From the NCBI RefSeq assembly GCF_013315695.1, contig NZ_CP054353.1: a DNA stretch of 64,000 nucleotides, one strand, 5' to 3'. The notes beneath the pieces are model-generated. The model did no database searches. It saw nothing but the letters and a program-made list of their open reading frames with translations, and had not been told where the DNA came from. Below are positions 1-64,000 of this stretch, one piece after another. Numbering within the stretch: the stretch's first letter is position 1; each line of letters starts with the position of its first letter. This DNA comes from Escherichia coli. GTDB taxonomy: Bacteria; Pseudomonadota; Gammaproteobacteria; Enterobacterales; Enterobacteriaceae. The position numbers and the translations under genes were made by a program.

Positions 1-635
1 TTCGTATGGGAACAGATCCTAACGTTTCGCAAAACCTTCCGTTCGGGGTGATGGATTCTCGTTTGATATTTCGTTTAAAGGTTATTCGTCCCTTTATTAA
101 CATGGTGGAGATCCCCAGACAGGTGATGTTTACCGTGTATGTGACATCAACGCCTAACGATCCGTTGGTTACACCTGTTTATACCATTAGTTTTGGTGGC
201 CGGGTTGAAGTACCGCAAAACTGCGAATTAAATGCCGGGCAAATTGTTGAATTTGATTTTGGTGATATCGGCGCATCGTTATTTAGTGCGGCAGGGCCGG
301 GGAATCGACCAGCTGGTGTCATGCCGCAAACCAAGAGCATTGCGATCAAATGTACGAATGTTGCTGCGCAGGCTTATTTAACAATGCGTCTGGAAGCCAG
401 TGCCGTTTCTGGTCAGGCGATGGTGTCGGACAATCAGGATTTAGGTTTTATTGTGGCCGATCAGAACGATACGCCGATCACGCCTAACGATCTCAATAGC
501 GTTATTCCTTTCCGTCTGGATGCAGCTGCGGCAGCCAATGTCACACTTCGCGCCTGGCCTATCAGTATTACCGGTCAAAAACCGACCGAAGGGCCGTTTA
601 GCGCGCTGGGGTATTTACGCGTCGATTATCAATGA
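1..635 (+). CDS. sfmH: fimbrial adhesin-like protein SfmH, C-terminal part (5' end outside window)
   Basis: Frame open from window edge to TGA at 633-635. Fimbrial-subunit-like C terminus (...FSALGYLRVDYQ). Synteny sfmH-sfmF-fimZ-argU as in E. coli K-12. Confidence 0.8.
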   Translation, partial: RMGTDPNVSQNLPFGVMDSRLIFRLKVIRPFINMVEIPRQVMFTVYVTSTPNDPLVTPVYTISFGGRVEVPQNCELNAGQIVEFDFGDIGASLFSAAGPGNRPAGVMPQTKSIAIKCTNVAAQAYLTMRLEASAVSGQAMVSDNQDLGFIVADQNDTPITPNDLNSVIPFRLDAAAAANVTLRAWPISITGQKPTEGPFSALGYLRVDYQ

Positions 636-645
636 GGTACGGAGA

Positions 646-1161
646 ATGAGAAGAGTACTCTTTAGCTGTTTCTGCGGGCTACTGTGGAGTTCCAGTGGAT
701 GGGCAGTTGACCCTTTAGGAACGATTAATATCAATTTGCACGGTAACGTTGTTGATTTCTCCTGTACCGTAAACACAGCGGATAAGGATAAGACGGTAGA
801 TTTAGGCAGATGGCCTACGACACAATTACTGAGCGCTGGCGATACCACGGCACTCGTCCCTTTTAGCCTGCGGCTGGAGGGATGTCCTCCGGGTTCAGTT
901 GCGATTTTATTTACGGGAACGCCGGCATCTGATGCCAACCTGCTGGCTCTGGATGATCCCGCAATGGCACAAACCGTCGCCATCGAATTACGTAATAGCG
1001 ATCGCTCCCGGCTCGCACTGGGGGAGGCGAGCTCGACTGAGGAAGTTGATGCAAATGGCAATGTCACACTAAACTTTTTTGCCAATTATCGAGCGTTAGC
1101 CAGCGGTGTTCAGCCTGGTGTGGCGAAAGCGGATGCGATATTTATGATCAATTATAATTAA
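646..1161 (+). CDS. sfmF: type-1-like fimbrial subunit SfmF
   Basis: ATG at 646 in frame with track ORF 451-1161, preceded by GGAG. Signal peptide MRRVLFSCFCGLLWSSSGWA and a fimbrial subunit-like body with a C-terminal beta-strand (ADAIFMINYN). Confidence 0.8.
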   Translation: MRRVLFSCFCGLLWSSSGWAVDPLGTININLHGNVVDFSCTVNTADKDKTVDLGRWPTTQLLSAGDTTALVPFSLRLEGCPPGSVAILFTGTPASDANLLALDDPAMAQTVAIELRNSDRSRLALGEASSTEEVDANGNVTLNFFANYRALASGVQPGVAKADAIFMINYN

Positions 1162-1163
1162 TA

Positions 1164-1796
1164 TTATATTAATTCATATAATTTGGCGTAGTCGATAAGC
1201 TCTACAATTGAATGCAAACCTAGCTTGCCATAAATATTAGATTTATGTGCACTAACTGTTTTATTGCTAAGTAATAACTTATCGGCAATTTCTTTATTAG
1301 ATAATCCGCTAACCAGATAACGTAATATGGTTACTTCACGATTAGATAGCACCGTGACCGTTGAACTATTCGTACTGCATTTATTGCTTTTTATATAGTT
1401 GAGCGTTTCGCTGGGAAAAAAAGTGTATCCGGAGAGGATCATCTGAACGGCATGAAAAATATCATTCTGATCATTGCATTTACTGACAAAACCGTTAGCA
1501 CCAGCTTGTACCGCTCTGCCAGCATAAAAGCATTCTGATTTCGATGATAAAAATAATACTTTCACTGTACTCTGGATTTGTTTGATCCTTTTCAGGAAGG
1601 TAAAACCGTCTGTTCCGGGCAAGTCTATATCCATAATGATTAAATCAACAGGACGGGTTCGGAGATAATCGATGGTTATGCGATAATCATCCGTTTTCAG
1701 GACAATTTGCAATTCATTGTTTTTTTGCAACAGAACTTCAATAGACATTCTGATGATAGGATGAGTATCCATAATGATCACCGACGTTGGTTTCAT
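1164..1796 (-). CDS. fimZ: LuxR/FixJ-family response regulator FimZ
   Basis: Track ORF 1164-1823. Start placed at internal Met (MKPTSVIIMDTHPIIR...) to give the 210-aa K-12 length. Receiver domain plus C-terminal LuxR HTH (LSNREVTILRYLVSGLSNKEIADKL). Confidence 0.9.
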   Translation of the reverse strand: MKPTSVIIMDTHPIIRMSIEVLLQKNNELQIVLKTDDYRITIDYLRTRPVDLIIMDIDLPGTDGFTFLKRIKQIQSTVKVLFLSSKSECFYAGRAVQAGANGFVSKCNDQNDIFHAVQMILSGYTFFPSETLNYIKSNKCSTNSSTVTVLSNREVTILRYLVSGLSNKEIADKLLLSNKTVSAHKSNIYGKLGLHSIVELIDYAKLYELI

Positions 1797-1978
1797 AGTT
1801 ACCAGTCTCATTGGATCGGACAATTTTCCGTTAGGGCGGGAAATTGTACTTGATACATGAAAATACGGGTTTTCTTGATTCAGACGCGCAGCGGTGTGCG
1901 TTTGTTTGCCGCTATAACGAAATAAATCAGAAAATCAGACGCGGTCGTTCACTTGTTCAGCAACCAGATCAAAAGCCA

Positions 1979-2006
1979 TTGACTCAGCAAGGGTTGACCG
2001 TATAAT
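1979..2006 (+). promoter_or_regulatory. candidate sigma70 promoter of argU
   Basis: TTGACT (1979-1984), 16-nt spacer, TATAAT (2001-2006), about 30 nt upstream of the mature tRNA 5' end. Confidence 0.55.
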
Positions 2007-2037
2007 TCACGCGATTACACCGCATTGCGGTATCAAC

Positions 2038-2114
2038 GCGCCCTTAGCTCAGTTGGATAGAGCAACGACCTTCTAAGTCGTGGGCCGCAGGTTCGAATCC
2101 TGCAGGGCGCGCCA
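2038..2114 (+). tRNA. argU: tRNA-Arg (anticodon UCU)
   Basis: 77-nt cloverleaf GCGCCCTTAGCTCAGTTGGATAGAGCAACGACCTTCTAAGTCGTGGGCCGCAGGTTCGAATCCTGCAGGGCGCGCCA. TCT anticodon in the CTTCTAA loop and an encoded CCA end. Confidence 0.95.
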
Positions 2115-2116
2115 TT
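2070..2116. repeat. prophage attL core (47-bp direct repeat, 3' part of argU)
   Basis: 2070-2116 is identical to 38755-38801. It is immediately followed by a tyrosine integrase gene. Confidence 0.9.
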
Positions 2117-2129
2117 ACAATTCAATCAG

Positions 2130-3293
2130 TTACGCCTTCTTTATATCCTCCATAATTCCACAGTGGGACATATTTGGGACATTATCACCAAAAATGTCGT
2201 CTATTTTCCTTGCATGCTCTGTCAAATGATTAGGCGCAAGGTGAGCATACCTACGAACCATTTCTATGGACTCCCATCCGCCCATTTCCTGAAGCACAGA
2301 TAATGGGACGCCTGACTGGATCAGCCAGCTTGCCCAGGTGTGTCTGAGGTCATGGAAACGGAAATCTTCAATTCCTGCACGACGACAAGCTGATAGCCAT
2401 GATGTCTTGCTGTCGATGCGCATCTTCCTGACCGCAGGCGTTGATGTTCCATCTGCTCGCTTAGTCGCCTTGGTATGTACAAACACCCATTTGTGATGCT
2501 TGCCTATTTGATCACGCAACACTTTACAGGCGGTATCGTTCAGCGCCACACCAATGGCGCGGTTTGATTTGCTCTCTTCTGGATTCACCCAGGCAACTCG
2601 TCGCTGCATGTCGATTTGTTGCCATTCCAGATTTATGATGTTCGACTTTCTCAGACCAGTTGCCAGCGCAAACTTGACGACAGATTTCAGTGGTTCGGGG
2701 CACTCATCAATAAGGCGTTTTGCTTCCTCCTTTTCCAGCCATCTGACTCGCTTGTTTCTGACCGCTGGTATCTTGATGACAGGCGCTTTTTCCAGCCACT
2801 TCCAGTCGCGTTCTGCAGCACGGAGAATGGCCTTTATCATGGCAAGATGCTTTGCCTTTGTCTGAGTTGATACTGGCTTTGGTTCATAAACAGGCGGTTC
2901 TTTACCTTTCCTGATGGCGGCCTGAACTTTCTGTTTCCATATTTCTTTCGTCTTTCTGTTATGCATTCTGCTTACAGCAGAGTAAATCTTTGCCTCCGAG
3001 ATATCTTTAAGCCTTATACCCTCAAAATGTTCAAGCCAGAACTCAATCCGGCTTTTATCTGAATCGAGAGATTTTTTATCAGCTTTTTCCTCAAGCCATC
3101 TTAGGCAGGCCTCTTCAAAAGTGACATCAGGTAAATCCCCTAGCTTTTCTACTCGCCAGAGTTCTGCTTTTCGCTTGTCGTGCAACTCCTGAGCTTGCCG
3201 CTTGTCCTTTGTGCCAAGAGATTCCTTAATTCGTTTCCCGCCCGGGAGCGAATACGAGGCATACCATATTTCATTTCTGCGGAAGAGTGACAT
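2130..3293 (-). CDS. intD: tyrosine-recombinase prophage integrase (DLP12 IntD type)
   Basis: 387-aa ORF adjacent to the tRNA att site. C-terminal catalytic motifs ([32 protein letters not shown]). Sequence recognised as DLP12 IntD. Confidence 0.95.
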
Positions 3294-3520
3294 TTTCTTT
3301 CCTCTGTTATGCCATCACCCGCGCTCACCTGGACAGTATGCAGCGGAGACTGAAGCGCCGCAATGCAAGCTTGCCGTGTTGTGAGGTAAGGAGATTTTGG
3401 CTTGGTTGGATCTTTACGTGTTGCCTGTAGGCGGCCTGTTCGTATCCAGTTGGTGGCGGTTGGTCTGGATATCTTAAGAAACTGACAGGCCTCATCGAGT
3501 GTGAGGCTGTATGGCTCCAT
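3149..3520 (-). CDS. xisD: excisionase-like HTH protein; 3' ~145 nt overlaps int in another frame, so the true C terminus is uncertain
   Basis: Internal Met of track ORF 3149-3604 ([31 protein letters not shown]), an excisionase-type helix-turn-helix. Position directly upstream of int. Confidence 0.55.
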
Positions 3521-3825
3521 TATTTCACCTCTTGCTGTGTCATTGTTGAAAAATGGATACCAGCTCGTTGCTGCCAGACGATCCAACCGAGAGTCATATC
3601 CCATGCCATGTATTCGTTATCGCCGTTTTTTACTCTCCGACGATCTACTAAGTCACCGAAACGCTTTTCCATGAATAATTCATAGGCTTCGCGTTCATCT
3701 GGCTCTACTTCCAGAGATACGAGTGCGATTTCATAAGCACGGCGCTCAATATCGTCTCGAACCTCTAGGCTGCTGATTCGTTCTTTGATTTCTTTAATCA
3801 GTTCTTTATTGGTAAATGTGGTCAT
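3520..3825 (-). CDS. hypothetical early-left prophage protein (101 aa, acidic)
   Basis: ORF packed end to end with its neighbours (its stop codon shares nucleotide 3520 with the xis start). No family recognised. Confidence 0.5.
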   Translation of the reverse strand: MTTFTNKELIKEIKERISSLEVRDDIERRAYEIALVSLEVEPDEREAYELFMEKRFGDLVDRRRVKNGDNEYMAWDMTLGWIVWQQRAGIHFSTMTQQEVK

Positions 3826-4187
3826 TATGCTCCAGCCTCCGGTGCTTTTGGCATTACTGCCCAGTGAGTGATATTGACGTTTTCAAGGTCCCCGACCTGA
3901 AATGTCCACTGCCATTCTCCGGTTTCTTTTTGTCCCCAGGTGTACCAGAGAGAACGCCAGCCAATCAGCCAGCCTTCTCCATTAGCATCAAATAACAGAA
4001 CACTTTCATTTGCTGGTGGCAGTTCAGCTGACACTGGTATTATTTTGTTTTCCAGTGCCGCACATTTAGCTTCAAGCGCGTCGAATTTACGTAACAGGTA
4101 CTCAGCATTTGTTTCATTCACTTTCAGATCTCGCGGTACACATTTCCCGCGAAGAAACCCTTCCATTTCGAAAACATTCATGCGCAT
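3825..4187 (-). CDS. DUF551-like prophage protein
   Basis: 120-aa ORF with a Trp-rich C-terminal half (GWLIGWRSLWYTWGQKETGEWQW...ITHWAVMP), typical of DUF551 proteins in lambdoid early-left operons. It shares nucleotide 3825 with the start of the downstream gene. Confidence 0.6.
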   Translation of the reverse strand: MRMNVFEMEGFLRGKCVPRDLKVNETNAEYLLRKFDALEAKCAALENKIIPVSAELPPANESVLLFDANGEGWLIGWRSLWYTWGQKETGEWQWTFQVGDLENVNITHWAVMPKAPEAGA

Positions 4188-4714
4188 TTGCGTAACTCCG
4201 ATAAATCGTTAAAACGTTCCATAAACATCCCGTAGGCATGACCCGGTGCCAGTGGAATCACGTTGAACATCTCTGTTGCCGGGATGCCTTCCAGTACAGG
4301 CCAGAAAGAGCCATCATCAAGCCCGAGATCGCGGCGTTCGGTTGCCAGCATGATGAGATCGGCATATTTCACGGGTGTACTCATAACTGGGGGTAACCCG
4401 TATTTCTCACGGATTACGGCGTCTATTTTTTCTTCCATCCGTTTATAGTCAGGAAGAAGGCGTTTCAGTGGTGCGGGAATGTCCTGGCAATACGCTTCTG
4501 TTGCATCATGCATTAACGCTTCAAAAGCAAATTCCTGCGGCACCAGCTGGCTGCAAAGAACCGCATGTTGGGCGACGCTGTAGAAGTGCGAAAGATGACC
4601 GGCAAAGCGACAGATATTTGAAAGGGAAACCGCGATATCGTTAATATCGATGTCGTCTTTATTTATCTTGTCATAATAAAAATGCTTCCCGGAAAAAGTT
4701 TTAATAAATGACAT
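4178..4714 (-). CDS. HD-domain phosphohydrolase (YfbR-like 5'-nucleotidase family)
   Basis: Track ORF 4178-4741. Start moved to MSFIKTF (ATG 4714), which has GGAGAAC upstream. H...HD metal-binding signature (SVAQHAVL...ALMHDATEAY). Confidence 0.7.
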   Translation of the reverse strand: MSFIKTFSGKHFYYDKINKDDIDINDIAVSLSNICRFAGHLSHFYSVAQHAVLCSQLVPQEFAFEALMHDATEAYCQDIPAPLKRLLPDYKRMEEKIDAVIREKYGLPPVMSTPVKYADLIMLATERRDLGLDDGSFWPVLEGIPATEMFNVIPLAPGHAYGMFMERFNDLSELRKCA

Positions 4715-4841
4715 TTTGTTCTCCACGTATATGCACTGCACCGCGCTGAATTCTGGTAAAAGGAAGCCCTCACCATCCGGTGATTATTGAGTTAATTACG
4801 TTTCCATAAATGCCCCCGCAGGGGCATTTGCAGTAATGAAA

Positions 4842-5041
4842 TCAGGCGGTGAAAGTACCAATAAAGGTTTCTACTTTGCTGTCTTTGAATTTCTCAACAA
4901 GCAGATCACGAAATTCGTTAGCCATTTCTTCCTGCACCGCTTCCAGCTGAATAATGCGCAGAACCAGTACAGGACGATCGCCAGTGATAATGCTGAGGCG
5001 TAATTTAAACGGACGTTCTTTCAGACCTTCAAACGGAACGC
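4842..5041 (-). pseudogene. 3' fragment of an unidentified prophage early gene, truncated by IS1
   Basis: Minus-strand frame reads ...[65 protein letters not shown] with its stop at 4842-4844. The frame runs straight into the IS1 left end at 5042. Confidence 0.4.
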
Positions 5042-5096
5042 GGTGATGCTGCCAACTTACTGATTTAGTGTATGATGGTGTTTTTGAGGTGCTCCA

Positions 5097-5372
5097 GTGG
5101 CTTCTGTTTCTATCAGCTGTCCCTCCTGTTCAGCTACTGACGGGGTGGTGCGTAACGGCAAAAGCACCGCCGGACATCAGCGCTATCTCTGCTCTCACTG
5201 CCGTAAAACATGGCAACTGCAGTTCACTTACACCGCTTCTCAACCCGGTACGCACCAGAAAATCATTGATATGGCCATGAATGGCGTTGGATGCCGGGCA
5301 ACAGCCCGCATTATGGGCGTTGGCCTCAACACGATTTTACGTCACTTAAAAAACTCAGGCCGCAGTCGGTAA
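5097..5372 (+). CDS. insA: IS1 InsA
   Basis: 91-aa [33 protein letters not shown]... identical in form to IS1 InsA. Confidence 0.9.
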
Positions 5373-5794
5373 CCTCGCGCATACAGCCGGGCAGTGACGT
5401 CATCGTCTGCGCGGAAATGGACGAACAGTGGGGCTATGTCGGGGCTAAATCGCGCCAGCGCTGGCTGTTTTACGCGTATGACAGGCTCCGGAAGACGGTT
5501 GTTGCGCACGTATTCGGTGAACGCACTATGGCGACGCTGGGGCGTCTTATGAGCCTGCTGTCACCCTTTGACGTGGTGATATGGATGACGGATGGCTGGC
5601 CGCTGTATGAATCCCGCCTGAAGGGAAAGCTGCACGTAATCAGCAAGCGATATACGCAGCGAATTGAGCGGCATAACCTGAATCTGAGGCAGCACCTGGC
5701 ACGGCTGGGACGGAAGTCGCTGTCGTTCTCAAAATCGGTGGAGCTGCATGACAAAGTCATCGGGCATTATCTGAACATAAAACACTATCAATAA
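5291..5794 (+). CDS. insB: IS1 InsB frame (transposase InsAB' made by -1 frameshift at the A6C motif near 5348-5354)
   Basis: 167-aa ORF overlapping insA in the -1 frame. The TTAAAAAACTC slippery run lies in the overlap. Confidence 0.9.
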
Positions 5795-5844
5795 GTTGGA
5801 GTCATTACCTTCTAATTGATATGCAATTGTTTACTAAAAGTTAT

Positions 5845-5869
5845 TAAAAATGGGGCGTGGAAACGCCCC
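5845..5869 (-). terminator. candidate rho-independent terminator (minus strand, downstream of nmpC)
   Basis: GGGGCGT-GGAA-ACGCCCC hairpin (5852-5869). On the minus strand it is followed by ATTTTTAATAA. Confidence 0.45.
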
Positions 5870-5956
5870 CAAAATAAAGGGTAATATATAACAGAAGGTT
5901 TATATAGTAAGAAGCAAGGTAGTGCTTCTAAAGGAAGTGGCTTGAGGGCTCCACTT

Positions 5957-5997
5957 ATATGTTGCGGAGGCAAAGCCTCCCGCAACATATCTTTTTC
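5957..5997 (+). terminator. strong hairpin with plus-strand T-tract facing the 3' end of nmpC
   Basis: ATATGTTGCGGAGGC-AAA-GCCTCCCGCAACATAT (15-16 bp stem with one bulge) followed by CTTTTTCG. It lies 18 nt from the nmpC stop. Confidence 0.5.
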
Positions 5998-6007
5998 GTA
6001 AGTCAGA

Positions 6008-7090
6008 TTAGAACTGATAAACCAGACCTACAGCGACGATGTCGTCGGTATCAATACCAGCTGTTTTGGTAAACTTACTATCGTCAATTAAGTTGATTTT
6101 GTAATCAACAAAAGTGGACATGTTTTTATTAAAGTAGTAAGTAGCACCGACATCGACATACTTGACTAAGTCTCGGTCACCATGAACACCAAGGTCTTTA
6201 CCTTTTGACTGAAGGTAAGCAACAGATGGACGCAGACCGAAGTCAAACTGATATTGTGCTACTGCTTCAAAGTTTTGTGCTTTGTTTGCAATATGGTTAT
6301 TACCAAAAACGGTCATATTCTGAGTTTCAGAATATGTGGTAGCCAGATAGATATTGTTCGCATCATATTTCAGGCCTGCAGCCCATACTTCCGCATTTTT
6401 GCCGGAGGCATTGAATTTGCTCTTACCATAGGCGACCTGACCGTCAGTGCGATCTGATTTAGCATAGGTTGCACCCACGCCGAATCCTTCATACTCATAA
6501 GTAGTGGAGAAACCGAAACCATCACCATTGGCTTCAGTTACGTCAGTGCGGTCATTTTTACCCTGATACTGAGCAGCAAAGTTCAGGCCATCGACCAGAC
6601 CAAAGAAGTCGTTGTTACGATAAGTTGCAACACCAGTAGTGCGACCAGTCATGAACACATCTGTTTGGGTCCAGGTATCACCACCGAATTCTGGCAGGAC
6701 GTCAGTCCACGCACCGATGTCGTATGCTACACCGTAGTTACGGCCGTAATCGATTGAGCCGTAATCACCAAATTTCAGGCCTGCAAATGCAAGACGGGTT
6801 TTGTCTTTGGAAGAACCTTGAGATTCAGCACGGTTGCCTTTGAATTCATATTCCCACTGACCGAAACCAGTCAGTTGATCGTTGATTTGGGTTTCACCTT
6901 TGAAGCCAAGACGGGCATAAGTAGTATCACCATCATCTGCATCATTAGAGGAGAAGTAGTGCTTGGCATTAACTTTCCCGTATAGATCCAGCTTGTTACT
7001 GTCTTTATTATAAATTTCAGCTGCCTGAGCAGACATCGCCATCAGTACTGATGCAGCTACAGCAGAAATTGCCACTGTTAATTTTTTCAT
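6008..7090 (-). CDS. nmpC: OmpC/OmpF-family general porin NmpC (intact)
   Basis: Track ORF 6008-7150. Start placed at [23 protein letters not shown] (signal peptide). Porin hallmarks [16 protein letters not shown] and C-terminal ...VAVGLVYQF. Confidence 0.9.
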
Positions 7091-7458
7091 TGTACGCCCT
7101 TTTTTTGAACTATTATTAAAAAATGATGTCACTGCGCGATAAATATTCATCTAATCAATGCGATTATTTCAAGATGTAAGTTTTAGTTTCTCATTTAATT
7201 TGTGAAGTAGATCTCTATTTTTATCTAAACCTTTTCTATCTAATCCTATTCATGGCTCTTGTTTGAACGAAAATAAATCTATTAGCTAATTTATATTAAT
7301 GGCACTTATTTATAAGCGATCTATAATTCTTTAGCTTAATTTAAACAAGCTAAAAATAACATCGGAAATTATTCATTGGTTATTTGTTGAAGTTTTCTTA
7401 TGTATTTGTGGTGGTGTTTTGAACACTCGGTGGCATTCTCACAAATATCATTTAGTAG

Positions 7459-7486
7459 TTTACGTACGTAAAAAATTGGTTATGCT
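7459..7486 (+). promoter_or_regulatory. candidate late (pR'-like) promoter
   Basis: TTTACG (7459-7464), 16-nt spacer, TATGCT (7481-7486). It is followed about 30 nt later by a strong terminator, and the holin gene starts at 7679. The layout resembles lambdoid pR'-tR'. Confidence 0.3.
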
Positions 7487-7516
7487 GTTAAGAGTGGTTA
7501 CTTCGTCACACAGCTT

Positions 7517-7549
7517 AAACCCGCCGTCGAGCGGGTTTTTCCATTTTTT
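7517..7549 (+). terminator. rho-independent terminator upstream of the lysis cassette (tR'-like)
   Basis: AAACCCGC-CGTCGA-GCGGGTTT hairpin followed by TTTTTCCATTTTTT. Confidence 0.65.
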
Positions 7550-7678
7550 GAGTCTCGATATTAGCTGATAACCCAATACCTGAGTTATTCACTGACTCCG
7601 AATCTGTTACGTTTCTGCCTTTATTGCGATACGTAGTATCCCCTTAATTTACACCCGCTTTGTCTGCGAGGTGGGGTT

Positions 7679-7894
7679 ATGAAATCCATGGATAAGTTAA
7701 CAACGGGTGTCGCCTATGGCACCTCAGCAGGTAGTGCCGGATACTGGTTTTTACAGCTGCTAGATAAAGTCACGCCCTCACAGTGGGCGGCAATTGGAGT
7801 GCTGGGTAGCCTGGTATTTGGCCTGCTGACGTACCTGACAAACCTTTATTTCAAGATTAAAGAAGATAAGCGCAAGGCTGCGAGAGGTGGATAA
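7679..7894 (+). CDS. essD: phage-21-type class II holin (pinholin) with dual-start motif
   Basis: 71 aa, two TM segments, N terminus MKSM (Met1/Met4 antiholin-holin dual start), charged C terminus [13 protein letters not shown]. Recognised as an EssD/S21 homologue. Confidence 0.9.
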
Positions 7895-8391
7895 TGCCTC
7901 CATCATTACGAAAAGCTGTTGCTGCTGCTATTGGTGGCGGGGCTATTGCTATAGCATCTGTGTTAATCACTGGCCCAAGTGGTAACGATGGTCTGGAAGG
8001 TGTGAGACATAATCCTTACAAAGACATAGTTGGTGTATGGACTGTATGTTACGGGCATACAGGAAAAGACATCATTCCCGGTAAAACGTATACCGAAGCA
8101 GAGTGCAAAGCCCTCCTGAATAAAGACCTTGCCACTGTCGCCAGACAAATTAACCCGTACATCAAAGTCGATATACCGGAAACAACGCGCGGCGCTCTTT
8201 ACTCGTTCGTCTACAACGTGGGTGCTGGCAATTTCAGAACATCGACGCTTCTTCGCAAAATCAACCAGGGCGATATCAAAGGCGCATGTGACCAGCTACG
8301 TCGCTGGACATACGCTGGCGGTAAGCAATGGAAAGGGCTGATGACTCGCCGTGAGATTGAGCGTGAAGTCTGTTTGTGGGGGCAGCAATGA
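7894..8391 (+). CDS. rrrD: SAR endolysin (T4-lysozyme family, R21/RrrD type)
   Basis: 165 aa. N-terminal Gly/Ala-rich signal-arrest-release segment ([20 protein letters not shown]) and GH24 catalytic region [24 protein letters not shown]. Its ATG begins at the last base of the holin stop codon (TAATG). Confidence 0.9.
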
Positions 8392-8825
8392 GCAGGTTAA
8401 CCGCGATTATCTCCGCTCTGGTTATCTGCATCATCGTCTGTCTGTCATGGGCTGTTAATCATTACCGTGATAACGCCATTACCTATAAAGAACAGCGCGA
8501 TAAAGCCACGTACATCATCGCTGACATGCAGAAGCGTCAACGTGACGTAGCAGAACTCGATGCCAGATATACAAAGGAGCTTGCTGATGCTAACGCGACT
8601 ATCGAAAGTCTCCGTGCTGATGTTTCTGCTGGGCGTAAGCGCCTGCAAGTCGCCGCCACCTGTGCAAAGTCAACGACCGGAGCCAGCGGCATGGGCGATG
8701 GAGAAAGCCCAGGACTTACAGCAGATGCTGAACTCAATTATTACCGTCTCCGAAGTGGAATCGACAAGATAACCGCGCAGGTTAACTACCTGCAGGAATA
8801 CATCAGGACGCAATGCCTGAAATAA
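8388..8825 (+). CDS. rzpD: i-spanin Rz
   Basis: Start [21 protein letters not shown] (N-terminal TM) as an ATGA overlap with the endolysin stop. Coiled-coil periplasmic domain. Confidence 0.85.
8587..8772 (+). CDS. rzoD: o-spanin Rz1 lipoprotein, embedded in the +1 frame of Rz
   Basis: Internal Met of track ORF 8560-8772. Lipobox LLGVSAC followed by a Pro-rich mature region ([13 protein letters not shown]). Confidence 0.75.
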
Positions 8826-8856
8826 TTTTTTTGCAAATCACAAAGTCAATTTAATG

Positions 8857-8880
8857 AGCCTCGCGATGCGGGGCTTTTTG
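8857..8880 (+). terminator. rho-independent terminator after the lysis cassette
   Basis: AGCCTCGC-GAT-GCGGGGCT stem-loop followed by TTTTTG. Confidence 0.6.
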
Positions 8881-8886
8881 CAATAA

Positions 8887-8911
8887 ATGCGTACCGCAAC
8901 GCATGTTTTTT
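8887..8911 (+). terminator. second tandem terminator-like hairpin
   Basis: ATGCGT-ACCGCA-ACGCAT followed by GTTTTTT. Confidence 0.45.
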
Positions 8912-9026
8912 ACACCGAACCTGCCCCTTTGGAATGGGCCTTTGAGGATACCAGTTAGTGCTGGCGAGCCTCGGTGGGCTGGTTTCCTGTGCGGCAAAGG
9001 TTCATTTCAAAGAGTAGGTACACGCT

Positions 9027-9524
9027 ATGAAATCATTAACCCTCTTCAATCAACCAATTCGTATCGGTGAAGATGGCATGATCTGCCTCACTGATATGTG
9101 GAAAGCCAGTGGTAAAAGTGAATCTGAATCGCCTTACCACTACCTGCGAAACAAGCAGACCAAAGAGTTCTTAGCCGAGCTGGAGAAAAACCACGAATCT
9201 GTGGTTTTTACTGAGCGCGGTGTACACGGTGGAACATATGGCGGGAAGTTTGTTGCTTACGATTATGCGGCTTGGTTAAACCCCGGGTTCAAGTACGCGG
9301 CCTATAAAGTCCTCGATGACTACTTCACCGGAGAACTTCAGCATCGCAACAGCTTAAGTGCGCAGCTCAACATGAAATGTCATGAGTTTGACCAGAAGAA
9401 AGACATGGCGAGCTTCTGCGGACAAGGGCTGGCAGCATGGCGCTATACGAAGCCAGTGTTGGTCGCTGAGATTAACTCCCTGGCTAACCAGCTGCAGATT
9501 ACGATCCCCGGGCTTCCGGGATGA
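9027..9524 (+). CDS. KilA-N domain protein
   Basis: 165-aa ORF. The N-terminal ~100 aa resemble the KilA-N DNA-binding domain (IRIGEDGMICLTDMWKASGK...GGTYGGKFVAYDYAAWLNPGF). GTAGGT lies upstream of the ATG. Confidence 0.65.
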   Translation: MKSLTLFNQPIRIGEDGMICLTDMWKASGKSESESPYHYLRNKQTKEFLAELEKNHESVVFTERGVHGGTYGGKFVAYDYAAWLNPGFKYAAYKVLDDYFTGELQHRNSLSAQLNMKCHEFDQKKDMASFCGQGLAAWRYTKPVLVAEINSLANQLQITIPGLPG

Positions 9525-9778
9525 GTGATCGTGTTATTGAATGCGCCTCCAGAGCGGGGCGCGACTTCTCAGAGTTCATGAAAGGCGAGAAGGGCATGAT
9601 GGAAGCATTGGCCTCGGTGGATGAGTTTGGCGAGCAGCTGCGCCTCAACGGCTGTGTCAATCATCACTTTGTTAGCTACATGATGCGGAACTCGATCATG
9701 CAGGCATTCATGGACATGGCAAAAGCCGAGAGGAAAGAAGAGCGCCGGCGTAAGCGAGCGGAAGCAAAAGCGAAGTAG
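9521..9778 (+). CDS. hypothetical 85-aa protein with a highly basic C terminus
   Basis: ATGA start/stop overlap with the KilA-N gene. C-terminal KAERKEERRRKRAEAKAK. No family recognised. Confidence 0.45.
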   Translation: MSDRVIECASRAGRDFSEFMKGEKGMMEALASVDEFGEQLRLNGCVNHHFVSYMMRNSIMQAFMDMAKAERKEERRRKRAEAKAK

Positions 9779-9854
9779 CCATTACAAAGCCTATCTACGG
9801 GTGGGCTTGATAATGGCTTATACCCTACACGGGATAACTTAACTGATATCCCTT

Positions 9855-10019
9855 TTAAAGGATAAAGGTATTCAAGCCTGACACATCATGCGCTGTATCG
9901 TCGCCGTGTTCCCGTATTAACAGAGACCGTAGCCCGACGGGGAACTCCTTCTGCGCGAGTGTGCGGGAATAATCAAAAACGATGCACACCGGGGTTACCG
10001 GGTACACATATTTCATCAT
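9855..10019 (-). CDS. possible 54-aa small ORF (below the ORF-track cut-off)
   Basis: Hand translation gives MMKYVYPVTPVCIVFDYSRTLAQKEFPVGLRSLLIREHGDDTAHDVSGLNTFIL*. It lies just downstream of the ybcV remnant on the same strand. No clear RBS. Confidence 0.25.
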   Translation of the reverse strand: MMKYVYPVTPVCIVFDYSRTLAQKEFPVGLRSLLIREHGDDTAHDVSGLNTFIL

Positions 10020-10064
10020 GCCAGCGAGTCCGGTTCTGGCACGGAAGAAACCGGACGTTATGAT

Positions 10065-10476
10065 TTAGTGCGGAAATATTTGTGTAGTGTTCTGAATGTT
10101 CTCAGTAAAGAGTAATGAATTATCAAAGGTATAGTAATACCTTTTGTTTTCGTGGATATTTGTAATCCATCTGAAAACCCCTGCTGTAGCAAGATTTTTC
10201 CTGTATTCGTAAAATGATAACTCTCCTGATTTGAATCCTTTTAAGGTGGCTTCTATAAGGCATTTATTTTTTTGAAAATCTTACATTTACAACCTTACCC
10301 TGTCCTTTTATTAAAACCGTATTATCGTTTTCAAGAACAAGATGAATATTCTCTGTGGCTAAATAGTAAATGTAATGTGAGACATTGTGACGTTTTAGTT
10401 CAGAATAAAACCAGTGATAGTTTAAATTATTTCGCACTTTATCGAATATTTGTTTAAAAATGGCAACCTGAGCCAT
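10065..10476 (-). pseudogene. ybcV: ybcV-like DUF1398 gene disrupted by a frameshift in an A7 run
   Basis: Track ORF 10264-10491 ([45 protein letters not shown]...) stops right after the A7 run (10267-10273). The rest (..[65 protein letters not shown]) continues in the +1 frame to 10065. Confidence 0.7.
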
Positions 10477-10533
10477 TGTAGTACCTTCCATGTGATATGA
10501 GGGGGCGTAGTCTGCACGATTATCTAGATTGCT

Positions 10534-10767
10534 TCAATCTGGTCTAACCTGTTTTCTGAGCAATTCAGTAATGTCACTCTTTTCTTTGTTTGCTTCAGGC
10601 GAAACTCTTTTTTCTGAGCACAGTCTCCGGCGGCAGGCTTCAATGACCCAGGCTGAGAAATTCCCGGACCCTTTTTGAACAAGAGCGATGTTAATTTGTT
10701 CAATCATTTGGTTAGGAAAGCGGATGTTGCGGGTTGTTGTTCTGCGGGTTCTGTTCTTCGTTGACAT
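10534..10767 (-). CDS. ylcI: DUF3950-like small protein (YlcI type)
   Basis: 77-aa ORF MSTKNRTRRTTTRNIRFPNQMIEQINIAL...SAWVIEACRRRL, recognised as the DLP12 YlcI family. It sits next to cos, as in lambda's right end. Confidence 0.65.
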   Translation of the reverse strand: MSTKNRTRRTTTRNIRFPNQMIEQINIALVQKGSGNFSAWVIEACRRRLCSEKRVSPEANKEKSDITELLRKQVRPD

Positions 10768-10934
10768 GAGGTTGCCCTGTATTCAGTGTCGCTGATTTGT
10801 ATTGTCTGAAGTTGTTTTTACGTTAAGTTGATGCAGATCAATTAATACGATACCTGCGTCATAATTGATTATTTGACGTGGTTTGATGGCGTAGATGCAC
10901 GTTGTGACATGTAGATGATAATTATTATCATTTT

Positions 10935-11140
10935 TCGGGTCCTTTCCGGCGATCCGACAGGTTACGGGGCGGCGACCTCGCGGGTTTTCGCTATTTATGA
11001 AAATTTTCCGGTTTAAGGCGTTTCCGTTCTTCTTCGTCGTAACTTAATGTTTTTATTTAAAATACCCCCTGAAAAGAAAGGAAACGACAGGTGCTGAAAG
11101 CGAGCTTTTTGGCCTCTGTCGTTTCCTTTCTCTGTTTTTG
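10935..11140 (+). other. cos site (cosQ-cosN-cosB); 12-nt cohesive-end sequence GGGCGGCGACCT at 10967-10978
   Basis: ...CCGACAGGTTACG|GGGCGGCGACCTCGCGGGTTTTCGCTATTTATGAAAATTTTCCGG... matches my memory of the joined lambda ends apart from a few substitutions and one 1-bp deletion. It lies directly upstream of Nu1. Confidence 0.85.
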
Positions 11141-11155
11141 TCCGTGGAATGAGCA

Positions 11156-11675
11156 ATGGAAGTCAACAAAAAGCAGCTGGCTGACATTTTCGGTGCGAGT
11201 ATCCGTACCATTCAGAACTGGCAGGAACAGGGAATGCCCGTTCTGCGAGGCGGTGGCAAGGGTAATGAGGTGCTTTATGACTCTGCCGCCGTCATAAAAT
11301 GGTATGCCGAAAGGGATGCTGAAATTGAGAACGAAAAGCTGCGCCGGGAGGTTGAAGAACTGCGGCAGGCCAGCGAGGCAGATCTCCAGCCAGGGACTAT
11401 TGAGTACGAACGCCACCGACTTACGCGTGCGCAGGCCGACGCACAGGAACTGAAGAATGCCAGAGACTCCGCTGAAGTGGTGGAAACCGCATTCTGTACT
11501 TTCGTGTTGTCGCGGATCGCAGGTGAAATTGCCAGTATTCTCGACGGGATCCCCCTGTCGGTGCAGCGGCGTTTTCCGGAACTGGAAAACCGACATGTTG
11601 ATTTCCTGAAACGGGATATCATCAAAGCCATGAACAAAGCAGCCGCGCTGGATGAACTGATACCGGGGTTGCTGA

Positions 11676-11701
<26 letters not shown>
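11156..11701 (+). CDS. nu1: terminase small subunit Nu1
   Basis: 181 aa MEVNKKQLADIFGASIRTIQNWQEQGMPV... (winged HTH). Lambda gpNu1 length and sequence. Confidence 0.95.
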
Positions 11702-15382
<3,681 letters not shown>

Positions 15383-15402
<20 letters not shown>

Positions 15403-16702
15403 TCTCCCGCATATTACCAGTATGGCCTTTAATGAGCCGCTGATGCTTGAACCCGCCTATGCGCGGGTTTTCTTTTGTGCGCTTGCAGGCCAGCTTGGGA
15501 TCAGCCGCCTGACGGATGCGGTATCCGGCGACAGCCTGACTGCCGGAGAGGCACCCGCGGCGCTGGCGTTATCCGTTGATGATGACGGACCACGGCAGGC
15601 CCGCAGTTATCAGGTCATGAACGGCATCGCCGTGCTGCCGGTGTCCGGCACGCTGGTCAGCCGGACGCGGGCGCTGCAGCCGTATTCGGGGATGACCGGT
15701 TACAACGGCATTATCGCCCGTCTGCAACAGGCTGCCAGCGACCCGATGGTGGACGGCATTCTGCTCGATATGGATACGCCAGGCGGGATGGTGGCAGGGG
15801 CATTTGACTGCGCTGACATCATCGCCCGTGTGCGTGACATAAAGCCGGTATGGGCGCTGGCCAATGACATGAACTGCAGCGCAGGTCAGCTGCTTGCCAG
15901 TGCCGCCTCCCGGCGTCTGGTCACGCAGACCGCCCGGACAGGCTCCATCGGCGTCATGATGGCTCACAGTAATTACGGTGCTGCGCTGGAGAAACAGGGC
16001 GTGGAAATCACGCTGATTTACAGCGGCAGCCATAAGGTGGATGGCAACCCCTACAGCCATCTTCCGGATGACGTCCGGGAGACACTGCAGTCCCGGATGG
16101 ATGCAACCCGCCGGATGTTTGCGCAGAAGGTGTCGGCATATACCGGCCTGTCCGTGCAGGCTGTGCTGGATACCGAGGCTGCAGTGTACAGCGGTCAGGA
16201 GGCCATTGATGCCGGACTGGCTGATGAACTTGTTAACAGCACCGATGCGATCACCGTCATGCGTGATGCACTGGATGCACGTAAATCCCGTCTCTCAGGA
16301 GGGCGAATGACCAAAGAGACTCAATCAACAACTGTTTCAGCCACCGCTTCGCAGGCTGACGTTACTGACGTGGTGCAAGCGACGGAGGGCGAAAACGCCA
16401 GCGCGGCGCAGCCGGACGTGAACACGCAGATCACCGCAGCGGTTGCGGCAGAAAACAGCCGCATTATGGGGATCCTCAACTGTGAGGAGGCTCACGGACG
16501 CGAAGAACAGGCGCGCGTGCTGGCAGAAACCCCCGGAATGACCGTGGAAACGGCCCGCCGCATTCTGGCCGCAGCACCACAGAGTGCACAGGCGCGCAGT
16601 GACACTGCGCTGGATCGTCTGATGCAGGGTGCACCGGCACCACTGGCTGCAGGTAACCCGGCATCTGATGCCGTTAACGATTTGCTGAACACACCAGTGT
16701 AA
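15383..16702 (+). CDS. C: head maturation protease / scaffold protein C (GTG start)
   Basis: GTG at 15383 in frame of track ORF 15248-16702 gives (V)TAELRNLPHITSMAFNEP..., 439 aa as lambda gpC. ClpP/S49-like protease fold. Confidence 0.9.
16097..16702 (+). CDS. nu3: scaffolding protein Nu3 (in-frame internal start within C)
   Basis: ATG at 16097 (..SRMDATRR..) corresponds to the lambda Nu3 start. It shares the frame and stop of C. Confidence 0.7.
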   Translation: MDATRRMFAQKVSAYTGLSVQAVLDTEAAVYSGQEAIDAGLADELVNSTDAITVMRDALDARKSRLSGGRMTKETQSTTVSATASQADVTDVVQATEGENASAAQPDVNTQITAAVAAENSRIMGILNCEEAHGREEQARVLAETPGMTVETARRILAAAPQSAQARSDTALDRLMQGAPAPLAAGNPASDAVNDLLNTPV

Positions 16703-16711
16703 GGGATGTTT

Positions 16712-17044
16712 ATGACGAGCAAAGAAACCTTTACCCATTACCAGCCGCTGGGCAACAGTGACCCGGCTCATACCGCAACCGCGCCCGGCGGATTGAGTGC
16801 GAAAGCGCCTGCAATGACTCCGCTGATGCTTGACACCGCCACCCGTAAGCTGGTTGCGTGGGATGGCACCACCGACGGTGCTGCCGTTGGCATTCTGGCT
16901 GTTGCAGCTGACCAGACCAGCACCACGCTGACGTTCTACAAGTCCGGCACGTTCCGTTATGAGGATGTGCTCTGGCCGGAGGCTGCCAGCGACGAGACGA
17001 AAAAACGGACCGCGTTTGCCGGAACGGCAATCAGCATCGTTTAA
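16712..17044 (+). CDS. D: head decoration protein D
   Basis: [27 protein letters not shown]..., 110 aa (second Met of track ORF 16706-17044). Confidence 0.9.
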
Positions 17045-17061
17045 CTTTACCCTTCATCACT

Positions 17062-17086
17062 AAAGGCCGCCTGTGCGGCTTTTTTT
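17062..17086 (+). terminator. terminator-like hairpin between D and E
   Basis: GCCGC-CTGT-GCGGC stem extended by A/T pairs, followed by T7. Confidence 0.45.
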
Positions 17087-17099
17087 ACGGGATTTTTTT

Positions 17100-18125
17100 A
17101 TGTCGATGTACACAACCGCCCAGCTGCTGGCGGCAAATGAGCAGAAATTTAAGTTTGATCCGCTGTTTCTGCGTCTCTTTTTCCGTGAGAGCTATCCCTT
17201 CACCACGGAGAAAGTCTATCTCTCACAAATTCCGGGACTGGTAAACATGGCGCTGTACGTTTCGCCGATTGTTTCCGGTGAGGTTATCCGCTCCCGTGGC
17301 GGCTCCACCTCTGAATTTACACCGGGATATGTCAAGCCGAAGCATGAGGTGAATCCGCAGATGACCCTGCGTCGCCTGCCGGATGAAGATCCGCAGAATC
17401 TGGCGGACCCGGCTTACCGCCGCCGTCGCATCATCATGCAGAACATGCGTGACGAAGAGCTGGCCATTGCTCAGGTCGAAGAGATGCAGGCCGTTTCTGC
17501 CGTGCTTAAGGGCAAATACACCATGACCGGTGAAGCCTTCGATCCGGTTGAGGTGGATATGGGCCGCAGTGCGGCGAATAACATCACGCAGTCCGGCGGC
17601 ACGGAGTGGAGCAAGCGTGACAAGTCCACGTATGACCCGACCGACGATATCGAAGCCTACGCGCTGAACGCCAGCGGTGTGGTGAATATCATCGTGTTTG
17701 ATCCGAAAGGCTGGGCGCTGTTCCGTTCCTTCAAAGCCGTCAGGGAGAAGCTGGATACCCGTCGTGGCTCTCATTCCGAGCTGGAGACAGCGGTAAAAGA
17801 CCTGGGTAAAGCGGTGTCCTATAAGGGTATGTATGGCGATGTTGCCATCGTCGTGTATTCCGGACAGTACGTGGAAAACGGCGTCAAAAAGAACTTCCTG
17901 CCGGACAACACGATGGTGCTGGGGAACACTCAGGCACGCGGTCTGCGCACCTATGGTTGTATTCAGGATGCGGACGCACAGCGCGAAGGCATTAACGCCT
18001 CTGCCCGTTACCCGAAAAACTGGGTGACCACCGGCGATCCGGCACGTGAGTTCACCATGATTCAGTCAGCACCGCTGATGCTGCTGGCTGACCCTGATGA
18101 GTTCGTGTCCGTACAACTGGCGTAA
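17100..18125 (+). CDS. E: major capsid protein E
   Basis: MSMYTTAQLLAANEQKFKFDPLFLR..., 341 aa (internal Met of track ORF 17073-18125). Confidence 0.95.
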   Translation: MSMYTTAQLLAANEQKFKFDPLFLRLFFRESYPFTTEKVYLSQIPGLVNMALYVSPIVSGEVIRSRGGSTSEFTPGYVKPKHEVNPQMTLRRLPDEDPQNLADPAYRRRRIIMQNMRDEELAIAQVEEMQAVSAVLKGKYTMTGEAFDPVEVDMGRSAANNITQSGGTEWSKRDKSTYDPTDDIEAYALNASGVVNIIVFDPKGWALFRSFKAVREKLDTRRGSHSELETAVKDLGKAVSYKGMYGDVAIVVYSGQYVENGVKKNFLPDNTMVLGNTQARGLRTYGCIQDADAQREGINASARYPKNWVTTGDPAREFTMIQSAPLMLLADPDEFVSVQLA

Positions 18126-18166
18126 TCATGGCCCTTCGGGGCCATTGTCTCTCTGTGGAGAAGTCC

Positions 18167-18562
18167 ATGACGAAAGATGAACTGATTGCCCGTCTCCGCT
18201 CGCTGGGTGAACAACTGAACCGTGATGTCAGCCTGACGGGGACGAAAGAAGAACTGGCGCTCCGTGTGGCAGAGCTGGAAGAAGAGCTTGATGACACGGG
18301 CGACACTGCCGGTCAGGATACCCCTCTCAGCCCGGAAAATGTGCTGACCGGACATGAAAATGAGGTTGTATCAGCGCAGCCGGATACCGTGACTGATACG
18401 GCTGATCTGGTCACGGTTGTGGCACTGGTGACGCTGCATACTGATGCACTTCACGCCACGCGGGATGAGGCTGTGGCATTTGTGCTGCCGGGAACGGCGT
18501 TCCGTGTCTCTGCCGGTGTGGCAGCTGAAATGACAGAGCGCGGCCTGGCCAGAATGCAATAA
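18167..18562 (+). CDS. FI: DNA-packaging/head assembly protein FI
   Basis: MTKDELIARLRSLGEQLNRDVSLTG..., 131 aa (lambda gpFI is 132 as I recall). The middle region is more diverged than its neighbours. Confidence 0.85.
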   Translation: MTKDELIARLRSLGEQLNRDVSLTGTKEELALRVAELEEELDDTGDTAGQDTPLSPENVLTGHENEVVSAQPDTVTDTADLVTVVALVTLHTDALHATRDEAVAFVLPGTAFRVSAGVAAEMTERGLARMQ

Positions 18563-18573
18563 CGGGAGGCGCT

Positions 18574-18927
18574 GTGGCTGATTTCGATAACCTGTTCGAT
18601 GCTGCCATTGCCTGCGCCGATGAAACGATACGCGGGTACATGGGAACGTCAGCCACCATGACATCCGGTGAGCAGTCCGGTGCTGTGATACGTGGTGTTT
18701 TTGATGACCCTGAAAATATCAGCTATGCCGGACAGGGCGTGCGCGTTGAAGGCTCCAGCCCGTCCCTGTTTGTCCGGACTGATGATGTGCGGCAACTGCG
18801 GCGTGGAGACACGCTGACCATCGGTGAGGAAAACTTCTGGATAGATCGTGTTTCGCCGGATGATGGCGGAAGCTGTCATCTCTGGCTTGGGCGGGGCGTA
18901 CCGCCTGCCGTTAACCGTCGCCGCTGA
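18574..18927 (+). CDS. FII: head-tail connector protein FII
   Basis: 117 aa MADFDNLFDAAIACADETIRGYMG... Confidence 0.9.
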   Translation: MADFDNLFDAAIACADETIRGYMGTSATMTSGEQSGAVIRGVFDDPENISYAGQGVRVEGSSPSLFVRTDDVRQLRRGDTLTIGEENFWIDRVSPDDGGSCHLWLGRGVPPAVNRRR

Positions 18928-18938
18928 AAGGGGGATGT

Positions 18939-19517
18939 ATGGCCATAAAAGGTCTTGAGCAGGCCGTTGAAAACCTCAGCCGTATCAGCAAAACGGCGGT
19001 TCCCGGTGCCGCCGCAATGGCCATTAACCGCGTTGCGTCATCCGCGATATCGCAGTCGGCGTCACAGGTTGCCCGTGAGACAAAGGTACGCCGGAAACTG
19101 GTAAAGGAAAGGGCCAGGCTGAAAAGGGCCACGGTCAAAAATCCGCAGGCCAGAATCAAAGTTAACCGGGGGGATTTGCCCGTAATCAAGCTGGGTAATG
19201 CGCGGGTTGTCCTGTCCCGCCGCAGGCGTCGTAAAAAGGGGCAGCGTTCATCCCTGAAAGGTGGCGGCAGCGTGCTTGTGGTGGGTAACCGTCGTATTCC
19301 CGGCGCGTTTATTCAGCAACTGAAAAATGGCCGGTGGCATGTTATGCAGCGTGTGGCCGGGAAAAACCGTTACCCCATTGATGTGGTGAAAATCCCGATG
19401 GCGGTGCCGCTGACCACGGCGTTTAAACAGAATATTGAACGGATACGGCGTGAACGTCTTCCGAAAGAGCTGGGCTATGCGCTGCAGCATCAACTGAGAA
19501 TGGTAATAAAGCGATGA
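18939..19517 (+). CDS. Z: tail completion protein Z
   Basis: 192 aa, the lambda gpZ length and sequence. Confidence 0.9.
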   Translation: MAIKGLEQAVENLSRISKTAVPGAAAMAINRVASSAISQSASQVARETKVRRKLVKERARLKRATVKNPQARIKVNRGDLPVIKLGNARVVLSRRRRRKKGQRSSLKGGGSVLVVGNRRIPGAFIQQLKNGRWHVMQRVAGKNRYPIDVVKIPMAVPLTTAFKQNIERIRRERLPKELGYALQHQLRMVIKR

Positions 19518-19909
19518 AACATACTGAACTCCGTGCAGCCGTACTGGATGCACTGGAGAAGCATGACACCGGGGCGACGCTTTTTGATGGTCGCCCCGCT
19601 GTTTTTGATGAGGAAGATTTTCCGGCAATTGCCGTTTATCTCACCGGCGCTGAATACACGGGCGAAGAGCTGGACAGCGATACCTGGCAGGCGGAGCTGC
19701 ATATTGAAGTTTTCCTGCCTGCTCAGGTGCCGGATTCAGAGCTGGATTCGTGGATGGAGTCCCGGATTTATCCGGTGATGAGCGATATCCCGGCACTGTC
19801 AGATTTGATCACCAGTATGGTGGCCAGTGGCTATGACTACCGGCGCGACGATGATGCGGGCCTGTGGAGTTCAGCCGATCTGACTTATGTCATTACCTAT
19901 GAAATGTGA
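19514..19909 (+). CDS. U: tail terminator protein U
   Basis: 131 aa. ATGA overlap with Z. Confidence 0.9.
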
Positions 19910-19916
19910 GGACGCT

Positions 19917-20657
19917 ATGCCTGTACCAAATCCTGTAATGCCGGTGAAAGGTGCCGGGACCACCCTGTGGGTTTATAAGGGGAGCGGTGACCCTTATGCG
20001 AACCCGCTTTCAGACGTTGACTGGTCGCGTCTGGCAAAAGTTAAAGACCTGACGCCCGGCGAACTGACCGCTGAGTCCTATGACGACAGTTATCTCGATG
20101 ATGAGGATGCGGACTGGACTGCGACCGGGCAGGGGCAGAAATCAGCCGGAGATACCAGCTTCACGCTGGCGTGGATGCCCGGAGAGCAGGGGCAGCAGGC
20201 GCTGCTGGCGTGGTTTAATGAAGGTGATACCCGTGCCTATAAAATCCGCTTCCTGAACGGCACGGTCGATGTGTTCCGTGGCTGGGTCAGCAGCATCGGT
20301 AAGGCGGTGACGGCAAAGGAAGTGATCACCCGTACGGTGAAGGTCACCAATGTGGGTCGTCCGTCAATGGCAGAAGAACACAGTACGGTGACGGCGGCAA
20401 CCGGTATGACCGTGACGCCAGCCAGCGCTTCCGTAGTGAAAGGGAAGAGCACCACGCTGACCGTGGCCTTCCAGCCGGAAGGCGCAACCGACAAGAGCTT
20501 CCGTGCGGTGTCAGCGGATAAAACAAAAGCTACCGTGTCGGTCAGTGGTATGACCATCACCGTGAATGGCGTTGCTGCAGGTAAGGTCAACATTCCGGTC
20601 GTATCCGGTAATGGTGAGTTTGCTGCGGTTGCAGAAATTACCGTCACCGCCAGTTAA
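19917..20657 (+). CDS. V: major tail tube protein V (with C-terminal Ig-like domain)
   Basis: [30 protein letters not shown]..., 246 aa (internal Met of track ORF 19887-20657). Confidence 0.9.
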
Positions 20658-20672
20658 TCCGGAGAGTCAGCG

Positions 20673-21095
20673 ATGTTCCTGAAAACCGAATCATTTGAAC
20701 ATAACGGTGTGACCGTCACGCTTTCTGAACTGTCAGCCCTGCAGCGCATTGAGCATCTCGCCCTGATGAAACGGCAGGCAGAACAGGCGGAGTCAGACAG
20801 CAACCGGAAGTTTACTGTGGAAGACGCCATCAGAACCGGCGCGTTTCTGGTGGCGATGTCCCTGTGGCATAACCATCCGCAGAAGACGCAGATGCCGTCC
20901 ATGAATGAAGCCGTTAAACAGATTGAGCAGGAAGTGCTTACCACCTGGCCCACGGAGGCAATTTCTCATGCTGAAAACGTGGTGTACCGGCTGTCTGGTA
21001 TGTATGAGTTTGTGGTGAATAATGCCCCTGAACAGACAGAGGACGCCGGGCCCGCAGAGCCTGTTTCTGCGGGAAAGTGTTCGACGGTGAGCTGA
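20673..21095 (+). CDS. G: tail assembly chaperone G
   Basis: 140 aa, ending ...PVSAGKCSTVS*. Confidence 0.9.
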   Translation: MFLKTESFEHNGVTVTLSELSALQRIEHLALMKRQAEQAESDSNRKFTVEDAIRTGAFLVAMSLWHNHPQKTQMPSMNEAVKQIEQEVLTTWPTEAISHAENVVYRLSGMYEFVVNNAPEQTEDAGPAEPVSAGKCSTVS

Positions 21096-21511
21096 GTTTT
21101 GCCCTGAAACTGGCGCGTGAGATGGGGCGACCCGACTGGCGTGCCATGCTTGCCGGGATGTCATCCACGGAGTATGCCGACTGGCACCGCTTTTACAGTA
21201 CCCATTATTTTCATGATGTTCTGCTGGATATGCACTTTTCCGGGCTGACGTACACCGTGCTCAGCCTGTTTTTCAGCGATCCGGATATGCATCCGCTGGA
21301 TTTCAGTCTGCTGAACCGGCGCGAGGCTGACGAAGAGCCTGAAGATGATGTGCTGATGCAGAAAGCGGCAGGGCTTGCCGGAGGTGTCCGCTTTGGCCCG
21401 GACGGGAATGAAGTTATCCCCGCTTCCCCGGATGTGGCGGACATGACGGAGGATGACGTAATGCTGATGACAGTATCAGAAGGGATCGCAGGAGGAGTCC
21501 GGTATGGCTGA
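20673..21511 (+). CDS. T: tail assembly chaperone G-T fusion via programmed -1 frameshift at G GGA AAG (21071-21077)
   Basis: The slippery heptamer GGGAAAG is visible at 21071-21077. The -1 frame continues ..VFDGELSFALKLAREMGRPDW... to the stop at 21511 (track ORF 21077-21511). Confidence 0.8.
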
Positions 21512-24065
21512 ACCGGTAGGCGATCTGGTCGTTGATTTGAGTCTGGATGCGGCCAGATTTGACGAGCAGATGGCCAGAGTCAGGCGTCATTTTTCCGGTA
21601 CGGAAAGTGATGCGAAAAAAACAGCGGCAGTCGTTGAACAGTCGCTGAGCCGACAGGCGCTGGCTGCACAGAAAGCGGGGATTTCCGTCGGGCAGTATAA
21701 AGCCGCCATGCGTATGCTGCCTGCACAGTTCACCGACGTGGCCACGCAGCTTGCCGGCGGGCAAAGTCCGTGGCTGATCCTGCTGCAACAGGGGGGGCAG
21801 GTGAAGGACTCCTTCGGCGGGATGATCCCCATGTTCAGGGGGCTTGCCGGTGCGATCACCCTGCCGATGGTGGGGGCCACCTCGCTGGCGGTGGCGACCG
21901 GTGCGCTGGCGTATGCCTGGTATCAGGGCAACTCAACCCTGTCCGATTTCAACAAAACGCTGGTCCTTTCCGGCAATCAGGCGGGACTGACGGCAGATCG
22001 TATGCTGGTCCTGTCCAGAGCCGGGCAGGCGGCAGGGCTGACGTTTAACCAGACCAGCGAGTCACTCAGCGCACTGGTTAAGGCGGGGGTAAGCGGTGAG
22101 GCTCAGATTGCGTCCATCAGCCAGAGTGTGGCGCGTTTCTCCTCTGCATCCGGCGTGGAGGTGGACAAGGTCGCTGAAGCCTTCGGGAAGCTGACCACAG
22201 ACCCGACGTCGGGGCTGACGGCGATGGCACGCCAGTTCCATAACGTGACGGCGGAGCAGATTGCGTATGTTGCTCAGTTGCAGCGTTCCGGCGATGAAGC
22301 CGGGGCATTGCAGGCGGCGAACGAGGCCGCAACGAAAGGGTTTGATGACCAGACCCGCCGCCTGAAAGAGAACATGGGCACGCTGGAGACCTGGGCAGAC
22401 AGGACAGCGCGGGCATTCAAATCCATGTGGGATGCGGTGCTGGATATTGGTCGTCCTGATACCGCGCAGGAGATGCTGATTAAGGCAGAGGCTGCGTTTA
22501 AGAAAGCAGACGACATCTGGAATCTGCGCAAGGATGATTATTTTGTTAACGATGAAGCGCGGGCGCGTTACTGGGATGATCGTGAAAAGGCCCGTCTTGC
22601 GCTTGAAGCCGCCCGAAAGAAGGCTGAGCAGCAGACTCAACAGGACAAAAATGCGCAGCAGCAGAGCGATACCGAAGCGTCACGGCTGAAATATACCGAA
22701 GAGGCGCAGAAGGCTTACGAACGGCTGCAGACGCCGCTGGAGAAATATACCGCCCGTCAGGAAGAACTGAACAAGGCACTGAAAGACGGGAAAATCCTGC
22801 AGGCGGATTACAACACGCTGATGGCGGCGGCGAAAAAGGATTATGAAGCGACGCTGAAAAAGCCGAAACAGTCCGGCGTGAAGGTGTCTGCGGGCGATCG
22901 TCAGGAAGACAGTGCTCATGCTGCCCTGCTGACGCTTCAGGCAGAACTCCGGACGCTGGAGAAGCATGCCGGAGCAAATGAGAAAATCAGCCAGCAGCGC
23001 CGGGATTTGTGGAAGGCGGAGAGTCAGTTCGCGGTACTGGAGGAGGCGGCGCAACGTCGCCAGCTGTCTGCACAGGAGAAATCCCTGCTGGCGCATAAAG
23101 ATGAGACGCTGGAGTACAAACGCCAGCTGGCTGCACTTGGCGACAAGGTTACGTATCAGGAGCGCCTGAACGCGCTGGCGCAGCAGGCGGATAAATTCGC
23201 ACAGCAGCAACGGGCAAAACGGGCCGCCATTGATGCGAAAAGCCGGGGGCTGACTGACCGGCAGGCAGAACGGGAAGCCACGGAACAGCGCCTGAAGGAA
23301 CAGTATGGCGATAATCCGCTGGCGCTGAATAACGTCATGTCAGAGCAGAAAAAGACCTGGGCGGCTGAAGACCAGCTTCGCGGGAACTGGATGGCAGGCC
23401 TGAAGTCCGGCTGGAGTGAGTGGGAAGAGAGCGCCACGGACAGTATGTCGCAGGTAAAAAGTGCAGCCACGCAGACCTTTGATGGTATTGCACAGAATAT
23501 GGCGGCGATGCTGACCGGCAGTGAGCAGAACTGGCGCAGCTTCACCCGTTCCGTGCTGTCCATGATGACAGAAATTCTGCTTAAGCAGGCAATGGTGGGG
23601 ATTGTCGGGAGTATCGGCAGCGCCATTGGCGGGGCTGTTGGTGGCGGCGCATCCGCGTCAGGCGGTACAGCCATTCAGGCCGCTGCGGCGAAATTCCATT
23701 TTGCAACCGGAGGATTTACGGGAACCGGCGGCAAATATGAGCCAGCGGGGATTGTTCACCGTGGTGAGTTTGTCTTCACGAAGGAGGCAACCAGCCGGAT
23801 TGGCGTGGGGAATCTTTACCGGCTGATGCGCGGCTATGCCACCGGCGGTTATGTCGGTACACCGGGCAGCATGGCAGACAGCCGGTCGCAGGCGTCCGGG
23901 ACGTTTGAGCAGAATAACCATGTGGTGATTAACAACGACGGCACGAACGGGCAGATAGGTCCGGCTGCTCTGAAGGCGGTGTATGACATGGCCCGCAAGG
24001 GTGCCCGTGATGAAATTCAGACACAGATGCGTGATGGTGGCCTGTTCTCCGGAGGTGGACGATGA
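21504..24065 (+). CDS. H: tape measure protein H
   Basis: 853 aa, the lambda gpH length. Long coiled-coil/Ala-Gln-rich centre and Gly-rich C-terminal region. Confidence 0.95.
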   Translation: MAEPVGDLVVDLSLDAARFDEQMARVRRHFSGTESDAKKTAAVVEQSLSRQALAAQKAGISVGQYKAAMRMLPAQFTDVATQLAGGQSPWLILLQQGGQVKDSFGGMIPMFRGLAGAITLPMVGATSLAVATGALAYAWYQGNSTLSDFNKTLVLSGNQAGLTADRMLVLSRAGQAAGLTFNQTSESLSALVKAGVSGEAQIASISQSVARFSSASGVEVDKVAEAFGKLTTDPTSGLTAMARQFHNVTAEQIAYVAQLQRSGDEAGALQAANEAATKGFDDQTRRLKENMGTLETWADRTARAFKSMWDAVLDIGRPDTAQEMLIKAEAAFKKADDIWNLRKDDYFVNDEARARYWDDREKARLALEAARKKAEQQTQQDKNAQQQSDTEASRLKYTEEAQKAYERLQTPLEKYTARQEELNKALKDGKILQADYNTLMAAAKKDYEATLKKPKQSGVKVSAGDRQEDSAHAALLTLQAELRTLEKHAGANEKISQQRRDLWKAESQFAVLEEAAQRRQLSAQEKSLLAHKDETLEYKRQLAALGDKVTYQERLNALAQQADKFAQQQRAKRAAIDAKSRGLTDRQAEREATEQRLKEQYGDNPLALNNVMSEQKKTWAAEDQLRGNWMAGLKSGWSEWEESATDSMSQVKSAATQTFDGIAQNMAAMLTGSEQNWRSFTRSVLSMMTEILLKQAMVGIVGSIGSAIGGAVGGGASASGGTAIQAAAAKFHFATGGFTGTGGKYEPAGIVHRGEFVFTKEATSRIGVGNLYRLMRGYATGGYVGTPGSMADSRSQASGTFEQNNHVVINNDGTNGQIGPAALKAVYDMARKGARDEIQTQMRDGGLFSGGGR

Positions 24066-24391
24066 AGACCTTCCGCTGGAAAGTGAAACCAGGTATGGAT
24101 GTGGCTTCGGTCCCTTCTGTAAGAAAGGTGCGCTTTGGTGATGGCTATTCTCAGCGAGCGCCTGCCGGGCTGAATGCCAACCTGAAAACGTACAGCGTGA
24201 CGCTTTCTGTCCCCCGTGAGGAGGCCACGGTACTGGAGTCGTTTCTGGAAGAGCACGGGGGCTGGAAATCCTTTCTGTGGACGCCGCCTTATGAGTGGCG
24301 GCAGATAAAGGTGACCTGCGCAAAATGGTCGTCGCGGGTCAGTATGCTGCGTGTTGAGTTCAGCGCAGAGTTTGAACAGGTGGTGAACTGA
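24062..24391 (+). CDS. M: tail tip protein M
   Basis: 109 aa. ATGA overlap with H. Confidence 0.9.
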   Translation: MKTFRWKVKPGMDVASVPSVRKVRFGDGYSQRAPAGLNANLKTYSVTLSVPREEATVLESFLEEHGGWKSFLWTPPYEWRQIKVTCAKWSSRVSMLRVEFSAEFEQVVN

Positions 24392-25089
24392 TGCAGGATA
24401 TCCGGCAGGAAACACTGAATGAATGCACCCGTGCGGAGCAGTCGGCCAGCGTGGTGCTCTGGGAAATCGACCTGACAGAGGTCGGTGGAGAACGTTATTT
24501 TTTCTGTAATGAGCAGAACGAAAAAGGTGAGCCGGTCACCTGGCAGGGGCGACAGTATCAGCCGTATCCCATTCAGGGGAGCGGTTTTGAACTGAATGGC
24601 AAAGGCACCAGTACGCGCCCCACGCTGACGGTTTCTAACCTGTACGGTATGGTCACCGGGATGGCGGAAGATATGCAGAGTCTGGTCGGCGGAACGGTGG
24701 TCCGGCGTAAGGTTTACGCCCGTTTTCTGGATGCGGTGAACTTCGTCAACGGAAACAGTTACGCCGATCCGGAGCAGGAGGTGATCAGCCGCTGGCGCAT
24801 TGAGCAGTGCAGCGAACTGAGCGCGGTGAGTGCCTCCTTTGTACTGTCCACGCCGACGGAAACGGATGGCGCTGTTTTTCCGGGACGTATCATGCTGGCC
24901 AACACCTGCACCTGGACCTATCGCGGTGACGAGTGCGGTTATAGCGGTCCGGCTGTCGCGGATGAATATGACCAGCCAACGTCCGATATCACGAAGGATA
25001 AATGCAGCAAATGCCTGAGCGGTTGTAAGTTCCGCAATAACGTCGGCAACTTTGGCGGCTTCCTTTCCATTAACAAACTTTCGCAGTAA
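24391..25089 (+). CDS. L: tail tip protein L
   Basis: 232 aa. C-terminal Cys cluster (CTWTYRGDECGY...CSKCLSGC). Confidence 0.9.
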   Translation: MQDIRQETLNECTRAEQSASVVLWEIDLTEVGGERYFFCNEQNEKGEPVTWQGRQYQPYPIQGSGFELNGKGTSTRPTLTVSNLYGMVTGMAEDMQSLVGGTVVRRKVYARFLDAVNFVNGNSYADPEQEVISRWRIEQCSELSAVSASFVLSTPTETDGAVFPGRIMLANTCTWTYRGDECGYSGPAVADEYDQPTSDITKDKCSKCLSGCKFRNNVGNFGGFLSINKLSQ

Positions 25090-25094
25090 ATCCC

Positions 25095-25838
25095 ATGACA
25101 CAGACAGAATCAGCGATTCTGGCGCACGCCCGGCGATGTGCGCCAGCGGAGTCGTGCGGCTTCGTGGTAAGCACGCCGGAGGGGGAAAGATATTTCCCCT
25201 GCGTGAATATCTCCGGTGAGCCGGAGGCGTATTTCCGTATGTCGCCGGAAGACTGGCTGCAGGCAGAAATGCAGGGTGAGATTGTGGCGCTGGTCCACAG
25301 CCACCCCGGTGGCCTGCCCTGGCTGAGTGAGGCCGACCGGCGGCTGCAGGTGCAGAGTGATTTGCCGTGGTGGCTGGTCTGCCGGGGGACGATTCATAAG
25401 TTCCGCTGTGTGCCGCATCTCACCGGGCGGCGCTTTGAGCACGGTGTGACGGACTGTTACACACTGTTCCGGGATGCTTATCATCTGGCGGGGATTGAGA
25501 TGCCGGACTTTCATCGTGAGGATGACTGGTGGCGTAACGGCCAGAATCTCTATCTGGATAATCTGGAGGCGACGGGGCTGTATCAGGTGCCGTTGTCAGC
25601 GGCACAGCCGGGCGATGTGCTGCTGTGCTGTTTTGGTTCATCGGTGCCGAATCACGCCGCAATTTACTGCGGCGACGGCGAGCTGCTGCACCATATTCCT
25701 GAACAACTGAGCAAACGAGAGAGGTACACCGACAAATGGCAGCGACGCACACACTCCCTCTGGCGTCACCGGGCATGGCGCGCATCTGCCTTTACGGGGA
25801 TTTACAACGATTTGGTCGCCGCATCGACCTTCGTGTGA
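25095..25838 (+). CDS. K: tail tip assembly protein K (JAMM/MPN + NlpC/P60 domains); long form from ATG 25095
   Basis: 247-aa ORF. JAMM motif HSHPGGLPWLSEAD with an upstream Glu in PAESCGF. NlpC/P60-like Cys (VTDCYTLF) and His (NHAAIY). The Met matching the classical 199-aa lambda K start is at 25239. Confidence 0.8.
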   Translation: MTQTESAILAHARRCAPAESCGFVVSTPEGERYFPCVNISGEPEAYFRMSPEDWLQAEMQGEIVALVHSHPGGLPWLSEADRRLQVQSDLPWWLVCRGTIHKFRCVPHLTGRRFEHGVTDCYTLFRDAYHLAGIEMPDFHREDDWWRNGQNLYLDNLEATGLYQVPLSAAQPGDVLLCCFGSSVPNHAAIYCGDGELLHHIPEQLSKRERYTDKWQRRTHSLWRHRAWRASAFTGIYNDLVAASTFV

Positions 25839-26407
25839 AAACGGGGGCTGAAGCCATCCGGGCACTGGCCACACAGCTCCCGGCGTTTCGTCAGAAACTG
25901 AGCGACGGCTGGTATCAGGTACGGATTGCCGGGCGGGACGTCAGCACGTCCGGGTTAACGGCGCAGTTACATGAGACTCTGCCTGATGGCGCTGTGATTC
26001 ATATTGTTCCCAGAGTCGCCGGGGCCAAGTCAGGTGGCGTATTCCAGATTGTCCTGGGGGCTGCCGCCATTGCCGGATCATTCTTTACCGCCGGAGCCAC
26101 CCTTGCAGCATGGGGGGCAGCCATTGGGGCCGGTGGTATGACCGGCATCCTGTTTTCTCTCGGTGCCAGTATGGTGCTCGGTGGTGTGGCGCAGATGCTG
26201 GCACCGAAAGCCAGAACTCCCCGTACACAGACAACGGATAACGGTAAGCAGAACACCTATTTCTCCTCACTGGATAACATGGTTGCCCAGGGCAATGTTC
26301 TGCCTGTTCTGTACGGGGAAATGCGCGTGGGGTCACGCGTGGTTTCTCAGGAGATCAGCACGGCAGACGAAGGGGACGGTGGTCAGGTTGTGGTGATTGG
26401 TCGCTGA
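25736..26407 (+). CDS. I: tail tip assembly protein I
   Basis: 223 aa. Overlaps the K 3' end as in lambda. Hydrophobic Gly/Ala-rich centre. Confidence 0.85.
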   Translation: MAATHTLPLASPGMARICLYGDLQRFGRRIDLRVKTGAEAIRALATQLPAFRQKLSDGWYQVRIAGRDVSTSGLTAQLHETLPDGAVIHIVPRVAGAKSGGVFQIVLGAAAIAGSFFTAGATLAAWGAAIGAGGMTGILFSLGASMVLGGVAQMLAPKARTPRTQTTDNGKQNTYFSSLDNMVAQGNVLPVLYGEMRVGSRVVSQEISTADEGDGGQVVVIGR

Positions 26408-26467
26408 TGCAAAATGTTTTATGTGAAACCGCCTGCGGGCGGTTTTGTCATTTATGGAGCGTGAGGA

Positions 26468-29400
26468 ATGGGTAAAGGAAGCAGTAAGGGGCATACCCCG
26501 CGCGAAGCGAAGGACAACCTGAAGTCCACGCAGTTGCTGAGTGTGATCGATGCCATCAGCGAAGGGCCGGTTGAAGGTCCGGTGGATGGATTAAAAAGCG
26601 TGCTGCTGAACAGTACGCCGGTGCTGGACACTGAGGGGAATACCAACATCTCCGGTGTCACGGTGGTGTTCCGTGCCGGTGAGCAGGAGCAGACACCGCC
26701 GGAGGGGTTTGAATCCTCCGGCTCCGAGACGGTGCTGGGTACGGAAGTGAAATATGACACGCCGATCACCCGCACCATTACGTCTGCAAACATCGACCGT
26801 CTGCGCTTTACCTTCGGTGTACAGGCACTGGTGGAAACCACCTCAAAGGGTGACAGGAATCCGTCGGAAGTCCGTCTGCTGGTTCAGATACAACGTAACG
26901 GTGGCTGGGTGACGGAAAAAGACATCACCATTAAGGGCAAAACCACCTCGCAGTATCTGGCCTCGGTGGTGGTGGGTAACCTGCCGCCGCGCCCGTTTAA
27001 TATCCGGATGCGCAGGATGACGCCGGACAGCACCACAGACCAGCTGCAGAACAAAACGCTCTGGTCGTCATACACCGAAATCATCGATGTGAAACAGTGC
27101 TACCCGAACACGGCACTGGTCGGCGTGCAGGTGGACTCGGAGCAGTTCGGCAGCCAGCAGGTGAGCCGTAATTATCATCTTCGCGGGCGCATTCTGCAGG
27201 TGCCGTCGAACTATAACCCGCAGACGCGGCAATACAGCGGTATCTGGGACGGAACGTTTAAGCCGGCATACAGCAACAACCCGGCCTGGTGTCTGTGGGA
27301 TATGCTGACCCACCCGCGCTACGGCATGGGGAAACGTCTTGGTGCGGCGGATGTGGATAAATGGGCGCTGTATGTCATCGGCCAGTACTGCGACCAGTCA
27401 GTGCCGGACGGTTTTGGCGGCACGGAGCCGCGCATCACCTGTAATGCCTGGCTGACCACGCAGCGTAAGGCGTGGGATGTGCTCAGTGATTTCTGCTCGG
27501 CGATGCGCTGTATGCCGGTATGGAACGGGCAGACGCTGACGTTCGTGCAGGACCGACCATCAGATAAGGTGTGGACCTATAACCGCAGTAATGTGGTGAT
27601 GCCGGATGATGGCGCGCCGTTCCGCTACAGCTTCAGCGCCCTGAAGGACCGCCATAATGCCGTTGAGGTGAACTGGATTGACCCGAACAACGGCTGGGAG
27701 ACGGCGACAGAGCTTGTTGAAGATACGCAGGCCATTGTCCGTTACGGTCGTAATGTCACGAAGATGGATGCCTTTGGCTGTACCAGCCGGGGGCAGGCAC
27801 ACCGCGCCGGGCTGTGGCTGATTAAAACTGAACTGCTGGAGACGCAGACCGTGGATTTCAGCGTGGGTGCTGAAGGGCTTCGCCATGTACCGGGCGATGT
27901 CATTGAAATCTGCGATGATGACTATGCCGGTATCAGCACCGGTGGTCGCGTGCTGGCGGTGAACAGCCAGACCCGGACGCTGACGCTCGACCGTGAAATC
28001 ACGCTGCCATCCTCCGGTACCACGCTGATAAGCCTGGTTGACGGAAGTGGTAATCCGGTCAGCGTGGAGGTTCAGTCCGTCACCGACGGACTTAAGGTGA
28101 AAGTGAACCGGGTTCCTGACGGCGTTGCAGAATACAGTGTGTGGGGGCTGAAGTTGCCGACGTTGCGTCAGCGCCTGTTCCGCTGTGTGAGTATCCGTGA
28201 GAACGATGACGGCACGTATGCCATCACTGCCGTGCAGCATGTACCGGAAAAAGAAGCCATCGTGGATAACGGGGCGCACTTTGACGGCGACCAGAGCGGC
28301 ACGGTGAATGGTGTCACGCCGCCAGCGGTGCAGCACCTGACCGCCGAAGTCACCGCAGACAGCGGGGAATATCAGGTGCTGGCGCGCTGGGACACGCCGA
28401 AGGTGGTGAAGGGCGTGAGCTTCCTGCTCCGTCTGACCGTAACAGCGGATGACGGCAGTGAGCGGCTGGTCAGCACGGCCCGGACGACGGAAACCACATA
28501 CCGCTTCACGCAACTGGCGCTGGGGAACTACAGACTGACAGTCCGGGCGGTAAATGCGTGGGGGCAGCAGGGCGATCCGGCGTCGGTATCGTTCCGGATT
28601 GCCGCACCGGCAGCACCGTCGAGGATTGAGCTGACGCCGGGCTATTTTCAGATAACCGCCACGCCGCATCTTGCCGTTTATGACCCGACGGTACAGTTTG
28701 AGTTCTGGTTCTCGGAAAAGCGGATTACCGATATCAGGCAGGTTGAAACCACAGCCCGCTATCTTGGTACGGCGCTGTACTGGATAGCCGCCAGTATCAA
28801 TATCAAACCGGGCCATGATTATTACTTTTATATCCGCAGTGTGAACACCGTTGGCAAATCGGCATTCGTGGAGGCTGTCGGTCAGGCGAGCGATGATGCG
28901 GAAGGTTACCTGGATTTTTTCAAAGGCCAGATAACCGAATCCCATCTCGGCAAGGAGCTGCTGGAAAAAGTCGAGCTGACGGAGGATAACGCCAGCAGAC
29001 TGGAGGAGTTTTCGAAAGAGTGGCAGGACGCTAACGATAAGTGGAATGCCATGTGGGGCGTCAAAATTGAGCAGACCAAAGACGGCAAACATTATGTCGC
29101 GGGTATTGGCCTCAGCATGGAGGACACGGAAGAAGGCAAGCTGAGCCAGTTTCTGGTTGCCGCTAACCGTATCGCGTTTATTGACCCGGCAAACGGGAAT
29201 GAAACGCCGATGTTTGTGGCGCAGGGCAATCAGATATTTATGAACGACGTGTTCCTGAAGCGCCTGACGGCCCCGACCATTACCAGTGGTGGAAATCCAC
29301 CGGCATTTTCCCTGACATCAGACGGAAAGCTGACCGCTAAAAATGCGGATATCAGTGGCAGAGTGAATGCGAACGCCGGGACGCTCAACAATGTCACGGT

Positions 29401-29881
29401 AAATGAAAACTGTACGATTAAGGGCATGCTGGAGGCGACTCAGGTCAGAGGTGACTTCGTTAAAGCTGTATCCAAATCATTCCCGAAACAGGCTGGTACG
29501 TGGGGTAACACGGAAACACCAAACGGGACGGTTACAGTCACCATCAGCGATGATCATAACTTTGACCGTCAAATCATTATTCCGCCCATTATCTTTAACG
29601 GAATAGCGTATAGCGATCCGGGAAGTGGTAATAACCCGGGAGGTACAAGATACACGGGTTATGGTTTTGAAGTTCGCAAAAACGGTGTATTAATCGCATC
29701 CAGAGAAACTAAAGGGGCCATTCCCGGTAGCTACAGTGCGGTTATTGATATGCCGAGTGGCAGGGGAAGCGTCACTCTGGAGTTTAAGGTTTTCCATAAA
29801 GGCAATCAGTGGGCAGGTAATATCACCGACTGTACGGTGATTGTGACCAAAAAAGCCGCTTCCGGCATCAGTATTCGTTGA
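26468..29881 (+). CDS. J: central tail fibre / host-specificity protein J with a non-lambda C-terminal receptor-binding region
   Basis: 1137 aa (lambda gpJ is 1132 as I recall). Lambda-like to about residue 960-980, after which the sequence departs from my memory of lambda J. Confidence 0.95.
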
Positions 29882-29900
29882 AATTGTTATAACCCATATA

Positions 29901-29926
29901 AGGGCACCAGAAATGGTGCCTTTTTT
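29901..29926 (+). terminator. rho-independent terminator after J
   Basis: GGGCACC-AGAAAT-GGTGCC followed by TTTTTTATT. Confidence 0.6.
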
Positions 29927-29950
29927 ATTGCAGAAAAGCGAGAGGTAATT

Positions 29951-30550
29951 ATGCGTAAACTTTATGCCGCCATTTTGTCCGCAGCCATTTGTCTGGCCGT
30001 ATCCGGTGCGCCTGCATGGGCATCTGAACATCAGTCCACGCTGAGCGCGGGGTATCTTCATGCCCGGACCAACGTTCCCGGCAGTGATGATCTGAACGGG
30101 ATTAACGTGAAATACCGTTATGAGTTTACGGATACGCTGGGGCTGGTGACGTCATTCAGCTATGCAGGAGACAAGAATCGCCAGCTGACCCGTTACAGCG
30201 ATACCAGCTGGCATGAAGATTCCGTGCGTAACCGCTGGTTCAGCGTGATGGCGGGGCCGTCTGTGCGCGTGAATGAATGGTTCAGCGCGTATGCGATGGC
30301 GGGTATGGCTTACAGCCGTGTTTCGACTTTTTCCGGGGATTACCTTCGCGTAACTGACAACAAGGGGAAAACGCACGATGTGCTGACCGGAAGTGATGAC
30401 GGTCGCCACAGCAACACGTCTCTGGCGTGGGGGGCTGGCGTGCAGTTTAACCCGACCGAATCCGTGGCCATTGATATTGCTTATGAAGGTTCTGGCAGTG
30501 GTGACTGGCGCACTGACGGTTTCATCGTGGGTGTCGGTTATAAATTCTGA
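29951..30550 (+). CDS. lom: Ail/Lom-family outer-membrane protein Lom
   Basis: 199 aa. Signal peptide MRKLYAAILSAAICLAVSGAPAWA and an 8-strand beta-barrel ending GFIVGVGYKF. Confidence 0.9.
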   Translation: MRKLYAAILSAAICLAVSGAPAWASEHQSTLSAGYLHARTNVPGSDDLNGINVKYRYEFTDTLGLVTSFSYAGDKNRQLTRYSDTSWHEDSVRNRWFSVMAGPSVRVNEWFSAYAMAGMAYSRVSTFSGDYLRVTDNKGKTHDVLTGSDDGRHSNTSLAWGAGVQFNPTESVAIDIAYEGSGSGDWRTDGFIVGVGYKF

Positions 30551-30576
30551 TTAGCCAGGTAACACAGTGTTATGAC

Positions 30577-30603
30577 AGCCCGCCGGTTCAGGTGGGCTTT
30601 TTT
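30577..30603 (+). terminator. rho-independent terminator after lom
   Basis: AGCCCGCC-GGTTCA-GGTGGGCT followed by TTTTTTG. Confidence 0.6.
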
Positions 30604-30614
30604 GTGGGGGGAAT

Positions 30615-33011
30615 ATGGCAGTAAAGATTTCAGGTGTACTGAAAGACGGCACAGGAAAACCGGTACAGAACTGCTCAATCCAGCTGAAAGCAAAACGTAA
30701 CAGCACCACGGTGGTAGTGAACACGCTGGCCTCAGAAAATCCGGATGAAGCCGGGCGTTACAGTATGGATGTTGAGTATGGCCAGTACAGCGTTATCCTG
30801 CTGGTTGAAGGTTTTTCGCCTTCACATGCCGGGACCATCACCGTGTATGAAGATTCTAAGCCGGGGACGCTGAATGATTTTCTCGGTGCCATGACGGAAG
30901 ATGATGTCATGCCGGAGGCATTGCGTCGTTTTGAGGAAATGGTGGAAGAAGCGGCACGCAACGCTGAAGCCGCCTCTCAGAGCGCAGCGGCGGCAAAGAA
31001 ATCCGAAACTGCAGCGGCATCATCGAAGAACGCGGCGAAAACCTCAGAAACGAATGCAGCTAATAGTGCACAGGCGGCAGCGACCTCAAAGACTGCATCG
31101 GCAAACTCCGCGACAGCAGCCAAAAAATCAGAAACCAACGCGAAAAATAGCGAGACAGCCGCAAAGACGAGCGAAACCAACGCAAAGTCCAGCCAGACGG
31201 CAGCGAAAACCAGCGAAACGAATGCCAAAGCCAGTGAAACTGCGGCAAAAAACAGCCAGGTTGCAGCAGCCCAAAGCGAGAGCGCGGCAGCCGGTTCTGC
31301 GACTTCAGCAGCTGGATCAGCAACTGCTGCGGCTAACAGCCAGAAAGCTGCGAAGACGAGTGAAACTAACGCAAAGTCCAGCCAGACGGCAGCGAAGACC
31401 AGCGAAACGAATGCCAAAGCCAGCGAAACTGCGGCGAAAAACAGTCAGGATGCAGCAGCCCAAAGCGAGAGTGCTGCAGCTGGTTCTGCAAGCGCGGCGG
31501 CTGCTTCTGCCACTGCATCAGCCAACAGTCAAAAAGCAGCAAAAACCAGTGAAACCAATGCAAAGACAAGCGAGACTGCAGCGGCGAACTCGGCGAAAGC
31601 ATCGGCAGCAAGCCAGACAGCAGCTAAAGCAAGTGAAGACGCAGCCAGAGAGTATGCAAGTCAGGCAGCAGAGCCGTATAAATATGTCTTACAGCCACTG
31701 CCTGATGTGTGGATACCGTTTAACGATTCACTGGATATGATTACGGGCTTTTCGCCGTCATATAAAAAAATTGTTATTGGTGATGATGAAATAACGATGC
31801 CTGGCGACAAGGTTGTTAAGTTTAAACGCGCATCAACTGCCACATATATCAATAAATCAGGCGTATTTAGTGTTGCTAAAATTGATGAGCCACGATTTGA
31901 AAAAGAAGGTTTATTGATTGAAGGACAGCGCACTAACTATTTTGTTAAATCCAATACTCCCGCTGAATGGACGAGTACCAGCAATATCGATAAAACTAAT
32001 AATGGTGTTGATGAATTTGGTTTTTCATATGCCAAAATGCGAACAAAAGATAATATGACAGGACAATCATCTGCACTTAGTCTGCATACATGCAGTGCAT
32101 CCCGGGGGATTGATGTTAGTGGCGATAATAAGTATTGCACTGTTTCATGCAGGGTTAAAGCTCCTGATGGTCTTCGTTGTCGTTTGCGTTTTGAAAAATA
32201 CGATGGGTCGGTTTATACATTTTTAGGAGATGCTTATTTAACTTTCGGAACTCTGATAATAGAAAAAACTGGCGGAGCAGCCAATAGAATAGCAGCTACT
32301 GCAACTAAAGATCCGGTTACAGGGTGGATTTTCTATGAGGCAACTATAGAAGCTGTTGAAGGTGAAACCTTAATTGGCGCAATGATTCAGTATGCGCCGA
32401 AAAAAGGTGGTATAACTGAAGCGGGAGATTATATTTACCTTGCAACACCACAATTTGAAAACGGCGGATGTGCTTCATCTTTTGTTATTACGACAACTGC
32501 ACCCGCAACCCGCTCCAGTGATATGGTGACGATCCCAACTGAAAATAATATCTATAATAGACCGCTTACGTGTCTTGTCGAGGTTAATAGAAATTGGGGC
32601 GATATTCCTCCTAATGTAGCACCGCGTATTTTTGATTTTTCTGGTGTGCCACCTATTGAGTCAATTACATACGCTTTTAACACAACTGAGAAATATTACG
32701 GTCAGCTTTATATGCAAACTTATAAAGCGTCGACAAGTACTTACGTTTCTAGTGTGTTTGCTGGTCGAGCTGATGTTCGAAAATTCATTGGTGGTTTTAA
32801 TATTTATTCTGATGGTACTAAACGAGTAGTTTCTAACGGTGAGGCTACTAAAACTATGAAAACGGAGTGGACGGGCGTAAAAACACGGACCTTTATTCGA
32901 ATTGGAGGTCAAGCCACATCGGGAACTCGTCATCTATTCGGCCATTTGAGAAATCTTCGTCTCTGGCATAAAGAATTAACTGATGCGCAAATGGGGGAGA
33001 GTATTAAATGA
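30615..33011 (+). CDS. stf: side tail fibre protein (chimeric): lambda Stf-like N terminus, SETNA-type repeats, novel low-GC distal domain
   Basis: 798-aa uninterrupted ORF. N terminus MAVKISGVLKDGTGKPVQNC... is lambda Stf-like. Residues ~120-345 are Ala/Ser/Thr/Lys repeats. The C-terminal ~450 aa are AT-rich and end in a LamG/ConA-lectin-like signature (HLFGHLRNLRLWHKELTDAQM). Confidence 0.85.
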   Translation: MAVKISGVLKDGTGKPVQNCSIQLKAKRNSTTVVVNTLASENPDEAGRYSMDVEYGQYSVILLVEGFSPSHAGTITVYEDSKPGTLNDFLGAMTEDDVMPEALRRFEEMVEEAARNAEAASQSAAAAKKSETAAASSKNAAKTSETNAANSAQAAATSKTASANSATAAKKSETNAKNSETAAKTSETNAKSSQTAAKTSETNAKASETAAKNSQVAAAQSESAAAGSATSAAGSATAAANSQKAAKTSETNAKSSQTAAKTSETNAKASETAAKNSQDAAAQSESAAAGSASAAAASATASANSQKAAKTSETNAKTSETAAANSAKASAASQTAAKASEDAAREYASQAAEPYKYVLQPLPDVWIPFNDSLDMITGFSPSYKKIVIGDDEITMPGDKVVKFKRASTATYINKSGVFSVAKIDEPRFEKEGLLIEGQRTNYFVKSNTPAEWTSTSNIDKTNNGVDEFGFSYAKMRTKDNMTGQSSALSLHTCSASRGIDVSGDNKYCTVSCRVKAPDGLRCRLRFEKYDGSVYTFLGDAYLTFGTLIIEKTGGAANRIAATATKDPVTGWIFYEATIEAVEGETLIGAMIQYAPKKGGITEAGDYIYLATPQFENGGCASSFVITTTAPATRSSDMVTIPTENNIYNRPLTCLVEVNRNWGDIPPNVAPRIFDFSGVPPIESITYAFNTTEKYYGQLYMQTYKASTSTYVSSVFAGRADVRKFIGGFNIYSDGTKRVVSNGEATKTMKTEWTGVKTRTFIRIGGQATSGTRHLFGHLRNLRLWHKELTDAQMGESIK
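31158..31535 (+). repeat. 189-bp (63-codon) tandem duplication inside stf
   Basis: AAKTSETNAKSSQTAAKTSETNAKASETAAKNSQ.AAAQSESAAAGSA... occurs twice head to tail (31158-31346 and 31347-31535). The first ~125 nt of the two units are nearly identical. Confidence 0.85.
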
Positions 33012-33289
33012 AAGATTTAACACTCAAATTTGCAGACAGGGCCGACTTTTCGGCCTTTATGGAGAGCATTGGCTATTATGATGACGAGTCGATGCAGGAT
33101 GATATTCTTATTGACGTGATAGGTAATGTGTACAAAGAAACCGGAGAACTTACTGAAGATGGCGAGCCGGTATGTGTTAAGGAGGACGGATATTTTGTAA
33201 ATGTGCGCATCATTAATGATTCGCAAATATCGTCATTATTCGATGAATACGTGGTTGCTGTTGAGCATCAACTCCGTAGCTGGATGTGA
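33008..33289 (+). CDS. hypothetical acidic 93-aa protein, translationally coupled to stf
   Basis: ATGA overlap with the stf stop (33008-33011). No family recognised, and it does not resemble Tfa chaperones. Confidence 0.45.
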   Translation: MKDLTLKFADRADFSAFMESIGYYDDESMQDDILIDVIGNVYKETGELTEDGEPVCVKEDGYFVNVRIINDSQISSLFDEYVVAVEHQLRSWM

Positions 33290-33298
33290 GGAAGAAAA

Positions 33299-34003
33299 AT
33301 GGCTACATCGACAGTAATTCCTGATGACATCAAAACGCTAAAGGGAGATGTCAGTAAGGCAAAGGAAGATATTTCCTCAATTAACGTAAAAGTATCAACG
33401 CTTCAGACTGATATGGACAGTGCAAAGCAGGATATCAGTACCAGATACACAAAAACAGAAGTGGATAATAAGCTGAAAAACAAAGTGGAAGTGAACGATC
33501 TGGAAAGTGGTCGTTATGGCGGAGATTTTTACCCGCTGACTGGCCGTGAAGCGTTTTATTTATGGGGATTGGGCACAACTACAGCGGCGGCAAATCTTTA
33601 TCTTAATCCTGACCCTGCAATTTCGTCTGTGCTGCGGTCAACATCGTCTATCCGCTATAAACATTCAGTAGAGACGATAGATTCAGAGCACGCCGATCTC
33701 ATTTTCAGGATGCGCCCTGTGTGGTACAGGTCGCAATGCGAAAATGACAGGCGTGACTGGGGATTCTATGGATTGATTGCCGAGGAAGTAGGAGAAATTG
33801 CCCCTCAGTTTGTTCACTGGCGACCAGCCAACGAAGATGATGCACCGGAAACCATTTCCAGCAATGGCCTTGTTGCCGAAGGTGTAATGTACGAACGTCT
33901 GGTTGTTCCACTGATTCACCATATCCAGAAACTGACTGAAAGAGTTGATGAACTTGAGTCAGAATTGAAGTTGTTATCAACTTCCCAAAGCGATATCGGA
34001 TAA
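33299..34003 (+). CDS. short tail-fibre-like protein with a C-terminal peptidase-S74 intramolecular-chaperone domain
   Basis: 234 aa. GAGGA RBS. N-terminal coiled coil (DIKTLKGDVSKAKEDISSINVKVSTLQTDMDSAKQDIS). C-terminal S74 pattern SSIRYKHSVETID..ADLIFRMRPVWYRS..FYGLIAEEVGEIAPQFV..VMYERLVVPLIHHIQKLTERVDELESELK. Confidence 0.65.
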   Translation: MATSTVIPDDIKTLKGDVSKAKEDISSINVKVSTLQTDMDSAKQDISTRYTKTEVDNKLKNKVEVNDLESGRYGGDFYPLTGREAFYLWGLGTTTAAANLYLNPDPAISSVLRSTSSIRYKHSVETIDSEHADLIFRMRPVWYRSQCENDRRDWGFYGLIAEEVGEIAPQFVHWRPANEDDAPETISSNGLVAEGVMYERLVVPLIHHIQKLTERVDELESELKLLSTSQSDIG

Positions 34004-34013
34004 AGGAGGAGTA

Positions 34014-34307
34014 ATGGATATAACACCTTTTCTTCATGCGCTTTGTGCTGTGGCTGCGCAGGTAATGATTGGTCTTTTTGCCGGAAACTGGGTTTACGGG
34101 GCGATAGCCGGTTGTACGTTCTTCATTGCGCGTGAACACACCCAGGCAGAATATCGCTGGATTGAAATGTTCGGGCATGGCAAGTGGATTAACATGCCGT
34201 GGTGGGGCGGTTTTGATCCGCGTGTTTGGGATGTGGCAAGCCTGATAGATTTTGCTGTGCCGGTGGTGGCGTGTCTGCTGGTCTGGCTGTTGGTTAATCG
34301 TGGGTGA
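34014..34307 (+). CDS. small integral membrane protein (97 aa, about 3 TM segments)
   Basis: ORF 10 nt after the preceding stop, with GGAGGAG upstream. Hydrophobic segments FLHALCAVAAQVMIGLFAG, VYGAIAGCTFFIA and LIDFAVPVVACLLVWLLV. No family recognised. Confidence 0.5.
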   Translation: MDITPFLHALCAVAAQVMIGLFAGNWVYGAIAGCTFFIAREHTQAEYRWIEMFGHGKWINMPWWGGFDPRVWDVASLIDFAVPVVACLLVWLLVNRG

Positions 34308-34326
34308 AAAAAGGTGAGCTGTATAT

Positions 34327-34446
34327 GCAACGGAGGAAGAAACCCCGTTGCTGGAAGCCTGGAAAAAGTATCGGGTGTTGCTGAACCGTGTTGATACATC
34401 AACTGCACCTGATATTGAGTGGCCTACGAACCCTGTCAGGGAGTAA
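34327..34446 (+). pseudogene. tfaD: remnant of a tail-fibre assembly gene (Tfa C-terminal 39 codons only)
   Basis: Hand translation gives [39 protein letters not shown], the conserved Tfa C terminus. No upstream part of the gene is present. Confidence 0.6.
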
Positions 34447-34460
34447 TCATTGGGATTATG

Positions 34461-34493
34461 CCGCAGCACGTCTTAAGCAAGAACGTGCTGCGG
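34461..34493 (+). terminator. hairpin terminator between the tfa remnant and the convergent ybcY
   Basis: CCGCAGCACGT-(11-nt loop)-ACGTGCTGCGG, followed on the plus strand by TTGGATGCTATTTTTT. Confidence 0.5.
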
Positions 34494-34500
34494 TTGGATG

Positions 34501-35169
34501 CTATTTTTTCCCTGAAGCGGAAAACATTACTACAGTACCTTGAACCTTGGTTTTAACATTCTCGAAATGCTCTGAGAGTATATGTGTTAAGCCTTCTTCG
34601 GAATCTTTTGTGTTTGAAAAGATGCCTTTCTGATTGTAAATGCGCATCAGTTTTTGACCGAAGCTATTGTGCACAACTCCATCGCCAAGAATTGTGGCTC
34701 CGTATAGAGTTCCATCGTCAGTTAAGGCCTGCGCCGCATTGCGTATTACACAGCTTTTTGTAGATATATTTCCAGGCAGGCAGTGAAGAAGGTAAAACAT
34801 GGAAATGGAATCAAATTGACCATGTAACGCCGCGGGATAAGGTTCAAAAACATCATGGCTAATTTTATGTTTAATTTTTGATTCCCCAGCCCTTGTAGAT
34901 GCCGCGTTCAGGCTAGCTTCGTTCAAATCCATTAAAGATATCAGACTACTCTCAGGTACGTGAGTAAGGTAAAACCCAGTTCCAACACCAATATCCAGAT
35001 GGTTGTTACCTAAATGTTCCAGAAAGTGTGGAAGAAGGTGTTCCTTTGTAGGACATCCCCATGCAAGCCGATTTGATACTCCCAAAACCCACCAGTCATA
35101 AAGCTTTAGGGTAAGTGGTGTGTAAATTTTAGCCCCATCATCTGTGTTTTTTTTCATTAATTTCACCAT
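34501..35169 (-). CDS. ybcY: class I SAM-dependent methyltransferase (YbcY type), intact
   Basis: 222-aa ORF (alternative start at Met5, 35157, has GGTGA upstream). SAM-binding motif HLDIGVGTGFYL. Confidence 0.8.
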   Translation of the reverse strand: MVKLMKKNTDDGAKIYTPLTLKLYDWWVLGVSNRLAWGCPTKEHLLPHFLEHLGNNHLDIGVGTGFYLTHVPESSLISLMDLNEASLNAASTRAGESKIKHKISHDVFEPYPAALHGQFDSISMFYLLHCLPGNISTKSCVIRNAAQALTDDGTLYGATILGDGVVHNSFGQKLMRIYNQKGIFSNTKDSEEGLTHILSEHFENVKTKVQGTVVMFSASGKK

Positions 35170-35225
35170 GTTATAGTTTTATTTGTGAATTAAATCAATT
35201 ATGGCGATGAATTACAAGGGGTTAA

Positions 35226-35524
35226 ATGCTGCCGCAGCATAGCGATATTGAAATAGCCTGGTATGCTTCGATACAGCAGGAGCCGAATGGCTGGAAGACC
35301 GTCACCACACAGTTCTACATCCAGGAATTCAGTGAGTATATTGCGCCACTGCAGGATGCTGGGAAATCGCAACGGAGGAAGAAAGATCGTTGCTGGAGGC
35401 ATGGAATAAATATCGGGTATTGTTGAATCATGTTGATACATCAGTAGCTCTGGGTATGAAGCTGTTTGTAACTCATGTTACAGTAACAGCCATTACTATC
35501 TCGAAGGTGCAAAATGTATATTGA
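35226..35524 (+). pseudogene. tfaX: frameshifted tail-fibre assembly gene remnant (TfaX-like)
   Basis: Track ORF 35226-35426 ([45 protein letters not shown]...) loses the Tfa frame near 35360. The conserved ...[25 protein letters not shown]... continues in another frame to 35524. Confidence 0.6.
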
Positions 35525-35652
35525 TTTGATATTTTATAAATTTACTTCGAATCTGGCACGTCAACTTTTGATTAAAGTAATATCAGTTTTCGGCGAAAAA
35601 AGGACCGTGTACATGAGACGATTTCATACAAGAATAACAAAAATATGAATAT

Positions 35653-35686
35653 GCTCCCAATGCAATATATGTTTTGCATTGGGAGC
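35653..35686 (-). terminator. rho-independent terminator of the hydrolase gene
   Basis: GCTCCCAATGCA-(10-nt loop)-TGCATTGGGAGC. On the minus strand it is followed by ATATTCATATTTTTGTTATT. Confidence 0.55.
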
Positions 35687-35710
35687 AAATAGCGGAATAT
35701 TTTGAAATTA

Positions 35711-37192
35711 TTATATTTCTGCTTCAGAATTTCCTGGGCAGTATATATTTTCTATTTTTTGTGGAGTGATCAGGTGATGTACAACTGCTTTATCTACACA
35801 TAAATTAACTCCGGTGAGAGCTAATGTATGCCCATCACCATTTATTGTTAGTAACGGGCTGGAAAATTTCTCTGCCATCTTACGGGCATTAATCCAGGGC
35901 GTTGTTGGGTCGTATTTGTGTGCTACAAACAGTAAACCAGAGGGCAGAACAGTATTTTTCAGGCGAGTTTTGTTCAGGTCGCTATGTATTGGCCATAATT
36001 CACAAAAATCAGGTGAATCGGAACGTCCATTGTCAAAGTTAATAGCCGGGAAGGCATTCGCAAGAGCGTCTTTTCGGGATTTTCGCTCTTCTGGTGTTAA
36101 TTGCTCATCCCCCTGATCTACACAGAGGATTACCCCCGAAGCATCGCTTGACTCTTCTGAGGCTATCTGAGCACTGAGCGCAGTTTCAATTTCATTACTG
36201 ACAATCCCCTGAGAGAACTGGCGTATGGCAGTTGCAAGGGTTGGCCATGATGAACGCCATAGCAGAAGGTCTGTTGTTAATGATATGAGTTCATCTGAAG
36301 ATATATTTTCTCCCTTACTGTCTAATAAAGGTTTGTGATGTAATTTTGATAATAGCTCATGGAACTGAGTTATTGCCTTATCTCTGTCTGAAGAAAGCGG
36401 GCAACTTTTTGTACGCGCACACCAGGATGCAAAGCGATCAAACGTTTCCTGATAACTCTGTGCCTGTTTGAGTTGCCATGTGAAGTTGTCCTCCAGGTCA
36501 TCGATATCGACGACTCCATCAAGAACGATAGATCTTACGTTGTAGGGAAAACGTTCTGCATATAAGGCTGCAATTTGAGTTCCATACGAATACGCCACGG
36601 CTGTCAGTTGTTTATCCCCCAAGGCTTGCCTAATACGATCAATATCGTATACAGCCTCGTTAGAGCCGATATGGCGAATGACTTCGGCTCCGGTATTATG
36701 GATACAGGCATTAATTTTATTTAATACTTGTTGCTTTTCGGTTATGTTTTCCTGAGTCTCTGTATCTGATTGCCGGCAGTTTATTGTCGGAGTGGACTGT
36801 CCGACGCCTCGAGGATCAAATCCAATAATATCCCATGACTCACGAAGATTTGTGACTGGCCAGTCAAAGTTAATATAAGGATTTATGCCTGGTAACCCGG
36901 GACCACCACTTATTATCAGGATACTTCCTTTATGCTTGCTTTTTGCCGGCAATTTTGTCAACGCTAGTTTGACTTGTGATTTTTTTTCATAAGAAGCATC
37001 TCCGCCTGTGTCTGTATATTTTAATGGAACAGACAAATAACCACATAGTAAGTCAGGAGACGGTTTTTCCTCACCAAACCAGTGGTTGAATTGACTGGCC
37101 ATACAGGATTGCCACTGTATCTGCTGGGCAGATACGGTTACTGGTAGAAGTAACGTTAAAACAACTTTGAAATGAGTAATTATTTTTCGCAT
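35711..37192 (-). CDS. secreted alpha/beta-hydrolase serine peptidase (S33 / TAP-like tripeptidyl-aminopeptidase family)
   Basis: 493 aa. Signal peptide MRKIITHFKVVLTLLLPVTVSA|QQ. Nucleophile elbow VAYSYGT. C-terminal Asp (KYDPTTPW) and His (INGDGHT). AT-rich codon usage. Confidence 0.75.
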   Translation of the reverse strand: MRKIITHFKVVLTLLLPVTVSAQQIQWQSCMASQFNHWFGEEKPSPDLLCGYLSVPLKYTDTGGDASYEKKSQVKLALTKLPAKSKHKGSILIISGGPGLPGINPYINFDWPVTNLRESWDIIGFDPRGVGQSTPTINCRQSDTETQENITEKQQVLNKINACIHNTGAEVIRHIGSNEAVYDIDRIRQALGDKQLTAVAYSYGTQIAALYAERFPYNVRSIVLDGVVDIDDLEDNFTWQLKQAQSYQETFDRFASWCARTKSCPLSSDRDKAITQFHELLSKLHHKPLLDSKGENISSDELISLTTDLLLWRSSWPTLATAIRQFSQGIVSNEIETALSAQIASEESSDASGVILCVDQGDEQLTPEERKSRKDALANAFPAINFDNGRSDSPDFCELWPIHSDLNKTRLKNTVLPSGLLFVAHKYDPTTPWINARKMAEKFSSPLLTINGDGHTLALTGVNLCVDKAVVHHLITPQKIENIYCPGNSEAEI

Positions 37193-37330
37193 TGTGTCTC
37201 TGAATATCGGAATAAAGATAAGATTTGAATATATTGAGGTCTTGTGTTGCGGTAAGAGATTACACGTTATGACATAGGTTAAATGCTTACAAAATTAGTG
37301 GATATTGTCTACTTGTAACTGTAAACAAAT

Positions 37331-37359
37331 TCCCCGGGGTTATACAATACCACCGGGGA
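37331..37359 (-). terminator. ompT terminator hairpin
   Basis: TCCCCGG...CCGGGGA stem 20 nt below the ompT stop. Followed on the minus strand by ATTTGTTT. Confidence 0.5.
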
Positions 37360-37378
37360 GAAAATCTGGTTAACTTCG

Positions 37379-38332
37379 TTAAAAGGTGTACTTAAGACCA
37401 GCAGTAGTGATGAAGTTATAGTTTTCTATGCCTGCACCATTTTTGCTGTAGTCTGAAGTGTTATCATTGTGATCATAAAGTGAAGTATTACCTTTTTTAT
37501 TCGTAACCCGATTCCATGCGCCTTCAACATAAACTTTTGCGTTAGGTGTTACGTAATAACCTGCATTGACTGCAACAGAATAGTAATTTTGGTCTTTGAC
37601 TTTACTGCGATAAGTGATTCTTTTTCCTGGGTCATAGTGCTCATCGTTATCAGATGCTTCCACCCAGCCGCTGTATTTAAATGTGCCACCTAGCTCAAAA
37701 TCTTCATAACGATAACTTCCAGTCAAGCCAATGTAGGGCATTTTAAAACGTTGTTTGTAGCCGATTGCTCTTTCTCCATTCGGGAAGGAGCCGATATCAT
37801 CTCTGAATCCCTCCTCAGAACTGTAGATATAGGAACCACCTCTGGCTGTAAAGCTATAACGGCTTTCCTGATATCCGGCCATGAGTCCCAGGCGGTAATT
37901 GGGTTCGTTGAGGAGCCAGCCTTTGATATTCAGATCAAATTCGTTGGCATAATTGAGTTGTGTATCAGGGTGCCTACTTTCATCTGTCCAGGTTCCGGGG
38001 TTACTGGAATCCATCCAGTCCTGATCGACCATATTGCCACCTCGGCTGCCGAGAGTAGTCCAGCCCGCAGCCCCAATAGATATCTGGGGCATCAAATCCC
38101 AATTAATTGCACCTTTAATAATTGCAGCGTTATTGAATTTCCAGTCGAGTTGACTGACTTTTCGGCCTCCTTCTTCAGCTAGATAAACGCGCTCTTTTGT
38201 TTTTCCGCTCAGAGTTCCAAGACTAATGTCCGCATTTATGTTGTCAGGAGTAAACGATATAGTCTCGGTAGAAGCAAAAGAGCTGATCGCAATAGGGGTT
38301 GTCAGGACTATTCCCAGAAGTTTCGCCCGCAT
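37379..38332 (-). CDS. ompT: outer-membrane aspartyl (omptin) protease OmpT
   Basis: 317 aa MRAKLLGIVLTTPIAISSFA... ending TTAGLKYTF. Recognised as OmpT. Confidence 0.95.
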   Translation of the reverse strand: MRAKLLGIVLTTPIAISSFASTETISFTPDNINADISLGTLSGKTKERVYLAEEGGRKVSQLDWKFNNAAIIKGAINWDLMPQISIGAAGWTTLGSRGGNMVDQDWMDSSNPGTWTDESRHPDTQLNYANEFDLNIKGWLLNEPNYRLGLMAGYQESRYSFTARGGSYIYSSEEGFRDDIGSFPNGERAIGYKQRFKMPYIGLTGSYRYEDFELGGTFKYSGWVEASDNDEHYDPGKRITYRSKVKDQNYYSVAVNAGYYVTPNAKVYVEGAWNRVTNKKGNTSLYDHNDNTSDYSKNGAGIENYNFITTAGLKYTF

Positions 38333-38754
38333 AAAAGTTCTCCATTCAATCGTTTTAATGATTGAATATGTATTTTTTATATCTAACTTAATGAGTCAAT
38401 TACATATTGCTCCACTGTTTATATTTTGTTTAGTATTGAATGATTATCACAATGCGCTATCTGTTTTTGGTTTAATTATCTGTTATTGTTTTATGTTGCG
38501 GTTTTACTGTGTGGTTTTTTATGCTTTTGTGGTGTTTTTATCTATTTAAGCGCCATGCCTTTAGAGGCATATAAGCGAAAATAGCATGAGGTTTATCCTC
38601 AATTGCTATGTTTTTTGGTACAAAAAAGAGGGACAAAACTGAGACACATAAGGCCTCACAATGGCTTGCAAGGCTTTACATGTTTTGAGGTAGTGGGACG
38701 TGTGAGCGCAGAGATGGCGCGGTAAGTTGTTGACTTAAAATGTCGTTCTAGGAA

Positions 38755-38801
38755 CTTCTAAGTCGTGGGCCGCAGGTTCGAATCCTGCAGGGCGCGCCAT
38801 T
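38755..38801. repeat. prophage attR core (47-bp copy of the argU 3' part)
   Basis: CTTCTAAGTCGTGGGCCGCAGGTTCGAATCCTGCAGGGCGCGCCATT is identical to 2070-2116. The upstream tRNA half is absent, so this is not a functional tRNA. Confidence 0.9.
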
Positions 38802-38844
38802 TCTTCTTCATTTATCCCCGTCTTATCCGTTTCCGCTTTGCCCT

Positions 38845-39606
38845 TCACCACATCACTTTTTGTCGCTGTTTGGCGAGATAATTCAACGGTGTCAGGCCGT
38901 AAAACGCCTTAAAAACAGAGATAAAGTACGACGTGCTGCTATAGCCACATAATTGCGCTACCTGAGTGATATTTTTGTTATCCATCAATAACATCTGTAC
39001 GGCGTAACGCATACGACACTCTGTGACAATCTGGCTATAGCTGGTATTTTCGTTTTTTAATTTCTTTTTGAGCAGGCTGGGGCTTAAACATAGCGAACTG
39101 GCGACAATTCGCAGATTCCAGTAATGCTGAATATCGCTTTGAATAATGCGGCAGACGCTGTCGCGGACGCTGCTGCGTAAGATATACATCAGTAGGGCAA
39201 TAAACCGCGATTGCTCAAGAAAGTTAGACAATACGGTAAAAAGCAATGCGCGCGTCAACTCCGCTTCGCAGGGTTTGCTGGGTTGCTGCTTGCTGTGGTT
39301 GGCGGCTAGCCGGAACACTTCCGGTGTACGGCTATGACAAGCGATAACCGGGGTTGCCAGCCGCGACCAGGGCTTTATACAGGTTAAGTTCTTATTTAAA
39401 AACAACAGATAATCGTTGATGATGTTACGGTTGATGTGGGTGATTAATACGTGATTTAACGTTGAGAGTTCAATGACGTTATTGTTGCACGCGAAGGCGG
39501 CCAGGTAGTTTTTCGGAAGGGTAAACGTAGCATGGTTATTGACGCTTACCTCTACCTCTTTTTCGGTCAGGATCACCACGCAAGGTTCACTGCTGCTCAA
39601 TTGCAT
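38845..39606 (-). CDS. envY: AraC-family porin thermoregulator EnvY
   Basis: 253 aa. C-terminal AraC HTH (ITQVAQLCGYSSTSYFISVFKAFYGLTP). Confidence 0.9.
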   Translation of the reverse strand: MQLSSSEPCVVILTEKEVEVSVNNHATFTLPKNYLAAFACNNNVIELSTLNHVLITHINRNIINDYLLFLNKNLTCIKPWSRLATPVIACHSRTPEVFRLAANHSKQQPSKPCEAELTRALLFTVLSNFLEQSRFIALLMYILRSSVRDSVCRIIQSDIQHYWNLRIVASSLCLSPSLLKKKLKNENTSYSQIVTECRMRYAVQMLLMDNKNITQVAQLCGYSSTSYFISVFKAFYGLTPLNYLAKQRQKVMW

Positions 39607-39788
39607 TTCGCACTCCTCAGATATCAGAAACTCCGCTCAAAGGATCTATGCTTCCTGCATGAGTGATCGGCCCGTTCGCCGATAACGATCTTCTTTCTTT
39701 AGCACGCTTTTTAGCAATTAATCTTGATGGAATTCTGACGAGAGCGAAAGAGGTAAGCCAGGTCGTACCCGACTTACCTGGAGGAGAT

Positions 39789-40679
39789 TTAATACTCGAG
39801 AATGCCGTGCGCGACGGGCAAATAGCGCAGAGAGAAATAGAGCGTGTCTTTACCGCAAGAGGAACGTTTCGCTAACAGCGAGGCAATTTCTGCGTCCGGT
39901 TTCGGTTTCGCTGTAAAGGTTTTGCCTTTGCCGGCGACAAACAGTTCATAAACAATGCCGCTTGCTGGGGCGGAGCTTTGGCAATCGGCGCTGGCCTGTA
40001 GATAACGTTCACGCTGTTCAGCGGTCAGTTTATCCACGCCGCTGCCATCCTGTACCCAGACATTAACGCCGGTTGCTTTAACGTGTTCCAGCAGTTGGCG
40101 ATAGCCATCGGGCGACATGTTTCCGGCGAAAAAACTACTGATATAAACCGGTTTTGCTGAAACATCGCTAATCAACCGCTGCGCGTTGTTTAACCATGTT
40201 AGCAAAGGCTGACGGGCGGCTTCGCTGCGCCAGTTCAGGTCGTCAATTTCCGCGCTGATGTACCAGCCATCCGGCGTTACGCCAGGTACGGCGCTCCATA
40301 ATCTGGCTTGCTGGAGATCGGCAGCCAGCAGGCGGTTAAGATAGCTTTCCAGCGCTGCAGACGACTGTTTCTGGTGCATAAAAAATTCCGGATCGGCATT
40401 CAGCCCGACAATCAGCTTCAGGCCAGCCTGTTGCGCAGCTGCGGCACGCTTAAACAATAACGCGCGCTGTTCTGGCTGGGTGAATGCATCGCCGTAACGA
40501 GTCCATTGCAAAACCAGGGTATCGAAGCCTTGCAAACGTAACTGACTCATCAGCCCCTGCCACTGGGTATCGGTAACCTGACTATCACGGTTTTGTGGTT
40601 GCCAGATAATACCTTTCATCGCAAAGGAAAAAGGGCTGACCAAAAGCAGTGTCAGCAATACGAAAATGAACTTACGCAT
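39789..40679 (-). CDS. ybcH: periplasmic protein YbcH (third gene of the nfrB-nfrA-ybcH operon)
   Basis: 296 aa. Signal peptide MRKFIFVLLTLLLVSPFSFA. Its ATG (40677-40679) abuts the nfrA stop (40680-40682). Confidence 0.85.
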   Translation of the reverse strand: MRKFIFVLLTLLLVSPFSFAMKGIIWQPQNRDSQVTDTQWQGLMSQLRLQGFDTLVLQWTRYGDAFTQPEQRALLFKRAAAAQQAGLKLIVGLNADPEFFMHQKQSSAALESYLNRLLAADLQQARLWSAVPGVTPDGWYISAEIDDLNWRSEAARQPLLTWLNNAQRLISDVSAKPVYISSFFAGNMSPDGYRQLLEHVKATGVNVWVQDGSGVDKLTAEQRERYLQASADCQSSAPASGIVYELFVAGKGKTFTAKPKPDAEIASLLAKRSSCGKDTLYFSLRYLPVAHGILEY

Positions 40680-43652
40680 TTACCAGTGCACTCCAATGGT
40701 GAGAAACGCGTTGTTGCGCTCTCCGTTACGTTGATTAATCGCCTTAAAGGTATGTTGATACTCGACGCCGAGACTGACTTTGTGCGGCCAGGCGTCGTAG
40801 TGCGTCTCGCCGGTCCAGATATTCCAGCGGACCCCGACTCCGCCAAGCTGCGCGCCCTGAGTGCCTTTATCACGATAGCCGTTGTCCTGAACGTGAGCGT
40901 AAGGCTCAATAGTCTGTCCGTTAGCCACCTTCTGATGCCAGCTGACGCGATAATCTGCCGTCCACGCCTGAATATCCTGGCGGACATATTGCGCCGCATC
41001 GAGGTACAGGTTTTGGGCAAACCAGCCTGAACCGTTCGGGTGCCATTCGTCGCTGTATTTGCCGCCATTAAAGAATGAGGCGCTGGCGCGCAGCATGGTA
41101 TCGGATGCGCCATTTTGGCCGTTCAGCGGCAACTGCTGTTCGACGGCGAGGAAAAAGATCTGATCGCGCAGCGGCTTCCAGCGCAGACCGGTGCCGGACA
41201 TCGGATTTTTCACCGGCATCATCACCCCGTTTTCACCGGTATCGGCAAATACACGGCTGTAAACCGAGAGCAGGTCGCCTTCCAGCAGCATATTGCGTCC
41301 GATGCGGTACTCGGCTTCCAGTTGCCCGTAGCTACGATAGCTTTTCCCTGGCGCTGCGCCGCCGACATTATTGTTAGCGGTACTCATTGCGCCGGAACGC
41401 AAGCCGATAGAAGAATCGAAACTGAACGTCCAGCGGCGACCGACCTCCTCATGCAGACGGCGGAAATTGAAGCGTTGCTGATTTTGCTCTGGGGTCAGTG
41501 GGGTTATCAGCGCCTGATTATCAATGTCATCAATCACCAGCCGGGCGTAGTGCTGCGTCGCAGGCATGTCATCCAGACGCTGGTTCACGTAGGCCAGTTG
41601 TCGGATAAGTGCCGGATCGTCCGGTAGCCCTTTATGCGCCTGTTCGAGCATTTTCCGCGACTGTGCGATATCACCGCTATCCCACAAGGCGTAACCGAGC
41701 GCTGCCTGGGTGTTGCTATTATTCGGTTCCAGTTCCAGCGCGGCGCGCAAATCACTCACCGCCGCCGGGACATTATGACGTTGGCGATAAATTGTCGCCC
41801 GCGCAACGTAAGCGTTGGCAGAAGGCGCAATATTGATTGAGCGCGTGAGATCGTTCAGTGCGAGTTCCGGCTGACCAGGAATGTAACGTTGCGCATGCAG
41901 CCACCTGTAGAGGGCATTGTTTCCCAGCCCACGTTGTTCTGCCTGCTGAAGCCAGCGATCGCGAGCCGCACCATTTCCTGCCGCCTGGGCGGTATTGGCA
42001 GCAGCAAGCAGATCCTCATTGCTCATGTCGTGAAGACTGATTTTCTGCCAGGCCGCCAGTGCGGTGGCGTAGTCCTCAACCTGATACGCCTGATAGGCTA
42101 CCGCACGATGTTGCCAGGCGTTCGGTTGTCGTTGTTCGGCCTGAAGCCATGCATACAACGCCACACCGGGTAGCGTGTCCCGATAACACTTTGCCAGACG
42201 GTTCCAGGCGGCGGCATCGTAGGAAGGCGACATATCGCCCAGCAAGCGAACTATTGCCGGGCAATTATCTGCAATACCCGGCAACTGACTTTGCCACTGA
42301 CGTTGCTCCGCCAGCGGTAAGGGTTTCGATAAAATCGCCACCTTCGCCGGCGTTGCCAGGTAAGGATGACTTTCCAGCAGAGACGCCAGTTGCGCCATTA
42401 ACGTCTGGCTGACACGCGCATCGCCCTGGAAAGGATAGCGTTGCAGCAATAAATCGGCAGCTTCGCGTGACTGCTCGTTCTGCATCAGTTGCCAGGTCAG
42501 TTGATCCAGGCGGGTAAGATTTGCCGGTTCTTGCTGATACAGCAATCGTGCCAGACGCAGAGCTTCAGCCTTGTTATGGGTCGCTACGCTAACGGTATAA
42601 CGCTCCTCAAGCATTTCATTGGCGGGGAGGGTGGCGAGCAGTTTTTGCGCTGCGTCGTACTGACCTTCTTTTAACAGCACCGGTAGCGTCGCGCCAACAA
42701 CATACTGGCGGTTATCGGCAAACTGTACCGTATAATTCGCCAACGCCTGAACGGGGTTGACGCTGTATTTAGATAACAGATAGAGCCAACTTTTCTCTTG
42801 TGCGTCCGTGGTAAACAGCGGCTTATTTTCAATGAGATAACGCTGGAGGCGTGCTTTTTCGCCACGATAAGCCAGCGCGGTCGCGTAAGTAATATATGAC
42901 TGCGGATCGGTGAAGATCCCCTGTGATTGCAGCGCCAGGATCCGATCGTCCAGCTGCCCGGCAAGAAGCACATCAAACCACTGGCGGCGTTCTGCCGCGC
43001 TTAATGTGTTCTGCTGGCGTGCTTCATTGTATAGCGTATCTGCCTGGGACCATTGTTTCAGGTAGATTGCGCGTTGCAGCAGATCGGTTCGCAGCGTTTT
43101 TCCTTCCGGCGATGCAGCAAACGTCGCATCGTTTAGTTGCGCTCTGGCGACAGGTAATTGTGCCAGCCGCAGGGCATTCTGCCCGACTTCACTGCGACAA
43201 CGCAGGGTCGGCGCAGCATCGCACGCTTTTTGCTGGGCAAGCAGTTCTTCAACAGTCGTAACGCTTTTCACTTCAACTGGAATAGCCGCCAGACTGCGCT
43301 CAAGCCGGTCATCTCCTGGGTGACGTTTCAGTTGATCCTCAAGCAACAGCCGCGCCCGGTCATCATGACCAAAATGGCGATAGGCTTCCGCAAGGTATAA
43401 AGTTAGTGGAATATTATCCGGCACCTGTTGGTGTATATATTCAAATTCGCGGATGGCGGTTGCTTCGTCGTTATTTTTCTGTGCCTTCAGCGCCTTGTCG
43501 AGACGGGGATAAATAACGAAATGGCGATAATCGCTCAGCCCCAGCTCTTCTGCGCTGGTGCCGATATTGTCTGCGAGTGCGCTGGTACTCAATAAAGACG
43601 TCAGCAGTAAACCAGACCATCCGATGACGCGATTAAGGTTATTCTCCTTCAT
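40680..43652 (-). CDS. nfrA: outer-membrane TPR + beta-barrel protein NfrA (PgaA/BcsC-like exopolysaccharide porin; phage N4 receptor component)
   Basis: Track ORF 40680-43673. Start set at MKENNLNRVIGWSGLLLTSLLSTSALA (990 aa, the K-12 length). Long TPR-like N-terminal region and a C-terminal barrel ending AFLTIGVHW. Confidence 0.9.
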   Translation of the reverse strand: MKENNLNRVIGWSGLLLTSLLSTSALADNIGTSAEELGLSDYRHFVIYPRLDKALKAQKNNDEATAIREFEYIHQQVPDNIPLTLYLAEAYRHFGHDDRARLLLEDQLKRHPGDDRLERSLAAIPVEVKSVTTVEELLAQQKACDAAPTLRCRSEVGQNALRLAQLPVARAQLNDATFAASPEGKTLRTDLLQRAIYLKQWSQADTLYNEARQQNTLSAAERRQWFDVLLAGQLDDRILALQSQGIFTDPQSYITYATALAYRGEKARLQRYLIENKPLFTTDAQEKSWLYLLSKYSVNPVQALANYTVQFADNRQYVVGATLPVLLKEGQYDAAQKLLATLPANEMLEERYTVSVATHNKAEALRLARLLYQQEPANLTRLDQLTWQLMQNEQSREAADLLLQRYPFQGDARVSQTLMAQLASLLESHPYLATPAKVAILSKPLPLAEQRQWQSQLPGIADNCPAIVRLLGDMSPSYDAAAWNRLAKCYRDTLPGVALYAWLQAEQRQPNAWQHRAVAYQAYQVEDYATALAAWQKISLHDMSNEDLLAAANTAQAAGNGAARDRWLQQAEQRGLGNNALYRWLHAQRYIPGQPELALNDLTRSINIAPSANAYVARATIYRQRHNVPAAVSDLRAALELEPNNSNTQAALGYALWDSGDIAQSRKMLEQAHKGLPDDPALIRQLAYVNQRLDDMPATQHYARLVIDDIDNQALITPLTPEQNQQRFNFRRLHEEVGRRWTFSFDSSIGLRSGAMSTANNNVGGAAPGKSYRSYGQLEAEYRIGRNMLLEGDLLSVYSRVFADTGENGVMMPVKNPMSGTGLRWKPLRDQIFFLAVEQQLPLNGQNGASDTMLRASASFFNGGKYSDEWHPNGSGWFAQNLYLDAAQYVRQDIQAWTADYRVSWHQKVANGQTIEPYAHVQDNGYRDKGTQGAQLGGVGVRWNIWTGETHYDAWPHKVSLGVEYQHTFKAINQRNGERNNAFLTIGVHW

Positions 43653-45651
43653 TTTCGGACTCCAGTTGCGCAACCTGTTCTGTGTTTAAACCTGCTTTGA
43701 GTAATAGTGATTGCATCGAAACTTGTAATTCGCGTTGAATTGTCAGGACGCGATCCAACGTTTCCTGGCTGATAACGCCTTCGGTGACCAAAAACTTGCC
43801 GAGCGGCAGAGAACTGCGTTCATGGCGCAATAACAACACGTTAATTGCTGAACGATTAATATGACCGAGCGTGGTCAGTATTTCGGCGAACAGGAACTGA
43901 TGCGGCACATATTGCCGCCAGATTTCACCGGCCTGCTGTTCCGTGAGCCACTGATGCTGAACTGCATTGTACAACATTGCCCGCGGATCGTGACCGCGTC
44001 GGCGTGCATACCAGTGGCGTAATCCGGTGACAATTTGTCCCCGCAGAACAATGACGTAACGCACTTTGCGTCCGACTTTACGCGTCAGGGCCGCCAGCGA
44101 AACCGGGTCAATACCATCTTCACTGCCGACAATTAACTCATCATTGTCCAGACGCAGCGGCAGTACCGCATAATGCAGCGCCACGGAGGCCGGCATTTCG
44201 GCAATCAGCGAGGAAGGGATCTGCCAGGCATCGATGGATTCCCACGCCACTCGACGCGGATCGCCGTGTTGAAGTACCTGTTTTAACGCGCGCCAGTTGG
44301 CCATGAAGTTAATCAGGTTACCCCAGAAAAGACGCAGGACAGATAGCAGCCCCTGCGTCAGACCGTAGTAGCCAGTGACAAAAATCACCCGCTGCACGAT
44401 GCGGTTAACCATCAAACCAAAGTTTAGCCACAGCAGGGTCATTAACCATGCGCTGCCGCTGAAAATAGAAAGGAAATGCCAGGCATCGGGCCACAAACTT
44501 TCATACGCCAGTAACAGCAAAAGCTGGATCATCACCAGCATCGCGAGGAAGCTGACAAAGTTACTGATTGCCCCTTTGCGGTCGCGCCAGAGAAAGTAGT
44601 TCAGCGTCAGGCTGGAGGTCCATTTGTGGGTTTTAAAGCCCTGGAAAACAATGCCGATGATCCAGCGAGATTTTTGTCGAACCGCAGTCGAAAAGGTATC
44701 GGGGAAATATTCGCGCACGCAGATCATGTTTGACGTCCGTGCGTGCTGTAAAAATTTACGCTGCTCGCGTTCTTTGGCTTCGTCCACCACCGGAAAACGG
44801 ACAAAAATTTCCGTCATACCTTTTTCTTTCAGGCGGAAGCCAATATCGTAATCTTCAGTCAGACTCTGCACGTCGAAAGCAATACCGTCACCGTCAGCTA
44901 ACAGAGCGGTCACGGCGCGGCGGCTGAAACAGGTGCCGACGCCTGCGCTGGGCACTTGTCCGGCGAGGGCTTCACGCACCGGAACATCCTTGCCATGCAG
45001 TTCTGAAAACTCATCAATGTAAGTCATGCTGGTGAAGTGCGTCCATTCGCGTTCGAACGGATACACTGGGATCTGAATCAGATCTTTACGCTCGACCAGA
45101 TAGTTGAACAGACGCAATTCCATCGGTGAAATCACATCTTCGGCGTCATGCAGAATAAAACCAGCAAAAGCGAAATTGGCGCTACGTTCAAATTGGGTGA
45201 TGGCGTCCAGCACGTTGTTCAGACAGTCGGCTTTGCTGGTGGGGCCAGGACGCGCGCAGACTACCTTATGCACGTTCGGGAAGCGAGCGCACACTTCGTC
45301 AACATCACGCTGAGTATCGGGGTCGTTGGGGTAGGTGCCAACAAAGATATGATAGTTTTCGTAGTCGAGCGTGGTCGCCGCCAGCTCGGCCATATTGCCG
45401 ATGACGCCCGTTTCATTCCACGCCGGAACCATAATCGCTAACGGTTTTTCATCTGGTTTATACAGTTCGCGGTAACTCATTCGCGGGTAGCGGCGATAAA
45501 CACTCAACTTGCGTTTAATGCGGCGTACCCAGTAGACGACATCAATAAAAAAATCGTCCAGCCCGCTGATGAACATGATGACCGCTAACGTTATCGCGAT
45601 TACTTTTAAGCCGTAGAGCCAGGTAGCAAAAACATCAAGAAGCCAGTCCAC
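43639..45651 (-). CDS. nfrB: inner-membrane family-2 glycosyltransferase NfrB with a C-terminal MshEN-like domain; 670 aa here
   Basis: N-terminal TM. GT2 motifs LHDAEDV, LTEDYD and RQKSRW, plus further TM segments. C-terminal LPLGKFLVTEGVISQETLDRVLTIQ motif. The stop overlaps the nfrA start by 14 nt. Confidence 0.9.
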   Translation of the reverse strand: MDWLLDVFATWLYGLKVIAITLAVIMFISGLDDFFIDVVYWVRRIKRKLSVYRRYPRMSYRELYKPDEKPLAIMVPAWNETGVIGNMAELAATTLDYENYHIFVGTYPNDPDTQRDVDEVCARFPNVHKVVCARPGPTSKADCLNNVLDAITQFERSANFAFAGFILHDAEDVISPMELRLFNYLVERKDLIQIPVYPFEREWTHFTSMTYIDEFSELHGKDVPVREALAGQVPSAGVGTCFSRRAVTALLADGDGIAFDVQSLTEDYDIGFRLKEKGMTEIFVRFPVVDEAKEREQRKFLQHARTSNMICVREYFPDTFSTAVRQKSRWIIGIVFQGFKTHKWTSSLTLNYFLWRDRKGAISNFVSFLAMLVMIQLLLLLAYESLWPDAWHFLSIFSGSAWLMTLLWLNFGLMVNRIVQRVIFVTGYYGLTQGLLSVLRLFWGNLINFMANWRALKQVLQHGDPRRVAWESIDAWQIPSSLIAEMPASVALHYAVLPLRLDNDELIVGSEDGIDPVSLAALTRKVGRKVRYVIVLRGQIVTGLRHWYARRRGHDPRAMLYNAVQHQWLTEQQAGEIWRQYVPHQFLFAEILTTLGHINRSAINVLLLRHERSSLPLGKFLVTEGVISQETLDRVLTIQRELQVSMQSLLLKAGLNTEQVAQLESENEGE

Positions 45652-45800
45652 ACAAAAACCTTACATTAACGCTGGTTATGTTTAGGGTGGCGTATATTAA
45701 AGTTTTTTATGAATTGTGACAGCTTTTTATCATTAATAGGTATGACTATTGCGGCACGTTATTTTTACACTGGTTATAAAAGTTGCCGTTTGCTGAAGGA

Positions 45801-47243
45801 TTAAGCGGGTAATGTGATAACAAACCTTGTCCCCCGCGCATCCGACGTTACCGCAACCGTGCCTTTATGTGCGACAACAATCGATTTCACTATCGCCAGG
45901 CCAATGCCGCTACCTTCGCCTTTTCGCTGGCGGGAAGGATCAACGCGGTAGAAACGGTCAAACAATCGCGGTAAGTGTTCGGGCGCAATGGGCGTACCGG
46001 GGTTTTCGACGGAAACTTGCACCTGGTGATCGACCGTCTGGCAGCGCACAACAATTGCCTCTCCGGGTGGCGTATAACGCAGGGCGTTCGAAAGCAGGTT
46101 GCTTAACGCCCGACGCAACATCAGCGGATCGCCCGCAACCTGACACTCGTCACCAACAAACCGCAACTCCACGCCGCGATCTTCCGCTAACGCCTCGAAA
46201 AAATCGAACACTTTGCCGACTTCATCCGCCAGGTTGAGCATTTTCTTTTCGGGGATTAACTGGTTGTTATCGGCCTGGGCGAGAAACAACATATCGCTGA
46301 CCATTTTCGCCATTCGCGTCAGCTCTTCGAGATTAGAGTAGAGCACATCTTCCAGCTCCTTCTGGCTGCGCGACTGGCTGAGGGCGATTTCCGTTTGCGT
46401 TATGAGATTCGTAATTGGTGTACGAATTTCGTGGGCGATATCCGCTGAGAAATTGGACTGGCGGGTAAAGACATCCTCAATACGCTCGATCATATGGTTG
46501 AACGACAGCACCAGTTGTTCGAGTTCAATGGGCACGGTCTGTGGATCGAGGCGAACGTCGAGATCTTTCGAGGTGATATTCTGGATTTGACGGCTGACGC
46601 TGCGGATCGGCGCGTGACCTTTATGTACCGCCAACAGCACGATAAAGACGATCAGGATGCTGATTACCGATGCGGTCATTACAAGTTTATTCATCAAATC
46701 ATTTATGTAATGAAGATGAAAATCGATCGAAAGCGCAATGTAGAGCGTATAAATCGGTTTGCCGTCCACCAGTGGGCCAACCGGCAAGCTAATCATCCGC
46801 CAGTTGCTGTGTTCCATATGTCCGTGACCGTGGCCTGGCATCATCATTGTCGGGCCGGAAAGGAGATACACCTCGCCGCCCCGAGCGTCTTTATCGGGTA
46901 TGGCATCACGTGCAAACTCGCGGATATCGGGCGCGTCGGGGGAGTGATACACCGTTTTACCCAGGCTATCTGCCAGGGAGATCAACACATTGGAATAACC
47001 ACTGACAATATCTTCCAGCGTCATTAAGCGTCGGGCTTGCGTTTCGTCAGGGTGATTAAGTACCCGTTCAAGGGTGGCGCTAATCTCTTTTAAATCATTA
47101 ATATCCTGCTCGGCAAAATGCACTTTTACCGAGTGGATCATGATCCAGGCAAAGGCGAAAAACGCCGCGATGGTGGCCAGGCTAATAAAAAAGGTCAGGC
47201 GGGTTGCCAGCGAAAACGGGCGCTGAAACGGCTTACTGACCAT
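45801..47243 (-). CDS. cusS: copper/silver sensor histidine kinase CusS
   Basis: Track ORF 45801-47255. Start at [16 protein letters not shown] (480 aa). H-box [11 protein letters not shown]. Periplasmic His/Met-rich loop [13 protein letters not shown]. Confidence 0.9.
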
Positions 47244-47916
47244 CCGGCACCTCAAGCATGTAACCCACGCCGCGCACGGTCTGAATCAGCTTCGGCTCAA
47301 AGTCGTTGTCGATTTTGCCGCGCAGCCGCTTCACCGCCACATCAATGGCGTTGGTATCGCTGTCGAAATTCATGTCCCACACCTGCGAGGCGATAAGCGA
47401 GCGGGGCAGCACTTCACCCTGATGGCGGAGGAAAAACTCCAGCAAAGTAAATTCTTTACTGGTCAACGTGATGCGCGTGCCGCTACGGGTGACTTTGCGG
47501 CTGACGAGATCGACCATCAAATCGGCAACCTGAAACTGACTTTCGATAATTACCGCCGCCCCGCGCCGCAGTAGAGTGCGCACCCGCGCCAGCAGTTCAG
47601 CAAAAGCGAACGGCTTCACCAGATAGTCATCCGCCCCCAACTCCAGCCCCTTGACGCGATGTTCAATGGTGCCAAGCGCGGTAAGCAACAGAATTGGCAT
47701 CCCTTTATTGGCGGAACGCAACATGCGCACGATATCCCAGCCGTTCACGTCCGGCAGCATAATATCGAGGATTATCAGATCATAATCACCGGTCATCGCC
47801 AGATGGTAGCCATTCAGCCCGTTGTCGGCCAAATCGACCACAAAACCGGCTTCGGTTAACCCTTTGGTCAAGTATTCTCCGGTTTTCTTTTCATCTTCGA
47901 CAATCAACAGTTTCAT
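47233..47916 (-). CDS. cusR: OmpR-family response regulator CusR
   Basis: 227 aa [16 protein letters not shown]... Receiver plus winged-helix domains. Overlaps the cusS start. Confidence 0.95.
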
Positions 47917-47981
47917 ATTTCCTCCGCATGTTGCCCGGGCAATTCTAGAGTAGCGGGATCAGATGGCAATCGCTTATTGGC

Positions 47982-48003
47982 AAAATGACAATTTTGTCAT
48001 TTT
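47982..48003. promoter_or_regulatory. CusR box (perfect palindrome) in the cusR-cusC divergent promoter region
   Basis: AAAATGACAA-TT-TTGTCATTTT between the divergent cusR and cusC genes. Confidence 0.75.
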
Positions 48004-48072
48004 CCTGTCACCGGAAAATCAGAGCCTGGCGAGTAAAGTTGGCGGCATAAAATCACCAGAAATTATGAGCCT

Positions 48073-49455
48073 ATGTCTCCTTGTAAACTTCTGCCATTTT
48101 GTGTGGCCCTTGCGCTAACCGGTTGTTCACTGGCACCGGATTATCAGCGTCCGGCAATGCCCGTGCCGCAGCAGTTCTCACTCAGCCAGAACGGCCTGGT
48201 TAACGCAGCAGATAACTACCAGAACGCGGGCTGGCGCACCTTTTTTGTTGATAATCAGGTGAAGACGCTGATTAGCGAGGCGTTGGTGAATAACCGGGAT
48301 TTGCGCATGGCGGCGCTGAAAGTGCAGGAAGCGCGGGCGCAATATCGTCTGACCGATGCCGACCGCTACCCACAGCTCAATGGCGAGGGCAGCGGCAGCT
48401 GGAGCGGCAATCTTAAAGGCGATTCAGCCACGACGCGGGAGTTCTCGACTGGCCTTAACGCCAGCTTTGATCTCGATTTTTTCGGGCGCTTAAAGAACAT
48501 GAGCGAAGCCGAGCGCCAAAATTATTTAGCTACTGAGGAAGCTCAGCGCGCGGTGCATATTCTGCTGGTTTCTAATGTCGCGCAAAGCTATTTCAATCAG
48601 CAACTGGCGTATGCGCAATTGCAAATAGCCGAAGAAACGTTGCGTAATTATCAGCAGTCATATGCGTTTGTCGAAAAACAACTGTTGACCGGTAGCAGTA
48701 ATGTTCTGGCGCTGGAACAGGCTCGCGGGGTGATAGAAAGTACCCGCAGCGACATCGCTAAACGTCAGGGGGAACTGGCGCAGGCAAATAATGCATTGCA
48801 ACTGTTATTGGGAAGCTACGGCAAGCTGCCGCAAGCGCAGACAGTAAACAGCGACAGCCTGCGAAGCGTTAAATTACCGGCGGGCTTGTCGTCGCAAATC
48901 TTATTGCAGCGCCCGGATATTATGGAAGCTGAACACGGGTTAATGGCGGCTAATGCCAATATTGGCGCTGCACGCGCGGCATTTTTCCCGTCTATCAGCC
49001 TGACCAGCGGAATATCGACCGCCAGTAGCGATCTGTCGTCATTATTTAACGCCAGCAGCGGGATGTGGAATTTTATACCCAAAATTGAGATCCCCATTTT
49101 TAATGTCGGACGCAACCATGCCAATCTGGATATCGCCGAAATTCGCCAGCAGCAGTCGGTGGTGAATTATGAACAGAAAATCCAGAATGCCTTTAAAGAA
49201 GTGGCAGATGCGCTGGCATTACGTCAAAGCCTGAACGATCAAATCAGCGCCCAGCAGCGTTATCTGGCATCGCTGAAAATTACTTTGCAACGGGCGCGGG
49301 CATTATATCAGCACGGCGCAGTAAGTTATCTGGAAGTGCTGGATGCCGAGCGTTCTTTATTTGCAACCCGACAAACTTTACTCGACCTGAATTATGCCCG
49401 TCAGGTTAACGAAATTTCTTTATATGCCGCCTTAGGCGGCGGTTGGCACCAGTAA
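48073..49455 (+). CDS. cusC: outer-membrane efflux lipoprotein CusC
   Basis: 460-aa ORF. Lipobox LALTGC. TolC/OprM-family repeats. Confidence 0.9.
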   Translation: MSPCKLLPFCVALALTGCSLAPDYQRPAMPVPQQFSLSQNGLVNAADNYQNAGWRTFFVDNQVKTLISEALVNNRDLRMAALKVQEARAQYRLTDADRYPQLNGEGSGSWSGNLKGDSATTREFSTGLNASFDLDFFGRLKNMSEAERQNYLATEEAQRAVHILLVSNVAQSYFNQQLAYAQLQIAEETLRNYQQSYAFVEKQLLTGSSNVLALEQARGVIESTRSDIAKRQGELAQANNALQLLLGSYGKLPQAQTVNSDSLRSVKLPAGLSSQILLQRPDIMEAEHGLMAANANIGAARAAFFPSISLTSGISTASSDLSSLFNASSGMWNFIPKIEIPIFNVGRNHANLDIAEIRQQQSVVNYEQKIQNAFKEVADALALRQSLNDQISAQQRYLASLKITLQRARALYQHGAVSYLEVLDAERSLFATRQTLLDLNYARQVNEISLYAALGGGWHQ

Positions 49456-49478
49456 CTTTTAACTCCAGGAGAGAATAT

Positions 49479-49811
49479 ATGAGAAAAGCACTGCAAGTCG
49501 CAATGTTCAGTCTGTTTACCGTTATTGGCTTTAATGCCCAGGCTAACGAACATCATCATGAAACCATGAGCGAAGCACAACCACAGGTTATTAGCGCCAC
49601 TGGCGTGGTAAAAAGTATTGATCTGGAAAGCAAAAAAATCACCATACATCACGATCCGATTGCTGCCGTGAACTGGCCGGAGATGACCATGCGCTTTACC
49701 ATCACCCCGCAGACGAAAATGAGCGAAATTAAAACCGGCGACAAAGTGGCGTTTAATTTTGTCCAGCAGGGCAACCTTTCTTTATTACAGGATATTAACG
49801 TCAGCCAGTAA
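49479..49811 (+). CDS. cusF: periplasmic copper/silver chaperone CusF
   Basis: Internal Met of track ORF 49443-49811 (MRKALQVAMFSLFTVIGFNAQA), with GGAGAG upstream. 110 aa. Metal site residues are in ..HHDPIAAVNWPEMTMRF.. Confidence 0.9.
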   Translation: MRKALQVAMFSLFTVIGFNAQANEHHHETMSEAQPQVISATGVVKSIDLESKKITIHHDPIAAVNWPEMTMRFTITPQTKMSEIKTGDKVAFNFVQQGNLSLLQDINVSQ

Positions 49812-49826
49812 CCCAGGTTTAATGAG

Positions 49827-51050
49827 ATGAAAAAAATCGCGCTTATTATCGGCAGCATGATCGTGGGCGGTATTATTTCTGCGGTAGGTTTTACCTGGTT
49901 TGCAAAGGCTGAACCGCCCGCAGAAAAAACGCCGACCGCAGAACGTAAAATCTTATTCTGGTACGACCCGATGTATCCCAATACGCGGTTCGATAAACCA
50001 GGTAAATCGCCGTTTATGGATATGGATCTGGTGCCGAAATATGCCGATGAAGAGAGTTCTGCGTCTGGTGTACGCATTGACCCGACCCAGACGCAGAATC
50101 TGGGGGTGAAAACGGCGACCGTCACGCGCGGGCCGCTGACTTTTGCCCAGAGTTTCCCGGCGAATGTCAGTTACAACGAGTATCAGTATGCCATTGTGCA
50201 GGCTCGCGCTGCCGGGTTTATCGATAAGGTGTATCCGCTTACCGTGGGCGATAAAGTACAAAAGGGCACACCGCTTCTCGACCTGACCATTCCCGACTGG
50301 GTGGAAGCGCAGAGTGAGTATTTACTGCTGCGCGAAACCGGCGGTACGGCGACCCAGACTGAAGGCATTCTTGAGCGGCTGAGACTGGCGGGAATGCCGG
50401 AGGCGGATATTCGCCGCCTGATCGCCACGCAAAAAATACAGACTCGCTTTACGCTCAAAGCGCCCATTGATGGCGTGATCACCGCGTTTGATCTGCGCGC
50501 GGGAATGAATATCGCCAAAGATAACGTGGTCGCGAAAATTCAGGGTATGGACCCGGTGTGGGTCACTGCTGCGATCCCGGAGTCCATCGCCTGGCTGGTG
50601 AAAGATGCCTCGCAGTTTACCCTCACCGTTCCGGCGCGACCGGATAAAACACTCACCATTCGCAAATGGACCCTGCTACCCGGCGTGGATGCCGCGACCC
50701 GCACGCTGCAACTGCGTCTGGAAGTCGACAACGCCGACGAGGCGCTAAAACCGGGCATGAACGCCTGGTTGCAACTCAATACCGCCAGCGAACCGATGCT
50801 GCTCATTCCGTCACAGGCGCTGATTGATACCGGCAACGAACAGCGGGTGATTACCGTTGATGCTGACGGGCGCTTTGTACCGAAACGCGTTGCCGTTTTC
50901 CAGGCATCGCAAGGCGTCACCGCGTTACGCTCTGGTCTGGCGGAAGGTGAAAAGGTGGTTTCCAGCGGCCTGTTCCTGATTGATTCTGAAGCCAATATTT
51001 CTGGCGCACTGGAGCGGATGCGCTCTGAAAGTGCTACCCATGCGCATTGA
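49827..51050 (+). CDS. cusB: membrane-fusion (periplasmic adaptor) protein CusB
   Basis: 407 aa of the RND adaptor family, between cusF and cusA. Confidence 0.9.
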   Translation: MKKIALIIGSMIVGGIISAVGFTWFAKAEPPAEKTPTAERKILFWYDPMYPNTRFDKPGKSPFMDMDLVPKYADEESSASGVRIDPTQTQNLGVKTATVTRGPLTFAQSFPANVSYNEYQYAIVQARAAGFIDKVYPLTVGDKVQKGTPLLDLTIPDWVEAQSEYLLLRETGGTATQTEGILERLRLAGMPEADIRRLIATQKIQTRFTLKAPIDGVITAFDLRAGMNIAKDNVVAKIQGMDPVWVTAAIPESIAWLVKDASQFTLTVPARPDKTLTIRKWTLLPGVDAATRTLQLRLEVDNADEALKPGMNAWLQLNTASEPMLLIPSQALIDTGNEQRVITVDADGRFVPKRVAVFQASQGVTALRSGLAEGEKVVSSGLFLIDSEANISGALERMRSESATHAH

Positions 51051-51061
51051 GGGAATAGCCA

Positions 51062-54000
51062 ATGATTGAATGGATTATTCGTCGCTCGGTGGCGAACCGT
51101 TTTCTGGTGCTGATGGGCGCGTTGTTTCTGAGTATCTGGGGCACCTGGACCATCATTAACACGCCAGTGGATGCACTGCCGGATCTCTCTGATGTACAGG
51201 TGATTATTAAAACCAGCTATCCCGGTCAGGCACCGCAAATCGTTGAAAATCAGGTGACTTATCCGCTAACCACCACCATGTTGTCGGTGCCTGGCGCGAA
51301 GACTGTGCGCGGTTTCTCGCAGTTTGGCGACTCTTATGTGTATGTCATTTTCGAAGATGGCACCGATCCGTACTGGGCGCGCTCGCGGGTGCTGGAGTAC
51401 CTCAACCAGGTACAGGGTAAGCTGCCTGCGGGAGTCAGCGCCGAGCTGGGGCCAGATGCCACGGGTGTTGGCTGGATCTATGAATATGCACTGGTGGATC
51501 GCAGCGGTAAGCACGATCTGGCCGATTTACGCTCATTGCAGGACTGGTTTCTCAAATATGAGCTAAAAACCATCCCTGACGTTGCGGAAGTGGCGTCGGT
51601 GGGCGGTGTGGTGAAAGAGTATCAGGTGGTTATCGATCCTCAGCGCCTGGCGCAGTATGGCATCAGTCTCGCCGAAGTAAAAAGCGCGCTGGATGCTTCA
51701 AACCAGGAAGCGGGCGGTTCGTCGATCGAACTGGCGGAAGCGGAATATATGGTGCGCGCCAGCGGCTATCTGCAAACGCTCGACGACTTTAATCACATCG
51801 TTTTAAAAGCCAGTGAAAATGGCGTGCCCGTTTATCTGCGTGATGTTGCGAAGGTCCAGGTTGGCCCGGAGATGCGCCGGGGCATTGCCGAACTGAACGG
51901 CGAAGGCGAAGTGGCGGGCGGGGTGGTGATCCTGCGTTCCGGCAAAAACGCCCGTGAAGTGATCGCTGCCGTGAAGGACAAACTGGAAACGCTGAAAAGC
52001 AGTCTGCCGGAAGGCGTGGAGATAGTTACAACATACGATCGCAGCCAGCTCATTGACCGCGCCATTGACAACCTCAGTGGCAAGTTGCTGGAAGAGTTTA
52101 TTGTGGTGGCGGTAGTCTGTGCGCTGTTTCTCTGGCATGTGCGCTCGGCGCTGGTGGCGATTATTTCGTTGCCGCTGGGGTTGTGTATTGCTTTTATTGT
52201 CATGCACTTTCAGGGACTGAACGCCAATATTATGTCGTTGGGTGGCATTGCGATTGCCGTCGGGGCGATGGTCGATGCCGCTATCGTCATGATCGAGAAT
52301 GCGCATAAACGGCTGGAAGAGTGGCAGCACCAGCATCCTGACGCCACGCTGGATAATAAAACGCGCTGGCAGGTGATCACCGATGCATCTGTTGAAGTGG
52401 GGCCGGCGCTGTTTATCAGTCTGCTGATTATCACGCTGTCGTTTATCCCGATCTTCACCCTGGAAGGGCAGGAAGGTCGTCTGTTTGGCCCGCTGGCGTT
52501 CACCAAAACCTATGCGATGGCGGGCGCGGCGCTACTGGCGATCGTAGTGATCCCGATCCTGATGGGCTACTGGATCCGTGGCAAAATTCCGCCGGAAAGC
52601 AGTAACCCGCTCAATCGCTTTTTGATTCGTGTTTATCATCCGCTGTTGCTGAAAGTACTGCACTGGCCGAAAACCACGCTGTTGGTGGCAGCGCTTTCGG
52701 TGCTGACGGTTCTCTGGCCGCTCAATAAAGTTGGCGGGGAATTTTTACCGCAGATCAATGAAGGGGACTTGTTGTATATGCCATCGACGCTGCCGGGGAT
52801 TTCCGCAGCAGAGGCGGCGAGCATGCTGCAAAAAACCGACAAGCTAATTATGAGCGTACCGGAAGTGGCGCAGGTATTTGGCAAAACCGGGAAAGCGGAA
52901 ACCGCCACCGATTCTGCTCCGCTGGAGATGGTAGAAACGACTATTAAGCTTAAGCCGCAGGATCAGTGGCGGCCTGGCATGACGATGGACAAAATCATTG
53001 AGGAACTGGATAACACCGTGCGTCTGCCGGGGCTGGCGAATCTGTGGGTGCCGCCAATTCGTAACCGTATCGATATGCTCTCAACCGGCATTAAAAGCCC
53101 TATCGGCATTAAAGTTTCCGGCACTGTGCTGGCGGATATCGACACGATGGCGGAGCAAATTGAAGAAGTGGCGCGAACGGTGCCAGGCGTGGCTTCTGCG
53201 CTTGCTGAGCGTCTGGAAGGTGGGCGCTATATCAACGTTGAGATTAACCGTGAAAAAGCCGCGCGTTACGGTATGACGGTGGCGGATGTGCAGTTGTTTG
53301 TGACTTCTGCGGTGGGCGGGGCGATGGTTGGCGAAACGGTGGAAGGGATTGCTCGTTATCCAATTAATCTGCGTTATCCGCAAAGCTGGCGCGATAGCCC
53401 GCAGGCACTGCGCCAGTTGCCGATCCTCACGCCGATGAAGCAGCAAATCACCCTGGCAGACGTGGCCGACGTTAAAGTCTCTACCGGACCGTCGATGCTG
53501 AAAACCGAGAATGCGCGCCCGACGAGCTGGATTTATATCGATGCCCGCGATCGTGACATGGTGTCGGTGGTTCACGATCTGCAAAAAGCGATAGCTGAAA
53601 AAGTGCAGTTAAAACCGGGCACCAGCGTGGCATTCTCCGGGCAGTTCGAGCTACTGGAGCGCGCCAACCATAAGCTGAAACTGATGGTGCCGATGACGCT
53701 GATGATCATCTTCGTGCTGTTGTATCTGGCGTTCCGTCGGGTGGGCGAAGCGTTGCTGATTATCAGCAGCGTACCGTTTGCGCTGGTGGGCGGCATCTGG
53801 TTGCTGTGGTGGATGGGCTTTCATCTTTCCGTGGCGACGGGCACCGGTTTTATTGCCCTTGCCGGGGTTGCCGCCGAATTTGGCGTGGTGATGCTGATGT
53901 ATTTACGTCACGCCATAGAGGCCGAGCCGTCGTTGAATAATCCGCAAACATTCAGCGAGCAGAAGCTGGATGAGGCGTTGTATCACGGCGCGGTCCTGCG

Positions 54001-54205
54001 CGTGCGCCCGAAAGCGATGACGGTGGCGGTGATTATCGCTGGTCTGCTGCCGATTCTGTGGGGAACGGGAGCAGGTTCAGAGGTGATGAGCCGGATTGCC
54101 GCGCCGATGATTGGCGGCATGATCACCGCGCCTTTGCTATCGCTGTTTATTATCCCGGCGGCGTATAAGCTGATGTGGCTGCACCGACATCGGGTACGGA
54201 AATAA
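51062..54205 (+). CDS. cusA: RND heavy-metal efflux pump CusA
   Basis: 1047 aa, 12-TM RND architecture (HME family). Confidence 0.95.
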
Positions 54206-54306
54206 AAGCAGGATACCCGGTTTAACCGTGTGGATTGTGTCTTGCGACGATGGGCACTAAATGTTAAAAGGTGCCCCTCAACAAAAAAGACACACAGGGG
54301 AAAGGC

Positions 54307-55683
54307 GTGAAAAACGCGTCAACCGTATCGGAAGATACTGCGTCGAATCAAGAGCCGACGCTTCATCGCGGATTACATAACCGTCATATTCAACTGATTG
54401 CGCTGGGTGGCGCAATTGGTACTGGTCTGTTTCTTGGCATTGGCCCGGCGATTCAGATGGCGGGTCCGGCTGTATTGCTGGGCTACGGCGTCGCCGGGAT
54501 CATCGCTTTCCTGATTATGCGCCAGCTTGGCGAAATGGTGGTTGAGGAGCCGGTATCCGGTTCATTTGCCCACTTTGCCTATAAATACTGGGGACCGTTT
54601 GCGGGCTTCCTCTCTGGCTGGAACTACTGGGTAATGTTCGTGCTGGTGGGAATGGCAGAGCTGACCGCTGCGGGCATCTATATGCAGTACTGGTTCCCGG
54701 ATGTTCCAACGTGGATTTGGGCTGCCGCCTTCTTTATTATCATCAACGCCGTTAACCTGGTGAACGTGCGCTTATATGGCGAAACCGAGTTCTGGTTTGC
54801 GCTGATTAAAGTGCTGGCGATCATCGGTATGATCGGCTTTGGCCTGTGGCTGCTGTTTTCTGGGCACGGCGGCGAGAAAGCCAGTATCGATAACCTCTGG
54901 CGCTATGGCGGTTTCTTTGCCACCGGCTGGAATGGGCTGATTTTGTCGCTGGCGGTGATTATGTTCTCCTTCGGCGGGCTGGAGCTGATTGGGATTACTG
55001 CCGCTGAAGCGCGCGCTCCGGAAAAAAGCATCCCGAAAGCAGTGAATCAGGTGGTGTATCGCATCCTGCTGTTTTATATCGGTTCACTGGTGGTTTTACT
55101 GGCACTCTATCCGTGGGTGGAAGTGAAATCCAACAGTAGCCCGTTTGTGATGATTTTCCATAATCTCGACAGCAACGTGGTAGCTTCTGCGCTGAACTTC
55201 GTCATTCTGGTAGCATCATTATCGGTGTATAACAGCGGGGTTTACTCTAACAGCCGCATGCTGTTTGGCCTTTCTGTGCAGGGTAATGCGCCGAAGTTTT
55301 TGACTCGCGTCAGCCGTCGCGGTGTGCCGATTAACTCGCTGATGCTTTCCGGAGCGATCACTTCGCTGGTGGTGTTAATCAACTATCTGCTGCCGCAAAA
55401 AGCGTTTGGTCTGCTGATGGCGCTGGTGGTAGCAACGCTGCTGTTGAACTGGATTATGATCTGCCTGGCGCATCTTCGTTTTCGTGCTGCGATGCGACGT
55501 CAGGGACGTGAAACACAGTTTAAGGCGCTGCTTTATCCGTTCGGCAACTATCTCTGCATTGCCTTCCTCGGCATGATTTTGCTGCTGATGTGCACGATGG
55601 ATGATATGCGCTTGTCAGCGATTCTGCTGCCGGTGTGGATTGTATTCCTGTTTGTAGCATTTAAAACGCTGCGTCGGAAATAA
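54307..55683 (+). CDS. pheP: phenylalanine-specific APC-family permease PheP (GTG start)
   Basis: GTG at 54307 in track ORF 54271-55683 gives (V)KNASTVSEDTASNQEPTLHRGL..., 458 aa as in K-12. Confidence 0.9.
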   Translation: MKNASTVSEDTASNQEPTLHRGLHNRHIQLIALGGAIGTGLFLGIGPAIQMAGPAVLLGYGVAGIIAFLIMRQLGEMVVEEPVSGSFAHFAYKYWGPFAGFLSGWNYWVMFVLVGMAELTAAGIYMQYWFPDVPTWIWAAAFFIIINAVNLVNVRLYGETEFWFALIKVLAIIGMIGFGLWLLFSGHGGEKASIDNLWRYGGFFATGWNGLILSLAVIMFSFGGLELIGITAAEARAPEKSIPKAVNQVVYRILLFYIGSLVVLLALYPWVEVKSNSSPFVMIFHNLDSNVVASALNFVILVASLSVYNSGVYSNSRMLFGLSVQGNAPKFLTRVSRRGVPINSLMLSGAITSLVVLINYLLPQKAFGLLMALVVATLLLNWIMICLAHLRFRAAMRRQGRETQFKALLYPFGNYLCIAFLGMILLLMCTMDDMRLSAILLPVWIVFLFVAFKTLRRK

Positions 55684-55714
55684 GGCATTCACGCTACATC
55701 CGACAAAACGATGT

Positions 55715-55748
55715 CCGCTCTCATCCATTCGATGAGAGCGGTTTTTTT
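55715..55748. terminator. bidirectional rho-independent terminator between pheP and ybdG
   Basis: CCGCTCTCATC-CATTC-GATGAGAGCGG followed by T7 on the plus strand, with AAAA upstream serving the minus strand. Confidence 0.65.
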
Positions 55749-55750
55749 AA

Positions 55751-57046
<1,296 letters not shown>

Positions 57047-57105
57047 TTATGCAAATCAGGAGAATCTGAGGGGAAATAGCCGGGCAGATGCCCGGCAAGA
57101 GAGAA

Positions 57106-57759
57106 TTACACTTCGGTTAAGGTGATGTTTTGCGGCAGACGAGATTTCGGCAGCGTAGCGTTAAAATCTTCAACGCTGTGATGTCCCACCGGAACAACCA
57201 CCAGACTGGTGTAGCCTTTCTCTTTCAGACCAAATTCTGCATCGAGGATTGCGGCGTCAAAACCTTCGATGGGTACCGCGTCCAGACCCAGCGCTGCAAC
57301 GCCGAGCAGGAAGTTACCGACGTTGAGATAAACCTGTTTTGCCATCCACTCTGCATCATCATGCAAATCTTTACGGTGCATATCGGCGAAGAACTTGCGA
57401 CCTTTATCGTTCGCGGCTTTCGCTTCCGGCGTGGCAAAGCGGCCATCGGCATCTTCCTGGTCAACAACCAGCTTCAGCCAGGCATCGTCCATCGCGGTTT
57501 TTGCACAGAACACCACAACGTGCGAGGCATCGAGCATTTTACGCTCGTTGAACACGTAATTACCGGCAGCGGATTTGGCAACACGCGCTTTACCTTCTTC
57601 CGTGCTGGCAACAATAAAATGCCACGGCTGGGAGTTGGTGCTGGATGGGCTGTATTGCAGTAGCGTTTTGATCTGCTCGGCCTGTTCCGGGGTAAGTTTT
57701 TTGCTGGCATCAAATGCCTTAGTGGAATGACGCTTTAAGGCGACAGAAATGATATCCAT
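57106..57759 (-). CDS. nfsB: oxygen-insensitive NAD(P)H nitroreductase NfsB
   Basis: Internal Met of track ORF 57106-57810: [26 protein letters not shown]..., 217 aa. Confidence 0.95.
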
Positions 57760-57852
57760 AAAGACTCCATGTGAAAGTAATTTTGCGTGCCAGCAGATTA
57801 CAAGGTTCAACGAGAAATGGTAAGCGAGAAAAATGCGCTATAGATTTCCGCT

Positions 57853-58221
57853 TTAGCCTGGACGCACTCTTTTTTGATCGCGTTTAGCCAGACCATCAAC
57901 CACCAGATTCCACGAATCGTTGATCAGATCGCTAAGTAACGCTTCGGAGATTTCCTCGCCGGGATACACTGAAATCCAGTGCTTTTTATTCATGTGATAT
58001 CCTGGCTTGATGCTTGGGTATATTTGCTGATTTAGCAGGGATTTTTGTGGATCGGACTTCAGATTGATAAAGGGGACGCCGCGCAGCTCCGACGACAGCA
58101 TAAAAATCTTGCCGCCAATTTTAAAAACATCGAACTCCGGGCCAAAAGGCCAGCAAAGCTCGACAAAGGGTAACTCAAGAGCCAGGCGTTTCGCCGTTTC
58201 GTGCAGTGATTGCTTATCCAT
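57853..58221 (-). CDS. ybdF: YbdF (MmcQ/YjbR-like, DUF419-type small protein)
   Basis: Internal Met of track ORF 57853-58341: [27 protein letters not shown]..., 122 aa. Confidence 0.85.
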
Positions 58222-58285
58222 AAACGTTCCTTTAGGCGAAGGAGAATAAGCAAAGTATGCTGCGAAGTTCGGCGATAATCGACGT

Positions 58286-58534
58286 TTAATCCGCCAGCGA
58301 GAACCAGCGTCGCCAGATAAAGCGTAGAACAAAATACTCAATAGCGCCCAGCACTAAAAACCACAGACAAAACAATAAAGTGTAAAGCTGGCTAAGATCC
58401 ATCAGATGGAACGTGGTCACCAGTTTTTGTGCCAGCGTCAGCCCCAATGCGGGGGCGGGAAGCAGCAGGCAAGAGAGGAAAGCCATCAGCAAAATGCCTG
58501 CTGCGGTGGTCAAGGTTTCTAAAGGGTGTTTCAT
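58286..58534 (-). CDS. ybdJ: small inner-membrane protein YbdJ
   Basis: 82 aa with two hydrophobic segments. Synteny with ybdF and ybdK. Confidence 0.8.
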
Positions 58535-58599
58535 AACATTGTTAAATGTAAGTTAAAACACCATTGTCAGGGATATTCTTCTGTAAGGCAATTCCCGGC

Positions 58600-59727
<1,128 letters not shown>

Positions 59728-60004
59728 TTATGTTGGCGTTTTCTATTCAGTATAGAAGTGGGAGCGACTGGGCGAGATGCGGAAGTTCTGGAATATTTCT
59801 TTTTTTTGGATGGTGACTGAAGCAAATTGGCTACATTTTGCAATGTGACCAGTTGCGTCATAGCTGGCTGGTGGCGAAGAATTTTGACGATTGCGGCATG
59901 CAGAAAAAAACGGGTTCAGCTTCAGTTGATCAAATGGGGAGTGAGAAGTCCGAAACAGGATTTACTGTATAAATAAGGGTCTTCCCCGATCATGGTGGGA
60001 AGAC

Positions 60005-61225
60005 TCAGTACGCCATATTCAGTTTCCCATAGTGGAACATAACTCCCAGTTTAAAGCGTTCCCGGTTTCGGTATCCCCTGGCCTTTATCCTCAGCAGTCT
60101 GATCTTGCTGTTCAGCGCCTCCGCATTTCCATTCGAGACGCGATGACGCATTGCATTCAGTATTCCGTATAACCGTTTTTTAATGGTTTTCGCTGCGTTT
60201 TTCATCATCGGCACATCACATTCAGACGCCAGCGATATCCACTGCAACCAGTCATTCCTGCGTTCTGTGCTCCAGGGGCGATCCCAGATATTTTTTGCCA
60301 GCTCTTTCAGTGTCCAGCACTGGCTTGTCTGTTGCATCTGTTCCCGCAACCACATCAGCTTTTCCTGCCGGGACTCAGTCATCCATTTGTCGCTGTACTG
60401 CCACAGGAAGCGGGTACCTTTGGCCTGACGACGACTTTCAACAGGGAGGTGCGGATGTTCATTCTGGCGGGTTTTATCAACCACTTCGCCCAGTTGCTTC
60501 GCCACATGGAAGCGATCGAAGGCGATTTTCTCGACCGCATTGGGTAAATGGATACGCGCTGCTCTTATATAGCCCGCATTCATGTCCATCGACAGTGTTT
60601 TGATGGCCAACAACTGACTGTCAGTAAGCGAACGGAGATAGCTGGCAAGACTCTCTGTGCCACGATCATCGGTTAATGCCAGTGCCCGCCCGTCGCGATC
60701 AGATACCACGGTTATATACCTATGCCCTTTTTTAAAGGCGACTTCGTCTACATTCATATGACGCACTGATAAAGGCTTTTTAATCCGCGACAGGCCTCGC
60801 TTAACCGCGCGGGTCATGATGCCGTCAACGGCATTCCAGCTAAGTTTAAGTTGTTTTCTGACCGCATCAACGGTGCTGATTTTAAGCCATGAGAGCACGA
60901 ACGATTCGAACAGCAGAGTGTACCGACTGCCGGAACCTGCCCACGGTACAGGCAGAGTCTGGCAGCCATGCTCCGGGCACATAACGCGGGGAACATCGGC
61001 TTCTACTAATGTCATGAACTGGCAGGTATCAAGGTGGCGCCATTTACGATGTCGGTGATCGTGAACAGAACAGGATTTCCTGCAGGTCGGACAGGTTAAC
61101 TGAGTATTTTCAGCAATTCCGACTGTAACAGTAACGGAACCTGCATTTTCATCGAGGGTAAGGGATTTAACCTGCCATGGTGCAGTCAGGTTAAGGATAT
61201 GGGCATAGAGGGATTTTTCGTCCAT
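60005..61225 (-). CDS. ISL3-family DDE transposase
   Basis: 406 aa. N-terminal zinc-finger (CPTCRKSCSVHDHRHRKWRH...CPEHGC) followed by a DDE_Tnp_ISL3-like body. Confidence 0.9.
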   Translation of the reverse strand: MDEKSLYAHILNLTAPWQVKSLTLDENAGSVTVTVGIAENTQLTCPTCRKSCSVHDHRHRKWRHLDTCQFMTLVEADVPRVMCPEHGCQTLPVPWAGSGSRYTLLFESFVLSWLKISTVDAVRKQLKLSWNAVDGIMTRAVKRGLSRIKKPLSVRHMNVDEVAFKKGHRYITVVSDRDGRALALTDDRGTESLASYLRSLTDSQLLAIKTLSMDMNAGYIRAARIHLPNAVEKIAFDRFHVAKQLGEVVDKTRQNEHPHLPVESRRQAKGTRFLWQYSDKWMTESRQEKLMWLREQMQQTSQCWTLKELAKNIWDRPWSTERRNDWLQWISLASECDVPMMKNAAKTIKKRLYGILNAMRHRVSNGNAEALNSKIRLLRIKARGYRNRERFKLGVMFHYGKLNMAY

Positions 61226-61243
61226 ATAATTTCATTCTGAAGC

Positions 61244-61762
61244 TTACTTTAAACTGATATTATTATTTTTTGCCCACTTTCTTAATCTTCCATTAGCGTT
61301 GGCGTAAGGCGAAGATGTGTTAAATGAGATCATTCTCCCCATCGTCCATTTTGTGTACCATGGTCTTCCATACAAAATATCATCGGTACGATCATTAATA
61401 AGGTTCACAATCTCATTTTTTACAGTCTGAAGTTCAGCTACTAACAACTCATAACTTAACTCACTGTAATCTGAGTAAAATTTTTGAGCAAGAAGGCCAA
61501 GCTGATTCCATTTATAGCCAGTTTCCGGAAAATCGACAGGCAGACCTTTAGCATCAGAAGCGATCCACTTTACAACAAGAGCATTCCATCCAAGCAGATA
61601 CGAAACGAGATCACGAACACTCATCTCCGTTCCTTTGGCGTGTCCGTCCATTGATTTATCTGAAGTAATTTCTGGTGGGATTGTGTTGAGGTAACTAATT
61701 AATTTACTAAAATTTTTATCAATAGCTAAAAGCAGTTCAGCTTTTGTTTGCGGCACACTCAT
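61244..61762 (-). CDS. ClbS/DfsB-family (DUF1706) four-helix-bundle protein, IS passenger
   Basis: 172 aa. Conserved blocks shared with my memory of colibactin self-resistance protein ClbS: GHAKGT..SV..LVSYL.GW, FPE.G.KWN.LG.LAQKFY.DY, LYG.PWY.KWT.GRMI.FNT.SPY.NA.GRL.K. It lies 18 nt upstream of the transposase, inside the IRs. Confidence 0.7.
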   Translation of the reverse strand: MSVPQTKAELLLAIDKNFSKLISYLNTIPPEITSDKSMDGHAKGTEMSVRDLVSYLLGWNALVVKWIASDAKGLPVDFPETGYKWNQLGLLAQKFYSDYSELSYELLVAELQTVKNEIVNLINDRTDDILYGRPWYTKWTMGRMISFNTSSPYANANGRLRKWAKNNNISLK

Positions 61763-62051
61763 AAGAATTCCCTCTCATGTAAAAAGAGACACCATAAAGG
61801 TACTGTGTGGTGTTTGAAAATCACTCAATTATGTACCACCCACCACAACAGGGGAAGACCCATAAATAAACAGTTATTTTGTTGAGGAAGGGTAAGATAA
61901 CTGCGGGTGCCTGAAGCTTTCCGGTTTCAGGTTTACTTTGAGGTCTGGAAAGATGAAGCCCCAGGAGATATTTCTATCAACCCTGGGGCTGCCACTCCAA
62001 ACCCGAACAATTTGGATGGTAGTCCCTTCTTCGCATGGAGGCAATATAAAC

Positions 62052-62204
62052 ATGCTGACGAAATATGCCCTTGTGGCAGTCATAGTGCTGTGTTTAACGG
62101 TGCTGGGATTTACGCTTCTGGTCGGAGACTCGCTGTGTGAGTTTACGGTGAAGGAACGTAATATTGAGTTTAAGGCTGTTCTCGCTTACGAACCGAAGAA
62201 GTAG
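62052..62204 (+). CDS. hokE: Hok-family type I toxin HokE (in-frame upstream Mok-like extension from ATG 61953)
   Basis: [50 protein letters not shown] (50 aa), the internal start of track ORF 61938-62204. Confidence 0.85.
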
Positions 62205-62325
62205 CCGCTGTGCGGGGAGTAATCCCCGCATATCCGGTTGTCAGGTCAGGATGGTAAGGCACCTGCTTTACACTTTCGCCCGCGGTCAGCAATGGCTGCG
62301 GGCGAATCGTACCAGATGTTGTCAA

Positions 62326-62946
62326 TTAATCGTGTTGGCACAGCGTTATGACTATTTTTTCTTTTATCTGCCAGTGCACAGCAAACTGCTCATCCTCTAG
62401 TCGAATGATGATCTGCTGTTTATTCCAGCTAATTATCTGATAATCCAGAAAACCTTGAGCGGCCTGTATCTTGCTTGCCTTAAATGCGCTCTCTTTGGCG
62501 GAAAATGCCAGTGTCAGCGCCAGAGAAAAGGTTAAACCGCATTCTGCGAGTCGCTCGTGTTCTGCTGGTGTAATAATGTTGTCTGTCAATTCTCTAGCGG
62601 TTTGTACAGAGAAAATCTCTTCGATATCAATGCCAATCGGTTGACGAGATACCACGGCTAATGCCGTAGTCCCATAGTGACTAATGCTGCCGTATACCCC
62701 CGCAGGCCACACAGGTTGGCGTAGCTCGCCGATTGCGGGCACACATTTATAGCCATATTCCCGCAGCGCATAAACTGCAGCGATCCGTCCGGCTAAATGC
62801 TCTGTTTTACGTTTACGTCCAGCGTGTTGCAGTTGCGCGTAGTGCGGCAGCCAGAGTAAATCCTGCTCGCGAAAACTCGCAGGATCGAACTCAACAAAAT
62901 GCAGCGTATGTCCGGTAAAGGGGAGGGCGGTATGCGTAGTTTTCAT
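62326..62946 (-). CDS. entD: enterobactin synthase 4'-phosphopantetheinyl transferase EntD
   Basis: 206 aa MKTTHTALPFTGHTLHFVEFDP... PPTase motifs (GSISH, FSAKESAFK). Confidence 0.9.
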   Translation of the reverse strand: MKTTHTALPFTGHTLHFVEFDPASFREQDLLWLPHYAQLQHAGRKRKTEHLAGRIAAVYALREYGYKCVPAIGELRQPVWPAGVYGSISHYGTTALAVVSRQPIGIDIEEIFSVQTARELTDNIITPAEHERLAECGLTFSLALTLAFSAKESAFKASKIQAAQGFLDYQIISWNKQQIIIRLEDEQFAVHWQIKEKIVITLCQHD

Positions 62947-62995
62947 GTCAACTATATTATTCCTCCCCCAAATATCGGGGGAGGAAGCGTTAGCA

Positions 62996-64000
62996 TCAGA
63001 AGTGAGTGTTTACGCTCATATACCACGTACGTCCCGGCTCGTTATAGGTATACGCCCCGGCACCGGCGATATAGTTGGCTCCTGCCAGATCGCCCGTGGT
63101 CTGGGCATTACCCGCACGCCACAAACGTTTGTCGAACAGGTTGTCCACGCCGCCGGTCAGACTGACATTCTTCGTCACATCCCAGGTCGCGCTCAGACCC
63201 ACAATGCTGTAAGGACTGATTTCTTTGGTTTCCGGGCCAACCGCTGGCTGACCTTTATAGTTGTACTTCTTCGGCTGCTGCTTGCCGTACCAGGTGAAGG
63301 TCGTTTGCATCGACAAATCTTCCCGTGCCTGCCAGCTCAGCGTTGAGTTCAACGTATACTCCGGGATGATCGACAAACGGTCGCCCGTGGTTTTGTTTTC
63401 ACTCTTCAGCATATAAGTGATGTTATTGGTCCACATCACCGTTTCGCTAACCGGTACGTTTAACGATCCTTCCAGACCTTCAACCACCGCTTTCGGTACG
63501 TTATCCCACTGATAGAGATCGGTGCCGACTGCGTTTTGCCCTACAGCCACATAGCCCGCTTCAATCTTATTGCGATAATCGTTGCGGAACCAGGTGACGC
63601 CCGCCAGCCAGCCGTCGCGTTTGAACTCCAGACCAATCTCTTTGTTGATGCTGGTTTCTGCTTTCAGGTCATCATTACCTTGCAGATAGCAGCCGCCCGC
63701 GCTGGCATAGCAGCCCTGACCTTTACTGTAGAGAATGTAGTTTGGGTTAGTCTGGTACAGACTCGGCGCTTTATAAGCACGGGCAATGCCCATTTTCAGC
63801 GTGAAGTCATCGCCTAAACCTTGCGATATGTTTAGAGCCGGACTCCAGTTATTGCCAACAATGCTGTGATGATCGAAACGCAGCCCCGGCGTTACGATGG
63901 TGCTGTCAGTCAGCTCCATATTGTTTTCGGCAAATAGCGAGAAAATTTCTGCTTTTGAATACGGGCTACGGTCGGTGGCACTCACACCATCAATAGCACC
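62996..64000 (-). CDS. fepA: ferric-enterobactin TonB-dependent receptor FepA, C-terminal part (5' end outside window)
   Basis: Frame open to the window edge. C-terminal TonB-dependent barrel ending ...GRTWYMSVNTHF. Confidence 0.9.
   Translation of the reverse strand, partial: GAIDGVSATDRSPYSKAEIFSLFAENNMELTDSTIVTPGLRFDHHSIVGNNWSPALNISQGLGDDFTLKMGIARAYKAPSLYQTNPNYILYSKGQGCYASAGGCYLQGNDDLKAETSINKEIGLEFKRDGWLAGVTWFRNDYRNKIEAGYVAVGQNAVGTDLYQWDNVPKAVVEGLEGSLNVPVSETVMWTNNITYMLKSENKTTGDRLSIIPEYTLNSTLSWQAREDLSMQTTFTWYGKQQPKKYNYKGQPAVGPETKEISPYSIVGLSATWDVTKNVSLTGGVDNLFDKRLWRAGNAQTTGDLAGANYIAGAGAYTYNEPGRTWYMSVNTHF

Follow-up and report, generated by a model that had tools for sequence, protein, structure and literature searches.

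In E. coli K-12, the defective lambdoid prophage DLP12 lies at argU. It has lost its morphogenesis genes and kept quuD. Reif and Saedler reportedly described IS1-mediated deletions in the gal region in 1975. IS1 produces target duplications of 8 or 9 bp and transposes mainly replicatively within the chromosome (PMC12428005). The same source cites Turlan and Chandler (1995, EMBO J 14:5410) for replicative deletions by IS1. Adjacent deletions and recombination between IS copies are the usual reasons for missing duplications (PMC11708052). Adjacent deletions by IS150 were described in the E. coli long-term evolution experiment, where an insertion with a duplication was followed by a deletion that removed it (PMC11708052).

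The locus described here is a DLP12-type prophage of E. coli MSB1_4I (NZ_LR898874.1), to which the window, the entire stretch of 64,000 nucleotides that was analysed, is 100% identical. Its history very probably comprised two steps, an IS1 insertion into yfdQ followed by an IS1 adjacent deletion. This is the same history as in the IS150 cases. Those cases involved an element of the IS3/IS150 family and a frozen time series, whereas the element here is IS1 and the precursor was seen in a related clinical isolate (PMC11708052).

The argU prophage and its retained genes

The integration site is a tRNA-Arg gene (anticodon tct; argU) at 2038..2114 on the plus strand, detected with ARAGORN and annotated beside intD. 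The ends of the element are marked by an exact 47-bp direct repeat. Its attL copy (2070..2116) forms the 3' part of argU, and its attR copy (38755..38801) lies at the right end. From attL to attR, the integrated element spans approximately 36.7 kb, and past the tail-fibre genes it includes ompT and a gene for an alpha/beta hydrolase. Integration at tRNA-Arg(tct), the adjoining intD and the att direct repeats place the prophage in the DLP12 type.

The integrase gene intD (2130..3293, minus strand; Pfam Phage_integrase, E 5.7e-47; PGAP) is followed in the annotation by a helix-turn-helix remnant, yfdT, a yfdS-like gene, yfdR, a yfdQ fragment, IS1 and a porin gene. The retained early-left genes yfdT, yfdS-like and yfdR, the last one encoding a 5'-deoxynucleotidase, occupy 3520..4714 on the minus strand (PGAP; Pfam DUF551 and YfbR-like). 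Past the porin gene, essD, rrrD, an Rz-like gene and a KilA-N gene were annotated, followed by the terminase, portal, head and tail genes. The lysis cassette with the essD holin, the rrrD lysozyme and the Rz-like lysis protein comprises 7679..8825 on the plus strand (Pfam Phage_holin_2_1 and Phage_lysozyme; PGAP). The late gene order of the DLP12 type, with quuD, a porin gene on the opposite strand, holin, lysozyme and Rz, was found as well. It is complete in the relatives AF3 and ST3, and quuD is reduced to 10 nt in the window. No repressor, replication protein or antiterminator was annotated in the window according to the source record and, for the rest of the window, the AF3 record.

The prophage shares with DLP12 the site, the integrase, the quuD-porin-essD-rrrD layout and a decay by insertion sequences and deletion. 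It differs in keeping a full set of head and tail genes and early genes of the yfd/ymf type. The decay events of the two prophages are independent.

Two further observations concern small defects in this prophage. Between int and yfdT, 66 nt (3455-3520, minus strand) are annotated as what remains of a helix-turn-helix gene that may have been xis-like. Since AF3, ST3 and KSC9 share this remnant, a normal excisionase may be missing from the undeleted relatives too. The DUF1398 gene at 10066-10477 on the minus strand was annotated as frameshifted in MSB1_4I and is intact in AF3. The frameshift adds a further small step of decay in this prophage.

IS1 in yfdQ and the three states of the site

The intact IS1 of IS1A type extends over 5042..5809 (768 bp, plus strand), with insA and insAB' read from left to right, as established by direct reading, PGAP and a script. 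It starts with GGTGATGCTGCC and ends with GAGTCATTACC, and its length of about 768 bp with the imperfect terminal inverted repeats GGTGATGCTGCCAACTTACTGAT ... ATCAATAAGTTGGAGTCATTACC is that of IS1. The insA gene (5097-5372) encodes 91 aa and leads into insB' via a -1 frameshift at the A6C motif at position 5348. PGAP labelled 5042-5809 as an intact IS1A family transposase with programmed frameshift. Compared with four IS1A-type copies of other strains, the identity was 99.5-99.9%, and 96.5% to a fifth, more divergent IS1 copy. No second IS1 end was found in the 64-kb window, where the left inverted repeat is unique.

On the left side, a minus-strand frame stops at the IS1 boundary, which cuts the gene in mid-codon. 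The translation of 4842-5039 matched the DUF2303 (YfdQ) profile of Pfam at positions 209-269 of 269 only. This fragment (4842..5041, minus strand) is the 3' part of yfdQ (DUF2303), comprising the C-terminal 66 of 274 codons, and the full-length yfdQ in ST3 measures 825 nt. On the right side, 198 bp of DNA of non-coding appearance precede the minus-strand stop codon of a gene for a porin of 360 aa. The first 10 nt of these (5810..5819, plus strand) are the end of the Q antiterminator gene quuD including its TGA stop codon. The other 374 nt are deleted, as quuD covers 14990-15373 in the AF3 locus and the right flank begins at 15364. The spacer of 188 bp between quuD and the porin gene (5820..6007), which contains two hairpins, is kept. 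The porin gene itself (nmpC/ompC-like; 6008..7090, minus strand) is intact (Pfam Porin_1, E 1.9e-151; 'porin OmpC' in PGAP). A sequence-only reading of the window had described an early gene truncated mid-frame on the left and a right flank entering the region downstream of nmpC. Both descriptions held, with the additions that the left gene is yfdQ, of which the C-terminal quarter is left, and that 10 nt of quuD survive at the right junction.

Within the spacer, the hairpin at 5852-5869 is GC-rich and scored as a minus-strand terminator. A second GC-rich hairpin at approximately 5957-5996 abuts the porin stop codon and carries a plus-strand T-run. This second hairpin may terminate transcription in both directions, or it may be the Q-responsive terminator of the late operon. 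A simple scan of 5810-6007 detected no consensus sigma-70 or late promoter.

The 9-mers beside IS1 are ACGGAACGC on the left (5033..5041) and TTCTAATTG on the right (5810..5818), with one occurrence each in the window. They do not form a direct target-site duplication of 8 or 9 bp. Direct reading and the script thereby agreed with the earlier description of an intact IS1 at 5042-5809 with unlike flanking 9-mers. The missing duplication does not count against the element being IS1, because the same copy has a perfect 9-bp duplication in AF3, so that the duplication was once present and later lost.

The two IS1 flanks were searched separately in 5,426 complete E. coli genomes. MSB1_4I alone among them had the IS1 junction of the window. 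Several genomes matched both flanks at 99.8-100%, with the flanks approximately 9.3-11 kb apart. In the IS1-free ST3, LS992166 and KK19-02, both flanks matched at 99.8-100% and were separated by exactly 9,331 bp, the 9,340 bp less the 9-bp duplicate. The check proposed in the sequence-only reading, whether the flanks are contiguous in IS1-free relatives, thus had a negative answer.

Three states of the site were distinguished. In ST3 (NZ_CP121087.1), the site is empty, yfdQ is intact with 825 nt, and ACGGAACGC is present once, with TTCTAATTG 9,331 bp further on. The isolate AF3 (NZ_OZ547117.1), the closest relative, has the same prophage with an IS1 that agrees to the nucleotide in position and also in orientation, and the script found ACGGAACGC on both sides. 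The window retains the left copy of ACGGAACGC from the original IS1 target at 5033..5041 and carries TTCTAATTG on the right. The aligned site sequences read ...caaACGGAACGCattt... in ST3, ...caaACGGAACGC-IS1-ACGGAACGCattt... in AF3 and ...caaACGGAACGC-IS1-TTCTAATTGatat... in the window. The 9-mer TTCTAATTG at 5810..5818 marks the distal endpoint of the deletion and is the putative intramolecular target site. AF3 and ST3 each have it once in the corresponding position, within a 40-bp stretch of 17% G+C.

A BLAST comparison of the window with 74 kb of AF3 gave an alignment in two collinear blocks, with 99.97% identity over 1-5809 and 99.83% over 5810-64000. The sole structural difference across 64 kb was that the window lacks AF3 locus 6024-15363 (9,340 bp), which follows IS1 directly on its right side. 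The deletion sets in precisely where IS1 ends, with the alignment break at 5809/5810 and the right flank starting at AF3 locus 15364, and it left IS1 and the other flank unchanged. As expected of a precursor of an adjacent deletion, AF3 agrees with the window in the position and orientation of this IS and still has the full duplication together with the neighbouring DNA. The IS1 copies of the window and AF3 differ by one base at position 401, which is G in the window and A in AF3. Four IS1 copies of other strains have G at this position, so that A is private to AF3. The two copies have 262A in common, which is absent from those four. The shared 262A and the single private difference at position 401 argue for descent of both copies from one insertion.

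Over 58 kb, the window and AF3 showed 100 differences, 85 of which were located in window 14-21 kb. Outside this patch, there was approximately one base difference per several kb. By these counts, MSB1_4I and AF3 are close relatives, not clones. We infer, rather than observe, that the window state descends from the AF3 state, the strains being close but non-clonal. The patch at 14000-21000 covers the portal, protease and capsid region and has the appearance of a recombined segment within the head-gene module.

The sequence-only reading had held that IS1 did not arrive by simple insertion. AF3 contradicts this with an IS1 at the same site and a perfect ACGGAACGC duplication, which was apparently lost later with the adjacent deletion. 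A different question is whether IS1 inserted into a prophage that was already deleted, with its duplication degraded later. Relatives of the KSC9 type provide such a background, with both flanks approximately 0.9 kb apart without an IS and an older yfdQ-DUF968 deletion. In at least 17 genomes of this type, yfdQ runs into the final 95 bp of the DUF968 gene, no IS is present and quuD is kept. The deletion comprises approximately 8.4 kb (AF3 locus 6458-14877), and the KSC9 blocks 10234-10667 and 10662-13397 overlap by 6 nt (microhomology). However, the KSC9-type junction lies at AF3 locus 6457/14878 and not at the window endpoints, and quuD is still there. The right flank of this type was approximately 90.5% identical to AF3 and 93.5% overall to the window region, whereas AF3, ST3 and others reached 99.8-100% on both flanks. 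The two 9-mers have no resemblance that would fit a decayed repeat, and AF3 has the intact duplication at the very same site. The chance of an insertion into an already-deleted prophage is negligible, and the aligned sequences refute a simple insertion with a decayed duplication.

The KSC9-type deletion is a separate event in a more divergent lineage, and not the ancestor of the window state. It removed nearly the same early, immunity and replication block as the window deletion, from inside yfdQ to inside the DUF968 gene. The KSC9 type has no IS and retained quuD, whereas the window deletion was IS1-mediated and reduced quuD to 10 nt. A large deletion older than IS1, with IS1 removing only approximately 0.9 kb, was also considered and rejected, as the KSC9 endpoints differ, the lineage is more divergent and the closer relatives contradict it.

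The deleted segment and the probable route of its loss

The lost segment includes the 5' three-quarters of yfdQ, yfdP and all but the last 10 nt of quuD. In AF3, the gene order is yfdQ fragment, IS1, the rest of yfdQ, yfdP, two hypothetical genes, a ymfK-type LexA-family gene, ymfT and ymfL. These are followed by genes for DUF4222, a helix-turn-helix protein of 313 aa, PerC, a Dam methylase and a small LexA-domain protein, and then by RusA, KilA-N, DUF968, quuD and the porin gene. The divergently transcribed protein of 224 aa matched Pfam Peptidase_S24 and is a repressor of CI/LexA type. The protein of 66 aa opposite the repressor is YdaS/Cro-like, below the Pfam gathering threshold. YmfL matched phage CII (CP76) of Pfam, and QuuD matched Phage_antitermQ with an E value of 6.7e-54. 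The 313-aa protein matched HTH_36 and is a possible replication or regulatory protein. Pfam matches were also obtained for the PerC, LexA_DNA_bind and DUF968 proteins of the segment. With all 15 segment products as queries, tblastn against the window gave one match, a KilA-N paralogue at 9084-9317 with 31% identity.

The gene content of AF3 bears on the claims made from the window alone. The deletion of an immunity and antitermination region was confirmed, as the immunity, early-right and antitermination genes of AF3 are gone. The suggestion of 10-15 kb of early genes between the flanks in relatives was right about their nature, including a repressor, Cro-like and CII-like genes and quuD, but the deleted length is 9,340 bp. 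The reported absence of exo/bet/gam, N, cI/cro, O/P, nin and Q homologues from the window was accurate in that none of the repressor, Cro, CII and Q genes of the segment are left. However, lambda-type exo/bet/gam, N, O/P and nin are missing from the intact relative as well. None of them was annotated in AF3, and the deletion is therefore not the cause of their absence. The early genes of the undeleted phage do not resemble those of lambda and comprise yfdP-T, ymfK/T/L, PerC, DUF968 and quuD modules.

The 9.3-kb segment was present at a coverage of at least 80% in 366 genomes. MSB1_4I was absent among the best 60 of these, all with at least 85% coverage. The reciprocal junctions of IS1-ACGGAACGC-yfdQ 5' part and of quuD-TTCTAATTG-IS1 were likewise without MSB1_4I among the matches listed. 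The deleted DNA and both reciprocal junctions are accordingly absent elsewhere in the genome, among the matches listed. Since MSB1_4I has neither the segment nor these junctions among the matches listed, the segment appears to have been lost and not moved, which within these matches rules out an inversion or translocation between IS1 copies.

An assembly artefact would give the same picture if two direct IS1 copies with 9.3 kb between them had collapsed to one. IS copies are classic collapse points and MSB1_4I is rich in IS1. The record is, however, a closed and complete chromosome, and after a collapse the interior normally turns up as a piece of its own, but the 9.3-kb segment was not found at high coverage in the assembly. 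It would also need a second IS1 at quuD, which was not observed. A collapse is thus highly improbable.

A real second IS1 in direct orientation, inserted at TTCTAATTG near the end of quuD, would permit RecA-dependent recombination between the two copies, removing the interval and one IS1. The product would be identical, as the first insertion would contribute its left half-site and the second its right half-site. Missing duplications are known to arise in this way (PMC11708052). MSB1_4I has at least 40 places matching IS1, and IS1 insertions are scattered over the prophage family in other strains. Against it, no IS1 was found at the quuD site in any of the 5,426 genomes, and AF3 has no second IS1 copy at quuD. 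The IS1 of the window also showed no mosaic pattern compared with the AF3 copy, which is a weak test, and the route costs one event more than a replicative deletion. Recombination between two IS1 copies is therefore unlikely, although of some weight.

The two-step history would have begun with an ordinary IS1 transposition into yfdQ of a lambdoid, DLP12-type argU prophage, by which the 9-bp target ACGGAACGC was duplicated. In the MSB1_4I lineage, the right end (IRR) of the same IS1 would then have joined the AT-rich TTCTAATTG at a distance of 9.3 kb, with only the final 10 nt of quuD beyond the joining point. The intervening 9,340 bp, including the right duplication copy, would have been lost. 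The chemistry would be a one-step intramolecular replicative transposition from IRR into TTCTAATTG ('replicative deletion'), with the excised DNA released as a circle that includes a second IS1 copy and does not replicate. This one-step route is favoured as the probable one and takes the larger part of our overall confidence. An untouched IS with one untouched flank, a start at the last base of the IS, the loss of one duplication copy and an AT-rich distal end are those of a classical IS1 adjacent deletion. The sequence-only reading had proposed an IS1-mediated adjacent deletion or IS1-IS1 recombination as the origin of a prophage without regulators. This proposal was supported, with corrections to the size, the order of events and the gene content.

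The case resembles the laboratory IS1 adjacent deletions reported by Reif and Saedler and by Turlan and Chandler. In both, the IS remains beside one of its original flanks, the deleted stretch runs from precisely the IS terminus to a new site, a single copy of the original 9-bp duplication disappears and the distal endpoint is AT-rich. In mechanism, nothing sets the present case apart. It is natural and was rebuilt from three genomes, and the one-step route is its probable course. The mechanism is well described and already known, and the instance is strain-specific and adds no new biology.

IS1 copies at other positions were observed in further strains of the prophage family, in rrrD, the porin-essD spacer, the porin gene, other yfdQ sites and the int-yfdR region. 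Examples in the loci of relatives are L004 10292-11059 and L005 9426-10193. The prophage family is a frequent target of IS1. AF14, BEN2908 and AGR5151 were considered as precursors with IS1 at the right-hand site and rejected, as these are unrelated insertions, located in rrrD or across the porin gene from that site. HCP4S3_I4, the only one-piece match for an IS1 at the quuD target, was also rejected. Its prophage is unrelated, and the IS1 in it follows another Q gene at a distance of 20 bp (locus L007 6186-6206). It is a second case of IS1 in an AT-rich stretch just past a Q gene.

Predicted consequences for the prophage

The element keeps int, the porin gene and the lysis, terminase, head and tail genes. 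It is without the repressor of LexA/S24 type, the Cro-like and CII-like regulators, the early promoter-operator region, the early-right genes and Q. Because the repressor, the early promoter-operator region, the early-right genes and Q are lost, the prophage is predicted to be non-inducible and unable to maintain immunity, to replicate or to switch on its late operon by itself. The joint loss of the repressor and the lytic regulators is presumably viable, and a loss of the repressor alone presumably would not be. This need for viability may explain why the window and KSC9-type deletions both span the whole block.

Two independent deletions removed almost the same interval from the repressor to DUF968 and spared the porin and lysis genes, which raises the idea that loss of the early block is selected and recurrent. 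The complete virion gene set and the spacer downstream of quuD are kept, so that the late operon would in principle be open to activation in trans by a QuuD-type antiterminator. The element would then be a helper-dependent, satellite-like element, and the activator would come from another resident or infecting lambdoid phage. This reading is speculative and considered improbable.

Sequenced isolates preserve all three states, from the empty site through the insertion flanked by its duplication to the deletion derivative, which makes this a clean natural case. It traces base by base the loss of regulatory genes from a lambdoid prophage that looks complete, and is useful for teaching. For prophage annotation, a tool that counts structural genes could score the element as intact despite its having no repressor, recognisable replication gene or Q. 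The prophage of MSB1_4I is an ordinary example of mobile elements disabling prophages.

Follow-up and report, generated by a model that had tools for sequence, protein, structure and literature searches.

The J gene and its setting

The window analysed here is a stretch of 64,000 nt from the chromosome of Escherichia coli (NZ_CP054353.1, assembly GCF_013315695.1), and all positions are counted from its first nucleotide. It carries a prophage in which a complete lambda-type head and tail operon (tape measure, M, L, K, I, J, lom and stf) surrounds a full-length J gene (Table 1). J is the only long ORF that spans positions 29350–29881, the segment singled out in the initial annotation of this DNA, and all the peptides quoted there are present in its product. 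The Pfam domains PF24801, PF13550, PF24421, PF24489, PF09327 and PF12421 were each found above the cut-off and in order, and the domain succession runs from FNIII-A and Phage-tail_3 through two Ig_J domains and Phage_Tail_Tip (aa 845–972) to the C-terminal Ig-like receptor-binding domain (RBD). With this canonical order and an uninterrupted ORF placed in a lambda-type tail operon (H-M-L-K-I-J-lom-stf), J belongs to the tip attachment protein family of lambda gpJ. RefSeq gives the name gpJ to the identical gene (WP_016235924.1) of AF3, a blood culture isolate and one of two human isolates that match the window at 100% over 2 kb. The long antisense ORF within J is probably an artefact of a GC-rich coding strand that leaves it free of stop codons.

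At its right end (window ∼ 35700..64000) the prophage adjoins ompT, envY, ybcH, nfrA and cusSRCFB, with fragments of tail-fibre-assembly and DinI genes lying between the phage and ompT. In K-12, the DLP12 cryptic prophage lies in this neighbourhood.

Table 1. Features of the J–stf region of the window, with DNA identity to phage lambda where it was calculated.
Feature	Coordinates	Strand	DNA identity to lambda (gap columns)	Basis or remark
Complete J gene (tail tip attachment/host specificity protein), 1137 aa	26468..29881	+		ORF; six gpJ Pfam domains in canonical order; RefSeq name
Conserved J trunk (hub domains, FNIII/Ig domains, helical shaft, most of the straight fibre)	26468..29269	+	96.7% (0)	97.2% identity to 434, no gaps
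Antisense ORF within J, 510 aa	27560..29092	-
Transition zone ending the universally conserved fibre segment; probable recombination zone	29270..29419	+	88.7% (0)	90.7% identity to 434
434-type receptor-binding domain (Ig-like) plus stop codon	29420..29881	+	48.0% (61)	Allele identity to 434; PF12421; structure matches
PF12421, 'Tip attachment protein J, C-terminal receptor binding domain', aa 1001–1136	29468..29875	+		Pfam, E = 9e-26
Terminator-like hairpin followed by T run, just 3' of J	29900..29923	+		Homologous site annotated as terminator in the 434 record
lom (Ail/Lom outer-membrane beta-barrel, 199 aa), separate module	29951..30550	+		PF06316, E = 6e-119
Terminator-like hairpin and T run 3' of lom	30577..30598			Terminator at the equivalent site of the 434 record
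stf, side tail fibre, 798 aa; second adhesin of the tail, outside the J swap	30615..33011	+		PF08400 at the N-terminus
Ala/Ser/Thr/Lys-rich tandem repeat in stf, 189 nt, 2.3 copies	31149..31583

Divergence from lambda J

In the alignment with lambda J (NC_001416, 15505..18903, 1132 aa), between 46 and 50 residues are identical in each block of 50 aa up to aa 950, and the successive blocks beyond that point have 36/50, 21/50, 15/50 and 13/43 identical residues. Over the last 153 aa the identity is 36%, and the DNA falls to less than half identical from 29420 onward (Table 1). The C-terminal divergence that the initial annotation had reported is thus borne out by alignment, with none of the high identity to lambda over the last 150 residues that would mark a lambda-like tip. 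It had likewise been correct in describing J as 5 aa longer, a difference that is the net result of five indels (+2, +6, +1, +2 and -6) at or near lambda positions ∼ 1012, 1048/49, 1077/78 and ∼ 1107. With 36% aa identity to lambda J 985–1132 and indels at these sites, the tip falls outside the lambda-type, LamB-binding RBD. The proposed start of the divergent segment at 29350 was accurate at the protein level, as the first amino acid change that follows the sequence ...KNADISG is R965 (nt 29360); the sharp DNA break against lambda comes later, at ∼ 29420 (aa 985).

The tip belongs to the phage 434 allele class

The initial annotation had suggested aligning J with its counterparts in other phages in order to find the closest C-terminal allele with a known receptor. 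This allele proved to be that of phage 434, for which the literature gives OmpC. The last 153 aa of the two proteins, which are of equal length (1137 aa), are 95% identical with zero indels, while the DNA of 29420..29881 is 92.6% identical with zero gap columns. Over the whole gene, DNA identity is 96.3% to J of 434 and of lambda h434 imm21 and 98.4% to J of PhiR49_1. The segment 29350–29881 is 100% identical in DNA to PhiR49_1 and 99.6% identical to ∼ 28 Stx1a- and Stx2c-converting phages, and the RBD protein is 100% identical in the Stx1a/Stx2c phages, ev099 and IdasGreatGrand. Given this near-identity to 434 J over residues ∼ 965–1137, with the same length and no indels, the divergent 3' end of J is, as judged by sequence, the phage 434 (h434) allele of the J specificity region. 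The J proteins of 434 and of the window differ by substitutions at 25 residues in all; 11 of these lie at aa 965 or beyond, and seven fall within aa 985–1137 (S1004A, Q1008K, A1009V, N1019D, S1049D, R1099G and W1115R), several of these near the hypervariable indel sites.

A search with the tip protein against 50,697 phage records found 243 homologous records, of which 74 were at least 92.8% identical and 169 at most 46% identical, with none between the two groups; the lambda tip was found at 36.3%. The bimodality indicates that the divergence reflects neither chance nor uniform drift. Nine aligned J representatives fell into four discrete tip classes, with 34–44% identity between most classes: a 434-type class (J of the window, 434 and PhiR11_1_star), a lambda-type class (lambda), a class comprising WGPS8, Stx2a phages and 4A7, and a class comprising VT1-Sakai and PhiR5_1. 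DNA of the 434 class is present in 2110 of 5426 complete E. coli genomes (∼ 39%), in 755 of them at ≥ 99% identity.

A module junction at a conserved fibre segment

All nine aligned J variants share the block ...FLKxLxAxxITSxGNPPxFSLTxxGxLTAxNADISGxVNANxGTLxNVT..., even where the upstream shaft is very different, and the tip classes part just after it. A conserved stretch beside a variable one would be the expected place for tips to be exchanged by homologous recombination, and the 150 nt that precede the break, where identity to lambda and to 434 is intermediate, are consistent with recombination at the conserved block. Tips of the 434 class were found on different J trunks and with different lom and stf neighbours.

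Residues 960–1132 of J have been described as a 'specificity region' that carries correlated indels at 1012, 1048/49, 1077/78 and 1107 and has a phylogeny incongruent with that of the rest of J, and the authors regarded it as a module that evolves independently (Maddamsetti et al., 2018; PMC6646904). OmpC-targeting lambda particles have been produced by equipping lambda J with C-termini from natural gpJ proteins (Brödel et al., 2024; PMC11338833); in the chimera sequences deposited in the supplement of that work, lambda passes into foreign sequence directly after ...AAAAATGCGGATATCAGTGGC, i.e. after ...KNADISG. The engineered fusion point, right after ...GATATCAGTGGC, coincides with the junction in J of the window. 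As the junction matches both the published boundary and the fusion point of the chimeras, it is a real module junction and one that has already been exploited. The initial annotation had called it clean. It does represent a genuine module boundary, placed where a stretch shared by all examined J variants ends, at the published residue-960 boundary and at the chimera fusion point; the word 'clean' itself needs to be qualified, given the transition zone of ∼ 150 nt (88.7% identity) ahead of the sharp break at 29420.

Downstream modules

Divergence from lambda goes on past the J stop codon, through the hairpin and almost all of lom, and DNA similarity returns at ∼ 30480. Because the divergence is continuous from 29420 to ∼ 30480, we considered that the J tip and lom might be one co-inherited cassette. 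This was rejected, as Lom of the window, which is 98% identical (aa) to Lom of 434 and 44% identical to that of lambda, is also 96% identical to Lom of WGPS8, where it stands behind an RBD of a different class; PhiR11_1_star (434-class tip) and 4A7 (A8-like tip) both have no lom between J and stf. Thus, the J tip and lom assort independently of each other; they are neighbouring modules that both happen to differ from lambda, whose lom is the outlier. The two terminator-like hairpins with their T runs flank lom in the manner of a moron, and the 434 record has terminators at the equivalent sites.

The N-terminus of stf is conserved with lambda and 434. Its distal module was matched at more than 80% coverage only by PhiR49_1 (99.9%) among the 50,697 phage records, which makes the side-fibre adhesin far rarer than the J tip allele. 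The distal half of stf and the ORFs that follow it (including 33008..34003) have a low GC content (0.37–0.43), and stf contains a tandem repeat (Table 1).

Predicted receptor

The initial annotation had stated that, in lambda, this segment binds LamB and is the site of host-range mutations, and published work agrees. In the cryo-EM structure, each subunit of the trimeric, Ig-like RBD of lambda extends four loops into the lumen of the LamB trimer on its extracellular side; on binding, the RBDs spread apart at the bottom, whereupon the straight fibre twists, the helical shaft flips and the tail tip opens (PMC11101478). Of the substitutions that gave lambda the use of OmpF, 97% fell within residues 960–1132 of J (PMC6646904). 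When lambda J is exchanged for the 434 gene, the phage binds OmpC, which is given as the receptor of both 434 and lambda h434 (PMC3509688; PMC11101478), and the central fibre of 434 has been described as OmpC-targeting, with an AlphaFold3 model in which its loops touch OmpC (PMC12502783).

Membership in the 434 class makes OmpC the most probable receptor of the J tip in the window. That the tip targets something other than the receptor of lambda was therefore the right conclusion to draw, and it can be narrowed to a predicted OmpC on the grounds of a 434 allele (95% aa identity, no indels) for which the literature reports this porin. Taken as a whole, we consider it highly likely that the 3' end of J is a 434-type RBD allele which was joined by homologous recombination, inside the universally conserved fibre segment, to a lambda-like J trunk, and that it uses the porin OmpC, not LamB. 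By analogy with lambda, three copies of the Ig-like domain would form the tip of the central tail fibre, and the variable loops at the bottom of the RBD would dock at the mouth that a trimeric porin opens to the outside of the cell, a porin which for the 434 allele class would be OmpC and not LamB. Binding of OmpC would then spread the domains, causing the fibre to twist and the tail tip to open, and DNA ejection would begin. Full-length alignment of the tip with the solved RBDs of lambda and A8 suggests the same device with different loops.

A tip of the 434 class could nevertheless belong to a sub-allele whose loop-proximal substitutions let it use another or a further porin, such as OmpF, or restrict it to certain OmpC variants. 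This appears improbable, even though several of the seven substitutions relative to 434 in aa 985–1137 lie beside hypervariable sites and small changes in J are known to have such effects: phage 21 and lambda can gain receptors through one to four substitutions in J, a single mutation being enough for phage 21 to use OmpC and a few for lambda to use OmpF (PMC11336670; PMC6646904), and the A8 and 1A2 tips discriminate among OmpC variants (PMC11338833). The tip of J is 95% identical to 434 without indels, the 434 class is tight (92.8–100%) and separated by a gap down to 46% from any other class, and where lambda and phage 21 are known to gain a receptor, it comes in addition to the native one, which is not abolished. 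We infer that the sub-allele with seven substitutions also uses OmpC.

Its fine specificity could differ from that of 434, given the seven differing residues, the ability of a few substitutions to add receptors and the discrimination of OmpC variants by A8 and 1A2. As the sub-allele is identical to that of the O157:H7 Stx1a/Stx2c phages and differs from 434 at loop-proximal residues, it may be tuned to particular natural OmpC variants or have gained a second porin, and sub-allelic variation might set which E. coli lineages are entered by toxin-carrying phages; we regard this as unlikely. A literature search on the PhiR phages and on receptors of long-tailed Stx1a/Stx2c phages gave nothing usable: no paper was found on PhiR49_1, and none on which receptor is bound by the Stx1a/Stx2c phages with this tip.

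The OmpC dependence of 434 and h434 might also be due to Stf and not to J, in which case the J tip allele would be uninformative about OmpC. In lambda h434 imm21 (OM418627), DNA of 434 starts at lambda coordinate ∼ 17,630 (J aa ∼ 711) and extends to the right across lom, stf and the NleB/NleC effector region, so that 'h434' is much more than a receptor-binding tip. Since this classical hybrid carries lom and stf of 434 besides the 3' half of its J, it cannot by itself separate J from the side fibre, and for the same reason we rejected it as a means of narrowing the OmpC determinant to the tip. Moreover, the Stf of Ur-lambda itself binds OmpC (PMC11338833). Still, an origin in Stf seems very unlikely. 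J is the irreversible receptor binder that triggers ejection in lambda (PMC3509688; PMC11101478), and a swap of the gpJ tip alone, with natural gpJ C-termini on lambda J, moves delivery from LamB to OmpC even in particles that have the unrelated side fibre of P2 (PMC11338833), although the C-termini used in that work belong to allele classes other than that of 434. It is also the central fibre of 434 that has been modelled docking on OmpC (PMC12502783), and the distal stf of the window is unrelated to that of 434, while the J tip is conserved.

Finally, there is next to no chance that the tip diverged in place, by point mutations under diversifying selection and without module replacement, as might be read into the 'progressive' divergence seen in the initial annotation and the 150-nt zone at 88.7% identity, because DNA identity drops within tens of bases from 96.7% to 48% (61 gap columns), tip identity across phages is bimodal with no intermediates, the same tip occurs on different J trunks with different lom and stf neighbours, and trunk and tip phylogenies are incongruent (PMC6646904).

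Implications for annotation

With OmpC as the predicted receptor, the central fibre can be annotated as '434-type J, predicted OmpC-binding' and need not be assumed to bind LamB. The label bears on the prediction of host range and superinfection and on the choice of tips for lambda-based delivery particles. The allele is old, named and very common, with DNA of its class in ∼ 39% of complete E. coli genomes. Published work already covers the allele and its receptor class as well as the modular junction and how engineers use it; the finding is real but ordinary. The sub-allele common to the O157:H7 Stx1a/Stx2c phages might accept a range of OmpC variants other than that of 434; if it is indeed tuned, the tip sub-allele, rather than the class, might decide which E. 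coli lineages Stx phages enter.

Comparison with known systems

Among the closest known counterparts are J of phage 434 (central tail fibre, UMO75286.1) and the h434 host-range allele of lambda h434, with the same length and indel pattern and the identities given above (96.3% for the DNA of the whole gene, 95% for the last 153 aa). Phage 434 also has the same downstream lom allele (98% aa identity) but a different side tail fibre module (437 aa versus 798 aa in the window). Another is J of PhiR49_1 and PhiR49_1_star (PV340568/9): PhiR49_1 is identical over 29350–29881, matches J as a whole at 98.4% and has stf and downstream genes that are 99.9% identical; it differs in lom, which is annotated as two CDSs and is apparently disrupted. 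The Stx1a/Stx2c-converting phages of O157:H7 share the tip (99.6% DNA, 100% protein) but differ in their cargo and immunity regions.

The RBD of lambda gpJ (PDB 8XCJ/8XCK) is a homologous Ig-like domain at the same position on the trunk (E = 5e-20 to 8XCJ with the tip alone), and its docking and triggering mechanism is presumably shared with the J tip. It differs in sequence (36% aa identity, the indels lying close to or at the four hypervariable sites) and in receptor, which is LamB for lambda and predicted to be OmpC here. The best PDB match to the J tip was 9WCA ('A8 gpJ 713', E = 1e-28), aligned at full length. With full-length alignments to solved gpJ RBDs, the fold of the tip is not in question.

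Like J of the window, the engineered OmpC-targeting chimeras A8 (PDB 9WCA/9WCB) and 1A2 combine a lambda trunk with a foreign tip that begins after ...KNADISG. We considered whether A8 or 1A2 might carry the J tip allele itself; this was rejected, as the exact tip DNA strings are absent from the supplement of PMC11338833 and the sequences given there are of other classes. The A8 tip is almost identical to that of WGPS8 and the Stx2a phages, and the 1A2 tip likewise to that of VT1-Sakai and PhiR5_1. These two classes are 42% and 38–39% identical, respectively, to the J tip of the window, which is therefore homologous to the A8-like and 1A2-like RBDs but of another class (38–42% identity to their natural representatives). 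Since A8 and 1A2 match natural classes, at least three tip classes have been reported as OmpC-binding, being ∼ 40% identical to the 434 class or ∼ 60% identical to each other.

Follow-up and report, generated by a model that had tools for sequence, protein, structure and literature searches.

The closest described counterpart of the genes analysed here is the lateral tail fibre of IrisVonRoten (Bas32, Tequintavirus), in which Gp24 has been modelled by AlphaFold-Multimer as a distal fibre on a proximal fibre, Gp22, with a galectin-like end (Humolli et al., bioRxiv 10.1101/2024.09.12.612763); the attachment of Gp24 to Gp22 is itself an AlphaFold-Multimer model only, and the searched passages of that paper say nothing of the 92-aa protein as a fibre component. 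The T5-like phages DT57C and DT571/2 have branched, L-shaped fibres in which a second, S74-bearing fibre rides on the first and not on the tail (Golomidova 2016, Ayala 2023), and the searched passages of these two papers make no mention of a small ORF between the LtfA and LtfB genes. In lambda the side tail fibre gene stf lies after J and lom and is followed directly by a small gene, tfa, as in the fibre-Tfa pairs of Mu and P2.

The window (the whole stretch of 64,000 nucleotides of Escherichia coli DNA that was analysed) shares with lambda this position after J and lom, the Stf-type anchor and a small gene directly 3' of stf, and three closely packed genes, here called g1, g2 and g3, follow stf on the same + strand (Table 1), as the earlier note had described, with the ATG of g1 overlapping the stop of stf (ATGA). 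Stf, g1 and g2 are all homologous to IrisVonRoten Gp22, Gp23 and Gp24 and stand in the same order: Stf aa 130-797 are 45% identical to Gp22, galectin/LamG-type end included, g1 is 39% identical by tblastn (38% by protein alignment) to the 92-aa Gp23, and g2 has an N-terminal motif and a C-terminal chaperone domain in common with Gp24. As Gp24 has been modelled on Gp22, this homology backs the suggestion, made in the note, of a fibre docking on Stf. Our preferred reading, which we hold to be moderately probable, is that the trio closes the late side-tail-fibre operon of a lambdoid prophage at its distal end and, together with stf, most likely builds a two-segment fibre. The two loci differ in the anchor (lambda Stf-type, phage_tail_N, here and T5-type in IrisVonRoten), in the distal fibre (Gp24 is T-shaped, 574 aa, with two receptor-binding domains, whereas g2 has 234 aa and none recognisable) and in the g3 gene, which follows here but is absent from IrisVonRoten. 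In the Drexlerviridae and Queuovirinae, KarlJaspers (Bas06), VogelGryff (Bas25) and vB_EcoS_ESCO3 likewise encode a LamG-ended fibre, followed first by a homologue of g1 and next by an S74 protein, but these phages are virulent, have other fibre N-terminal anchors and are without g3.

Table 1. Features of the stf-g1-g2-g3 locus (positions in the window)
Feature	Position	Strand	Description or basis
stf, side tail fibre	30615..33011	+	798 aa; Pfam, PHROG and NCBIfam matches
Stf C-terminal ~200 aa, ConA/LamG-type ("galectin-like") domain	32412..33008	+	ends in RHLFGHLRNLRLWHKELTDAQ
Conserved "joint" DNA block	32928..33342	+	last 84 nt of stf, whole g1, first ~44 nt of g2
g1	33008..33289	+	93 aa; acidic alpha/beta protein; PHROG 1361
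g2	33299..34003	+	234 aa; putative distal mini-fibre with C-terminal S74 intramolecular chaperone; PHROG 3299
g2 aa 1-26, conserved N-terminal motif	33299..33376	+	MATSTVIPDDIKTLKG; proposed docking element for the Stf/g1 joint
g2 aa ~10-70, putative coiled-coil stalk	33326..33508	+	weak sub-threshold Pfam matches
g2 aa 71-115, short conserved segment before cleavage site	33509..33643	+	alignment of window with KarlJaspers
g2 aa 116-234, Peptidase_S74 intramolecular chaperone	33644..34000	+	Pfam match begins at aa 116
g2 Ser116, predicted autocleavage	33644-33646	+	SSIRYK motif
g2 Lys121	33659-33661	+	Ser/Lys+5 pattern
g3	34014..34307	+	97 aa; predicted three-helix membrane protein; PHROG 1443
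Tfa pseudogene remnant	34327..34446	+	C-terminal ~39 aa; translation, PGAP

The genes are real by several measures, as they match PHROG families over their full length, are under purifying selection (dN/dS 0.06-0.50 overall, from comparisons with unsaturated dS) and keep the order stf, g1, g2, g3 in all 80 of the 80 IMG/VR loci with sequence reaching far enough. A ribosome-binding site, GAGGAAG (33288-33294), serves g2, and AAGGAGG lies at 34003-34009 for g3, which starts only 10 nt from g2. The coupled or closely spaced stops and starts, and a simple scan that found no + strand promoter or terminator within the cassette, suggest that these genes are transcribed as one operon. The description of the trio as AT-rich held for g1 (41.5% GC) and g2 (44.7%), which follow a Stf tip of 40.6%, but not for g3 (52.0%; the window averages 51.1%). 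To call the cassette unrecognised was too strong, since g1 belongs to PHROG 1361 and g3 to PHROG 1443, and many deposited phage genomes carry annotations of the module; the trio is 99.9% identical in one of these, PhiR49_1 (recorded host E. coli ECOR13), and is present in 182 of 5,426 complete E. coli genomes.

The trio does stand where lambda has tfa, but it is not a simple replacement of that gene, as a Tfa remnant persists just downstream of g3 (Table 1); in a genome that is 100% identical, PGAP labels the corresponding stretch "tail fiber assembly protein, incomplete, missing N-terminus". The stretch examined holds no intact tfa and two pseudogene remnants only, and the remnant behind g3 marks the displacement site of an older stf-tfa module. 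The locus is also unlike the lambda Stf-Tfa pair in that its fibre end is LamG-type and that g1 has another predicted fold and no Caudo_TAP (Tfa) match.

Stf matches PHROG 1419 over its full length and begins with the lambda-type anchor (Pfam phage_tail_N, aa 1-131, E = 1.2e-68), followed by a shaft of Ala/Ser/Thr-rich repeats and a domain like that of GTA head spike fibres (aa 434-634; NCBIfam GTA_spike_fiber, 58 bits). That the tip is LamG-type, as first proposed, was borne out by Pfam Laminin_G_3 matches in 9 of 9 diverse homologous tips (best E-value 8.2e-06), the window's own tip scoring 20.7 bits, under the cut-off of 27.6. An alignment of the tips has 37 invariant columns. In our preferred reading Stf would be the proximal fibre, with this basic (pI 9.06) LamG/galectin-type domain at its C-terminus.

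The product of g1 is strongly acidic (21 acidic and 7 basic residues, pI 4.05), matches PHROG 1361 over its full length (E = 2.7e-46), is predicted by AlphaFold2 with a pLDDT of 84 and has a dN/dS of 0.06-0.37. Its charge is complementary to that of the basic Stf tip. By tblastn, g1 was found in 183 phage records, with the same taxon mix as the 205 records with a LamG-type tip, and its start coincides with the end of a LamG-type fibre gene in every case checked; it directly follows such a tip in lambdoid phages, Drexlerviridae, Queuovirinae, T5-like and rV5-like phages, and Dhillonvirus records contain both. Co-travel of the cassette with the fibre end, raised as a question in the note, holds in that g1 always follows a LamG-type end, but it is not tied to this stf allele, as the tips vary (40-100%) and either g2 allele may follow. 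We propose that g1 binds the LamG-type fibre end as a chaperone or adaptor. In phage 21, ev243, PhiR41_1 and rV5-like phages g1 is present without g2, so holding g2 cannot be its core role, and a non-structural chaperone role suits these phages equally well.

It is possible, though we think it somewhat unlikely, that g1 solely assists the assembly of the LamG-tipped Stf as such a non-structural chaperone (a functional analogue of Tfa or gp38), absent from virions, with g2 sitting on Stf directly. Its place immediately 3' of the fibre gene, with coupled translation, is the canonical chaperone position, and its retention without g2, the pairing of an acidic protein with a basic tip and the silence on the small protein of the searched passages on the Gp22-Gp24 model are all consistent with this. 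Yet g1 resembles neither Tfa nor any other known fibre chaperone in sequence or fold, and lectin domains made of a single beta-sandwich usually need no help to fold. Moreover, g1 is 92-100% identical across loci while the Stf tips span 40-100% identity to the window's tip, so changes in the tip surface are not followed by g1, and the docking motif of g2 was found, among the listed matches, only in g1-bearing loci. In the two-segment fibre that we prefer, g1 would be made by translational coupling with Stf, bind its LamG-type end, aid folding or register and form or complete the platform for the next segment.

The S74 domain recognised in g2 by the earlier note stood up to an HMM check (Peptidase_S74, PF13884, aa 116-172, 27.3 bits; cut-off 22), and among PDB sequences g2 is matched best (phmmer, E = 4.9e-07) by DT57C LtfA (8hqz_d) in its C-terminal chaperone part, where SGIEYK aligns with SSIRYK of g2. 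A Ser/Lys+5 dyad is characteristic of the endosialidase and T5 pb1 chaperones, and g2 resembles the S74 chaperones of K1F endosialidase, T5 pb1, phi29 gp12 and MYRF in its above-threshold HMM match, its Ser...Lys(+5) and the position of the domain C-terminal to a trimeric stalk, but its cargo is unusually small. Autocleavage at Ser116 would leave 115 aa (about 120 had been estimated), in keeping with the description of a fibre with almost no body. Ahead of the cleavage site the stalk gave sub-threshold coiled-coil Pfam matches (Tropomyosin, E = 0.0024; LPP), and g2 alleles of 227, 234 and 241 aa are 7-aa (heptad) indels apart. Residues 71-115 are strongly kept between the window and KarlJaspers (GxFYPLT..EA.Y...L.TTTA.ANLYLNPD.A.SSVLRSTS) and are the sole candidate for a binding tip of the mature protein. 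Such a tip, at ~45 aa, would make a remarkably small receptor-binding domain.

The N-terminal motif of g2 is common to ESCO3, 2G7b, PhiR55_1, KarlJaspers, VogelGryff and IrisVonRoten Gp24, and it occurs only beside g1 in all the listed enterobacterial tblastn matches from residue 1 for which g1 coordinates were available. Where no g1 precedes them, as in Gordonclarkvirinae, Wifcevirus and DT571/2 (LtfA), relatives of Gp24 begin to align only at residue 27-49, so that exactly the first 26-48 residues are missing, suggesting that g2 depends on g1. The DT57C and DT571/2 fibres are similar in carrying an S74 second fibre on a first one, but LtfA ends in an S74 chaperone and not in a LamG domain, and the match of DT571/2 LtfA to Gp24 is without the docking motif.

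Only ~45 aa separate the coiled coil of g2 from its cleavage site, and g2 aligns (E = 4.9e-139) to positions 1147-1384, the C-terminal end, of the 1385-position PHROG 3299 profile; its Drexlerviridae/Queuovirinae homologues are annotated "putative lateral tail fiber chaperone" (so in BASEL for KarlJaspers and VogelGryff) or "endosialidase chaperone". These points would suit a 234-aa protein that is no fibre segment at all, being either a trans-acting folding factor for Stf, as had been suggested, or what decay has left of a longer fibre gene, but we consider this highly improbable. KarlJaspers has the same mini form (225 aa, 59% identical over the full length), and in a virulent phage dead genes would be expected to vanish quickly, so g2 is unlikely to be a remnant; the intact ORF, the S74 match above threshold, a dN/dS of ~0.2 (0.19-0.23) and the heptad-unit indels likewise point to a working gene. 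A purely trans-acting role is unlikely since the mature 115 aa are conserved as well as the chaperone domain and the allelic partners of g2, of 346-574 aa, are full receptor-binding fibres. S74 chaperones such as those of endosialidase and T5 pb1 act in cis, and Stf of the phage 21 type has no adjacent g2 gene, both of which argue against action on Stf in trans. As the distal segment of a two-segment fibre, g2 would dock by its first ~26 residues, with the heptad coiled coil as stalk and the ~45 residues as a tiny tip, and its S74 domain would trimerise the protein in cis before cutting itself off at Ser116 to give the mature mini-fibre.

The third gene matches PHROG 1443 over its full length (E = 2.3e-56; dN/dS 0.18-0.50), and AlphaFold2 predicts three helices (4-23, 26-53 and 74-96; pLDDT 91), in agreement with the roughly three transmembrane segments first noted. 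A loop, REHTQAEYRWI...MPWWGGFD, is near-invariant. Its invariant polar residues resemble an active or ligand-binding site. None of 556 homologues has a Pfam domain, and searches of Pfam, NCBIfam and PADLOC with g3 itself gave no match. A Cor-like role had been put forward as one possibility, a reading for which its position speaks. Like the superinfection-exclusion proteins Cor (phi80, N15, HK022), HK97 gp15 and T4 Imm, g3 is a small membrane protein whose gene adjoins tail genes, mostly in temperate phages. Within the phage collection its carriers are mainly temperate or derived from prophages, and the gene stands where tail genes give way to accessory or integration genes; in JEP4 the homologue lies between the tailspike gene and int, which in P22-like phages is the site of conversion genes. 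A superinfection exclusion protein of the Cor or HK97 gp15 kind, blocking the receptor or DNA entry for phages with this J/Stf allele, is nevertheless doubtful. There is no sequence similarity of g3 to Cor, HK97 gp15 or T4 Imm, the simple scan predicted no promoter of its own, and the enzyme-like loop is more what an active or ligand-binding site would show. Between genera, and next to unrelated receptor-binding genes, identity in g3 still amounts to 55-65%. Homologues 55-90% identical stand behind receptor-binding proteins whose specificities are unrelated, in prophages of siphovirus, podovirus and myovirus type from several genera (directly behind P22-like tailspike, Tfa, S74 fibres, a LamG protein or DUF4376 proteins), g3 does not change along with the Stf or g2 allele, and the family includes non-phage chromosomal members in housekeeping context, so masking of one specific receptor fits poorly. 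We suggest instead that g3, co-transcribed with the fibre genes and belonging to a family that prophages place behind many kinds of receptor-binding gene, is an inner-membrane protein that may target a conserved feature of the cell envelope, late in infection or in the lysogen.

The joint block across g1 shares 90.1% nucleotide identity with vB_EcoS_ESCO3, a virulent Nonagvirus, and 92-95% with several lambdoid phages (megablast), and the receptor-binding parts that flank it are variable on both sides, the upstream stf sequence giving no megablast match in most of these relatives. Stf-tip and g2 alleles reassort freely, g2 being of 234 or 346 aa and all combinations with Stf-tip alleles having been seen. 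The layout is common to many E. coli phages and has been partly modelled in one paper, and hence is of a known kind, in which the g1 region would be the conserved joint between variable receptor-binding parts.

The three plus-strand genes that follow the side tail fibre gene stf (g1, g2 and g3) are real genes, and the earlier note was correct in placing a three-gene cassette here: each is an open reading frame matching a PHROG family over its full length (g1, PHROG 1361, E = 2.7e-46; g2, PHROG 3299, E = 4.9e-139; g3, PHROG 1443, E = 2.3e-56, with residues 1-96 on profile positions 1-96 of 97, this last family being listed with unknown function), and pairwise dN/dS against diverged alleles with unsaturated dS was 0.06-0.37 for g1, 0.19-0.23 for g2 and 0.18-0.50 for g3. 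Their description as AT-rich holds for g1 and g2 (41.5% and 44.7% GC, with 40.6% in the Stf tip, the C-terminal ~200 residues of Stf) but not for g3, which at 52.0% GC is close to the window mean of 51.1%. No plus-strand promoter or terminator was found within the cassette by a simple scan, and it therefore looks like the tail end of a late operon. Transcription of g3 as an independent moron is unsupported by the same scan, which is weak evidence. Over the 2.2-kb stretch used as a query, phage PhiR49_1 (host in its record, E. coli ECOR13) is 99.9% identical, and at least 80% of this stretch is contained in 182 of 5,426 complete E. coli genomes. The upstream lom gene is annotated as two CDSs in the PhiR49_1 record (2543-3156).

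Positions in the window of the tail fibre genes, their parts and their neighbours
Feature	Position	Strand	Product (aa)	Remarks
J	26468-29881			upstream of lom and stf
lom	29951-30550		199	single intact ORF between J and stf
stf	30615-33011	+	798	
Stf shaft repeat	31149-31583			within stf
Head spike fibre domain match	31914-32516			Stf residues 434-634
Joint block	32928-33342			last 84 nt of stf, g1 and first ~44 nt of g2
g1	33008-33289	+	93	start ATG overlaps stf stop (ATGA)
g2	33299-34003	+	234	ribosome-binding site GAGGAAG four bases upstream
g3	34014-34307	+	97	AAGGAGG upstream
Tfa C-terminal remnant	34327-34446			directly after g3; PGAP, incomplete tail fibre assembly gene
ybcY-like SAM methyltransferase	34501-35169	-		
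Second Tfa remnant	~35319-35524			PGAP, incomplete tail fibre assembly gene
Alpha/beta hydrolase and ompT	35711-38332	-	493 (hydrolase)	downstream of cassette

The two Tfa remnants are left over from older stf-tfa modules; their PGAP annotation was read from a genome with 100% identity across the 2.2-kb query. They flank the ybcY-like methyltransferase gene and a DinI remnant. The hydrolase and ompT genes lie beyond, with envY further on, a region which we take to resemble the right arm of the K-12 prophage DLP12. In both the PhiR49_1 and the 2G7b records the hydrolase and ompT are part of the phage genome, and OmpT therefore seems to be carried as cargo by phages.

Stf itself aligns over residues 130-797 with Gp22, its homologue in the T5-like phage IrisVonRoten (45% identity, 749 aligned positions), and nine of nine diverse tips matched Laminin_G_3 (PF13385) with a best E of 8.2e-06, the tip of the window scoring 20.7 bits (E = 5.1e-04), below the cut-off of 27.6. 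In all loci opened, the fibres preceding g1 have a common terminal motif, RHLFGH[IV]RN[FL]R[IV]WHK.LTD. Further up the protein, the shaft carries an Ala/Ser/Thr-rich tandem repeat of 189 bp (63 amino acids) in 2.3 copies with an 83% match, also shows nested periodicities of 21 and 42 bp, and is strongly AT-skewed; a domain after it scores 58 bits with the NCBIfam "phage head spike fiber" domain, that of the Rhodobacter gene transfer agent, and a profile of the last ~200 residues of Stf separately matches a short stretch of the RcGTA head spike fibre structure 6tb9.

A tblastn search with g1 found 183 phage records, among them lambdoid phages (2G7b, Tritos, IdasGreatGrand, phage 21 and ev243), Drexlerviridae, Dhillonvirus, Queuovirinae, T5-like and rV5-like phages, and in every locus opened g1 started at the end of a lateral or side tail fibre gene. 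Searching with the Stf tip gave 205 records with the same mix of taxa and with coordinates abutting those of g1. A LamG-type fibre end and g1 are thus near-obligate neighbours. In IrisVonRoten the corresponding 92-amino-acid ORF, Gp23 (24739-25011), has 39% identity to g1 by tblastn and 38% in a protein alignment. An exhaustive HMMER search with g1 yielded just 52 clusters when grouped at 50% identity, almost all of ~90-110 amino acids, and among them no fusion of g1 to a fibre protein; two large hits (P0161 and P0162) consisted of repeated short matches and were regarded as spurious.

The last 200 residues of Stf are basic (pI 9.06) while g1 is strongly acidic (pI 4.05), and the reading that we favour is that g1 binds the LamG-type end and contributes to a docking platform for the next fibre segment. 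A serious rival is that g1 is a pure chaperone rather than a component of the virion. No profile or sequence similarity was found between g1 and the tail fibre assembly protein Tfa (Caudo_TAP), no match to g1 or g3 was found in NCBIfam or PADLOC, and g1 is present without g2 in phage 21, ev243, PhiR41_1 and the rV5-like phages. The passages searched in the DT57C papers, both BASEL papers and the rV5 proteomics paper say nothing on a role for this small ORF, and nothing relevant was found in the lambdoid co-transfer paper or the lambda Stf-engineering preprint.

The second gene, g2, ends in an intramolecular chaperone domain of the S74 type (residues 116-234), and this feature, first pointed out in the earlier note, was borne out by HMM search: residues 116-172 match positions 1-57 of 58 of the Peptidase_S74 profile (PF13884) with 27.3 bits, above the gathering score of 22. 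With g2 as the query, phmmer against the PDB matched DT57C LtfA in its C-terminal region (8hqz_d, E = 4.9e-07) and MYRF in its ICA domain (7dc3, E = 0.022). A cleavage serine forming a dyad with a lysine at +5 at the start of the domain is known from the endosialidase (endoNF) and T5 pb1 chaperones. The g2 residues S116-S-I-R-Y-K121 align with S-G-I-E-Y-K of LtfA, and the motif is kept as SSIRYK or SSERYK in Idas, R55 and KarlJaspers. Cleavage at Ser116, as predicted, would leave 115 amino acids, made up of an N-terminal motif, a stalk that weakly matches coiled coils and ~45 conserved residues. The coiled-coil matches upstream of the S74 domain are sub-threshold and are accompanied by heptad indels among alleles, the short ("mini") alleles of 227, 234 and 241 amino acids differing by exact 7-residue indels in this part (loci L007, L014, L077 and others), as expected of a coiled coil that stays in register. 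The homologue in the virulent Drexlerviridae phage KarlJaspers has 225 amino acids and 59% identity from end to end, the stretch ahead of the cleavage site included; decay of g2 to a pseudogene is ruled out by this intact, conserved homologue in a virulent phage and by the low dN/dS.

The arrangement is like that of Gp22, Gp23 and Gp24 in IrisVonRoten, where a proximal fibre with a C-terminal galectin/LamG-type domain is followed by the ~92-amino-acid ORF and then by a distal fibre with an N-terminal motif and an S74 domain. The N-terminal motif, M-x-T-x-T-x-IP-x-DI-x-x-LK, is common to g2 and Gp24, which have 39% identity over residues 1-28 by BLASTP and match again in the chaperone region (E = 3.6e-07). 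In the parts of Humolli et al. (bioRxiv 10.1101/2024.09.12.612763) that deal with these proteins, AlphaFold-Multimer models have the T-shaped distal fibre Gp24, which has a chaperone at its C-terminus, attached to the proximal fibre Gp22, whose C-terminus bears a protruding galectin-like domain; the published support for this modelled distal-on-proximal attachment in IrisVonRoten consists solely of the AlphaFold-Multimer prediction. Passages of the first BASEL paper describe such fibres as built of one, two or more proteins. Of the roles that the earlier note had offered, a fibre that docks on Stf is the best supported, by the homology to Gp22, Gp23 and Gp24 and by the modelled attachment of Gp24 to Gp22, and the cassette can be read, from its sequence, as a lambdoid version of a two-segment lateral-fibre module that is widespread.

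In a survey of 80 IMG/VR loci, obtained with a single g1 protein query and so covering close relatives only (g1 at 92-100% identity), the order stf-g1-g2-g3 was constant. A complete ORF of the g2 family was present in 70 loci, as the mini allele in 28 (227-241 amino acids), as a long allele in 38 (345-347 amino acids) and with other lengths in 4; of the 66 loci in which the allele was mini or long, 60 had g3 next. The Stf tips fell into classes with ~100%, 77%, 50-60% and 40-49% identity to the tip of the window, and both g2 alleles were paired with every class having a complete g2 ORF (the single 77% locus ends at a contig end). What the trio is tied to is therefore the class of LamG-type tips and not this particular stf allele. 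In virulent phages g2 is followed not by g3 but by a gene for a Gly-rich protein of ~235 amino acids with a Cys-rich tail (...TPPTGCCG; locus L008, 4617-5318; locus L003, 6580-7290), annotated in KarlJaspers as a "putative sugar-binding protein".

A conserved DNA block runs from the end of stf across g1 into g2, and this joint block has 90% nucleotide identity to the virulent Nonagvirus vB_EcoS_ESCO3 while the receptor-binding parts flanking it differ, which points to temperate and virulent phages having recently exchanged DNA at exactly the fibre joint. Among enterobacterial phages the g2 N-terminal motif was found only next to g1. Relatives of Gp24 in Gordonclarkvirinae and Wifcevirus, and LtfA of DT571/2, attach in other ways and align only from residue 27-49, whereas for T5-like Gp24 relatives encoded after g1 the alignment starts at residue 1; because of this difference the first ~26 residues of g2 are taken as a joint-specific element.

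The third gene, g3, had been offered as a possible Cor-like exclusion protein; no similarity was found between g3 and Cor or any other described superinfection-exclusion or defence family. At E <= 0.001 its family comprises 556 homologues, of which not one carries a Pfam domain (32 of them, scanned against Pfam, gave only noise), and a profile search of the PDB with g3 was empty. From Escherichia to Aeromonas, Comamonas and Leclercia a loop, REHTQAEYRWI...MPWWGGFD, and residues D2, H8, Q16 and D79 are near-invariant. The neighbours are diverse: a homologue lies directly after a P22-like tailspike in JEP4, after Tfa in phiHAP-1, after an S74 fibre in a P2/HP1-like Leclercia prophage and in Desulfovibrio, after a LamG-ended protein in Chelativorans and after DUF4376 proteins in Pantoea and Halomonas, and in Comamonas one lies near a J-like protein with a 72-amino-acid ORF intervening. 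Members also occur in ordinary chromosomal contexts, in Aeromonas adjoining a pirin gene and close to two paralogues of a lipid A acyltransferase, and in Sphingomonas arvum and several unclassified alphaproteobacterial assemblies adjoining ligA or pnp. The non-phage chromosomal homologues are those of loci L097, L142, L154, L162 and L163. This distribution speaks against the masking of one specific receptor, and action on a conserved feature of the envelope would fit the pattern better; g3 might represent an enzyme-like new family of small membrane proteins that alters such a feature and is attached by prophages to receptor-binding genes whatever their architecture.

The discovery is a modest one, as the two-segment module is already in the databases and partly modelled in the literature, where the fibre-on-fibre logic has also been proposed, and the cassette cannot be called unrecognised as the earlier note had it. 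The present analysis adds that the LamG end and g1 are a near-obligate pair, that g2 has an N-terminal motif specific to the joint, that receptor-binding parts reassort freely about a joint that is itself conserved, and that g3 is unusual in its conservation and distribution. We put forward, as a tentative proposal that is rather less than even in our estimation, that the LamG end, g1 and the ~26-residue g2 motif form a universal plug-and-socket joint, with g1 as a new family of structural adaptors at the joint, and, separately, that g3 founds an enzyme-like family. Through such a joint, distal receptor-binding fibre cassettes might be swapped among otherwise unrelated E. coli phages, namely lambdoid, T1-like, 9g-like, T5-like, probably Dhillonvirus and partly rV5-like ones.

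Side tail fibres decide which strains are adsorbed by a lambdoid phage or by a lambda-based delivery particle. If the proposed joint is true, distal fibres of T5-like, T1-like and 9g-like phages would be movable onto a lambda chassis, transplanting from the last ~30 codons of stf onward would be a practical rule for host-range engineering, and sharp recombination boundaries, such as the 90% prophage-Nonagvirus nucleotide identity over exactly the joint block, would be explained. For g1 and g3, common proteins of E. coli genomes without an assigned function, the analysis also gives rules, in that g1 accompanies LamG-ended fibres and g3, with its invariant polar loop, accompanies receptor-binding genes of any type.

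What the first reader, a model, noticed from the sequence alone, without database searches (positions are those of the whole stretch)
39789..45651. nfrB-nfrA-ybcH reads as a self-contained synthase-dependent exopolysaccharide secretion system
**Seen in the sequence.**
- NfrB has a TM anchor and processive GT2 motifs (D-x-D in LHDAEDV, TED in LTEDYD, Q-x-x-R-W as RQKSRW).
- It also has a multi-TM block and a cytoplasmic tail with LPLGKFLVTEGVISQETLDRVLTIQ. This fits the MshEN-type c-di-GMP-binding motif (L-G-x-x-L-(L/V)-x-x-G-x-(I/L)-x4-L-x3-L).
- NfrA is a signal-peptide protein with a long TPR region and a C-terminal barrel ending in Trp, the PgaA/BcsC architecture.
- YbcH is periplasmic.
- The three genes are translationally coupled: a 14-nt overlap, then abutting stop and start.

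**Context.** These genes are traditionally annotated only as phage N4 adsorption proteins. As I recall, recent K-12 work links them to a c-di-GMP-dependent polymer. The polymer's physiological role and the function of YbcH remain poorly defined.
Basis: partly seen in the sequence, partly recalled or inferred. Interest (0 to 1): 0.6.

Follow-up and report, generated by a model that had tools for sequence, protein, structure and literature searches.

The report
Known Nfr exopolysaccharide operon, sensor deleted
This is the already characterised E. coli nfrB-nfrA-ybcH polysaccharide-secretion operon (the phage N4 receptor pathway), but here a 225-base in-frame deletion has removed the c-di-GMP sensor and an invariant core motif from the synthase NfrB, so the pathway is probably switched off.

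Summary
Reading them as a synthase-dependent exopolysaccharide system is correct, but it was published in 2021 (PMC8669469, PMC8669472) and is now in the K-12 RefSeq annotation.

A 225-bp in-frame deletion between 11-bp direct repeats (junction at window 44240-44250) removes residues 471-545. That segment holds the whole experimentally defined c-di-GMP site (L490, G491, L505, L509, L518, G519, L537). It also holds most of a W-D-K-T-x-H-x-F-P motif that is invariant across the family, including homologues with no MshEN domain.

It is the good half of a second, C-terminal tandem whose other half is degenerate in E. coli (6/11).

The same deletion sits on at least three nfrB haplotypes, and a different 237-bp deletion removes the same module, so this is a recurrent hotspot. 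I found no paper describing it.

Most likely (about 0.7) the allele is a natural null, blind to c-di-GMP, giving no N4 glycan receptor. YbcH models as a clan GH-A-like glycoside hydrolase.

The parts
43639..45651 (-). nfrB deletion allele (GTG start, 670 aa). It is a GT2 exopolysaccharide synthase lacking residues 471-545 of the 745-aa reference.
   Evidence: ORF and translation. NCBIfam NfrB equivalog NF008411 scores 1186.8 bits against a cut-off of 1170, split into two stretches. It differs from SMS-3-5 full-length nfrB by the 225-bp gap and 3 mismatches. The exact protein is in the public collection (330 contigs, 823 index blocks).
44506..45444 (-). GT2 catalytic domain (aa 70-382) with DxD (45133-45156), TED (44845-44865) and QxxRW (44662-44679). 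All are intact.
   Evidence: Pfam PF13632 at 1.8e-40 and PF13641 at 2.7e-35. Motif coordinates. D169, D267 and W330 are the residues whose mutation abolishes function in K-12. The AF2 model of the full-length protein matches BcsA, hyaluronan synthases and chitin synthases.
44240..44250 (-). Deletion junction: the single remaining copy of the 11-bp direct repeat GTGGCGTGGGA. Protein reads ...DPRRVAW|ESIDAW...
   Evidence: Breakpoint mapping against SMS-3-5. The repeat is 13 bp in K-12 and 11 bp in this background, with copies 225 bp apart and in frame. A 41-nt junction probe hits only 4 of 5426 genomes.
43993..44241 (-). Residual MshEN alpha/beta subdomain (window aa 471-553, reference 546-628). 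It is now joined almost directly to the last membrane-associated helix.
   Evidence: Pfam PF05157 matches 470-553 here and 542-628 in the full-length protein, which is downstream of the binding motifs in both cases. MshE 5htl residues 8-145 align to reference 488-623.
43735..43893 (-). Second, C-terminal MshEN-like tandem ('site 2'). Motif 2a is LFAEILTTLGHINRSAINVLLLRH (degenerate, 6/11), the spacer is ERSSL, and motif 2b is PLGKFLVTEGVISQETLDRVLTIQ (11/11).
   Evidence: Coordinates and motif scoring. NCBIfam NF053729 scores 37.2 bits at aa 590-639 against a cut-off of 38. The module is conserved across the family. The AF2 model gives it the same four-helix pattern as site 1.
40680..43652 (-). 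nfrA (990 aa, intact). It has a signal peptide, a TPR region and a C-terminal NfrA_C beta-barrel region (aa 809-977, nt 40722-41228), and ends in Trp.
   Evidence: NCBIfam NF007302 scores 1881 bits over 1-990 against a cut-off of 1223. Pfam gives NfrA_C at 1.4e-67 plus TPR families. The ATG at 43652 overlaps the nfrB stop by 14 nt.
39789..40679 (-). ybcH (296 aa, intact). It is a DUF4434 protein predicted to be a periplasmic (beta/alpha)8 glycoside-hydrolase-like enzyme. The candidate catalytic residues are E143 (within 40239-40262) and E244 (within 39939-39959).

Best explanation
The locus is the known E. coli Nfr system.

**How the system works in K-12 (published).** DgcJ-made c-di-GMP binds the tandem MshEN motifs of the inner-membrane GT2 synthase NfrB. 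NfrB then polymerises a ManNAc-containing glycan (NGR) from WecB-supplied UDP-ManNAc. NfrA, a TPR plus beta-barrel protein, exports it. Phage N4 uses the glycan and then NfrA as receptors.

**What is different here (shown).** Slippage or recombination between two 11-bp direct repeats has deleted 225 bp in frame. The deletion removes most of a flexible linker, the complete four-helix c-di-GMP-binding bundle (site 1), and K472, T473, H475, F477 and P478 of the family-invariant W-D-K-T-x-H-x-F-P motif.

**Consequence (inferred).** NfrB can no longer be activated and is probably catalytically dead. No NGR is made, and the strain should resist N4-type, NGR-dependent phages. nfrA and ybcH remain intact and translationally coupled. 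The deletion is a recurrent mutational hotspot in E. coli.

**YbcH (inferred from fold).** It is most likely the pathway's periplasmic glycoside hydrolase, the counterpart of BcsZ or the PgaB C-terminal domain.
For: **Identity of the system**
- The NCBIfam equivalogs for NfrB, NfrA and YbcH are all above their cut-offs.
- Gene order and the 14-nt overlap match K-12.

**The deletion**
- It was mapped to the base.
- All residues tested for c-di-GMP binding lie inside it. G491L alone abolishes N4 infection.
- The c-di-GMP_motif model drops from 67.6 to 37.2 bits, below its cut-off of 38.

**The core motif**
- WDKTxHxFP is invariant or at least 90% conserved in 117 orthologues, in 24 diverse homologues and in 26 GT-only homologues. 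The GT-only proteins end 0-48 residues after the stretch shown, most within about 20.
- It sits in a low-confidence loop after the last long helix.
- Hyaluronan synthases have an essential, flexible, W/T/basic gating-loop motif in a comparable position (PMC11750622).

**Recurrence**
- The identical gap occurs on SMS-3-5-like, K-12-identical and a third haplotype, which differ from one another by 21-27 SNPs in the 5' part of nfrB. An independent 237-bp deletion removes the same module.
- 45 distinct protein variants carry the junction.

**Decay in some carriers**
- nfrA is frameshifted in the L007 carrier, and 17 further contigs were collapsed with it as having similar neighbourhoods.
- ybcH is frameshifted in L010.
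- Derived variants hit catalytic residues, for example T265P and E266G in TED.
Against: - No phenotype is available, so loss of function is inferred.
- In the window's own lineage nfrA and ybcH are intact in 24 of 24 contigs read. Their SNPs are 5 synonymous to 1 non-synonymous. That would fit continued selection on the operon, although recombination confounds it.
- GT-only homologues show that the synthase core can work without any MshEN domain.
- A conserved second MshEN-like module remains.
- The gating-loop assignment of WDKTxHxFP is by analogy. I could not inspect model coordinates.
- The deletion is in frame only because of where the repeats lie, so being in frame is not evidence about function either way.
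Confidence: 0.7

Rival explanations
1. The deletion produces a deregulated synthase. With the sensor bundle gone, NfrB makes NGR without c-di-GMP or DgcJ, either constitutively or at a low basal level. Recurrence would then reflect selection for uncoupling glycan production from c-di-GMP signalling.
For: - Natural GT-only homologues of about 465-500 aa exist.
- The deletion begins in the flexible linker and ends just after the fourth helix of the bundle, close to domain boundaries.
- nfrA and ybcH are kept intact in 24 of 24 contigs of this lineage, with mostly synonymous change.
- The allele is common: 330, 233 and 104 contigs for the three main variants.
Against: - Point mutants of site 1 (G491L) are loss of function, not gain.
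- The deletion also removes the invariant K472, T473, H475 and P478, which GT-only homologues retain.
- Secondary frameshifts in nfrA or ybcH occur in some carriers.
Confidence: 0.14
2. The allele is still c-di-GMP-regulated through the remaining C-terminal tandem (site 2, which contains the reader's motif). Site 2 binds the ligand and activates the synthase.
For: - Site 2 is conserved family-wide. In diverse homologues it matches the MshEN motif about as well as site 1 (9.0 and 9.6 against 9.5 and 10.0 of 11).
- The AF2 model gives it the same four-helix pattern as site 1.
- NF053729 scores 37.2 against a cut-off of 38.
- The published binding assay used NfrB 414-745, which contains both sites.
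Against: - In E. coli motif 2a is degenerate at 6/11. The key Gly is Ala in E. coli and in 78 of 116 aligned sequences.
- G491L in site 1 abolishes N4 infection even though site 2 is intact, so site 2 alone does not activate.
- The WDKT core motif is lost as well.
Confidence: 0.06
3. One reading: an intact, self-contained, c-di-GMP-activated secretion system whose binding site is the C-terminal LPLGKFLV... motif.
For: All listed motifs are present, and the GT2 and Pfam MshEN profiles both match.
Against: - The protein is 75 aa short, and the mapped binding residues are absent.
- The Pfam hit covers only the alpha/beta subdomain.
- WecB and DgcJ are required and are encoded elsewhere.
Confidence: 0.03
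4. The shortened nfrB is an assembly or sequencing artefact.
For: Short direct repeats can cause assembly collapse in principle.
Against: - The junction is found in 4 independent complete genomes.
- It is also found in hundreds of contigs from NCBI, ENA, JGI and Logan, on several haplotypes.
- An 11-bp repeat is far too short to collapse modern assemblies.
Confidence: 0.01

Closest known systems
E. coli K-12 NfrB-NfrA-YbcH / N4 glycan receptor (NGR) system (Junkermeier and Hengge 2021, PMC8669469; Sellner et al. 2021, PMC8669472)
   Same: It is the orthologous locus. Gene order, the cusS and envY flanks and the 14-nt overlap are the same, and the GT2 motifs, NfrA and YbcH are intact.
   Different: NfrB lacks residues 471-545. 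That removes the experimentally defined c-di-GMP site and the WDKTxHxFP motif. The K-12 work describes only point mutants of the site.
Bacterial cellulose synthase Bcs (BcsA with PilZ, BcsC, BcsZ)
   Same: - Both have a membrane-integrated processive GT2 with DxD, TED and QxxRW. BcsA is the best fold match, with E values of 1e-11 to 1e-9.
- Both are activated by c-di-GMP.
- Both use a TPR plus barrel exporter.
- Both have a periplasmic (beta/alpha)8-type hydrolase candidate.
   Different: - The sensor is a MshEN tandem motif rather than PilZ.
- There is no BcsB-like subunit.
- Global TM-scores are only about 0.33-0.39.
- In this window the sensor is absent.
PgaABCD poly-GlcNAc system
   Same: - Both have a TPR plus beta-barrel outer-membrane exporter.
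   Different: - NfrA matches the PgaA equivalog only through TPRs (21.3 bits against a cut-off of 366.65).
- No deacetylase domain was found in YbcH.
- c-di-GMP acts on PgaC/PgaD, not through MshEN (from my own knowledge).
MshE / PilF GSPII MshEN c-di-GMP receptors (PDB 5htl, 8pdk; PMC5013675)
   Same: The full-length NfrB region 488-623 aligns to MshE 8-145. It superposes with a target-normalised TM-score of 0.70-0.75. It has the 24 + spacer + 24 tandem motif.
   Different: - The window protein keeps only the alpha/beta half of that domain.
- The NfrB family also carries a second, C-terminal tandem. I did not find it described in the papers I read.
Gating loops of hyaluronan, chitin and cellulose synthases (WGTSGRK/R, WGTRG, FxVTxK)
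   Same: An invariant short motif rich in W, T and basic residues lies in a flexible loop after the last interface or transmembrane helix. It is essential in hyaluronan synthase. NfrB's WDKTxHxFP is invariant and lies in a low-pLDDT loop.
   Different: Equivalence is inferred only. The sequence differs, and I could not examine contacts in the model.

Membership tests
NfrB (NCBIfam NF008411, c-di-GMP-activated glycosyltransferase NfrB) | Whole-protein HMM score above the curated cut-off | tested here: met
   The score is 1186.8 bits against a cut-off of 1170, but in two stretches. The full-length allele scores 1332.3 in one stretch. RefSeq names the 670-aa protein only 'glycosyl transferase family protein'.
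NfrB | Processive GT2 active-site signatures DxD, TED and QxxRW (D169, D267, W330) | tested here: met
   All are present at the published residue numbers. Pfam GT2 matches at 1.8e-40.
NfrB | Tandem 53-residue MshEN c-di-GMP-binding site (residues 489-540, including L490, G491, L505, L509, L518, G519, L537) | tested here: not met
   All of these residues lie within the deleted segment 471-545. NF053729 scores 37.2 bits against a cut-off of 38, and that match is at the C-terminal site 2. The full-length allele scores 67.6 at 489-540.
NfrB-like synthase family (with or without MshEN) | Invariant W-D-K-T-x-H-x-F/Y-P motif at the end of the synthase core | tested here: not met
   The motif is conserved in alignments A2, A3 and A4, which include 26 GT-only homologues. 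The window protein reads W-E-S-I-D-A-W-Q-I.
MshEN domain (Pfam PF05157) | Profile match above the gathering score | tested here: met
   The score is 52.4 bits against 23.1. The match covers only the alpha/beta subdomain (reference 542-628), which does not contain the ligand-binding helices.
Nfr system | NfrA outer-membrane TPR plus NfrA_C protein, full length | tested here: met
   NF007302 scores 1881 bits over 1-990. Pfam NfrA_C matches at 1.4e-67.
Nfr system | YbcH (DUF4434) encoded third in the operon, full length | tested here: met
   NF007404 scores 521.6 bits over 1-296. Its ATG abuts the nfrA stop.
Nfr system | c-di-GMP binding by NfrB, NGR production and N4 sensitivity | not testable with these tools
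   These need binding assays, glycan detection and phage plating. Published only for K-12 full-length NfrB.
Synthase-dependent exopolysaccharide secretion systems (Bcs, Pga, Alg, Pel type) | Inner-membrane processive GT2 synthase with its own translocation channel | tested here: met
   The AF2 model of the full-length allele (pLDDT 90.9) has BcsA, hyaluronan synthases and chitin synthases as its best PDB matches.
Synthase-dependent exopolysaccharide secretion systems | Outer-membrane TPR plus beta-barrel exporter of the PgaA, BcsC or AlgK/E kind | tested here: inconclusive
   The TPRs are confirmed. The barrel matches only its own Pfam family. The PgaA equivalog scores 21.3 bits against a cut-off of 366.65, and PDB sequence hits are TPR only. 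Structural similarity to PgaA, BcsC and AlgE is reported in PMC8669472 and was not re-tested here.
Synthase-dependent exopolysaccharide secretion systems | Periplasmic polymer-specific glycoside hydrolase or lyase (BcsZ, PgaB C-terminal domain, PslG, AlgL) | tested here: inconclusive
   WecB (UDP-ManNAc supply) and DgcJ are required in E. coli and are unlinked. Neither a wecB gene nor a GGDEF gene is in the window's annotation.

The most novel reading that the evidence does not exclude
The recurrent 471-545 deletion is not simply a null. It is a selected rewiring that yields a c-di-GMP/DgcJ-independent NfrB, or one governed by site 2. On this reading the conserved C-terminal tandem (site 2) is a second, undescribed c-di-GMP-binding or partner-binding module of the NfrB family. 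The 11-13-bp repeat then acts as a one-way switch that natural E. coli lineages use repeatedly to change surface-glycan and phage-receptor exposure.
Probability: 0.18. Interest if true: 0.65.

Novelty: already known. Interest (0 to 1): 0.33.

Why it matters
As written, it restates published knowledge, so on its own it matters little.

**What is worth keeping.**
1. Profile hits ('GT2 plus MshEN') can certify a regulator that is in fact missing. The allele shows this directly, and annotation pipelines and readers should check protein length against the reference.
2. A recurrent, repeat-mediated in-frame deletion removes the c-di-GMP sensor of a phage-receptor synthase in several E. coli backgrounds. 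It is a plausible natural route to resistance against N4-like phages, which matters for predicting phage host range and for phage therapy.
3. The family-invariant WDKTxHxFP motif and the conserved second MshEN-like tandem are concrete, testable leads to how NfrB is gated.
4. YbcH, so far called an auxiliary or scaffold protein, has the fold and the conserved Glu pair of a clan GH-A glycosidase.

Tried and rejected
- **Promoter and terminator scans.** Sigma-70 and intrinsic-terminator scans of both operon ends (39560-39860 and 45600-45860) found nothing, so operon boundaries rest on published data.
- **PDB sequence searches.** YbcH had no hit up to E = 10. NfrA had TPR-only hits. NfrB itself has no solved structure.
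- **Literature searches.** Searches for the deletion ('nfrB' with in-frame deletion, clinical isolates, or 225 bp) found nothing relevant.
- **Test for relaxed constraint.** About 14 of 29 derived substitutions in deletion-allele variants fall at conserved columns, which make up roughly 40% of columns (my own tally). There is no matched control from full-length alleles, so this is only suggestive.
- **Synonymous versus non-synonymous change.** The count in nfrA and ybcH within the window's lineage is 5 to 1. It is not decisive, because recombination is evident nearby (96 differences in the envY region).
- **Structure.** I could not read model coordinates, so the contacts of site 1, site 2 and the WDKT loop with the GT domain are unknown.
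- **Artefact hypothesis.** Rejected.
- **'The full-length form is an insertion'.** Rejected, because all homologues in other genera carry the segment.
Full report
**1. What is at the coordinates**

- nfrB and nfrA overlap by 14 nt. The nfrA TAA abuts the ybcH ATG.
- NfrB matches two Pfam GT2 families (1.8e-40 and 2.7e-35). NfrA matches NfrA_C (1.4e-67) and several TPR families. YbcH matches DUF4434 (3.8e-69).
- The NCBIfam equivalogs for all three proteins are above their cut-offs.

The window is 99.96% identical and collinear with E. coli MSB1_4I. The operon lies between cusS and envY-ompT, next to a lambdoid prophage.

**2.

Junkermeier and Hengge (PMC8669469) and Sellner et al. (PMC8669472) established the following for K-12:
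- NfrB is a c-di-GMP-binding GT2 synthase.
- NfrA is a TPR plus barrel exporter.
- YbcH is a non-essential periplasmic auxiliary protein.
- The genes form an operon with a 14-nt overlap.
- The product, a ManNAc-containing glycan called NGR, is the initial receptor of phage N4.
- Activity needs WecB and, specifically, DgcJ.

K-12 RefSeq now names the three products accordingly. On this level the finding is correct but not new. 'Self-contained' is wrong for E. coli, because wecB and dgcJ are unlinked and absent from the window.

**3.

NfrB here is 670 aa, while the reference is 745 aa. Megablast against 5426 complete E. coli genomes found only 4 that match as one 2013-bp piece. All other listed matches span at least 2238 bp in two or more pieces.

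Alignment to SMS-3-5 maps a 225-bp in-frame deletion between two copies of GTGGCGTGGGA, with the junction at window 44240-44250. Only three other mismatches separate the two alleles. A 41-nt junction probe again hits only those 4 genomes.

The deleted residues are 471-545: DKTTHDFPSVTGDTRSLRPLGQILLENQVITEEQLDTALRNRVEGLRLGGSMLMQGLISAEQLAQALAEQNGVAW.

Residue numbering agrees with the papers (D169, D267, W330). Every residue they mutated to probe c-di-GMP binding lies in the deleted segment: L490, G491, L505, L509, L518, G519 and L537. G491L abolishes N4 infection.

**4. Why profile searches mislead here**

Pfam MshEN (PF05157) still matches the window protein at 5.4e-14. In both alleles it aligns to the alpha/beta subdomain (reference 542-628), which is downstream of the ligand-binding helices. 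MshE 5htl residues 8-145 align to NfrB 488-623.

NCBIfam's dedicated 53-residue c-di-GMP_motif model scores 67.6 bits at 489-540 in the full-length protein. In the window protein it scores only 37.2 bits (cut-off 38), at a different place, aa 590-639.

**5.

MshEN binds one c-di-GMP with two 24-residue motifs joined by a 5-residue spacer. Each motif holds half the ligand (PMC5013675).

Its upstream partner (662-685) scores 6/11 in E. coli, with Ala in place of the key Gly.

Across 24 diverse homologues this C-terminal tandem ('site 2') matches the motif about as well as site 1: 9.0 and 9.6 against 9.5 and 10.0. In the AF2 model of full-length NfrB (pLDDT 90.9, pTM 0.88) it forms the same four-helix pattern as site 1.

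So site 2 is a real, conserved feature, and I did not find it described in the papers I read. In E. coli it is half-degenerate. The G491L phenotype shows that site 2 alone does not activate NfrB.

**6. More than the sensor is lost**

W470-D-K472-T473-x-H475-x-F/Y-P478 is invariant or nearly so in 117 orthologues and 24 diverse homologues. It is also conserved in 26 GT-only homologues, which end 0-48 residues after the aligned stretch, most within about 20. It therefore belongs to the synthase core, not to the MshEN module.

The motif lies in a low-confidence loop after the last long helix. Hyaluronan, chitin and cellulose synthases have an essential flexible gating loop with a W/T/basic motif near the active site. 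I infer, but could not test, that WDKTxHxFP is the equivalent.

The deletion keeps only W470. This shifts the balance towards outright loss of function rather than mere loss of regulation.

**7. Recurrence**

The exact 670-aa protein is in the public collection (330 contigs, 823 index blocks). Forty-five distinct proteins carry the same junction.

DNA alignment of the operon shows the identical 225-bp gap on three haplotypes:
- The window's SMS-3-5-like haplotype.
- A haplotype with 0 SNPs from K-12 MG1655.
- A third haplotype, from O146:H21.

These differ from one another by 21-27 SNPs in the 5' part of nfrB. A separate 237-bp deletion (QHG|VAW) removes the same module on a fourth background.

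The repeat is 13 bp in K-12 and 11 bp here. In K-12 it is the longest direct repeat in the gene, and in both backgrounds it is the most closely spaced of those 10 bp or longer. This is a mutational hotspot.

Other natural NfrB variants include in-frame deletions in the GT and transmembrane regions, an IS3 insertion and Rhs/PAAR fusions. In addition, 334 of 5426 genomes give no nfrB match. nfrB is evidently often altered or lost.

**8. Is the allele dead?**

For:
- The point-mutant phenotypes of site 1.
- Loss of the core motif.
- An nfrA frameshift in the K-12-type carrier L007, with 17 further contigs collapsed with it as having similar neighbourhoods, and a ybcH frameshift in L010.
- Derived variants with substitutions in TED and other invariant residues.

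Against:
- In the window's lineage nfrA and ybcH are intact in 24 of 24 contigs read, with 5 synonymous and 1 non-synonymous change. Recombination nearby weakens this point.
- GT-only homologues show that the core can work without MshEN.

My estimates are 0.70 for a c-di-GMP-blind null, 0.14 for a deregulated active enzyme and 0.06 for regulation through site 2.

**9. YbcH**

An AF2 model built from 66 homologues (pLDDT 93.5, pTM 0.90) is a (beta/alpha)8 barrel.

Invariant E143 and E244 lie at the ends of strands 4 and 7, the clan GH-A catalytic geometry. YbcH is therefore most likely the pathway's periplasmic glycosidase rather than a mere scaffold. Activity is untested.

**10. Verdict**

The finding as written is a correct re-derivation of a known system, so novelty is 'already known'. 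Its key regulatory claim is attached to the wrong motif, and the true sensor is deleted in this window. The recurrent deletion, the WDKTxHxFP motif, site 2 and the glycosidase-like YbcH are modest but testable additions.

Noticed in passing
Not in the window; proteins P0010-P0067 (e.g. P0031, 1268 aa, 527 contigs); locus L008:1-3730: In other E. coli lineages the first ~54 residues of NfrB are replaced by a PAAR/DUF6531 (Rhs-type) N-terminal fusion. In L008 an Rhs gene and an IS transposase lie upstream of nfrB, where the other loci have cusS and cusR. This looks like an Rhs element inserted at the 5' end of nfrB.
   Followed up: partly
Proteins P0068, P0069, P0070, P0115, P0118 (not in the window): Other natural in-frame NfrB deletions of 55-83 aa remove the TED motif, the QxxRW motif or transmembrane helices. 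Each is seen in 1-7 contigs. Separately, H7 (strain HS4) has an IS3 inside nfrB, and 334 of 5426 complete genomes give no nfrB match. nfrB seems to be frequently inactivated in nature.
   Followed up: partly
L007 (alignment column 4302, nfrA) and L010 (column 5755, ybcH): Some carriers of the 225-bp deletion also have 1-bp frameshifts in nfrA or ybcH. The nfrA frameshift is on the K-12-identical haplotype (L007), and 17 further contigs were collapsed with it as having similar neighbourhoods. The order of these events relative to the deletion is unknown.
   Followed up: partly
window 43735-43893 (NfrB aa 587-639); reference residues 662-714: A second MshEN-like tandem with a four-helix pattern is conserved at the C-terminus of NfrB-family proteins. 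I did not find it described in the NfrB papers I read. In E. coli and close relatives its first motif has lost the key Gly.
   Followed up: yes
Reference NfrB residues 470-478; in the window only W470 remains, at the deletion junction (44240-44250): A W-D-K-T-x-H-x-F/Y-P motif is invariant across the NfrB family, including short GT-only homologues that end just after it. It is a candidate gating-loop equivalent, and its function is unknown.
   Followed up: partly
window ~1-35500: A lambdoid prophage is integrated next to a tRNA-Arg gene. It has an integrase and tail, head, terminase and lysis genes. It also carries an OmpC-like porin gene, an Ail/Lom-family gene and an IS1A copy. Compared with MSB1_4I there is a 44-bp length difference near window 18920-18972.
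   Followed up: no
window 60005-61762: An ISL3-family ISEc53 transposase gene (60005-61225) lies beside a ClbS/DfsB-family four-helix-bundle gene (61244-61762), between ybdK and hokE/entD. Coordinates are inferred from the collinear MSB1_4I annotation.
   Followed up: no
window 35711-37192: An alpha/beta-hydrolase gene lies between ompT and the prophage remnant. The K-12 stretch examined shows only the DLP12 cryptic prophage beyond ompT. The annotation is taken from MSB1_4I.
   Followed up: no
L014 and L016, envY region (locus 10863-12013): Two carriers of the window's exact nfrB allele differ from the window by 96 bases in the envY region but by 5 or fewer per gene elsewhere. This indicates a recombination boundary just downstream of ybcH.
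   Followed up: no

Follow-up and report, generated by a model that had tools for sequence, protein, structure and literature searches.

Recurrent 225-bp deletion of the c-di-GMP-binding MshEN_N subdomain from NfrB in natural Escherichia coli

The nfrB gene in the stretch of Escherichia coli DNA analyzed here (the window; 64,000 nucleotides of contig NZ_CP054353.1) is 75 codons shorter than the K-12 gene, which raises the questions of what was lost, how it was lost, and what the remaining enzyme can still do. NfrB is an inner-membrane, c-di-GMP-activated glycosyltransferase (GT) that works together with NfrA and YbcH to produce and export a ManNAc-based polymer, the N4 glycan receptor (NGR) (PMC8669469, PMC8669472). 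The Nfr system is already known, and the short nfrB allele is a new form of a known synthase; no description of this allele was found in open-access text of the literature. The gene, its junction and its operon neighbors lie in the window as follows.

43639..45651, minus strand: nfrB short allele, 670 aa (NfrB minus residues 468-542), from the ORF list; GTG start, stop overlapping nfrA by 14 nt
44240..44250, minus strand: deletion junction, the sole remaining copy of the 11-bp direct repeat GTGGCGTGGGA (encoding V-A-W-E/D), found by gap scan against SMS-3-5, with 225 bp absent relative to the full-length gene and the letters confirmed at these coordinates
40680..43652, minus strand: nfrA, outer-membrane TPR/beta-barrel export component, 990 aa, intact, with the 14-nt nfrB overlap preserved (annotation and translation check)
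39789..40679, minus strand: ybcH (DUF4434), third gene of the operon, 296 aa, intact (annotation and translation check)

The initial annotation had read the 670-aa ORF as nfrB and put the K-12 protein at 745 aa. Both points hold: K-12 nfrB (b0569) is 2238 nt, encoding 745 aa, and the window product is 100% identical to that of NZ_LR898874.1 locus JMX41_RS18895 (WP_021563101.1). The short protein matches the NfrB equivalog model NF008411 in two stretches with 1186.8 bits (cut-off 1170), compared with 1330.6 for the long form; PGAP labels it merely "glycosyl transferase family protein" despite its passing this cut-off. A difference in start-site annotation was rejected, as both alleles begin at the same GTG, and the N and C termini of the short protein are normal. 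The difference is internal, a single in-frame gap of 225 bp (75 codons) relative to the closest full-length allele, that of SMS-3-5, from which the short allele differs at 3 nt, and in nearly all E. coli complete genomes the window gene used as a query covers the 2238 nt as two pieces.

Around the junction the ORF reads ...LQHGDPRRVAWESIDAWQIPSS..., with the VAW codons at 44242-44250, as first noted, and residue 467 fused to residue 543. Full-length nfrB carries GTGGCGTGGGA twice, at gene nt 1402-1412 and 1627-1637, and placement of the gap is ambiguous over 11 nt because the repeat flanks both ends. The repeat extends to 13 bp in K-12 and is interrupted in Nissle. Identical short repeats thus bound the segment in the long allele and one copy is left, the pattern of a direct-repeat (microhomology-mediated) deletion, and the proposal that a segment between two VAW tripeptides had been lost at such repeats is borne out. 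The loss would most likely have occurred through slippage during replication or by some other microhomology-mediated route.

The peptide thereby removed is VAWDKTTHDFPSVTGDTRSLRPLGQILLENQVITEEQLDTALRNRVEGLRLGGSMLMQGLISAEQLAQALAEQNG, residues 468-542 (equivalently 471-545), and it contains both of the L-G-x-x-L-L...L-x-x-x-L motifs that had been described as a tandem MshEN c-di-GMP site. The deletion sets in right where the conserved core formed by the GT and transmembrane (TM) regions ends, and takes the linker together with the complete MshEN_N four-helix bundle, including both 24-residue c-di-GMP motifs (residues 488-511 and 517-540). Full-length NfrB 488-623 aligns to residues 8-145 of Vibrio cholerae MshE, in which MshEN_N (VcMshE 1-64) is a 53-residue module that binds c-di-GMP by itself, as the isolated 1-62 fragment (PMC5013675). 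The NCBIfam model NF053729 (c-di-GMP_motif) matches long NfrB at 489-540 with 66.2 bits; this match is gone from the short form, which lacks the canonical site of two 24-residue RLGxxLLxxGLLxxxxLxxxLxxQ motifs with a 5-residue spacer. Among the lost residues are L490, G491, L505, L509, L518, G519 and L537, which experiments have probed for their part in c-di-GMP binding and N4 infection (PMC8669469, PMC8669472), and every residue whose mutation impairs N4 infection lies in the deleted segment. In the full-length protein, G491L abolishes N4 infection, G519S reduces it, and L490A and L537A are additive, with protein levels unchanged; the Kd for c-di-GMP is 1 uM (PMC8669469, PMC8669472).

What remains of the protein includes three recognizable domains.

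44506..45444, minus strand: family-2 glycosyltransferase domain, residues 70-382 (Pfam PF13632, 1.8e-40; PF13641, 2.7e-35)
43993..44244, minus strand: MshEN_C alpha/beta subdomain, residues 470-553 of the short protein, now directly abutting the end of the GT/TM core (Pfam PF05157, 52.4 bits, cut-off 23.1)
43735..43884, minus strand: second, degenerate MshEN_N-like module with two motifs, EILTTLGHINRSAINVLLLRHERSSLPLGKFLVTEGVISQETLDRVLTIQ, residues 590-639 of the short protein and 665-714 of the full-length protein (NF053729 and phmmer)

The DxD, TED and QxxRW signatures of processive family-2 glycosyltransferases are present as HDAED (D169), TED (D267) and QKSRW (W330), checked on the near-identical SMS-3-5 allele and seen in the window translation. 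AF2 models of long and short NfrB were built on only 12-13 closely related sequences; the GT domain, at a pLDDT of about 25-50, was unusable, and the analysis drew on nothing but the secondary structure of the C-terminal part (pLDDT about 60-87). Within that region the strand and helix pattern of MshEN_C is kept in the short form (residues 471-550, block-mean pLDDT 58-81). The operon is likewise in order, with nfrB, nfrA and ybcH adjoining cusS. Neither the survival of the second module nor the excision of exactly one structural subdomain, MshEN_N, had been foreseen in the initial annotation, which also did not anticipate recurrence on several backbones or that the allele is one of many natural nfrB lesions.

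Among 5,426 E. coli complete genomes, the 75-aa segment is present in 5,053, nfrB is entirely absent from 334, and the short-allele junction occurs in five independently assembled genomes from Australia, the UK and the USA. The junction was searched for with probes of 43 nt and 41 nt, which have at most 27 contiguous matches in long alleles, the second having been added because the first would miss K-12-type backbones; the count of five is a lower bound, since junctions with a GTCGCG variant (L015 type) escape both. A 100-nt junction query was uninformative, as half-matches of full-length genes get joined into one place. In a large collection of contigs, the exact window protein (P0001) is found on 330 and the short variants P0003 and P0014 on 233 and 104. 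Some copies of the short protein are truncated or have a shifted N terminus (P0048, P0049, P0054, P0070 and others); most are singletons, and they were not counted as evidence of decay.

The short alleles fall on three nfrB DNA backbones, 29-35 nt apart, each of which lies 0-4 nt from a full-length allele (that of K-12, that of SMS-3-5, and a common allele with 100%-identical long copies). Backbone-specific SNPs lie 1 nt to the left and 25-94 nt to the right of the repeat, so the deletion must have arisen repeatedly, and this comparison of alleles shows that different nfrB backbones of E. coli have undergone the same 225-bp deletion on at least three occasions. Alleles L015 and L016 differ only within the repeat, as expected from different crossover points. 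The direction of change is given by 742-745-aa homologues from Citrobacter, [Enterobacter] lignolyticus and Franconibacter, which contain the segment, with residues 464-480, G491, L518 and G519 invariant; judged from these and from the 5,053 complete genomes that have the segment, long nfrB is the ancestral state and the short form is derived.

What would such a deletion do? We consider it probable that a recurrent, repeat-mediated deletion leaves a c-di-GMP-blind, inactive synthase and carriers that are NGR-negative and phage-resistant. In this explanation, NfrB without MshEN_N would be unable to receive the c-di-GMP signal derived from DgcJ and would remain in a catalytically off state. The NGR glycan would then be missing from carriers, which would resist N4 and any other phage that gets around the O-antigen by means of NGR, and which would lose the NGR-dependent brake on motility. 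Recurrence would reflect a mutational hot spot, and persistence in hundreds of isolates would mean that NGR loss is tolerated or favored, plausibly under phage pressure. The off state is extrapolated from point mutants: the short enzyme is predicted to be off because mutants that block binding (G491L) abolish N4 infection at normal protein levels. Of the two outcomes first put forward, an enzyme that is blind and inactive is likelier than one that is uncoupled and active. In keeping with loss of function, nfrA carries a 1-nt frameshift in the carrier lineage whose nfrB allele is K-12-identical, and public genomes contain other inactivating nfrB lesions, among them natural alleles without the GT catalytic regions and interruptions by IS1, IS3 and ISVsa5 in complete genomes. 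Spontaneous phage-resistant mutants have also been mapped to nfrB (PMC12548472).

With regard to evolutionary cause only, and not molecular effect, a neutral origin comes fairly close to an even chance. According to this explanation, the allele is a hot-spot polymorphism, produced by slippage at the 11-13-bp repeat and carried along by hitch-hiking in successful clones, with no selection because the host niche does not require NGR. Of the four longest direct repeats in nfrB, three have yielded natural deletion alleles (the 12-mer at 1164/1644, giving 585 aa; the 11-mer at 1402/1627, giving 670 aa; and the 10-mer at 1296/1572, giving 653 aa), the allele is rare overall, and 334 genomes have no nfrB at all. 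Repeat-driven mutation and drift could explain the allele distribution, which weighs against phage selection. However, phage-resistance mutations have been proven to hit nfrB (PMC12548472; PMC8669472), and with the present data the neutral and selective accounts are inseparable.

It is unlikely that the short allele encodes a rewired synthase rather than a null, with auto-inhibition relieved or control passed to the second MshEN_N-like module and NGR made independently of the DgcJ/PdeL circuit. If it did, the parallel, subdomain-precise deletions would reflect selection for a deregulated glycan and not for receptor loss. The version in which the apo MshEN_N auto-inhibits the GT domain, much as the PilZ-gated resting state operates in the cellulose synthase BcsA, such that excision of MshEN_N yields an always-on, c-di-GMP-independent NfrB that over-produces NGR regardless of DgcJ or PdeL, we regard as distinctly unlikely, although several observations fit it. 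The excision is clean, in frame, confined to one subdomain, and begins exactly at the end of the conserved core, where homologue matches stop (about residue 472). Many stand-alone, core-only NfrB-like synthases of 460-500 aa exist in other bacteria, as curated families, and the core is therefore not intrinsically MshEN-dependent. In the large F-type lineage (a label that means only that its nfrB allele is nearest SMS-3-5), the GT motifs, nfrA, ybcH, the reading frame and the nfrB-nfrA overlap are all preserved, which a simple null would not need. Moreover, the point mutants cannot separate activation by a ligand-bound bundle from inhibition by the apo bundle, and if the apo bundle inhibits, its excision could switch NfrB on. 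Against this, cells that made NGR constitutively would become sensitive to N4-type phages and would be hampered in their motility (PMC8669469), so that a spread to hundreds of isolates is less likely; nfrA has also been lost in one carrier lineage; and since other strains carry deletions and IS insertions that clearly inactivate nfrB, loss is the common natural outcome.

Highly improbable, in our estimation, is that the short enzyme still responds to c-di-GMP through the retained module (full-length 665-714), perhaps with altered affinity. This module scores 37.2 bits on NF053729 against a cut-off of 38 (the best stretch, 590-639, covering profile positions 4-53 of 53), which is itself an observation against a simple off state, and in phmmer searches it resembles the c-di-GMP-binding domains of Thermus thermophilus PilF. 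The second of its motifs, LPLGKFLVTEGVISQETLDRVLTIQ, has the canonical form, conservation of the module is strong, and the published NfrB binding assay used a 414-745 construct that contained both modules. However, the first motif has F663-A664 in place of L-G, invariantly in 12 enterobacterial homologues, and the equivalent glycine substitutions in VcMshE (G11L, G40I) gave proteins whose Tm did not respond to c-di-GMP, which fits a loss of binding (PMC5013675). BLASTP of the canonical module against the C-terminal one gave no alignment, and their relationship rests on profile matches. Furthermore, G491L alone abolishes N4 infection in full-length NfrB, and the C-terminal module therefore cannot substitute for the first.

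The remaining reading, that 225 bp were lost in assembly or that K-12 carries an insertion, found no support and is already refuted by the sequence comparisons, since an 11-bp repeat is unable to collapse an assembly, the junction recurs in hundreds of contigs and in five complete genomes that come from three countries, homologues from other genera carry the segment with its invariant motif residues, and outside the gap only 0-4 nt separate the short alleles from their closest long counterparts.

The inactive synthase that we favor would have practical consequences. With NGR as receptor, N4, Bas69 and phages Bas60-62 (Vequintavirinae/Justusliebigvirus) get past the O-antigen and so have a very broad host range (PMC11990801), which makes such phages attractive for therapy. 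An allele that probably silences NGR synthesis occurs in bloodstream and gut isolates, and short nfrB could serve as a simple genotype marker of predicted phage resistance, one hidden at present by the PGAP product name. The many direct-repeat deletions and IS insertions suggest that the Nfr system is often lost in natural E. coli. In the study of c-di-GMP, the allele amounts to an experiment already set up by nature, in which the ligand-binding subdomain is cleanly gone and everything else is kept; it can decide whether liganded MshEN activates or empty MshEN inhibits NfrB, and can show whether the conserved second MshEN_N-like module binds nucleotide.

Compared with K-12 NfrB (b0569; Junkermeier & Hengge 2021, PMC8669469; Sellner et al. 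2021, PMC8669472), the window allele is the same gene at the same locus (cusS-nfrB-nfrA-ybcH-envY) with the same operon structure and identical GT motifs, TM region, MshEN_C and C-terminal tail; there are 29 nt differences outside the gap, and what sets the allele apart is the loss of the linker and MshEN_N. The engineered G491L, G519S and L490A/L537A mutants hit the same bundle, and their N4 plating is abolished or reduced while the protein level is not lowered. In these mutants the apo bundle stays in place; the natural allele lacks it entirely and can therefore discriminate between activation and auto-inhibition where the point mutants cannot. The V. cholerae MshE domain (PDB 5HTL; Wang et al. 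2016, PMC5013675) has the same two-subdomain organization, an MshEN_N bundle with an MshEN_C of the alpha/beta type. In Xanthomonas campestris XpsE, c-di-GMP binding was lost via substitutions in an intact bundle, whereas in short NfrB the whole of MshEN_N is excised and MshEN_C is orphaned. The core-only synthases (NF011305/NF011307, PRK14716) are close to the short-allele core, which scores 449 bits against a cut-off of 409 on NF011305 (residues 17-481), and many of their representatives end where the nfrB deletion begins; unlike them, the window allele, a recent derivative of a regulated enzyme, retains MshEN_C and the tail, while they belong to other genera and lack C-terminal domains. Finally, the cellulose synthase BcsA with its PilZ domain is also an inner-membrane processive family-2 glycosyltransferase activated by c-di-GMP via a C-terminal receptor domain and served by a dedicated local cyclase (PMC8669472), but its receptor fold is PilZ rather than MshEN, and auto-inhibition is established for BcsA but not for NfrB.

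The shortened ORF in the window is nfrB, as its locus, operon and HMM score all indicate:

43639-45651, minus strand: nfrB short allele, ORF of 670 aa with a GTG start, containing QHGDPRRVAWESIDAWQIPSS.

K-12 nfrB (b0569) is 2238 nt long and encodes 745 aa, and the window ORF, used as a query, matched two pieces spanning 2238 nt in nearly every other complete E. coli genome. In the window, both nfrA (990 aa) and ybcH (296 aa) are intact and nfrB still overlaps nfrA by 14 nt, the 150 nt upstream of nfrB carry two differences from SMS-3-5 (the strain with the closest full-length allele) and also two from K-12, and the short protein narrowly passes the NfrB equivalog model (1186.8, cut-off 1170). 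The ORF is 100% identical to one in the E. coli MSB1_4I chromosome (NZ_LR898874.1; rectal swab, Australia), which lies between cusS on one side and nfrA-ybcH-envY-ompT on the other and is annotated only as a 'glycosyl transferase family protein'. WP_021563101.1, WP_016235928.1 and WP_096943844.1 bear this same PGAP/RefSeq name despite that equivalog score. Surveys of nfrB by name will miss short alleles.

The window also holds a lambdoid prophage (~2086-35524) at the tRNA-Arg/DLP12 position, where intD adjoins tRNA-Arg. Its set of head and tail genes is close to complete, and it also carries an Ail/Lom gene, an IS1A copy, an extra ompC-like porin gene (~5964-7046) and several tail-fibre fragments close to ompT. 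An ISL3-like ISEc53 transposase gene (60005-61225), adjoining a ClbS/DfsB-family gene, is located between hokE and ybdK.

Alignment of the window ORF to the SMS-3-5 allele, from which it differs by 3 nt, revealed a single 225-bp gap and nothing else. Because GTGGCGTGGGA occurs twice in the long allele (gene nt 1402-1412 and 1627-1637), with a single copy left at 44240-44250 in the window, placement of the gap is ambiguous over 11 nt. The initial annotation had proposed a 75-codon loss between two VAW tripeptides, and its junction and coordinates (44242-44250) were exact. In K-12 the direct repeat extends over 13 bp; in Nissle 1917 it is broken by one mismatch. The lesion is a slippage-type deletion at a direct-repeat hot spot. 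The long form is ancestral: of 5,426 complete genomes, 5,053 have the deleted segment, as do the 742-745-aa homologues of Citrobacter, [Enterobacter] lignolyticus and Franconibacter, across which R488, P489, G491, L518, G519 and L537 (long-form numbering, as below) are invariant.

Both 24-residue MshEN motifs, RPLGQILLENQVITEEQLDTAL and RLGGSMLMQGLISAEQLAQAL, fall within the lost residues 468-542. On its left side the deletion starts where the conserved GT/TM core ends, and distant homologues stop matching at about residue 472. Residues 8-145 of Vibrio cholerae MshE align with NfrB 488-623, as do the PilB/PilF N-domains. In MshE, the four-helix MshEN_N subdomain (residues 1-64) makes almost all c-di-GMP contacts and, when isolated (residues 1-62), binds even more tightly, and MshEN_C spans residues 65-145 (PMC5013675). 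By these subdomain limits, the deletion took out exactly the linker and MshEN_N. The gap contains every NfrB residue experimentally tested for c-di-GMP-dependent function (L490, G491, L505, L509, L518, G519 and L537). N4 infection is abolished by G491L, reduced by G519S and additively affected by L490A/L537A, with NfrB protein levels unaffected in these mutants, and the Kd of an NfrB 414-745 fragment for c-di-GMP is ~1 µM (PMC8669469, PMC8669472). A curated 53-residue 'c-di-GMP_motif' model scores 66.2 bits at 489-540 of the long protein, and in the same scan this match is gone from the short protein. Judged by sequence, short NfrB should be unable to bind c-di-GMP at the canonical site.

The short protein retains the GT domain with its DxD/TED/QxxRW signatures, the TM region, the C-terminal tail and MshEN_C (Pfam PF05157 at short-protein residues 470-553, 52.4 bits). 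The MshEN_C strand/helix pattern is the same in AF2 models of both forms, which are poor over the GT domain because the alignment is shallow.

The deletion is real and recurrent. Junction-specific probes located it in five complete genomes: MSB1_4I; AF3, AF10 and AF14 from UK blood cultures; and the bovine USDA-ARS-USMARC-51408 from Kansas. In a 15-billion-protein collection, the exact short protein was found in 330 contigs and close 670-aa variants in 233 and 104, together with about 45 more 670-aa variants, some labelled Shigella boydii and O146:H21. DNA of the short variants falls on three nfrB backbones, 29-35 nt apart: the window's group is 2-4 nt from SMS-3-5, the second is identical to K-12, and the third is identical to a common allele whose long form occurs, at 100% identity, in complete genomes. 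Transfer of one ancestral deletion by recombination is implausible because backbone-specific SNPs flank the repeat at 1 nt on its left side and 25-94 nt on its right. Two loci on a common backbone (L015 and L016) differ solely by one base within the repeat, as expected from two different crossover points. Carriers of K-12-type nfrB occur in two contexts: in one, nfrA is identical to K-12 and cusS lies upstream; in the other, nfrA differs by 28 nt and an RHS/IS element lies upstream. In one carrier lineage (L013 and L014, positions 1-2730), the end of an RHS/PAAR toxin gene, two small ORFs and an IS4-family transposase gene lie upstream of nfrB, and cus genes were not found there. We conclude from these comparisons that there were at least three independent deletion events, possibly five. 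The recurrence may stem from selection, or from mutability only.

NfrB, NfrA and YbcH make and export NGR (N4 glycan receptor), a ManNAc-based polymer through which N4, Bas69 and Bas60-62 bypass O-antigen (PMC11990801). We favor, with somewhat better than even confidence in the whole chain, a model in which short NfrB is not activated, no NGR is made and carriers resist NGR-dependent phages. The main rival, that removal of the apo-bundle relieves auto-inhibition and yields a constitutive enzyme, would suit a lesion that is clean, subdomain-precise and frame-preserving, an operon otherwise intact in the main lineage, and the existence of core-only homologues in other bacteria. However, constitutive NGR is expected to be costly, through phage sensitivity and impaired motility, and further lesions in nfr genes also make this reading unlikely:

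L012 (recovered carrier locus), 5000-7972: frameshifted nfrA, ORF ending after 705 aa.
L020 (NZ_CP104114.1), 5615-8586: frameshifted nfrA, ORF ending after 705 aa.
Public proteins P0055-P0066, P0089-P0095, P0102-P0103, P0046, P0067, P0072, P0079-P0084, P0096, P0113: other in-frame nfrB deletion alleles.

L012 and USDA-ARS-USMARC-51408, of the K-12-type nfrB lineage, have both lost 1 nt of nfrA, at nt 2078, and the gene is annotated as frameshifted; the Nfr system has thus been hit twice in the L012/L020 lineage. Many lesions in nfrB itself are clearly inactivating. Among the in-frame alleles from the same database search, the two checked for direct repeats (653 and 585 aa) are both bounded by the gene's longest, a 10-mer at 1296/1572 and a 12-mer at 1164/1644; the 653-aa allele likewise looks recurrent because it is on three protein backbones. 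MshEN_N is removed in the 666-, 643- and 640-aa alleles, both motifs remain in the 622-aa protein, which lacks MshEN_C, the 656-aa allele (>65 contigs) lacks the D169 catalytic region, and GT or TM parts are affected in those of 681, 682, 644, 674, 662 and 690 aa. In several complete E. coli genomes (matches H47 and H121-H128), nfrB is split by an IS1, IS3-family or ISVsa5 element, and among the 5,426 complete genomes 334 gave no match to nfrB whatsoever. Spontaneous phage resistance also maps to nfrB (W391*, N357A; PMC12548472).

A further candidate control element lies near the C-terminus:

43735-43884, minus strand: second, degenerate MshEN_N-like two-motif module, long-form aa 665-714.

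It scores 37.2 bits on the c-di-GMP-motif model, against the curated cut-off of 38, resembles the c-di-GMP-binding domains of PilF, and has F-A in place of the expected L-G in its first motif, invariant in 12 of 12 aligned enterobacterial sequences. The fragment used in published binding assays, NfrB 414-745, spans both MshEN_N modules. Residual control through this second module is quite improbable, as the single substitution G491L is enough to abolish function in the long form.

Under the favored model of an unactivated enzyme, the short allele would mark genotypes predicted to resist NGR-dependent phages. It also offers a natural tool to dissect MshEN control of a glycosyltransferase, and the searchable literature yielded no account of it. 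Compared with its family, the short allele lacks the MshEN_N c-di-GMP site, the regulatory feature that defines the family, and is best classed as a natural variant of a known system with its regulatory domain deleted.
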